A stretch of 31,525 nucleotides of DNA from a virus (taxonomy: Duplodnaviria > Caudoviricetes): IMG/VR virus record IMGVR_UViG_3300020045_003113, positions 1-31,525 of that record. One strand, written 5' to 3'. The notes beneath the pieces are model-generated. The model was not told where the DNA came from. It saw only the letters and a program-made list of their open reading frames with translations, and searched no databases. The position numbers and the translations under genes were made by a program. This document shows, piece after piece, positions 1-31,525 of the stretch. The first letter of the stretch is position 1. Every line of letters starts with the position of its first letter.

Positions 1-121
1 GAGATAGACACTTCCATGTGCCAACGCAGTTCTAATAAGGACTTGTTTCTATTGTGTAGGTGGGGGCTGGGGCAGTTAGGGCTGTGGATAGGAAGTAGGC
101 GAACTCGTCGATGGTTGTTAA
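1..121. repeat. Left copy of a perfect 121-bp inverted repeat bounding the window
   Basis: 1..121 is the exact reverse complement of 31405..31525 (compared base by base); identity ends at position 122. Confidence 0.97.
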
Positions 122-1324
122 ACGTAGTTCGATGAATATCGGTTCATTAGAGATGAACCGAGTGTAAGCTCGTGAGCCAACAAGTGTTCCATTAACATAC
201 AAGTAAAGTATACCGTCCTTCCGTTCTAAGGAGATAGCATCGAAACTTGCAGAAGCCGCAACCACTCCTGTATCGGTGTTGTCAAAGTTCCCAGTACCAA
301 TTCGGTAAGTTCCAGCTTGTATGTATAGATAGTCAACGGCAGAGCCATTATGGATAACTGGAGTGTAGGAACGTCCGTCTGTTTTGTACCGGAAACGGAA
401 GGTGAAGTCACCTGATTCTGCAAAGTTTCCTACGGATGGGGTGAAGAAGATAGTTGAGTCAGTAAGTGCTACTGCGGCATCTCCGAAGACACCAGAGGTT
501 AGGGAGAGTGTACCAGTGGTGGAGATGGTTGGTGTTATTGGAGTTGTGGCAGAGTCAGTGGGAGGGAGGGAGGAGAAGTGGAGGAGTGTTGATGGGTTTG
601 CAACTATCTCAGAACGAATAGAAACTACTGGACTAACTGCTACAACACCACCAGTAGTTCCACCCAGTCGTAACTGAACTTGGAAAGTCTCTACACCTTC
701 AATCAAAGCATCAGCAACTATCCCTACAAAGAAACTTGCACTAGAGGATGTTATACTAATTGCACCTGATTGTGGTGTAACATCAGTAGAACTTGTAGTT
801 ATGTTGTGAATTGTCCAGTATAAGGTAGTTCCATCCGGTACACTAGAGGTTGTAACAGTGCAAGCAAGTGTATACGGTTCATATACATCTGTAGTAGCTA
901 CATTTACCAGATAAGTAGGTACTGGGTCAATAGGTATCAGCACATTAGCTAGGCGATTGCCCTCAACCAAGGTAAATTCCATATCATAGACCTTAACCCT
1001 TGTGTTATTAGCTAAGATTTTATAGTACCTACTCTTTCTCCAAGCAGTTGGCTTAAAGTAGTAGCCAATGATAGCATCTATTGGGGACTTGAAGCTCACT
1101 AAGTCACCAAGTGCCTGTACACTGAACAAAGTTTCTACCTCAGCAAGCTCAACTTCGGTCAGTCCAACGTACTTAAGGTCATAAGTTGTCTGGCTATTAT
1201 CAACCCCAACCCCAATCTTACGGACATATTGGTTGTTAGCCTTACAACTCTTGTTAGTAAAGCTAACTTTCTTAGAATAACTGCTAGATAGTTTGTTAGC
1301 AAATGGTAGTATATAAATTGTCAT
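32..1324 (-). CDS. Distal tail (lambda gpM/Dit-like) protein extended with a Calx-beta-like domain and a LamG/ConA-like lectin domain
   Basis: N-terminal ~120 aa follows the gpM pattern (GVDNSQTTYDL..GLTEVELAEVETLF..VSFKSP). The middle (VTTSSVPDGTTLYWTI..ADALIEGVETFQVQLR) is Calx-beta-like. The C-terminus (GDFTFRF..ISLERKDGILYLYVNGTLVG..IDEF) is LamG-like. Lies downstream of the tape measure gene. Confidence 0.7.
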   Translation of the reverse strand: MTIYILPFANKLSSSYSKKVSFTNKSCKANNQYVRKIGVGVDNSQTTYDLKYVGLTEVELAEVETLFSVQALGDLVSFKSPIDAIIGYYFKPTAWRKSRYYKILANNTRVKVYDMEFTLVEGNRLANVLIPIDPVPTYLVNVATTDVYEPYTLACTVTTSSVPDGTTLYWTIHNITTSSTDVTPQSGAISITSSSASFFVGIVADALIEGVETFQVQLRLGGTTGGVVAVSPVVSIRSEIVANPSTLLHFSSLPPTDSATTPITPTISTTGTLSLTSGVFGDAAVALTDSTIFFTPSVGNFAESGDFTFRFRYKTDGRSYTPVIHNGSAVDYLYIQAGTYRIGTGNFDNTDTGVVAASASFDAISLERKDGILYLYVNGTLVGSRAYTRFISNEPIFIELRLTTIDEFAYFLSTALTAPAPTYTIETSPY

Positions 1325-1635
1325 TGTACTTTCCTAAAAGATGCTTGGATTCTAGGCTTATTACCTTGCACACTTATGGTAAAACCATCTTCCATTAGAT
1401 AACGAGCAAACTCATAGGTGAAACGCTCAGTAGCCTTAGCACTTCGGAAGATAGTTTCCATACTTTGTACCTCTGCGTAGGTCAAATTACCCCATTCAAA
1501 GTCCACCACCTCCCCAAGACTGTGCGGATTGAGACTATGAATATCCTTAGAGACCTGTCCGAAGTTTACTACGTCTACAACTGCATTACTTGACTGGTTT
1601 TTAAGTATCTTACAAGGTAGTGGCATTGCTAACAT
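1321..1635 (-). CDS. Minor/distal tail protein, lambda gpM-like (104 aa)
   Basis: Directly after the tape measure gene. VVNFGQ..LNP..EVQSMETIF..IQASFRKVQ parallels lambda gpM (VRFGD..LNA..EATVLESFL..FSAEFEQV). GGAGG RBS. Confidence 0.65.
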   Translation of the reverse strand: MLAMPLPCKILKNQSSNAVVDVVNFGQVSKDIHSLNPHSLGEVVDFEWGNLTYAEVQSMETIFRSAKATERFTYEFARYLMEDGFTISVQGNKPRIQASFRKVQ

Positions 1636-1636
1636 C

Positions 1637-4600
1637 TTATCTTCCTCCCGTTTTCATTTTATTATAGCGATTAAGTTCCTTCTTGGCTTCCTCACGGGCA
1701 ATAGCCTTGTAGATTTCAACTCCAGTATCTTTACCAAACTGTTGTGGATTGGAAGTACCTTCTGGAACTGCTACATTAATGTTGTAGACGTTAGAGTTCT
1801 TACCAGTTGGTTTAGTGGAGCTAGAAGTTGCAATACCTCCTACAAGACCACCAGTTGCATAGCCTTGAGTGTTCATTGTATTAAGGTTATCGAGTCCAAG
1901 TTGTGCTACTTGTTCCGGACTTATCACCACCTCACCATGACTTAGATTAATTAATCGGTTCTTTTTAGCCTTAGCAGAAGCTTTAGCATTAAGGACATAG
2001 CTACCAATTGGTATAACCTTTGGGATACTATCAGAAGTTCCAGTACCAGTCCCACGGATTTCACCCCCACCAGCGAAACCTGCCCCCGACATAAAGGAAC
2101 TAGCTCCAGAACTCATAACATTAGACACTCCAGCCCCTACACTACCACCACCAGACATACCACCAGTTATCATACTCATGATGCCTTTAACAGCCATCAT
2201 CTTTAGTTCATTCATAATCATTTCTTGAATCATCTTGGCAAAGTCGATTGCGATACCTCTGAAAGATTCTTTAACAGTTTCAGCTCCATTAGCCCAAGCA
2301 AGGAAATGTTCTGAAATACTATCTACAGTTTCATTCAAAGCTTGGTTGAATACCGCGTTCTTAGCGGCTTCAAGTTCTCGCATTGATTTTGTTAGACTTT
2401 GTATCTCTGTGTTTATCTGGTCTATTGCAGCAGGAGTTTGGTTTGGTATCTTTAATCTTTCTTCTGCTTGTTCTCGTAGTCTTCCAAAAGTATCCGATTG
2501 CGCTCTAGCGGATTCTTGTGCAACCATACTTCCTACAAACCTACCAGATACCCCATAACCAGCGGCTTGTGCCATTGGTAAGTTAGCAGCTTTAGCTTGT
2601 TCTAAACCTTGTTGGGCTTTAATGTTATCTTCTTCGTTAGAAATTCGTTCTTTAAGGGCAACTCTTTGTTTATCGATGTCAAGTTGTTGTTTAGCTAATG
2701 GGATAAGTTCCAAAGCTATTTGTGCGGCTCTCTTCTCTTCCTCCGTGATTCTACCAGAAGTATCTAAGATAACAAGTTTCGCTTTAGCTTCTTCTGTCGT
2801 AAGTTGGCGTTTTTGTTTGGCTGTACCAAGGTCAATTAGATTAGTTCGTTCAAGCTCACTTATAGTTCCTTCCTGTGCTTTAAATTCTAGTGTAGTTTTC
2901 TGTAAGTTTTCTACAAAGTCTAGGTAGACTGCTTTTCTAGTGTCTTCTAGGACTTGAATCTCAAGTTGAGTAGTTAATTGTTTCTGTTGGATAGCCAACT
3001 TTTGCTCTTCCATAGCATTATTGCTAATAAGTTGCCCCGTTATAGCTTTACTAACTGCACCAGCTCCTTTAGTTTCAGGTAAAGGTATACTACCCATCTG
3101 TGTCATAGCTTTTACAACTACGTCACCCTCCCCCGCCGATTCTTTGTAGAACTTTCCAGCTAGTAAATCTTGTCTATGTTGATAACCTTTGCTACCTACC
3201 TTACTACTACCTTCACCAGAGTTATAACCAGCAACTATTTGTCTAACTTGGAACTCAGTAGCTTTCCAGATGTCAATGCCAAGTGATTTAGCAATGTCAG
3301 AGACATACTTAGCAGAACCTTCAAGATTCTTGTCAGGATTATTACGGTCTGCTAGACTAGCCATACCATAGCGTTGACCTGTAGCTGGTGTAAACTGTAC
3401 TAAACCTTGTGCTTCGCCACTATTTGCAGTAGGATTTCCATCACTCTCTGCTTTAACTAAGGCTTTCAAGAAGTTAGCTGGTATATTAGCTTTAGCAGCT
3501 TTCTCAACTATCAAAGTATCCCACTGGTCAACCCCTTTAGTTAATTTACCAAGTGTTGAACTTACTAGGTTATTAATATCACTTTCAACATTAGCACTAT
3601 ACTGACCACGTTCCTGTATTGCCAAATTAGTCTGAACAACTTTCTTAGTTTGTTCATTATAGGCTTTTTGGAGTTCCTCCGTCTTAGCTGTGTTAGCTAT
3701 AATAGCTTCGGTATTAGTAGTTAAGGGTACATTCGCTAAAGTATCTACTGATTGTGTATACCCCAGCATACTTCCATTATGTGCTTGCTTATAACTCTCA
3801 AGTTCTTTGGAAAGTTGTGCTTCTCGGAAAGCTTTCCTATTAGCTTCTATAATCGGAGCTGAAAGTCTTCCTTGATTACGTTCTTCTTCCGCAGTTTTAA
3901 AGGTAAGTATAAGAGGTTTATCACCACCTTTAGTTTGTGCATCGTTAATACTAGCTAGTATATCCTTTTGTTTATCAAGCTCCTTAGTTTGTGCATCCAT
4001 ACTAACTAAGTTTTCTTCAAAGCCACGTCTTCTAGCTTCTTCCTGTTGCATAAGCTCTAACTTAGCAACATCACCGCGATGTTCTATTTCATACTTCTTC
4101 TCAAGTAAGTCAATCTGTTGATTATAGTAATCTATAATTGCAATTTCATTCCTAGCAAACTTCTTATCAAGTCCAGTCTTCACTACTTCAAGAGTTTTTA
4201 ATTCCATCTGAACTGCATTACCAATTCTAGCAATAGCACTTTGACTTATCTTAGTTTGTAACTCAAGGTTCTTTGAAAGCATAGCTTGGTTAGCTTCGGA
4301 AGCCATACCCTCGCCAGTTCCTTCAAACAAGACTTTTCTACTAGCAGCATAGGCTTCATCAATCTTATCTTGCTCTGCTTTTTTAAGACTTTTAGCTTTC
4401 TGTTGTTCAGCAGTAAGTTGTCCTGCCGCAGATTCAACTATCTTAGAAGTCAAAGCTTCCATACTAGCAGTCATACCTTGTTGCGCTAAGGAGCTAAAGC
4501 CACTATTCCACCCATCTTTAACACCTTTGAATACACCGCCAAAGACGTTATCATGTACATCATTGAAGGCTTGAAGACCTCCAGCTACACCTATGATAGC

Positions 4601-7579
4601 CGCACCAATCGTTTTATCAGTGTAGTTTCCTATAGCTTCAATACCTGACATTACGAAGTCTACTTTAGGAGATTCTTTTCTATAACTAGCACCTTTAGCA
4701 ACTGCTTCTTGATAACTTGTAATACCTTTAGTAGCTTCATCCCAACCAGTCTTTAGTATATCAAAAAGTTTAACACTCTCGCCATTAACGCTAACAGTAG
4801 CTTCCCCCACTTTATAGATAGCAGTACCAACAGCAACTACAGCCCCAACCCAACCAGCCCAACGAAGTGCTACTGCGCCTATACTAGCTAACTTCGCACC
4901 TACAGCAGACAGGGAGGTAACAGCAGTTGTTACACCAGCAGTAGCAAATGCGGCAGTTTGAGCTGCAACCGCGTAAACTCTAAAAGCTTCTGCAAGATGA
5001 ATACCAATAGCTACAGAAGCTACTCCAGCTACAGTAGCTATAAGTCCTAGATTCTCCCTAACAAACTGTAAGCTATTAGCAAATCCTTTCAAAGCTCCAA
5101 TCATATAAGTAGAAGTGGACTTATAGATACCCTGTGCCAGCCTTGTCCATTCATTATCTAATCTACCAATACTAGCATTAATACCTTGCGAAGCTATAGC
5201 AAAAGCATCATTACTGGCAAAGATTTGTTTATACATTGCGGCAAAACCAGCTACAGAATCTTCTGGTTTGATAAGACCCTTCTTCATCTTATCCATAAGT
5301 TGTGAAGTACTAAGATTAAGACTTCTAGCAAAGACAGCAACAGCAGCAGGTAACTGATTACCTAACTGACGTTTCAGCTCTTCCATCATTACCTGACCTT
5401 TAGCATACATCTGGTTAATAGCAACCAAGGCAGACTTCATTTTATCTGCTGGAAGATGTAAGACAGTACCTGCTTCTGTAATGTCATTAAAGATTTGGTG
5501 GATATTAGACATAGACTCCCCAGAGAACTTAGCACTAGCGGCAAAGTCTCGGAAAGACTCTTGTAGACTTAATAGTCTAGCACCTGTTCTATCTGCTAAG
5601 TTGTCTAGGAAAACAAACTGTTCTTCAATGTCTTTCTGTGTAACAAAGATTGCTTTGAAAACTGCATGAGTAGACTCAAGTTCCATACCCGTTGCTGGTA
5701 CAGATTCTAAACCTTGAAGCATACGTTGTCGTACACTGTTAAGAAGCGTATAGACTGACACTAATTTAACTGCCCGTACAATTAAACTATCGTGGTGTCT
5801 AGTTTGTTCTTCTAATTTAGTATTGGTCTTAGTCAAATCTCCTGCTAACTGTTGTTGTGCCGTTCTTTGTTTATTTAAACTTTCTTCGGCCGTTAAAAAT
5901 CCTTGGCGTAACTTAGCTAAACCAGCTTGGTCTAGTTTAGGGTCTAGTAACTTGGATTGAAACTTAGCAACTAACTTGTCATACGCTTTATCAATATCTT
6001 CTAGTTTGAATTTTATTTTTTGAAGACCTATATCCTCTGTAGAAGCCCCAGAAGCCTTCATTTGAGTAAGCTGTCCTGTTCTTGACCAACTAACTTGTTT
6101 ACCTGCTACCCAGCTAGAACCCTTAGTTTGTAATCTTTCTAAAGCTTTAAGTTGTTGCGCATAGGCTCTAACAGCCGCATCACCTTGTTCTACTGTAGTT
6201 TTAAGGGCATCTTTTTGAGTTTGTATATAAACTTTCCATTGGTTTATAATACTTTGTATTTGTTGAACAGAAGTAGCCGCTTGTATCTTACTAGAAAACT
6301 CACTGTTAGCTCTAGCAATATCAGATATAAGCTCTAGTTCTCTTTTCCGTAAAGTAGCGGCTTGTTGTAGCAAAGGGTTTATAGAAGCTAATTCTGTTTT
6401 AAGTCTATTTCTATTAGCTATCTCATCTTTGATAGTATTAACCATAGAAAGATTATCTTTCTCTAGTTTACTTGCACCCTCTCTAGCTTCTTTTACGTTT
6501 TTAATATACTCCCTAAAACTTGCATTTACTAAGTCTAGGGCTTGTTTAGCTAGTTTAAGTAAATTTTGCAGAATTTCCCAATCTTTTGTAGGAGGTACAT
6601 AAGGGATAATAGGTTTAGCTTGTGCAGAAACATTACCTTCTGACATTCTTTTTTGGTCTGCCGCTATTCTATCCCAGTTAGCTTTAATCTTAGCAGCCCA
6701 AGCTTCATTGTCAGCTTGACTTTGTTGAAGTCTAGCTTTCTCATCTTCTCTTAGTTTATTTTGGTAGTTTTTATGAGCAGAAAGTAGTTCAGCTATCTTA
6801 GACTTTTCCCAGTCTTCGTTATCTTTAAGGGCAGCTTTATGTATTGACGTATTCTCAAGGAATAGGGCTTTCATAGTATTAGCGTTAGTAGCTAGAGCTT
6901 GGTTATAAGCTGTTAAGGCAGCCTCTTTAACACTTAACTCGTCTGTAGCTAACTTTGCAACTCTATTTAGTTCTTCATTTTCAAATTGTTTTTGTTGATT
7001 TTCAAAGTCTTTCCATCTGCCACGCATCTTTGCAAGCAACTCTTCCTCCTGTTTAAGAATGAAATTAGCTAACTCTTGTTCATCTTTTTTACGGCGTGCA
7101 GAACTTTCAGCACTGATTTTAGTCTGTTCTTTTAAAGCTTTATTTTCAGCTTCTAGTTTATTTTTATAGTCAGACTGTGCCGCAGTTGTATCGGCTTTTC
7201 TTTGTGTTGGGGTTCTACTAGCTAATGTAGACTCGATTCTAGTAAACAAACCAAAACCAGACTGCATTTGTGCAACTTGTTTGGTCTGTATTTGTTGTAA
7301 TCTCTGCTCAAGTAATTTACTTGCCTTGGTTATTTGAGCTGTAGTTTGTGCAGCCATTTTTCCAAGGTCAAAACTAGGTTTCATAGTTCCTAGTATTTCT
7401 TTTATCTTTTTCAAATCATTGATATATTTGTCTAACTCTTTTGGAGCTATCTTACCAGCATTTTTAGCAAACTTTTGTTGAATAGTGTCTAACTCAGTAA
7501 AACTTTTGGTTACTTCACCTACAGAAGCTATTGCTCCAGAAGAATCTAGCTTTAATATAAAAGTTACGTTAGTAGCCAT
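1637..7579 (-). CDS. Tail tape measure protein (~1980 aa) with internal lytic transglycosylase (SLT) domain
   Basis: Long coiled-coil, Ala/Lys/Gln-rich protein. Tape-measure motif QMYAKGQVMMEELKRQLGNQLP. SLT motifs KAESDGNP, AQGLVQF and AGYNSG (~3130-3530). C-terminal FAGGG..GTGTSDSIP. Start moved to ATG 7579, which follows GGAG. Confidence 0.93.
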   Translation of the reverse strand: MATNVTFILKLDSSGAIASVGEVTKSFTELDTIQQKFAKNAGKIAPKELDKYINDLKKIKEILGTMKPSFDLGKMAAQTTAQITKASKLLEQRLQQIQTKQVAQMQSGFGLFTRIESTLASRTPTQRKADTTAAQSDYKNKLEAENKALKEQTKISAESSARRKKDEQELANFILKQEEELLAKMRGRWKDFENQQKQFENEELNRVAKLATDELSVKEAALTAYNQALATNANTMKALFLENTSIHKAALKDNEDWEKSKIAELLSAHKNYQNKLREDEKARLQQSQADNEAWAAKIKANWDRIAADQKRMSEGNVSAQAKPIIPYVPPTKDWEILQNLLKLAKQALDLVNASFREYIKNVKEAREGASKLEKDNLSMVNTIKDEIANRNRLKTELASINPLLQQAATLRKRELELISDIARANSEFSSKIQAATSVQQIQSIINQWKVYIQTQKDALKTTVEQGDAAVRAYAQQLKALERLQTKGSSWVAGKQVSWSRTGQLTQMKASGASTEDIGLQKIKFKLEDIDKAYDKLVAKFQSKLLDPKLDQAGLAKLRQGFLTAEESLNKQRTAQQQLAGDLTKTNTKLEEQTRHHDSLIVRAVKLVSVYTLLNSVRQRMLQGLESVPATGMELESTHAVFKAIFVTQKDIEEQFVFLDNLADRTGARLLSLQESFRDFAASAKFSGESMSNIHQIFNDITEAGTVLHLPADKMKSALVAINQMYAKGQVMMEELKRQLGNQLPAAVAVFARSLNLSTSQLMDKMKKGLIKPEDSVAGFAAMYKQIFASNDAFAIASQGINASIGRLDNEWTRLAQGIYKSTSTYMIGALKGFANSLQFVRENLGLIATVAGVASVAIGIHLAEAFRVYAVAAQTAAFATAGVTTAVTSLSAVGAKLASIGAVALRWAGWVGAVVAVGTAIYKVGEATVSVNGESVKLFDILKTGWDEATKGITSYQEAVAKGASYRKESPKVDFVMSGIEAIGNYTDKTIGAAIIGVAGGLQAFNDVHDNVFGGVFKGVKDGWNSGFSSLAQQGMTASMEALTSKIVESAAGQLTAEQQKAKSLKKAEQDKIDEAYAASRKVLFEGTGEGMASEANQAMLSKNLELQTKISQSAIARIGNAVQMELKTLEVVKTGLDKKFARNEIAIIDYYNQQIDLLEKKYEIEHRGDVAKLELMQQEEARRRGFEENLVSMDAQTKELDKQKDILASINDAQTKGGDKPLILTFKTAEEERNQGRLSAPIIEANRKAFREAQLSKELESYKQAHNGSMLGYTQSVDTLANVPLTTNTEAIIANTAKTEELQKAYNEQTKKVVQTNLAIQERGQYSANVESDINNLVSSTLGKLTKGVDQWDTLIVEKAAKANIPANFLKALVKAESDGNPTANSGEAQGLVQFTPATGQRYGMASLADRNNPDKNLEGSAKYVSDIAKSLGIDIWKATEFQVRQIVAGYNSGEGSSKVGSKGYQHRQDLLAGKFYKESAGEGDVVVKAMTQMGSIPLPETKGAGAVSKAITGQLISNNAMEEQKLAIQQKQLTTQLEIQVLEDTRKAVYLDFVENLQKTTLEFKAQEGTISELERTNLIDLGTAKQKRQLTTEEAKAKLVILDTSGRITEEEKRAAQIALELIPLAKQQLDIDKQRVALKERISNEEDNIKAQQGLEQAKAANLPMAQAAGYGVSGRFVGSMVAQESARAQSDTFGRLREQAEERLKIPNQTPAAIDQINTEIQSLTKSMRELEAAKNAVFNQALNETVDSISEHFLAWANGAETVKESFRGIAIDFAKMIQEMIMNELKMMAVKGIMSMITGGMSGGGSVGAGVSNVMSSGASSFMSGAGFAGGGEIRGTGTGTSDSIPKVIPIGSYVLNAKASAKAKKNRLINLSHGEVVISPEQVAQLGLDNLNTMNTQGYATGGLVGGIATSSSTKPTGKNSNVYNINVAVPEGTSNPQQFGKDTGVEIYKAIAREEAKKELNRYNKMKTGGR

Positions 7580-7601
7580 AATAAAGAACTCCAAAAGATT
7601 T

Positions 7602-7631
7602 TAAAAAAGAGGGAGTAGCTAACTACTCCCT
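7602..7631 (-). terminator. Rho-independent terminator-like hairpin just upstream of the tape measure gene
   Basis: Minus strand AGGGAGTAG-TTAG-CTACTCCCT followed by CTTTTTT. Confidence 0.75.
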
Positions 7632-7650
7632 TAAACATCACACGAGGAAA

Positions 7651-8094
7651 CTATGAATTACTAGCAGTGTTTTGAATAGCTTGCAAAGTAGCAGAACGAA
7701 GAGCATCACGGTATGGAAAGCTATTCCAAAGCATATCAAAGTAAACATCCAAATCACCGTTAGCACGAACAGATATAACTTTAACAGTTTTTCCATTGTC
7801 ATCTTGCCCTTTTACGTTCTTGAAATCTACAATATGTTCTTTAACAAAAGCTTTAACATCTTCTGCTTCATTAACAATAGAAGATTCCCAGATACTAGAA
7901 CTACCGTCTTTAGTGGCTTCAAGTGTTTGTTGATTAGACTCTGCAATCTTATCGAACTTAGCTAAATGCTTATTAGCTTCTTGAATTGGGTATCGTTTAA
8001 ACTCAACTTGTAGTTGGTCGGACTTACCAGCAGCATCTTTAACTAAGACATTAATAAGGACAGAAGGTGTTTGTAAGACTAAATCATATTTCAT
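7651..8094 (-). CDS. Tail assembly chaperone, gpG-like (147 aa)
   Basis: Between tail tube and tape measure genes, typical size, GGAG RBS; paralogous to the N-terminal half of 8411..9136. Confidence 0.7.
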   Translation of the reverse strand: MKYDLVLQTPSVLINVLVKDAAGKSDQLQVEFKRYPIQEANKHLAKFDKIAESNQQTLEATKDGSSSIWESSIVNEAEDVKAFVKEHIVDFKNVKGQDDNGKTVKVISVRANGDLDVYFDMLWNSFPYRDALRSATLQAIQNTASNS

Positions 8095-8111
8095 TTTGGT
8101 ATCTCCAATTA

Positions 8112-8390
8112 TTAAGGGTTGAAAGCGGGTTTTACTAATTCGTTAGGACTATAAGGATTATAGTCCTGTGCATATCCAGAAGGTGATTTTACAAGATGCC
8201 TATCTAAAGTATCTGCATAGTGTTCTTCCTGTACACCATCTAACTTACCTCCTAGGTATTCTACTATATATCTAGGATGACCCGTCGTAGGATGTATAAA
8301 TAAACCAACTACTTTAGCTGGTAGTACATCATAACCTAAAGTAACTTTAACTAAACTATCTAAGCCATATTTAAAAGGATTACTTGACAT
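8112..8390 (-). CDS. Hypothetical protein (92 aa) inserted between the two chaperone genes
   Basis: ORF with GGAGATAAAG-ATG at 8390; no recognisable family. Confidence 0.7.
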   Translation of the reverse strand: MSSNPFKYGLDSLVKVTLGYDVLPAKVVGLFIHPTTGHPRYIVEYLGGKLDGVQEEHYADTLDRHLVKSPSGYAQDYNPYSPNELVKPAFNP

Positions 8391-8410
8391 CTTTATCTCC
8401 AAAGATTTAA

Positions 8411-9136
8411 CTATTTATCGGGTTTCATCGAATCATATCCAGCTTTTATAAGCGGTATAAACGACAACGTATTTGTAAGGCTTAAGTTATTTTCTTTAGC
8501 TAATTCTATAAGAACAATTGGATTCAAAATACCCCATTCATTAGTATAAAGTTTAGCAATGTTGTAAAGTTTAAGATAAGGAACATTTGCTTTTATTAAT
8601 AAGTTTGGAAAATTAGAAGTCTTAAGCTCCTCTTTCTTTTTCTCCACAACCTCTGAAACCACTTCATCCTCAAAATTCATATAAAGCCCTAAACTTTCTT
8701 GTAATTCTGCGGTTTCAGCTTTCTGCATACTTTCAGTATCTTGCTTCCCATAGTCTAGTTCATATTGGTATTTACCAATTTCAAACAAATTCTGTTCTTG
8801 CAAACCTTTTCTATGAATATGTTCCATATTTTGAAGGATGGAAACGTAATTAGCTAGGATTGCTTTGAAATAAGGGAAGCTACTTAACAACACCTTTAGT
8901 ATAGCAGTTTCAAAGGAATTGGTCAAGTTTCCTACCGAATCGGACACCTTATCAACATAAATGATGTTACTTAAAAGGATAGAAACCTGTTTACTATAGT
9001 CCGCTTGAATTAATTTCTTTAAGATTTGTCTAGCAGTTTGTGACTCTACGAGCTTAAAAGCTACTACAAAGTCAACTTCCCAGTTAGCATCTTTAGCCTT
9101 CAAAGACACTTCAATAAAGTCTGGTACAATTTGCAT
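8411..9136 (-). CDS. Tail assembly chaperone, in-frame gpG-T-like fusion (241 aa)
   Basis: N-terminal ~105 aa aligns with 7651..8094 (KDA, V.FK, SFPY..A......QN). The C-terminal ~130 aa has the size and character of a gpT extension. Directly after the tail tube gene. Confidence 0.62.
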   Translation of the reverse strand: MQIVPDFIEVSLKAKDANWEVDFVVAFKLVESQTARQILKKLIQADYSKQVSILLSNIIYVDKVSDSVGNLTNSFETAILKVLLSSFPYFKAILANYVSILQNMEHIHRKGLQEQNLFEIGKYQYELDYGKQDTESMQKAETAELQESLGLYMNFEDEVVSEVVEKKKEELKTSNFPNLLIKANVPYLKLYNIAKLYTNEWGILNPIVLIELAKENNLSLTNTLSFIPLIKAGYDSMKPDK

Positions 9137-9150
9137 ATTATCTCCATAAT

Positions 9151-9186
9151 AAAAAAGGCTGGAAACCTTTCAGTAACCAGCCTTTT
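9151..9186 (-). terminator. Rho-independent terminator after the major tail gene
   Basis: Minus strand AAAAGGCTGG..CCAGCCTTTTTT. Confidence 0.8.
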
Positions 9187-9204
9187 AACTATAACATAAT
9201 TACA

Positions 9205-11166
9205 CTATTTAAGCATAATCTTTGTATAACCACCATAGGCAAAGACTAAATCAAATGCAGCACGGTTATTTTGTGCCGTTTGTTTATAATCTTTCAACGT
9301 CAGTTTAGTAATTTCAACTTCAACTGTATTACCTCTAGTGCCATCTTGTTTAAAGTTAAACCAAAACTCTTTACCAAGAGAATCTTCTGCATTAAACTGG
9401 TCAACGATGTTGGTGTTAGCTTCTGGTTCAATAATGGTAATTGTAACCTCACCAGCTTTAGCAGAAACATCCCAAGTATCTTCACAACCAGTCATGATAC
9501 GTTGATGTTCAAAACCATCCAAGTTACTACCAGTTAGCTTAAAGAAACAAATGTTGTTCAAGACAAGCCCAGAACCTGTTTCCATTAAACTAGCATTACG
9601 GATAGTATCAGCTTTCAGAACATAAGCCGCATCAGCTTTTTGTTGACTGATTGGATATGACAGTTCAGGAATGTTAGCAACATCCCAGACATTACCATGA
9701 TAGTTGAAAGCTACTTTAGGACGTTGACCAACTTCAAGTGTTAAGTCTAAGGTAGCAACTGCATCAGTTACGATAATAGCTTTCTGAGTGCCAACTAATT
9801 GGTCAGAAGACTTACGAACATGAAGTGTTAAAGTTTCATTACTAGCATATTCGTTAGTGAACTCAATACTAGCTACTACAGGAATAAGTGATGCAGTGGT
9901 AAATCCAACGGGTTGAACAACGGCACTAGCAGCATCCAAGTAGGTTTTTGCAGCATAAGTACCAGTAGTTAAGAGTGGAGCTAAGTTAGCTTCTCTATCT
10001 TCTGCTTGGAGATAGAAGTCTCTTGTCTTATCAAACAAAGTTTGGAACTCTTGTTCTACTGCTGGGTTACTGTTGGTAATTGCATTGATATAAGTAACGG
10101 TATCAATCAAAGTAGCTAAAGTTGCTACGTCAATTAGTGCAACATCAGCGTCAACAATTAAGTCATCAGCTTTCAAAGCTACAACTAAAGCTGCACCAGT
10201 TGGGTCGCCAATCAAGTTAATCTGTAAGTTATGCCACAGTTCTTTAATAGCAACACTTGTTGCAGTAACTTTAGCAATGATGTCCGCAGTTTCAGCTCTG
10301 GCAGATGTTAAGTTAGCAAGCAAAGTGCTAACAGCAGCGTTACCAGAAACACCTAAATCCAGTAAGTCCATCTTCTGCGCATTACGTTGTGCATTAACTA
10401 AAGCATTTTCAATCCAGTTAGTTTCAGTATAACCAACTTGTAACTGTGCTTCTGCTTTTCTGTACAAATCATACAAAGCATCTGTGATTGATAAACCAGA
10501 GTCCAAGATTGCATGAAACTTAGAAGCTTCCATGAAAGGGATGATAGGGATAGTGTTAATAGCACCAGTAGTTTGGTCATTAACATCTAAAGTAGCGAAA
10601 GCAGCTTGCGTACCAGCTAAAGTCAAACTAGCTACATTAGTATTAGCTACTAAAGCAGTTGCTAAGATAGTAGAAGGGTCTTGTGCATTAATAACATAAC
10701 TAAAAGCTACGTTCGGAGTTCCTGTAAAGGTACTATGTAACTGAGTTGGACTGCCGCCACCAAGATAGGCAACGAGTTCTTCTGCTAGTTGGTTAGGGCT
10801 GGCTAAAGAAGTAACAGTCATAGTTGCCCCAGCAAAGATGAAAGTACCAGATGATACACTATCAAGGAACTTTAATACTGCTGTTTCATAACCATAGATA
10901 GGTCGTCCAAACAAACTACCTAAACGTGGAACAATTGTCTCAGCTTTGACATCACAATACTTATCGGTGATAGTAATAGCAACTTCTCGTTGCATAATGT
11001 TACCGATGTACTGTTCTTCCTGAGACGTAATGTTATTCTCATAAGATAAGGATAGTGCTGCAAGTGCATGGGCAGAAGATAGTGTGTTAGGAATACCTGC
11101 ACCACCTGTTTGCACTGCACCATATAAGGCTACTGCCTTTTCTGTAAAACGTACGTTACTAGCCAT
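9205..11166 (-). CDS. Major tail tube protein with two large insertions (653 aa)
   Basis: Sits after the tail terminator, before the chaperones, and is followed by a terminator. Beta-rich tube-like N-terminus (1-90) and C-terminus (~432-653, LDLTLEVGQRPKVAFNYHG) flank the inserts. Confidence 0.8.
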   Translation of the reverse strand: MASNVRFTEKAVALYGAVQTGGAGIPNTLSSAHALAALSLSYENNITSQEEQYIGNIMQREVAITITDKYCDVKAETIVPRLGSLFGRPIYGYETAVLKFLDSVSSGTFIFAGATMTVTSLASPNQLAEELVAYLGGGSPTQLHSTFTGTPNVAFSYVINAQDPSTILATALVANTNVASLTLAGTQAAFATLDVNDQTTGAINTIPIIPFMEASKFHAILDSGLSITDALYDLYRKAEAQLQVGYTETNWIENALVNAQRNAQKMDLLDLGVSGNAAVSTLLANLTSARAETADIIAKVTATSVAIKELWHNLQINLIGDPTGAALVVALKADDLIVDADVALIDVATLATLIDTVTYINAITNSNPAVEQEFQTLFDKTRDFYLQAEDREANLAPLLTTGTYAAKTYLDAASAVVQPVGFTTASLIPVVASIEFTNEYASNETLTLHVRKSSDQLVGTQKAIIVTDAVATLDLTLEVGQRPKVAFNYHGNVWDVANIPELSYPISQQKADAAYVLKADTIRNASLMETGSGLVLNNICFFKLTGSNLDGFEHQRIMTGCEDTWDVSAKAGEVTITIIEPEANTNIVDQFNAEDSLGKEFWFNFKQDGTRGNTVEVEITKLTLKDYKQTAQNNRAAFDLVFAYGGYTKIMLK

Positions 11167-11318
11167 TAGTTAGACTCCTTAATAAGGTCTTCTGGTTTAA
11201 TTTCTTTCTCAGAAGAAGCTAAAGGTGCTTTACCACTTTTCAACTTCTCATCGGGTTTAAGTTCTCTAGGAACTATAGTTACTTCCTTTTGTTTTGGAAG
11301 TCTTACGGTAATAGCCAT
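11166..11318 (-). CDS. Small Lys/Glu-rich hypothetical protein (50 aa)
   Basis: AAGGAG-ATG at 11318 (MAITVRLPKQK..); TAATG coupling to the tail tube gene. Confidence 0.65.
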   Translation of the reverse strand: MAITVRLPKQKEVTIVPRELKPDEKLKSGKAPLASSEKEIKPEDLIKESN

Positions 11319-11328
11319 TAGGTTCTCC

Positions 11329-11772
11329 TTATGGGTTAAAGTTAAGTAAATTGTCAAAAGTAAAACCAAAGACTAACTTGGTCATTATACGTCCGTTGTC
11401 TGTGATGAAGTCGCCCGCTATAGCTGTAAAACTTCGGAAATTATTCTCTGTAGATACAAACTGTTGTGGTTGGTATGCATGGAGATGATACCAAAGTTTA
11501 TGTAAGTCTTTATGATATGTGAATACTGTTCCAGTGTAGATAGGTGCGACATAAACTACATCAATGAACATAACACATTGGTTATCAAGCTCATCTGCAC
11601 TACTTTGTAAGATTTCATTCTCTTTAGCTGGAACTATACGAGAGTAACAGACTTCAATGACAGGTGTTTCTTGTTCAAAAGACTGTCCTTGTTGGAAAAG
11701 TCTATTAGCTACCTCTACAGGCAATCCCATAGCTGTTTGCAAATAATTTGCTAGATGGTCTAAGTCTATCAT
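11329..11772 (-). CDS. Putative tail terminator (gpU-like)
   Basis: 147 aa, upstream of the tail tube gene; assigned mainly by synteny. Confidence 0.55.
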   Translation of the reverse strand: MIDLDHLANYLQTAMGLPVEVANRLFQQGQSFEQETPVIEVCYSRIVPAKENEILQSSADELDNQCVMFIDVVYVAPIYTGTVFTYHKDLHKLWYHLHAYQPQQFVSTENNFRSFTAIAGDFITDNGRIMTKLVFGFTFDNLLNFNP

Positions 11773-12086
11773 ACCAAGTTCACCAAGTTTGCAGTTATTT
11801 TAACCCAACCATAGACATCTACGAAAGGTTTCTGTGTTATCTTCCAGCTAAAAGTCTTTACGCCAACAACGACAGTAAAGGTATCATCTTTTGAGATTGA
11901 AAAGTTATTCCAATCTTCTTGAGTAATTTGCCAGTAGTGAACGATAGCTCTATGACTTAAAGTATCAACTTCAAAGTTAATGTTGCTAAAGTCTTCCCCA
12001 TTGATACCTTTGATAGTAAAGGTTGGGAAGGTTAATGGAATCCCAAAATAAGTTAATAAGTTATTTTTATCTTCTAAGGTTTCCAT
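11769..12086 (-). CDS. Putative head closure protein (gpFII-like)
   Basis: 105 aa, beta-rich, ends in ..DVYGWVKITA; neck-region synteny. Confidence 0.55.
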   Translation of the reverse strand: METLEDKNNLLTYFGIPLTFPTFTIKGINGEDFSNINFEVDTLSHRAIVHYWQITQEDWNNFSISKDDTFTVVVGVKTFSWKITQKPFVDVYGWVKITANLVNLV

Positions 12087-12092
12087 ACTTAG

Positions 12093-12314
12093 TCACTTTA
12101 AATTAATAGTACGTTTAGTTTCTCGCACCCTCTCAAGTATAGCCCTTTTACCATAGAAAATATCATATAACAAGTCTAAAGGTTTAAAGTACCAAGGGCA
12201 ATAAAATTCAGCACAAGCACTTTTACCAAACGGCGTTTGGATAACTTCTATATCTCTTATTTTTAACCACCATCTTGTATGACGATTAACTGTTCCTGTT
12301 ATATATTCAATCAT
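12093..12314 (-). CDS. Hypothetical protein (73 aa)
   Basis: GGAGATAAAC-ATG; no recognisable family. Confidence 0.65.
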   Translation of the reverse strand: MIEYITGTVNRHTRWWLKIRDIEVIQTPFGKSACAEFYCPWYFKPLDLLYDIFYGKRAILERVRETKRTINLK

Positions 12315-12336
12315 GTTTATCTCCGAAAGGTATTAG

Positions 12337-13017
12337 TTAGCGTTTCCATAAGTCTTTAAGTCTTTGGTCAAATTTAAAAGAATCTTTGGTTCTTCGGCTA
12401 TTTAGCAAGTAGGCGTTTGGGATGCCTGTCATTTGTGCTATTGGTTGTCGTTGCCCTTCTACCCAAGTATGTGGTTGAAGTCTTATGTATATTTTCTTAG
12501 AACCTTTAGGTACGAAACCTTTAATACGTCCTTTATACCTTGGGGTTACCTTAGTACCCATAGCTCCTTTAAATCTTTCAGCTTTATTACTATCAGAGAT
12601 GTGTGGGACGCTCTTTCTACTATTTTTTAAGATTGCTACGCGGGTAATTCTATGTTTACCAGACCCACCCTCTTCATTGACAGAGCCAAGATGTGTATCG
12701 TAACTAAAGCTAGTTAATTGCTGTGCTTCAACCTTTAAGGTTATATTAGCCAAAGTTCTTACAGAGTTTCCACCTAGTATACCCTTCGCAGTTCCTTTAG
12801 TAAGTGTACTCATGGTAACACCTTTTGCAAACTCTTTAGGACTTCTTTTTGTGTACAAATTTGCCGCAGTTTTACACCAATCATTTTTAAAAACAACTAA
12901 GTTTTGATTAAACCTTTCTATTTTTAAAGATGACTCGAGATTCTGAGTAAGCCACTTAGTTAGCTCACCTTTATTAGACCTTCCAGAAGGTGTAATAGGT
13001 AATGTAAGGTTAGACAT
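12337..13017 (-). CDS. Putative basic neck/tail completion protein (gpZ-like)
   Basis: Very Lys/Arg-rich, 226 aa from ATG 13017. The upstream extension in the ORF track overlaps the lipoprotein gene. Synteny supports the call. Confidence 0.55.
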   Translation of the reverse strand: MSNLTLPITPSGRSNKGELTKWLTQNLESSLKIERFNQNLVVFKNDWCKTAANLYTKRSPKEFAKGVTMSTLTKGTAKGILGGNSVRTLANITLKVEAQQLTSFSYDTHLGSVNEEGGSGKHRITRVAILKNSRKSVPHISDSNKAERFKGAMGTKVTPRYKGRIKGFVPKGSKKIYIRLQPHTWVEGQRQPIAQMTGIPNAYLLNSRRTKDSFKFDQRLKDLWKR

Positions 13018-13018
13018 A

Positions 13019-13180
13019 TTACTGCCCTTCCTTACTAATCTTGCTAGACTTTCTAAGTTCAATATCATGCGTGTAGCAGACACCAAAACAAAACAAATCT
13101 GAGTAGCTTACTTGTTTGGTTTGTTCGTTGCTACAAGCTGTTATAGCTATGACGAAGGCTACTATAATACTTCTAAACAT
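13019..13180 (-). CDS. Small lipoprotein, possible spanin component (53 aa; not in ORF track)
   Basis: AAGGAG-ATG; MFRSIIVAFVIAITA-CSNEQTKQVSYSDLFCFGVCYTHDIELRKSSKISKEGQ. Signal peptide plus lipobox ITAC; immediately after the endolysin. Confidence 0.75.
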   Translation of the reverse strand: MFRSIIVAFVIAITACSNEQTKQVSYSDLFCFGVCYTHDIELRKSSKISKEGQ

Positions 13181-13201
13181 AACAAACTCCTTTATCCGTT
13201 A

Positions 13202-13570
13202 CTACTTCTTTAATTGAAAGTGAACTCCGTCACGAAAATTAATCCAATCCCCGCCCCATTCAATAGCTATTCCAAGTTCTTTAGAGGCTTGTTTCATAGC
13301 GACAGCAATTTGTTCGTAGTATTTCCAAGTCCAATCAACTTTACCATTTATGTAAGCTACTAAGTCAACGGCTTCACCAATGATATGTCTGCTCTTGAGT
13401 GTTTGTGACTTACCAGCTTTAAACAACTCTTTCTGTCTTTCGACAGAACGTAAACCTTCTGTTACACCAAAGTCAATGGGAGAAATTTCAATAGCTTTCT
13501 TAACAACAGCTACTAATGCAGGGTCTACCCCTTTCATCTTAGCTATTGACTTATCACTTAACTTAAACAT
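13202..13570 (-). CDS. Endolysin, M15-family L-Ala-D-Glu peptidase (T5 lysin-like)
   Basis: DFGVTEGLRS..RQ..SRH..G.AVD..WGGDW..DGVHFQL zinc-peptidase motifs. Confidence 0.93.
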   Translation of the reverse strand: MFKLSDKSIAKMKGVDPALVAVVKKAIEISPIDFGVTEGLRSVERQKELFKAGKSQTLKSRHIIGEAVDLVAYINGKVDWTWKYYEQIAVAMKQASKELGIAIEWGGDWINFRDGVHFQLKK

Positions 13571-13589
13571 AGTAAACTCCTTAAAGGGT

Positions 13590-13625
13590 GTGGGCTATCT
13601 TAGGGAGATAAGCTAAGCAGCCCAC
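13590..13625 (-). promoter_or_regulatory. RNA hairpin between capsid and endolysin genes (no strong U-tract)
   Basis: Minus strand GTGGGCT-G-CTTAG-[CTTATCTCC]-CTAAG-AT-AGCCCAC. Confidence 0.6.
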
Positions 13626-13651
13626 GATTTCACAGCCTTACAACTGTAACT

Positions 13652-14914
13652 TTACAGGGTAGCCGCTGGAGCAGTAGAACATACTTTCCAACTAACTACA
13701 GTATCAATGTCAGTATGACCTAACAAGAAGCTAGAGTGAAGTTCCCACTCTGTATAACCTGTTTTAGTATTACCCCATTGATTCACCCAATACTTAGAAG
13801 GTAGCCAAGCAGCTTTAGGGTGCATGATACGACCATAGATAGTTTTACCATAAGACTTACTTGGTAAAGCTACTACATAACCATCTTCCCAATACTTAGT
13901 TCTAACAGCAGAGTCTATATTATCGTAAGTACCGCTATAACCAAAGATAGGAACTGTCAGCCCAGTGTCGTCTAACATATAACCACGCAAGAAAAAACCT
14001 TGGAAGTTATGAATCATATCCAAGACAGGATTAGTTATTCTTGGAGTGACGTTTTTGGTCAAGTCCCACAAATCTTTATACTTGTCAGCTTTGCGAGCTT
14101 TATCATACCAAGCCCAAGCATCATCAGACATAACAAAAGCTTCGGTAGAACCCGCACGGTAAGCACAGATTCTATCCATACGGCGTAGTTGCTCAACTGG
14201 GTCAACGGCTGCAACAGGAGTTACAGTTGTAGGAGTTCCAGAGGTATTATCTTTAGCATCCCAAGATAAACCACCTCCAACATCAGTTGAGGTATTAGCT
14301 TTCAAGGTTGTTAAGTCTACTTCTGGAATCCAGTCATTGTAAACAGAAGCTACATTAGCATTACGAGAAGCTTGGGTAGTAGCTGAGCTGTTTTCCAAAG
14401 TAGTTCTTCCCCAATCGAAAGTAACTAAAGGATGTTGTGCGTTGTCACCAGAGATAGCAGTTGTATAACTACCATGAATGATAAGGTTAGTAGCACAAAG
14501 TTCCTTCAAGTTTTCTAAACTCTTAACAGCTCTATCCATATCTTTTGCAAGAATCATGTCATAGTTAGCTTGGAAGTTCTGTTCTGCCCCGAAAGGTTGA
14601 CCGAACATACGTTGAGAAATCTCAGTTAAGTCTGGGCTTTCGACAGCAGCTTTAGCATAACCAAATGTCATCTCTTTAGTGCCAAAGTTAGGGTGTGCAA
14701 ACTTAGCGGCATCAATAGTTGGAGCTACGAAACGCGCAATAACATTATTACTACCAAACTCATAGTCAACATTTACACGGTCTTTAGTAGTTGTAACTTC
14801 TTCTCCAAACCACTGCGACATTGCCAAAGGTCTTGGCAAAGGGTTTGCTGAAATTGCACCATCAAGTGTTGGTAAACCGCTTTGATATGGTGTCATTAAA
14901 ATTAAATCAGCCAT
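13652..14914 (-). CDS. Major capsid protein, lambda gpE family (420 aa)
   Basis: IARFVAP, E..A...I..G.Y....DWGR, DP..L, YSGTY and YGRI motifs; follows the gpD-like gene. Confidence 0.9.
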   Translation of the reverse strand: MADLILMTPYQSGLPTLDGAISANPLPRPLAMSQWFGEEVTTTKDRVNVDYEFGSNNVIARFVAPTIDAAKFAHPNFGTKEMTFGYAKAAVESPDLTEISQRMFGQPFGAEQNFQANYDMILAKDMDRAVKSLENLKELCATNLIIHGSYTTAISGDNAQHPLVTFDWGRTTLENSSATTQASRNANVASVYNDWIPEVDLTTLKANTSTDVGGGLSWDAKDNTSGTPTTVTPVAAVDPVEQLRRMDRICAYRAGSTEAFVMSDDAWAWYDKARKADKYKDLWDLTKNVTPRITNPVLDMIHNFQGFFLRGYMLDDTGLTVPIFGYSGTYDNIDSAVRTKYWEDGYVVALPSKSYGKTIYGRIMHPKAAWLPSKYWVNQWGNTKTGYTEWELHSSFLLGHTDIDTVVSWKVCSTAPAATL

Positions 14915-15693
14915 TATACTAACTCCTCACCCGCTGTAGGTGTTACGATTTCAAACTCAGTACCTTCTACATACTTCTTACGAAGTAAAGGGGTTACTGC
15001 ACCAGTATTGTAGGCTGTACAAGCTACAGTAGTGCCATCTGCTTTAGTGACAACATCAACTGCAACATCTACACCCCAGATAACTTCACTTTCATAGGCA
15101 TAAACTTCTGTATAACCAGAAGATACTACATCACCAGAAGTTGCATCTACATCCATAGCTAAGATAACAACAGGTTTCTGGAAAGTAGCTGAACCAGCAA
15201 CCGTTGTTACAGTTTTAGTTAAGGAAGCATTAGTTCCTGTAACTGCAAAGTCTGTTACGTTAGTTAAACCAGTAGTAGCATAAGCCCATAAAGTAACTGC
15301 GCTAGATGGGTCTGCAACCAATTCCCAACCTGTTAAAGTACCTGTAAAAGTACCTTTAGTAGTTGACATGGAGATAAAGGCAGCTCGTACTTCTGCGGCA
15401 GTCATAGTAGCTGAGACTGTTAATGTCACACCAGCCATAATAACTGTGTCAGTTGCACCAACAGTACCACCAAGAACTAACTTAGCATATTCGGCAATGT
15501 TACCAGCCGCAACCATCTTACCAGCAGTATTGCTCATAAGAAAGCTTCTAGCTTTTAAGACTTGACCAGACGCAACTGTGATAGTTTGAGACTTCTCAGG
15601 TACAAAAGGACGATTTGTGGTTCTTTCTGGATAGTTCTTAAAACCAGCATCTTGTTGATGCTCCCAGTAAACCATTGTATGTGGACTTTCCAT
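14914..15693 (-). CDS. Head decoration protein, lambda gpD-like, with an inserted ~100-aa domain
   Basis: TITVASGQVLK.. and KPVVILAMDVDATSGDV..Y..EVIW flank an insert at aa ~67-168; located between protease and capsid genes. Confidence 0.8.
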   Translation of the reverse strand: MESPHTMVYWEHQQDAGFKNYPERTTNRPFVPEKSQTITVASGQVLKARSFLMSNTAGKMVAAGNIAEYAKLVLGGTVGATDTVIMAGVTLTVSATMTAAEVRAAFISMSTTKGTFTGTLTGWELVADPSSAVTLWAYATTGLTNVTDFAVTGTNASLTKTVTTVAGSATFQKPVVILAMDVDATSGDVVSSGYTEVYAYESEVIWGVDVAVDVVTKADGTTVACTAYNTGAVTPLLRKKYVEGTEFEIVTPTAGEELV

Positions 15694-16031
15694 TATTTAG
15701 CTCCTTTTTGTTTCAAGAAAGCAGGTACATAGTGTTCAGAAGCACCAGTTGCTTGTTCGGAAGTTTTGCCAAAAGGTACTATGGTAGTATTAATAACCTG
15801 TGACGCATCTTGGCTGGCTTTAATAGTAGTAAAGAAGTCTACAACATCTTCAACGTCCCATTTAGCTTTATTAACAGCTTTGATTGCTGTGTCATGGTCT
15901 AACCCGAAAGTCTTTGCAGCTTCCAGAATACCGATAGTACGTTCTCTGTCTGCTTTAGTAGCTAAAGCAGAAGCTTGTTTCACCTCAGTTTCTAAGTCTG
16001 AGATTTTTTTCAATGCTTCTTCAAGAATCAT
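15693..16031 (-). CDS. Nested in-frame scaffolding protein (Nu3-like, 112 aa)
   Basis: Internal AAGGAG-AAAACACA-ATG at Met256, after a Ser/Thr-rich linker. Confidence 0.65.
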   Translation of the reverse strand: MILEEALKKISDLETEVKQASALATKADRERTIGILEAAKTFGLDHDTAIKAVNKAKWDVEDVVDFFTTIKASQDASQVINTTIVPFGKTSEQATGASEHYVPAFLKQKGAK

Positions 16032-16796
16032 TGTGTTTTCTCCTTGCTCGCTAAGAGCAGATAGGGTTGGTAAACTTGTTTGACTAGATAAGAAAGTTTT
16101 ACTAGCCATTTGTAAGGTGGGTGTAAAAGAGTTTGCTCCAAACAATACTGCGCTGTTCTCAATTACGTCAACTTCTGTGGCATAAATAAAGTAACCTTGT
16201 TTATCTACTTCCGAAGCATTTAATAACATAGGATAGTATTTATCCCAGTTAGCTTTATAGGCTACATCTTCGGGTTCATCAGAATCTAAGGCTAACTTAG
16301 CTTGTTGAACTGTAAAACCAATACTGTGTTGGTTTATATTTTTGTTTTTATATCCAAGAAATACTTTAGAGTTATAGTCTTCTCGAATTGAAGTCTCGAA
16401 GATTAATGCAGTGGTACTGCCTTCCTGAGCTAGACCTAGTTCACTTAGTTGTATCTCTTGTGTATAAACCTTTTTAACATCACCAACATTAGAACCAGCT
16501 TTCCATTCATGGTCAGCTATATGTGGGATAGTTGTTCCGCGCATAAAGATACTTTTATCATAAGCATCTGGGGCAATAGCCATATCACCAAAGAAGATAG
16601 TATTAGCGGTACTTGCAACTACCTTAACATTTAATACACCATCTGAGCTAACTACAGAGTTATCTTCTGCTAGTATAGTTGGACTAAGTTTAGCTGTAAA
16701 AGTACAACTGTCGGAAACACTTAGATTACTTCTACGTTCAGCAAGTATCTGTGTTTCAGTAGCTTTAAGATGTGCGAATAGTTCTTTACGGTTCAT
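15693..16796 (-). CDS. Prohead protease (HK97-type/S78-like) fused to a C-terminal scaffold
   Basis: HIADH, HSIGF and IENSAV motifs (His/Ser/Glu catalytic pattern); helical C-terminus with DRERTIGIL. Confidence 0.8.
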   Translation of the reverse strand: MNRKELFAHLKATETQILAERRSNLSVSDSCTFTAKLSPTILAEDNSVVSSDGVLNVKVVASTANTIFFGDMAIAPDAYDKSIFMRGTTIPHIADHEWKAGSNVGDVKKVYTQEIQLSELGLAQEGSTTALIFETSIREDYNSKVFLGYKNKNINQHSIGFTVQQAKLALDSDEPEDVAYKANWDKYYPMLLNASEVDKQGYFIYATEVDVIENSAVLFGANSFTPTLQMASKTFLSSQTSLPTLSALSEQGENTMILEEALKKISDLETEVKQASALATKADRERTIGILEAAKTFGLDHDTAIKAVNKAKWDVEDVVDFFTTIKASQDASQVINTTIVPFGKTSEQATGASEHYVPAFLKQKGAK

Positions 16797-16816
16797 AAAA
16801 TTCTCCTATGGGCTGC

Positions 16817-16845
16817 ATTATACCATAATAGTTTGAAAGTCTATA
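16817..16845 (-). promoter_or_regulatory. Extended -10 sigma70-type promoter for the protease/decoration/capsid genes
   Basis: TG-G-TATAAT in the portal-protease intergenic region, upstream of an AGGAG RBS. Confidence 0.65.
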
Positions 16846-16851
16846 AGTTTT

Positions 16852-18300
16852 TTACTCTGTTGTGGTGTCTGTACTAGGGGCGGCAGTATCAACTATTGTT
16901 GGGTTATTACTTTTCATAACATACTCCCAAAGTCCCATCTCTTTCAAAGCTTTCATACTTGCTTCTATCTCTTCACGGGAAGTTCCGCGTTCTGCCCAGA
17001 TAGCTTGCATAGTAGTTTGACCACTCATAACTTCAAGAAGGTCTGCTTGACTATCTTTAAGGTCATCCACACCATACCAACGTGGTAATTGATAAGTTGG
17101 TTTAGCATTTGCAACTTTGTACTTAAGTTTAGCATAAGCTTGAAACCGTGTAGTTAAAGGTTTCATTTGAGTTGGAATAGTTATCATATTATAGATAAAT
17201 TCAACTCTATTTCTCCATTGTATAAGGATAGCCCGAATGGAGCTAAAATCCATACCAGATGTATCACCTTTTAACTCAAAGTACGGCATATTAAGTGCGG
17301 ATGCAACTAACTCAAGTTCACTTTTTATCATTGGAACTAAGTTATTACCGATGTCGGTGCTTTGTACCTGCTCAAGTCGTTCACCAGTTGCTAAGTAGTG
17401 TACATTACCAGAAGCACTTCGGAAGATGGTCTTTTTATTAACATCATTAGCATCTGTAGCACCTTGGATGGCTACACTACCAACTGGAGTTCTTAGTAAA
17501 GGAGAACCATCACTAGAAACTATCCAACTTACTGCGGAAGCATTAGTTTGTTGTTTGATAGTTGCATCACAAAGGTCTTCCAGCGCATAGATAGTTAGCA
17601 AGCAACTTGACAACAGTGGTATACCTATCCATTGATTAGCGTTCTTTCTTTCAAAGCAATTAATAATATCATTGGCATCAATGATTTCTCTTTTCCAACT
17701 ATCTTTAATTGGAAGTGGTTTAATACTAAAGTAACCTTCTTTGAAGAAATGGTAGGCTAATGGTTTAGTGTTTTGGAAGGTAATACCATACTTGGTTACT
17801 AGACTGTTTTGATTAAGCGAGGGGTTATCTGTGCCTGTATAGTTAATATCCCAATACTCTGCTGGAATACCTTGTAACTTAAGTGGGATTGGGTGGTCAT
17901 TAACTACAGTGTGTAAGCGGGTAAGTGCCTTACCAGACGCAAAACGTTCATGGTTACAAGCAACTTGCCAAGTATCAAGATTACCGAATCCGTCTAGCAT
18001 AGGATTCTCTGCCCAACTATCCCATAGCTCTTGCATTATGTTATGCTTAGAACCATCTGGAGAACTCCAAGTAACCTTAATACTACCTAGTTTAGTTGCA
18101 TACTTGTCTTGTGCAGAAGAAGCTACAGCGTTATTACGACACATATAGCGACTACGAGCTGTTAGAAAGAGTATCTCAGATACTCCTAGTGTATCAGCAT
18201 CACCAATACCAGCTTGTCTGTGGGCTAAAGAATACTCTGTACTAGCTGCCGCATAGTTACTTTGGTATAAATCAGCGACTATAAAAGTTGTGTCAGTCAT
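16852..18300 (-). CDS. Portal protein, lambda gpB family
   Basis: RSRYMCRNN, LKLQ.I, GIPLL, LKGDTSGMDFSSIR and PRWYGVDDLKD motifs. Confidence 0.93.
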   Translation of the reverse strand: MTDTTFIVADLYQSNYAAASTEYSLAHRQAGIGDADTLGVSEILFLTARSRYMCRNNAVASSAQDKYATKLGSIKVTWSSPDGSKHNIMQELWDSWAENPMLDGFGNLDTWQVACNHERFASGKALTRLHTVVNDHPIPLKLQGIPAEYWDINYTGTDNPSLNQNSLVTKYGITFQNTKPLAYHFFKEGYFSIKPLPIKDSWKREIIDANDIINCFERKNANQWIGIPLLSSCLLTIYALEDLCDATIKQQTNASAVSWIVSSDGSPLLRTPVGSVAIQGATDANDVNKKTIFRSASGNVHYLATGERLEQVQSTDIGNNLVPMIKSELELVASALNMPYFELKGDTSGMDFSSIRAILIQWRNRVEFIYNMITIPTQMKPLTTRFQAYAKLKYKVANAKPTYQLPRWYGVDDLKDSQADLLEVMSGQTTMQAIWAERGTSREEIEASMKALKEMGLWEYVMKSNNPTIVDTAAPSTDTTTE

Positions 18301-18584
18301 TAAAATCTCCGATTAACTAATAAAGGAACACTTGCTCCAGTACGGTACATAACTTCTGTATTCCCTTCTAATGTATCAATCATTTCCAGAAGTTCTTTCC
18401 GAAGTTCTTTAAGGTCGCTTAAGGATACTTTGTTATTGTCGTAGACTCTACGAAACTCCATAGAGCCTATCTCTACTCTTTGCAATAACTTCCCTTGCAT
18501 CATTAGGTCGATAGCAGCATTGACTTTAGCTAAGTCAGCATAGGCTATTGTGAGTTTTTGTTGTCTAGTTATTGTCGTTGACAT
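18300..18584 (-). CDS. Head-tail joining protein, gpW-like (94 aa)
   Basis: GGGAGG-ATG at 18584; helix, beta-hairpin, helix (L.DLKELRKEL) pattern; immediately before the portal. Confidence 0.7.
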   Translation of the reverse strand: MSTTITRQQKLTIAYADLAKVNAAIDLMMQGKLLQRVEIGSMEFRRVYDNNKVSLSDLKELRKELLEMIDTLEGNTEVMYRTGASVPLLVNRRF

Positions 18585-19395
18585 CTTCTTCGCCTCCCAT
18601 AGGTAATGCACAGGCACAACCACCTATGTCATGTTTATCTTCCTCAGCTTTTCCTTGCTCAAGGTATTCTTCTCGGTACTCTTTCATACTTAGGTAGCGT
18701 TTCTTACCATTGGTAGTTTTCTTTAGGAAAGGTAAACCACCAATAGCTAGAACTTCCTGTTCTTTTGCTTCATGTTCAGCATAGCGTTCAGGGAGCTTCT
18801 CAAAGAGTAGTTTGAACTGCCCAAGACCCGCTTTTACACAGAATCCACCGCAGTTATTATGTGGTAAACCTAGTGTGTAGAGATAAGGTCTTCTGATGCC
18901 AAACTGTTCACTAAAGTCTTTACTAACAATAAGCCCTTTCTCAACTAGAAGACTTCTGTAAGTCTTTGGGTACATAGTCTTTTGAATGTTTGTAAGTCTA
19001 TGATGCTCACTAAAATCAATACCAACGTGTACTTCACAAGTTAAGGATTGTAGCGGAAAGCCATATTCGTAAACAGTAATTCCGTAGTTAGCAGGTAGCC
19101 ACTCTTTATTAATTAAATCCCTTTTAAGAACTCTGGAGCAAAGGTCTATTCTTGAATTAGCTATAAATCTCTGTTCTTTAAATAATTCCCAAACAGTTTT
19201 TTCCCGACTTATCCGAACAAATCTACAATCCAAAAACCTAACACACTCGTCAACAAACCTATAAAGGTCAGGGTCTTCTGTTAAAGTATCACAAAAAAGA
19301 AGAACTACATTCTCTTTCCCAAATTCCTGAACACAGTGATAGGCTTCTGCAAAGCTACCAATTCCTCCGCTAAAACTAACTATATGGTCTGTCAT
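18565..19395 (-). CDS. PAPS-reductase-like/PP-loop adenine nucleotide alpha-hydrolase with Cys cluster
   Basis: VSFSGG.GS, FCDT..ED.DLYRF, CSRVLK, HNNCGGFCVKAG and C-terminal GGCAC. Confidence 0.8.
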   Translation of the reverse strand: MTDHIVSFSGGIGSFAEAYHCVQEFGKENVVLLFCDTLTEDPDLYRFVDECVRFLDCRFVRISREKTVWELFKEQRFIANSRIDLCSRVLKRDLINKEWLPANYGITVYEYGFPLQSLTCEVHVGIDFSEHHRLTNIQKTMYPKTYRSLLVEKGLIVSKDFSEQFGIRRPYLYTLGLPHNNCGGFCVKAGLGQFKLLFEKLPERYAEHEAKEQEVLAIGGLPFLKKTTNGKKRYLSMKEYREEYLEQGKAEEDKHDIGGCACALPMGGEEDVNDNN

Positions 19396-19427
19396 CTTTA
19401 TCTCCTAAAGTAAGCGTTCATTATACC

Positions 19428-19586
19428 CTAGTTCGGTAAGCTCCACAAATTTATCGGAGGAAACCGCAAGTCAGACCACTTTAACTTCCTCGGTAAAGGT
19501 GTTTGGCACGTCTTACATACCAAACACCCAGACTTTTCCACAAACACATGACAAATATGAAGATTTTTAGAATCCATACTGCTCAT
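19428..19586 (-). CDS. Small Cys/His-containing hypothetical protein (52 aa)
   Basis: ATG 19586 right after the holin stop; CH..C..CKTC may bind zinc. Confidence 0.5.
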   Translation of the reverse strand: MSSMDSKNLHICHVFVEKSGCLVCKTCQTPLPRKLKWSDLRFPPINLWSLPN

Positions 19587-19587
19587 G

Positions 19588-19755
19588 CTAACCCTCGGAA
19601 GCACCAGAACCGACAAATAAAGCAATTGCTACTAAGGAAGCTGCATTTACAATGTCTGCTGGTACAGAAGGTATATGATATAAGACAACTGTTATTAAAC
19701 CTATCAAAGCAGTTTTAGTTGATTTTTCTTTAAGTCTTTCAATTAAGTAATTCAT
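19588..19755 (-). CDS. Putative small two-TM holin (55 aa; not in ORF track)
   Basis: AGGAG-ATG; MNYLIERLKEKSTKTALIGLITVVLYHIPSVPADIVNAASLVAIALFVGSGASEG. RLKE.ST N-terminus and two hydrophobic segments. Confidence 0.7.
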   Translation of the reverse strand: MNYLIERLKEKSTKTALIGLITVVLYHIPSVPADIVNAASLVAIALFVGSGASEG

Positions 19756-19787
19756 GTTTTCTCCTAGTTATTTAAAGTATTGCTTCA

Positions 19788-21752
19788 TTAATATAGATAG
19801 TTTTCAAGTTGCCGCCAATGTTCTGTAGTAAAAGAAGGAATCCCAATCGCGTATGCAGAATGCAGAACATTCTTCTCAGCATCCATCGCTTCCTTCCTTT
19901 TACCACTTACTAACTTATAAATCTCTCTTTGTGTTCCACTTCTAACATCAATAAGTTTCCTACATGAAGTCATTTGCTCCTCATAAAGTCCGTAACTTTG
20001 TTCATTAAAGTAGTACCTATCTTGATTACATCCTTCAACTAAGTTAAGACTAACTCTACGAAGTATCTCATTATGAGCTTTGTGCGCTCCAATGTTGTAA
20101 ACCTTGACACCCATAGTCTCTGCAAGTGTGCGTCTTGCTGACTTGTAGGTTAATATATCCATCTCAGAAGGTTCATTATAGATTTCATCATGGCTAAAAC
20201 GAAGTTCATCACTACCTTTAGTAGCAAAGAAATGTTCATACCCTTGTATCTGATTTATCTCTTGGATGAATCGGTAAACAAGTTCTGTATTCCAACCAGA
20301 GTCTATACTTCCTGCTGAGATTCGCATCTCTTTACCACTTGCGTGTTGGTAAACTCCAGTAAAGATATTCTTTAGTTCTGTCCAAACTGGGTCTTGGTAG
20401 TTTTGGGTGTTTCCGAAGATTTCTCTCCAAGTTACTAACCAACTATTACCATTCCTTCCCCAAGCTCTTATAACATAAGCAAAGCGGTTAATCTGAACAT
20501 CAACTCCCATAGTTAAGATAAGCCCATCACTAGGTACTATACCTTCTGGGTAGTTTCGGCGCAACTTACACATCTCTTCAACCGTTAAGGCACTTACCCC
20601 GCTGGCATAACTCATACCTCTGGAGTTATTATAAAAGGTTTGCATTAAACCTTCCTTACCTCTTGCAAGGTCTTGTTCAGCAAGTATTCTTTTCTTTGCA
20701 AGTTCTATAAAGTGGCTACCAGCAAAAGGGCTTAGAAGTTCAGAGAAGATAAAGCCAAAGTTATCAACTATCTCAGGTTTCTTAGGATGCCAACCTTTAG
20801 AGAACTTACCTGTATGGTCAGTGAACCCGTGTTTTTTACCTGCGCGGATATTAACATCTTTTTGTTCAAAAGTCCATTCAGTGTTACAACTTGGGCAGTA
20901 GAACTTAGCTGACATAGGGTCATGCTTTCCGTAGATGTCATCTATCTTACGGTCATTAAATTCCGCATATCTTATGCAATCAAAACTTGTACCATCCATA
21001 GGGACTAGTGTAAAACATTCATGACATTCAGCTTTAAAGACAAGTTGATTAGAAGTCTTAATAGCATTTTCTACAAGAGAAAAGTCCATGTGGGTAGGAG
21101 TTCCACCGAAGATTAGTTTCTTCATACTTGTAGGTACAAGCTTCTGACGTTCTTTTAAGTTAGAAAGAACATCACCTTGTCCTGCAATGTTATTCTTCAA
21201 ATCATCTGGTTCTTCAATCTCAATGTAAGGTACATTATTTGACTTGAGAGAACCAATACTACCAAGTGTACGAAGTCGTAAGCTACCACCTGAGAATGAA
21301 TAGTCAAAGATAGACTTCTTATTCTCGGACATTCCAACGTCAACTAAACCTGACATAATTGGAGTATTCTGTAAGAACCATTTAAACTTTTCCTTACCAA
21401 AGGTTCTTGCATCTTCTTTAGTTGGGAAGCCTAGTAGCATATTACAAGGTTGGGTATGGATTCTTCTTCCTCGGTAGTTATTAATAGTCTCCGTCCACGC
21501 TATACGAGCAGATTTCTGGGAACAGATGATTGGTATTTGTAAGTTATCAAGACAGTCATAGACATATTCCATATAAGGTGTATAGTCTGGGTCAAACTTA
21601 CCAACACCAAAGGAAGTTTCCGCACTATCCATACTACGATATTTCTTTGCCCATTCTAAGGTGGAAATACGAAGTATAGGTCTACAAAGTTTAAGACAGG
21701 TTGCAATTAACTTTCGTTCAGCTATGTTTGCTAAAGTAGCTTTAAATTGCAT
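19788..21752 (-). CDS. terL: Terminase large subunit, lambda gpA family
   Basis: TPYM, Walker A KSARIAWT, Walker B IEIEEPD, GGTPT, CHEC/CPSC, MGVDVQ, IDSG and EAMD nuclease motifs. Confidence 0.95.
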   Translation of the reverse strand: MQFKATLANIAERKLIATCLKLCRPILRISTLEWAKKYRSMDSAETSFGVGKFDPDYTPYMEYVYDCLDNLQIPIICSQKSARIAWTETINNYRGRRIHTQPCNMLLGFPTKEDARTFGKEKFKWFLQNTPIMSGLVDVGMSENKKSIFDYSFSGGSLRLRTLGSIGSLKSNNVPYIEIEEPDDLKNNIAGQGDVLSNLKERQKLVPTSMKKLIFGGTPTHMDFSLVENAIKTSNQLVFKAECHECFTLVPMDGTSFDCIRYAEFNDRKIDDIYGKHDPMSAKFYCPSCNTEWTFEQKDVNIRAGKKHGFTDHTGKFSKGWHPKKPEIVDNFGFIFSELLSPFAGSHFIELAKKRILAEQDLARGKEGLMQTFYNNSRGMSYASGVSALTVEEMCKLRRNYPEGIVPSDGLILTMGVDVQINRFAYVIRAWGRNGNSWLVTWREIFGNTQNYQDPVWTELKNIFTGVYQHASGKEMRISAGSIDSGWNTELVYRFIQEINQIQGYEHFFATKGSDELRFSHDEIYNEPSEMDILTYKSARRTLAETMGVKVYNIGAHKAHNEILRRVSLNLVEGCNQDRYYFNEQSYGLYEEQMTSCRKLIDVRSGTQREIYKLVSGKRKEAMDAEKNVLHSAYAIGIPSFTTEHWRQLENYLY

Positions 21753-21753
21753 A

Positions 21754-22884
21754 CTATAACTCCGCTTCTAGTGTGATTGTCCTGCCGACTGCATCACAGT
21801 TAAGTACAACTGCACGGGAAGCTATTGTTGCTACCATACTTATACTAAGGGTAGCTCTGTCTAAGCCTACTATCGCTGTGGATAAGGTACTTGAAACATT
21901 GGTAGCTCCATCTGCACCAAGCCATCCTGCACTAAAGGTAATGGTTGGTTTTTTACACTTCTGTATATAGAGTAGCACAACACTAGCACTTGTTCCACTT
22001 GTAGCTACACCAGACGCTACTCCTTGATTAGTAGTTTCTGTTTTTATCACTTCAAAGTATCTTTTACAAATTGATAACTCTGTGTGGTAAGCACGTTGTT
22101 CAAATTTAGTTGGAAGACTTCCGAGTTCTAACTGAACTAATGTTAGTGTTCCTGTGTTAAACTCTACTTGTGTACTAATGCCCCCAGTTATGCTAGCAGT
22201 AACACCACTTGCACTATAACTACCACCAGCAACTTTACCTTGTGCCGTACCAGTCCAACTTAGTGTATGAGTGTTCACACCATAAGGTATATTAACATCT
22301 TCGATTATCTGTATAAGTGAACCCGCCGTTATAGTTATGGTTGTTAAGCCATTAACAGTTGCAAAAGTATAAGTACAACCAGAAGCACCAGCCTTCCAGC
22401 GGTCATGCCCGTAGACACCGCCAGCTAATGTAACTGTACCAGAAACAGCGCGTTGGTTGATTGTGAATGCTGGGTTGAGTAGTAGGTTTTTACCAACTAA
22501 GTCAACTAAACCTGCTACTGTAATATCTTTATCTGGGAACGTATATGTTCTAGCAGCTGTATTTGTATTATTTAAGAAACTTGTAAATGTATCAGCCGCA
22601 TTTTTGAAGTTAATCTTAAATAAGGTAAGACCAGCGTAGCCGTTACTAACATCTTTGTTACCATATAACTTCTCTATAGCACTAAGGATTGTATCCGCAG
22701 CCGTGATAGTGCCTGTGGAAGCTGTGAACCCTGTTAGTACCCTAGTAAGCGGGTCAGACATACCGCCTATTGCTGTTTGCAAGGCTTCTATATCAAACTT
22801 AGCGGCAGCAGCCAAGGCTCTTAGCACACTTGAAGTTACTAAGGAATTGGTTAAAGGTTTTGTAGCATCAATTGTACTAGCCAT
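21754..22884 (-). CDS. Side tail fibre/receptor-binding protein
   Basis: Follows gpJ; Thr/Ala/Gly-rich; NLLLNPAFTINQR..DRW..VQLELG..T.FE.R..EL..CKRYF fibre domain. Confidence 0.75.
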   Translation of the reverse strand: MASTIDATKPLTNSLVTSSVLRALAAAAKFDIEALQTAIGGMSDPLTRVLTGFTASTGTITAADTILSAIEKLYGNKDVSNGYAGLTLFKINFKNAADTFTSFLNNTNTAARTYTFPDKDITVAGLVDLVGKNLLLNPAFTINQRAVSGTVTLAGGVYGHDRWKAGASGCTYTFATVNGLTTITITAGSLIQIIEDVNIPYGVNTHTLSWTGTAQGKVAGGSYSASGVTASITGGISTQVEFNTGTLTLVQLELGSLPTKFEQRAYHTELSICKRYFEVIKTETTNQGVASGVATSGTSASVVLLYIQKCKKPTITFSAGWLGADGATNVSSTLSTAIVGLDRATLSISMVATIASRAVVLNCDAVGRTITLEAEL

Positions 22885-22896
22885 GTTCTATCTCCG

Positions 22897-25278
22897 TTAA
22901 AATTGCATGGGTGAGTGCCCATCATAATAGTTATTAGTATCATAGGTTGCAGTTGTATCGTACCGAATTTCTGCAAAACTATAGGTAACTTGTTTACTTG
23001 GTAAGTCTAATGAACTTATGGCTATTATTGTGAAGAAATAGGTTACATTATCTTGAAGTATTGTTGCAACAAAGTCAAAACTCTTTGTATTTACTATGCT
23101 AGTTCCAGTTACACCTAGTGAGGTTGTATAAGTTACTTGATAGGTATAAGTCCGCCCAGCTTCTTGAACGTGTTCCCATGTTATTACAAAATGTTTATGT
23201 GTTAAGTCACTTAAGTTTGTAAAATCTTGTAACTGTATGTTTGTAACACTTGCTGTTTTACCTTGTATAACTTCAACAAAGTTATTTGTACTGGGTAACG
23301 TAACTACTTGTTCTATGAAGTCATATTTTCTAGCATCATACTTAGTTGCTTCTATTAGATAAACATCATCTTCTTTAGTTAGGTTAGTTACTTTATACGG
23401 TGTCGTTCTTTCGGATTTCTGGATAAATAAACTTTGGTCAACCAACGCTAGTGTTCCTGTGTACGCCGCAGATACTTCGGTTAAAACTCCTGTAACTTCA
23501 TTAAGCATTAGTTCTATCAGTTCCCCAATAGAGTTATAAACCATAATAGTAGTTATACCCGTTAAAGTAATAGCTCTATCTAATACTAAGTTAATACCAA
23601 CTGGACTTGAAACATAACTAACAACCCTACCAGTCTCTACTGTATCAAATAAATTACTATCATGTATTCTTATTAAACTACCTTTATGAAGCATAACTGC
23701 TTCTATTAGACAGCGAAATTGTACTATACCATCACCACTTAAATCAATCATAAGTGAGTCCCAAAGCAAGTTTCTTCCCTTTCTTATTCCTGCTGAGACA
23801 CTGGCACAACCCAACATTAAGAAATCTGAACTTGTATAGCCATAAAGGTCTACGAAGTGTCCTCTAGGTAATGTAAGAAAGTCTTCCAAGTCATCGACTA
23901 ATACTGTAATTGTTCTTGTTCGGTTTCTATTGTCAATCTCTTGGATTGTTACATTTATCTGAGTATTATTATCGGTGATGTCAGCACTAGCATACTCGAA
24001 CAGACCTTCAAGGACATTCTGATTGGTGAACACTGGGCTTTGATTTATTTCCTCCGTAGTGAAACGTCTATCCCATACTATAGATACTAAACCACCATAC
24101 TCAATAAGTTCAGCATTACCAACTGTTAGTAGGTCATCCCTAGCTATTTTAGCATCTTTACGTTCAATGAATTGTCTATTGAGTGTGTATCTTGGTTCTG
24201 TTAAGACTGCTGAACTTGGAGTTTCCCTGTAAAAAAGTAACTCATCACAGTATCGTGCATATTCTTCAAAAGTAAAGTGAGCTAAGTGTTCTCTTGGAAT
24301 ATCACAACCTCGTGGATAGCGAATACCATCCACTTCAAAGAATAGCCAATCACTTAGGAAGTTATAGATTACCCAACTTAGATTGTTTGAATAGTTATAA
24401 ACTGGTAAACCAGCTACAGTATTGAATGTACCATCCCAAGGTATTCTAGTAGGGTCAGTTGGGGATACCCAGTTTGTTCCATCTGAATATAACTTAGTAT
24501 TAGGGTCATAATAACTTCTCCAAGGAAGCATTAGTTTAACACCAGAACCTCTAATAGATACGTTTGGTATTCTATTAGCTACTTCTGTTGCATCTTCTAA
24601 GCGGATAGCTATAAGAGCTGAACCTGCATAGTTACTAACATTCTCTGTACTATAGTACGTTATATGTGGCACAGACATAACTACAGTGTCATCTAGTGGA
24701 AACGGTGAAACAGCACTATGTGCTATTCTAACACCCCATTCATGGTCGCCTATGTTAGTAACAGGTCTATTTACCCTAAAGACTGCTTGATATAGTCCGT
24801 CACTTTTACCAACAATAACAGGGCTATTAACAAGAGTGTAACCACCTAGCAAATAGCTATCAGCAGTAGAGATGTCAAAGACTACCATAGCATAAACAGA
24901 GTCACCTTCTGGACTTGTATAAACCACAGTGCTAAAGTTTACTGCAATATCTATATATTCGTAAGCTCCATCAATCGGTCTAACTACACCAGCGGGGTCT
25001 TCATAAGGTAACGGAACATCTACCGCTTCTGTAATCGCTGTAGAGTTAAGATGTGCAATCTGTCCTTGATTTACTTCTCCGAAGGTAAAAGACCAACTAG
25101 CTGTAAACTCAGTGATACTTACATCATCAATATAGATGTCTTCGATGTTAGTTATCTCACCTTCACTAACTACAAAAAGTAAGTACAACGATTGTGTAGT
25201 CTTTAAGTTAGCAGAGTAACTAACTGGTTGGGCTGGTGGGCTTGCACCTTCTCCATATATATTTGGTAATGTAGTCAT
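22897..25278 (-). CDS. Central tail tip protein, lambda gpJ-like (~793 aa)
   Basis: VSEGEI..IYIDD, WDGTF..YSNN..W, YCDE..EPRYTLN, FT..NV..G.F.Y and one C-terminal FN3-like domain. ATGA coupling to gpI. Confidence 0.9.
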   Translation of the reverse strand: MTTLPNIYGEGASPPAQPVSYSANLKTTQSLYLLFVVSEGEITNIEDIYIDDVSITEFTASWSFTFGEVNQGQIAHLNSTAITEAVDVPLPYEDPAGVVRPIDGAYEYIDIAVNFSTVVYTSPEGDSVYAMVVFDISTADSYLLGGYTLVNSPVIVGKSDGLYQAVFRVNRPVTNIGDHEWGVRIAHSAVSPFPLDDTVVMSVPHITYYSTENVSNYAGSALIAIRLEDATEVANRIPNVSIRGSGVKLMLPWRSYYDPNTKLYSDGTNWVSPTDPTRIPWDGTFNTVAGLPVYNYSNNLSWVIYNFLSDWLFFEVDGIRYPRGCDIPREHLAHFTFEEYARYCDELLFYRETPSSAVLTEPRYTLNRQFIERKDAKIARDDLLTVGNAELIEYGGLVSIVWDRRFTTEEINQSPVFTNQNVLEGLFEYASADITDNNTQINVTIQEIDNRNRTRTITVLVDDLEDFLTLPRGHFVDLYGYTSSDFLMLGCASVSAGIRKGRNLLWDSLMIDLSGDGIVQFRCLIEAVMLHKGSLIRIHDSNLFDTVETGRVVSYVSSPVGINLVLDRAITLTGITTIMVYNSIGELIELMLNEVTGVLTEVSAAYTGTLALVDQSLFIQKSERTTPYKVTNLTKEDDVYLIEATKYDARKYDFIEQVVTLPSTNNFVEVIQGKTASVTNIQLQDFTNLSDLTHKHFVITWEHVQEAGRTYTYQVTYTTSLGVTGTSIVNTKSFDFVATILQDNVTYFFTIIAISSLDLPSKQVTYSFAEIRYDTTATYDTNNYYDGHSPMQF

Positions 25279-25961
25279 ACAAATCGCATCCAATTAGCTG
25301 GGTAGTTCATACCTTCTGCAAAAGTCCCAATGGGAATAACATCTGGGTATATTGGTAATGTTTGCTCCAGCCGAAGTCCTATACGAACACCACCAAATAG
25401 GCAGTTGCCAAAGACTACAGGAACACTCCCCCCTTGTTCAGTTATATTAGGAACTCCGTTGTATAGCTTTGATAAATTTGAAGGGTCTTGGTCTTTGTCT
25501 AGCTTATTCTGCGGAGTGAGCGCACGCACTAACATACCAAGTGCAATAACTAAACCTACAGTAACAACAGTAGCTACAGCATACCCAGCTATGGCAGTTC
25601 CTAATCCAACAGTAGCAACTAAAGTACCTGCTGCGGCGGCGGAAGCTACTGCGGCAGAAGTTGTACCTGCTATAGCTGCCATAGTTCCCATAGCTATACT
25701 ACTAAAGACAGCTTCACCAGAGACCTTAGGGCAAACAACCAACACATCATAACTGCTAATATCATATTCCAACATAGTTGGTAGGATTGGATAGGCTTTC
25801 TCCTTGACACCTTCATATACAGTGTAGCAAAGTTCTCTTTCAGATACTTCCTTAAATAAAGCTGGCTTATTTACTCTAAGATAATCATATAATTGTACTA
25901 AGTTTACCACTTGTAGGTTAAATCTTTCAACACCTTTGTCTGAATAGTAAATAACTTGCAT
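25275..25961 (-). CDS. Tail assembly protein, gpI-like
   Basis: P.V.G followed by an Ala-rich hydrophobic stretch; NITEQGGSVPVVFG motif. Confidence 0.88.
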   Translation of the reverse strand: MQVIYYSDKGVERFNLQVVNLVQLYDYLRVNKPALFKEVSERELCYTVYEGVKEKAYPILPTMLEYDISSYDVLVVCPKVSGEAVFSSIAMGTMAAIAGTTSAAVASAAAAGTLVATVGLGTAIAGYAVATVVTVGLVIALGMLVRALTPQNKLDKDQDPSNLSKLYNGVPNITEQGGSVPVVFGNCLFGGVRIGLRLEQTLPIYPDVIPIGTFAEGMNYPANWMRFV

Positions 25962-25962
25962 C

Positions 25963-26751
25963 TTATTCTCCTAAATCTGGATGTCTGTAAACCTTTGTTA
26001 TCTTGTTAAGATAGAGTTCAAGTGGTTCAACTTTTGATATTTCTCCCTGATTAAGCAACATATTATCACCTAGATAAATCATAGCGTGGTTATCCTTGAA
26101 GCCAAGGATTGAGGTAATTAATAAGTCACCTTTCTTTAATTGTCCAGTCTTAGTAATATCAATTAGGTTGTTCTTCTTAATGGAGGCTGTAACATTATCT
26201 TGTTGGAGTAGGTTATGTTCTTGCAGTTTGTTATCTTCAAGAACTCTCTTAACTAAGTCTGCCCAAGACTTTTTCTCTGTAAGGTGGTCTGTTAATGGAA
26301 TCTTAATTTCAATTCCAAACTCAAAATGATAGTAATCCCTGATAAGACAACCGCAGTCAGAGACTCCAAAGATGTAGGGTCTGTTGATGTAATCTTTAGA
26401 TGGTTCTGGTGGTACTTTTAAAGGTGGGTAATAACGGCTTCCATCATAGGCAGAGATATATAATGGTAGTCCTACTTCTGTAGCTAGTACAAGGTCTGCA
26501 AGACTTGGTGTTTGTATATGTACATGACTTTTACCAGTATGTGAATGAATGAGTGCATAAATAACTTCTCGCTCTCTGGTGAATTGTAATGGGTCTATTT
26601 CAAATGATTTAGTCTTATCTTCTGCAATGTTTACTTGTTCTATGAAAGAACCGTCGTAGTAGATGAAACCGCACATTTCATTTGGGAAAGCCCTGCGAGT
26701 TGCTAGTTCTATTTGAAGTAAAGCTGAATTTGAGAGTTGCATATTATTCAC
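25963..26751 (-). CDS. Tail assembly protein, gpK-like (JAB/MPN + NlpC/P60)
   Basis: PNEMCG, HSH..PS..D, G..DC..LIRDYY and NHAMIYLG motifs. Confidence 0.92.
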   Translation of the reverse strand: MNNMQLSNSALLQIELATRRAFPNEMCGFIYYDGSFIEQVNIAEDKTKSFEIDPLQFTREREVIYALIHSHTGKSHVHIQTPSLADLVLATEVGLPLYISAYDGSRYYPPLKVPPEPSKDYINRPYIFGVSDCGCLIRDYYHFEFGIEIKIPLTDHLTEKKSWADLVKRVLEDNKLQEHNLLQQDNVTASIKKNNLIDITKTGQLKKGDLLITSILGFKDNHAMIYLGDNMLLNQGEISKVEPLELYLNKITKVYRHPDLGE

Positions 26752-27196
26752 AAAGGTAGAAGTCTAGTAAAGGATTTAGATTGGCTATAAGTACATCTAA
26801 CTTTGTAAACTTTGTAGCTTTATAACCTAGTTTAGCGAGTGCTTTTATAAACAGTTCAGTATCTTCTATTGACATATTAATATGTTTTAACCTAGCTTCC
26901 GAGGACTGCCAACCATGTAGACAAACTCTAAATTGTCTGAATAAACATATTTCAAGGTCAGATAAGCCATAACTACTTAACTTTGGTTCAAATACTTTTA
27001 AGTGTTTTTTAGGTACACTTATAGTTGGACAAAAGTGGTCTCCTGTCTGTAATAAATACCAACCAGATTTAGTAAGTCTATCTACCCTATATAGTTTGGA
27101 TAAGAACACAATCAAATACTTAGCTTGTCTAGGATGTGCATATTTTACTTGTTTATCTATAATTTGTACTATTGTACCTTTCTCTAATATATTCAT
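26744..27196 (-). CDS. Hypothetical protein (150 aa) inserted between L and K
   Basis: GAGGAG RBS; basic protein; no recognisable family. Confidence 0.65.
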   Translation of the reverse strand: MNILEKGTIVQIIDKQVKYAHPRQAKYLIVFLSKLYRVDRLTKSGWYLLQTGDHFCPTISVPKKHLKVFEPKLSSYGLSDLEICLFRQFRVCLHGWQSSEARLKHINMSIEDTELFIKALAKLGYKATKFTKLDVLIANLNPLLDFYLCE

Positions 27197-27217
27197 AAGT
27201 ATCTCCTCTTATAATTA

Positions 27218-27742
27218 TTAAGTTGATTTCGTATACGCAAGACCTTCAAAACGAAGTTTCTCTCTACCATCTCTTAGCATTTGCCGTCTTGGAAACTTCA
27301 TCTGTTTAAAGTTAGTGTACGTCCCCATCCCATATACAAGTTGACCAGCTTGCTTGCTTAACATCTGATCAATTGTAAAATGACGTTTCATTAAGAACAA
27401 TGGTGTGCTGCTTCCAGTATCTAAGCCTATATAAGTTTCCGCAGTTTGCACATAAGTTACCTTTGCCCCTTTAAGATTAGGTACTTTATAAACTGCGGAT
27501 AGCCAGTAAGCATCTCGTTTGGCTATAGAGAGCTTCGGGGTATCATTTGCATTAGTCTCATTAAAAGTAACATCGGAGATTATAACTGGAAATGCAAAGA
27601 ACTCATTGCCTTCCCAGAATAAACTACCACTTCTTAGGGCATTAGTTAGCCTATAGACTGTTCCATTATAATCTATCTCAAACAGTTCTACTAAGTTTGG
27701 TAGTTCTAGCTGTTGAATAAGTGTTAGATTTTCATTTGCCAT
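27218..27742 (-). CDS. Minor tail tip protein, gpL-like, lacking all cysteines (174 aa)
   Basis: VELFEID, W.G..F..FP, PKLSI, L.GAKVT..T...Y and FPRRQM motifs; upstream of K-I-J. Confidence 0.85.
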   Translation of the reverse strand: MANENLTLIQQLELPNLVELFEIDYNGTVYRLTNALRSGSLFWEGNEFFAFPVIISDVTFNETNANDTPKLSIAKRDAYWLSAVYKVPNLKGAKVTYVQTAETYIGLDTGSSTPLFLMKRHFTIDQMLSKQAGQLVYGMGTYTNFKQMKFPRRQMLRDGREKLRFEGLAYTKST

Positions 27743-27748
27743 AGTTGC

Positions 27749-27778
27749 TTGACAGTTTTAGGATATTTAAGGTATAGT
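27749..27778 (+). promoter_or_regulatory. Rightward sigma70-type promoter
   Basis: TTGACA-18 nt-TATAGT. Confidence 0.7.
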
Positions 27779-27802
27779 ACCATAAATTATTGGTTAAAAC
27801 AA
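27774..27802 (-). promoter_or_regulatory. Leftward sigma70-type (extended -10) promoter for the long structural operon
   Basis: TTGTTT-17 nt (ending TGG)-TACTAT; TTATGGTA is shared with the 16817 promoter. Confidence 0.6.
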
Positions 27803-27867
27803 ACTTGTTATTTAGCTAGTGTAACTAGCTAATGTGTCTTATAGTTATTTTTGTAAAGGATGTCTGA

Positions 27868-28161
27868 ATGGACGAGTTTATAGAACGTAGAAAATTCCCA
27901 GCAGAAGAAGCTTTCACGAAGTTATTGGAAGAGCATATTGCTGACTCAGAAGTCTACAAGACTCACACAACTGCTACACTTGAAGCTCTTAGAAAAGAGA
28001 TAAAGGAGCTAACAGCTTCTACGGCTGAGGTACTAGCCGCCTATGAGACCGCCCAACAAGCTCTCAAGTTCTCAATCGGCTTTGGTAAACTTCTTAAATA
28101 TATTGGTGGTTTAGTTCTGTTATACTATTCTATTATAACAGTCCTTCCTCCACATAAATAA
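27868..28161 (+). CDS. Coiled-coil protein with a C-terminal TM helix (holin/antiholin-like?)
   Basis: AAGGA RBS; amphipathic N-terminus; hydrophobic YIGGLVLLYYSIITVL. Confidence 0.55.
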   Translation: MDEFIERRKFPAEEAFTKLLEEHIADSEVYKTHTTATLEALRKEIKELTASTAEVLAAYETAQQALKFSIGFGKLLKYIGGLVLLYYSIITVLPPHK

Positions 28162-28171
28162 TCATAAGCCT

Positions 28172-28789
28172 ATGTCTAATCCATATATACAGTCAGTTAA
28201 TGACCAAGCAGTCCTTAGTAGAGTACAAGAACTTTGTGGTATTAACCCTAAGATTTGGAAAGACCTTACAGACTTAGGTACGTTCAGGGATTGTATGTCC
28301 TACAAGGACTATGCAACTACCTTAGTTAATTACTACAGACAGAATAAAGAAGCTAAGGACTTGGCAGCTAAAGCGAAACTTGTTGAAGCAGAAGCTAAAC
28401 CAAGATTTAAGAACTCTGAGTTAAGAGACCAACTAGACCAAGTTACTATAGCTGAGAAGATTCAGAAGATTAGACTTGATAAAGCACGGGAGCAGGAACT
28501 TTGGACAAAGAACCTAGTTGCAAGGAATGAACTTATCCAAAAGAGTGAACTGGAGCAGTTAATGTTCCCATTATTCACAACTATGGTTAATATCTTAAGG
28601 CACTCAGCAGACCAAGCCCCTGAACTCCAACCTGCTGTAGATAAATGTATTAGTGAGTTATTTTCTCTAGGTGAACGCTTAGAAGAACAGGCTATTGGAG
28701 ATAGTCAAAAGTATGTAGAGGTGATGTTAGATACTTCACTAGACTACGAAGAAATTATTGCAAATTTTGAGGGTTACGAAAATGACTAA
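28172..28789 (+). CDS. Putative terminase small subunit (Nu1-like)
   Basis: HTH-like N-terminus; KIRLDKAREQELWTKNLVARNELI resembles the Nu1-family RL..A.A...ELKN.....EL helix. No TerS lies next to terL. Confidence 0.6.
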   Translation: MSNPYIQSVNDQAVLSRVQELCGINPKIWKDLTDLGTFRDCMSYKDYATTLVNYYRQNKEAKDLAAKAKLVEAEAKPRFKNSELRDQLDQVTIAEKIQKIRLDKAREQELWTKNLVARNELIQKSELEQLMFPLFTTMVNILRHSADQAPELQPAVDKCISELFSLGERLEEQAIGDSQKYVEVMLDTSLDYEEIIANFEGYEND

Positions 28790-29576
28790 TGCAGTTATAG
28801 TGAAGAAAGGTAGTAAATTACTTGATGGAACAGAGATTATTGACATTCCTGTTAGATATATTGACAACGGAGATGGTACTTATAGTGAAGCAAGTAGTGG
28901 TGGTGGTGGTGGCGGAGCTGGTGATGCTAGTGCAGCTAACCAAGTTATTACAAATAGTAAACTTGATGTACTTATAACAAGTTCTGCTAATACTCAAGCA
29001 GAGTTAGCTATCTCAGACATCTACTATACTGCGCTTATTAGCTTTACAGGTGCAACTGCTGGTGATAGTATATTAGTTCGTAAGACGGTGGATATTACAC
29101 AAGTACCATCAGTGGAAACCTACTCTGCTTGGCAGAACCTAACAACAGGACTTAATCTAGTAGGCACACCTACTATTGGTGTTCAGGTTGGTTATGTAAG
29201 TACAACACCTATTGCAGGTTCTGGGTTAGCTACAGTTGCTAAACAAGATGCTATCTTAGCAAAGTTACAAGAGCTTATCGGTAGACAGATTATATTAATT
29301 GGGGTTATCAGGACACTAGCTATTGGCGTAACTGCCGTAACCTCCACGCCTGTTGTTTCGACCACAAAGTCTATTATTTTAACCTCTAACATCCCTTGTT
29401 GGGTTACTATTGGATACGATGGTTTATCACCACCTGTAGCTGGTTCTGTTGGTATGTACTTACCAGCTAATATACCATCATACCCAATCTTTGCTACACC
29501 CAATAACACAATCGTTAGTGTTATCTCTGCAACAACTGGTACAGGTGTTCTTAACATTATAGAGTGTAGCCAATAA
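28782..29576 (+). CDS. Putative virion fibre/adaptor protein (264 aa)
   Basis: Gly hinge with GDASAANQ and GLAT.AKQD segments typical of phage fibre proteins; Thr/Val-rich; ATG 28782 follows GAGGG. Confidence 0.5.
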   Translation: MTNAVIVKKGSKLLDGTEIIDIPVRYIDNGDGTYSEASSGGGGGGAGDASAANQVITNSKLDVLITSSANTQAELAISDIYYTALISFTGATAGDSILVRKTVDITQVPSVETYSAWQNLTTGLNLVGTPTIGVQVGYVSTTPIAGSGLATVAKQDAILAKLQELIGRQIILIGVIRTLAIGVTAVTSTPVVSTTKSIILTSNIPCWVTIGYDGLSPPVAGSVGMYLPANIPSYPIFATPNNTIVSVISATTGTGVLNIIECSQ

Positions 29577-31408
29577 TGAACCCAACATTCAAACCTAAAA
29601 GAACGGGTGAGGGTTACAATGAAGGCACGCCTGTCTCCTTACCGCCAAAACTTGAACCTACTTATGGAAACAAACATACTTCTTTAGCAACTACAGGCTA
29701 CATTTGGATAACTAACACTGGAACTAATGCTATTGAACGGACAGATACAACTTCTTTAGTTACGGTAAGTTTTCCTACAGGTGGTGTTACCCCATCTGGG
29801 ATAGCTTTTGATGGTACATATCTTTATATATCTTGTTTTGGCTCTAGTAATATAGTAAAAATGACTACAGCGGGAGCTGTAGTAGTTACTTCGGGTGCTA
29901 TTGGGGCTGGTACTCACCAAATTATCTTTGATGGAGACTTTCTCTGGGCTACAGCCTACTGGAGTGGTGAAGTTTACCAAGTTAATAAGAACACATTAGC
30001 CATAACAGATAGTTATACACTTGGACATTTCCCACTTAACTTAACATTTGATGGAACTCATGTCTGGGTAGCTGGCTTTGATTTTACTACCTATGCTAAT
30101 GGAACTGGTGTAGTAGCAAAGTTTAATTTGGATGTTAGTCTTAATGCGACTTATACTATTGGGGCTAATCCTTATGGTATAGTGTATGGTGGTGGGTTTA
30201 TCTGGGTAGGAGCTTTCCTTACTGGTAACATCTACAAAGTTAATCCTGCGGACGGTACTATCCTAGCTACATACAATACAGGAGTAGCTGACACTACTAT
30301 AACAGGTTTCTCCTACTTTAATTATGCTGGTGGAATACTTATTGTTACAGTTTCTAAAGATTACTCACCTTATAATCTACCTGATAACTATAATAAGTCC
30401 CATGTCTTTAGCATAGCAGATGGAAGTTTACAGCAATTAGAGAACTTAGGTATTGACCCTAGGAATGGTTCTGTTGATGGGTTTAACTTTGTGTATACTG
30501 CTGGTTATGGGGATGGGAGTGTAACAAGATATGCGTTGTTTGCAACAGCACCTGTTGAGCATCCTATCTACGCACCATTACCATATTTCTCACTTACAAC
30601 TGATACCAATGCTTACTTTGGTAGATATGATGAATTGGGTGGTATTACTGGCGTAAACTTAACTACTTTTACCACATTTAGTATAGGAAGTTCTCTTGAT
30701 TACCCAACAACTATGACAAAAGATGCTGCTGGATTCTGGGTCTGTGTACAGGGTTGGGTTAATGGCGGTGGTACTGTAGGTATGTACCTAGTAACTGATG
30801 AGGGTGCTGGTACTATAGCTAGACAAAGTATCTCAGGTTTAGCAGATAGGACACTTGCACATACATCAGATGGTACTTCTATCTGGGTAGCTACTATGAC
30901 ACCTGCGGTATATAAGGTTAATCCAAGCACCTTAAGTATTATAGCTTCGGTAGCAATTGATGGTAATCCCTATTCAATAATCTCTGCAAGTAATGGGTTT
31001 ATCTATGTAGTTACTGCAACATCTGTGTTTAAGTTAGCCTCTAACTGCACAGTTGAGGCACAATCAGCTGTACCTAACGGGACTAGGATTGCTTTCGATG
31101 GAACTTATATATGGATAAGTTGTAATACTACTAACTTACTTAAGAAATTATCGGCTAGTGACTGTTCTTTAATTAGTAGTTATAGTTATACTGCGGCAGT
31201 TCATGACGTGTTCTACCTTTCTGAGAGTTCTAAACTGTTTGTACTTATCGCAGATGGAAGGTTATTGGAGATTAATCCTGCTGATGGTAGTACCGTAAAT
31301 ACAACTACTGTTAGTAGTGGACAACTTGGTTTTATGTCTGCTTATGGAAACGCCGTTACTATTCCTGAAACTGCGGCGAATAATGTTTTGATTATTATCA
31401 ATCCTTAA
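29576..31408 (+). CDS. Tandem beta-propeller protein (YncE/YVTN/Vgb-like repeats, 610 aa)
   Basis: Repeated ~40-aa blades: GIAFDGTYLYIS, IIFDGDFLWAT, LTFDGTHVWVA, SDGTSIWVA, IAFDGTYIWIS, and KVNP.DG turns. Confidence 0.8.
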   Translation: MNPTFKPKRTGEGYNEGTPVSLPPKLEPTYGNKHTSLATTGYIWITNTGTNAIERTDTTSLVTVSFPTGGVTPSGIAFDGTYLYISCFGSSNIVKMTTAGAVVVTSGAIGAGTHQIIFDGDFLWATAYWSGEVYQVNKNTLAITDSYTLGHFPLNLTFDGTHVWVAGFDFTTYANGTGVVAKFNLDVSLNATYTIGANPYGIVYGGGFIWVGAFLTGNIYKVNPADGTILATYNTGVADTTITGFSYFNYAGGILIVTVSKDYSPYNLPDNYNKSHVFSIADGSLQQLENLGIDPRNGSVDGFNFVYTAGYGDGSVTRYALFATAPVEHPIYAPLPYFSLTTDTNAYFGRYDELGGITGVNLTTFTTFSIGSSLDYPTTMTKDAAGFWVCVQGWVNGGGTVGMYLVTDEGAGTIARQSISGLADRTLAHTSDGTSIWVATMTPAVYKVNPSTLSIIASVAIDGNPYSIISASNGFIYVVTATSVFKLASNCTVEAQSAVPNGTRIAFDGTYIWISCNTTNLLKKLSASDCSLISSYSYTAAVHDVFYLSESSKLFVLIADGRLLEINPADGSTVNTTTVSSGQLGFMSAYGNAVTIPETAANNVLIIINP

Positions 31409-31525
31409 CAACCATCGACGAGTTCGCCTACTTCCTATCCACAGCCCTAACTGCCCCAGCCCCCACCTACACAATAGAAACAAGTCCTTATTAGAACTGC
31501 GTTGGCACATGGAAGTGTCTATCTC
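31405..31525. repeat. Right copy of the 121-bp inverted repeat, containing an orphan 3' fragment of the 32..1324 gene
   Basis: Exact reverse complement of 1..121. Confidence 0.97.

Follow-up and report, generated by a model that had tools for sequence, protein, structure and literature searches.

Two separate, homologous genes, ORF241 and ORF147, appear to take the place of the -1 frameshift in the tail module of the uncultured phage analysed here, so that the long (GT) and the short (G) tail assembly chaperone would each have a gene of its own; we put the probability of this overall explanation at about 80%. The window, i.e. the whole stretch of DNA analysed, is a 31.5-kb virus record with a CheckV completeness of 37%. 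That the two are separate, homologous genes for the GT and G chaperones is very probable on sequence grounds. On this reading ORF241 would correspond to the frameshift product with the shift made permanent, and ORF147 to a G that stands alone. Importance attaches to this locus because the G/GT frameshift is among the most conserved recoding events of phages, its retention being usually explained by the fixed ratio of the two products. With a lineage that lacks the frameshift beside sisters that have it, the reason for its retention becomes testable.

Gene order and conservation of the locus

The minus strand of the window carries a lambda-like module made up of terminase, portal, protease, major capsid and endolysin genes, four small genes and a 653-aa ORF, followed by ORF241, an ORF of 92-96 aa, ORF147 and the tape measure gene (Table 1). 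The initial annotation of this DNA had the coordinates, sizes and strand order of these ORFs right, with the GT-like gene first and an unrelated ORF between the two. ORF241 and ORF147 both lie between the tape measure gene and the gene of the probable tail tube protein. The 653-aa protein has no family match in Pfam or PHROGs; in all six sister loci tested (see below), the gene 5' of G encodes its homologue.

Tube, long, short and tape measure genes follow one another in this order in the window and in all eight viral loci that were fetched (9/9), and the long gene still precedes the short one in L013 and L014, where the long protein is 33% identical. These nine are the loci of known order: L012 is a second record of the same phage and was excluded from locus counts, while seven distant fused proteins are represented by protein sequence alone.

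The middle ORF has a homologue in one of the eight other loci (L004, 67%); its position is occupied by unrelated ORFs in three of the eight and is empty in four (gap of 7-18 nt). It is a variable insertion, incidental to the chaperone system, and a role for it in that system was rejected. Other insertions were seen nearby. L011 has a 207-aa ORF that looks by eye like a homing endonuclease (5749-6372) between GT and G, and the promoter-like site described below is broken there. In L003 a 74-aa ORF (5045-5269) is inserted between tube and GT and extends over the GT start; no GGAG precedes that start, and translational coupling is possible there.

Table 1. Features of the chaperone locus (positions in the window; the regulatory sites are predictions).
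Feature	Position	Strand	Basis or remark
Tape measure protein, downstream context, predicted client	1637-7579	-	Pfam TMP_3 (PF20155) E 1e-23; PHROG 2335 E 1e-47
Terminator-like hairpin, predicted	7602-7631	-	Between ORF147 and tape measure gene
ORF147, probable free G-type tail assembly chaperone (short form)	7651-8094	-	147 aa; profile matches to sister G
GGAG 8 nt ahead of ORF147 start	8103-8106	-	Spacing count
Middle ORF, inserted	8112-8402	-	96 aa; likely start ATG 8390, giving 92 aa (8112-8390)
ORF241, probable long-form tail assembly chaperone (GT type, fused in frame)	8411-9136	-	241 aa; family alignment
T domain of ORF241 (aa 117-241)	8411-8788	-	Against sister -1-frame T: P 98.9, E 2.8e-17
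N116-L117, at the -1 slip junction of the sister lineage; non-slippery here, reading continues in frame	8786-8791	-	Alignment
G-like domain at aa 1-116 of ORF241, divergent and shortened	8789-9136	-	Against sister G: P 96, E 1.3e-9, 100 columns
sigma70-like promoter site, predicted, facing ORF147	8898-8926	-	TTGACC-17-TATACT, TG before -10; 10/12 match
GGAG 5 nt ahead of ORF241 start	9142-9145	-	Shortest of 16 window genes with GGAG
Hairpin and U run, terminator-like, predicted	9151-9186	-	Between tube gene and ORF241; folds; long loop, not returned by terminator scan
Probable tail tube protein, upstream context	9205-11166	-	653 aa; by position, plus homology to sister loci

A frameshifting sister lineage

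Sister loci were collected by scanning viral contigs with a motif taken from six short T-only proteins; as the motif favours the family, the resulting count of 32 loci is not a census. Thirty of the 32 match the profile of the second half of ORF241, and removal of five duplicates left 25 distinct loci. In 24 of these, G ends on an in-phase heptamer (A AAA AAC in 23, G GGA AAC in one), a T frame lies at -1, and a long gene comes next; the 25th is cut off, and none of the 25 is fused. Relatives with a single frameshifted locus, which the initial annotation had anticipated, do therefore exist.

Profiles of sister G, of sister T and of the predicted frameshift product were built from nine sister loci and compared by hhalign. 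Taken as a whole, the ORF241 family aligns over 222 columns, slip junction included, with the predicted sister -1 product (P 99.5, E 5e-23), while the ORF147 family matches sister G (P 98.7, E 2e-16). The two halves of ORF241 match sister G and sister T separately (Table 1), and the cross controls for these matches gave E 0.19 and 0.25. Single window proteins set against the sister profiles are also matched, at E 1e-14 for ORF147, and for ORF241 at E 4e-14 (aa 145-234) and 4e-5 (aa 8-64). Because the sister -1 product aligns end to end, junction included, we read ORF241 as a GT probably fixed in frame, and the proposals that ORF147 is of G type, that ORF241 is of GT type and that the C-terminal part of the latter is a T domain are all borne out.

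At the junction itself, QNLFEIG of ORF241 aligns to KNLIEAG of the predicted sister product; among 19 members of the ORF241 family, N116 and F155 are invariant, and L117 and G121 nearly so. It had been suggested that the NS* at the end of the short copy and the NL of the long copy are a vestige of the ancestral slip site. The NL half of this idea stands, as NL falls on the sister slip junction; the NS* half does not, as the short copy has a variable end that lies about five residues short of the terminal KN of the sister G.

A more remote comparison was made with a T1-type reference set of 127 loci (120 from a motif scan and seven GenBank phages, T1 included). A complete G with a -1 overlap is present in 79 of the 127; the other 48, for which the DNA retrieved did not include a G, were dropped. 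The T1 record labels these genes as tape measure chaperone and frameshift product. The ORF147 family matches T1-type G from the 79 loci (P 90, E 1.5e-6), as does the N-domain of ORF241 (E 5e-4), and sister G and T match their T1-type counterparts at E 6e-5 and 6e-4. Only a weak match links the ORF241 C-domain to T1-type T (P 1.3, E 0.039), with none of 40 shuffles scoring as high.

Direct similarity of the two proteins and family searches

The initial annotation had aligned the two proteins at both ends of the G domain. Both of the alignments that it quoted are present in the sequences, but BLASTP of the single proteins finds the C-terminal one only (22 columns, 36%, E 0.012), and profiles of the close families (12 and 24 relatives) reach E 0.016. 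Since direct similarity amounts to only E 0.012-0.016, that evidence taken alone is marginal. With deeper families the match becomes collinear over 98-99 columns, at E 0.0015 and then, over 99 columns, at E 2.2e-4, a score that none of 40 column shuffles attained; the proposed homology of the two N-terminal domains is thereby upheld. The deeper ORF241 family comprised 18 representatives from a full profile search (ten full length, two fragments and six short C-terminal-only matches). Counting itself, ORF241 has 24 full or near-full relatives, and the ten full-length representatives measure 225-247 aa. A sequencing error behind the fusion was rejected on account of these 24 in-frame relatives and a 100% match in the second record.

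Predicted models of both proteins show the same order of elements in the G part, namely a hairpin, two helices, strands and two helices. A fold search with the ORF147 model (pLDDT 82) against PDB representatives gave a best Z of 5.1. The matches to 3klu (Z 3.8, rmsd 6.8, 97 aligned, rank 4 of 48,161) and 3fgx (Z 3.7, rmsd 3.5, 82 aligned, rank 6 of 48,161), which we take to be chaperone structures, are within noise.

Pfam and PHROG scans placed neither window protein in a chaperone family, and a six-frame search of their own genome with PF08809 and PF08748 returned no matches. PF08748 appears weakly in 6/12 members of the ORF147 family (best E 0.025), and a distant ORF241 relative matches it at E 0.0066 (17.1 bits, below the cut-off of 21.1); the curated Pfam cut-offs for PF08748 and PF08809 are not reached by the window proteins or their relatives, PF08809 giving no match. 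In the ESM Atlas, ORF147 leads to PF08748 (0.91, 25% of members), and nothing above 0.9 is returned for ORF241. Against 50,697 GenBank phages, tblastn with a distant fused member and with the tube protein gave no match, and with a short T-only protein gave three weak ones (E 0.3). The motif scan of genome contigs yielded 23 loci, none of which matches the GT profiles, and no host was found; two have weak G matches (E 3e-4 and 8e-4), and the one examined looks like chance. A viral scan for distant fused loci returned seven matches, two of them already known and five due to chance.

Absence of recoding signals

Neither ORF241 nor ORF147 contains an in-phase X XXY YYZ heptamer in the window, and beyond the stop of ORF147 seven codons are open in the -1 frame and four in the +1 frame. 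The same holds beyond the window: among the nine split loci, none has a heptamer at the GT junction or at the G end, and none has a T frame after G, as had been claimed for the short copy. Scattered heptamers occur elsewhere in four split loci, at positions that are not shared, and the frames past the G stop are open for 3-26 codons and are not T-like. A one-locus arrangement of the lambda type, with a heptamer and an overlapping -1 T, is thus absent from 9/9 split loci and present in 24/25 sister loci. Read-through from G into the tape measure gene was also considered and rejected, as an in-frame stop lies three codons ahead of the tape measure ORF.

Comparison with known systems

Like the gpG/gpGT pair of lambda, as described in PMC5009743, the two window genes sit between the tube and tape measure genes and comprise a short version with G and a long one with G+T. 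The sister loci share the lambda-type heptamer and -1 T frame; the window does not, having two genes, the long one first, and no slip site. Whereas the G domains of the two lambda forms are identical, those of the window families are about 17% identical; and whereas the lambda ratio is set by slippage, that of the window cannot arise in this way.

Remote profile matches link the T1-type pair to the window, for both G domains and, at a weak level, for T, and 70 of the 79 reference G proteins end in KN or GN, like the sister loci. T1-type G is Pfam PF08748 (Phage_TAC_4), with the window proteins below the Pfam cut-offs, and T1-type T is DUF1799 (PF08809). The QWR...GLDY motif of T1-type T is missing from the window T, and the window architecture, unlike that of T1, is split.

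T4 uses separate genes, 26 and 51, for its chaperones. T4-like phages reportedly make short and long chaperones without frameshifting, to judge by the title of a 2022 study by Vladimirov, Gautam and Davidson (doi 10.1016/j.virol.2021.11.003). A two-gene chaperone system without a frameshift is, by that title, not new in principle. The likeness to gp26/gp51, two separate related genes for a short and a long form, is one of architecture only; the window differs in being a lambda-like siphophage module with frameshifting sisters and an embedded promoter-like site, and Pfam and PHROG scans of its proteins gave no match of the gp26/gp51 type. In some subclusters of the Microbacterium cluster EA phages, two chaperone ORFs are apparently expressed separately with no evident frameshift, and other subclusters do frameshift (one passage of PMC7302621); that passage is silent on paralogy or a fused GT, unlike what is seen in the window. 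Our literature search, with most subscription papers beyond reach, found no description of a fused GT with a free G in a siphophage.

Possible control of the G:GT ratio

Lambda requires about 30 G per GT, according to PMC5009743. Two kinds of signal could bias the window genes towards G: a predicted promoter and terminator-like hairpins, all of which the initial annotation had missed, leaving its account incomplete, and the spacing of the ribosome sites, to which it had ascribed the ratio.

The promoter-like site inside ORF241 occurs in the same register, at 10-11/12 and as the best in the gene, in seven of eight loci; L013 keeps it. It is scored against the sigma70 consensus, an assumption that may not suit the host. 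The Leu codon within it is TTG in 7/8 loci, against a genome usage of 10-17%; its summed score of 79 exceeds all of 20,000 synonymous redraws (maximum 77); and among 9,090 aligned sites in the tube, GT and G genes it ranks first, with 6/7 loci against 5/7 for the runner-up. Per-locus P values are modest (0.045-0.28), the eight loci are related to one another, and in L011 the site is broken. Over 7 kb, 21 sigma70-like sites were found versus 19.3 expected. None of the eight sister loci examined has a shared site, their best ones scoring 9-10 at differing places. We consider the chances even that this predicted promoter is functional; it would then likely transcribe G alone. Separately, L002 (5185-5225) and L011 (4930-4965) have promoter-like hexamers across the stop codon of the tube gene, immediately ahead of the hairpin; the pattern is inconsistent between loci.

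The hairpin between the tube gene and ORF241 is likely ancestral, because similar hairpins precede G in the sister loci: a strong hairpin with a U run is present in four of the eight shown, with weaker ones in the rest. The terminator-like hairpin after G is found in 7/9 loci and is missing in L013 and L014.

As for the ribosome sites, 22 window starts were surveyed, two of them misplaced, and 16 genes have a GGAG. The spacings of 5 and 8 nt noted earlier are real, and the spacing is shorter for GT than for G in all six loci with GGAG at both genes, by 1-3 nt. The ratio might then come mainly from translation initiation, through this spacing and the hairpin at the GT start, with the promoter-like site being a by-product of protein conservation. 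Such an account has a genuine if lesser chance, as the ORF241 spacing is the shortest among the surveyed genes and the per-locus promoter statistics are unimpressive. It is weakened by the smallness of the differences, by the lack of GGAG before GT in 3/9 loci (L013 and L014 have none at either gene), by the retention of a rare TTG codon, and by the sharing of the promoter-like site between proteins that are 33% identical. By our estimate the spacing difference is too small for a lambda-like 30:1 ratio, and ribosome-site spacing is probably secondary in setting G:GT. Tentatively, and at somewhat less than even odds, we propose instead that the lineage swapped recoding for transcription, by a duplication, the freezing of GT in frame, an embedded host-type promoter that over-supplies G, and terminators that fence the unit.

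Origin of the two copies

A tree of 39 rows and 119 columns was calculated, in which the fused N-domains form one group (97/94). Tandem duplication within one genome is the origin that we moderately favour, because a fused-only intermediate should be lethal: a TP901-1 mutant producing only the fusion makes non-infectious particles (PMC4493119), and a fused-only ancestor is accordingly expected to be non-viable. A different history, in which fused GT and free G derive from different related phages and one gene was acquired by recombination, seems to us rather unlikely, although several observations point its way. The best tree unites the fused N-domains with sister G (99/98), not with free G; the mean identity of ORF147 is 26% to sister G versus 17% to ORF241's own G domain; and the spot between GT and G often takes up foreign ORFs. 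However, the AU test rejects neither alternative (p 0.351 with the two copies held together, and 0.357), long branches and deletions, such as relaxed constraint would produce, mark the fused N-domains, and the root, set by an outgroup only 11-14% identical, falls inside the free-G group, apparently as an artefact. The earlier claim that duplication replaced recoding is consequently upheld in part: the frameshift signal is gone, but the best tree keeps the copies apart, and the AU test (p 0.35) does not choose.

Proposed working of the system and its significance

By analogy with lambda and TP901-1, many G would coat the tape measure protein, while in the few GT the G domain would bind the tape measure protein and T would recruit the tube protein. 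The fused GT would be insufficient by itself; the retention of a free G would then make sense. GT, in its ancestral place behind the tube-gene terminator, would be kept at low output by read-through and a poorly spaced ribosome site; the promoter within its coding sequence would add G-only transcripts terminated by the hairpin upstream of the tape measure gene, giving high G. Under the tandem duplication favoured above, the shift would have become fixed in copy one and T lost from copy two.

The G-like domain of ORF241 might instead be vestigial, without tape measure binding, the gene being a T-only factor. It lacks about 30 aa relative to free G, diverges fast and has low model confidence at aa 68-74; yet the domain is present at full length in all ten full-length representatives, with P88-Y89 and I58 conserved, and we hold this to be quite improbable. 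Least credible, and very improbable indeed, is a hidden frameshift, by which the fused gene would give a G-length product through recoding into a stop, or ORF147 would be extended: non-canonical shift sites exist and in 3/9 loci 26 codons after the G stop are open in the -1 frame, but the open stretch spans 3-15 codons without T likeness in the other six, the junction and G end lack a heptamer throughout, and the junction codons vary synonymously.

With separate genes for G and GT, the two G domains are free to diverge, and their comparison may show what the G domain of GT must keep. Annotators should bear in mind that a long 'hypothetical' gene preceding G can turn out to be GT. Should the transcriptional swap be true, exchanging cassettes with the sisters would test whether the ratio alone is what preserves the frameshift.

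Other features of the window

IMG/VR lists inverted terminal repeats for the record, which may be partial or rearranged. In six sister loci the probable tail tube protein has 409-433 aa; the window protein, with 653 aa, owes its greater length to a central insert at roughly aa 100-400. This insert differs strongly even between L013 and L014 (tube proteins of 531 and 546 aa, 57% identical), whose neighbouring chaperones are at least 97% identical, and it might serve as a variable decoration on the tail surface. The tape measure protein, of about 1,980 aa, has a lytic transglycosylase domain at aa 1357-1460. Tail tip genes (L, K, I, J-like and tail fibre, by PHROG matches; 19788-27742) lie upstream of both the terminase and the head genes, well away from the tape measure gene, in contrast to the order in lambda. 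A phosphoadenosine phosphosulfate reductase-family gene (18565-19395; PHROG 424, E 8e-29) lies between the terminase and portal region, and an M15-type endolysin (13202-13570) between the major capsid and tail completion genes, a place from which it is missing in L002 and L013. Four plus-strand ORFs stand at the end of the window (27868-31408), among them one for a 610-aa probable beta-propeller protein.
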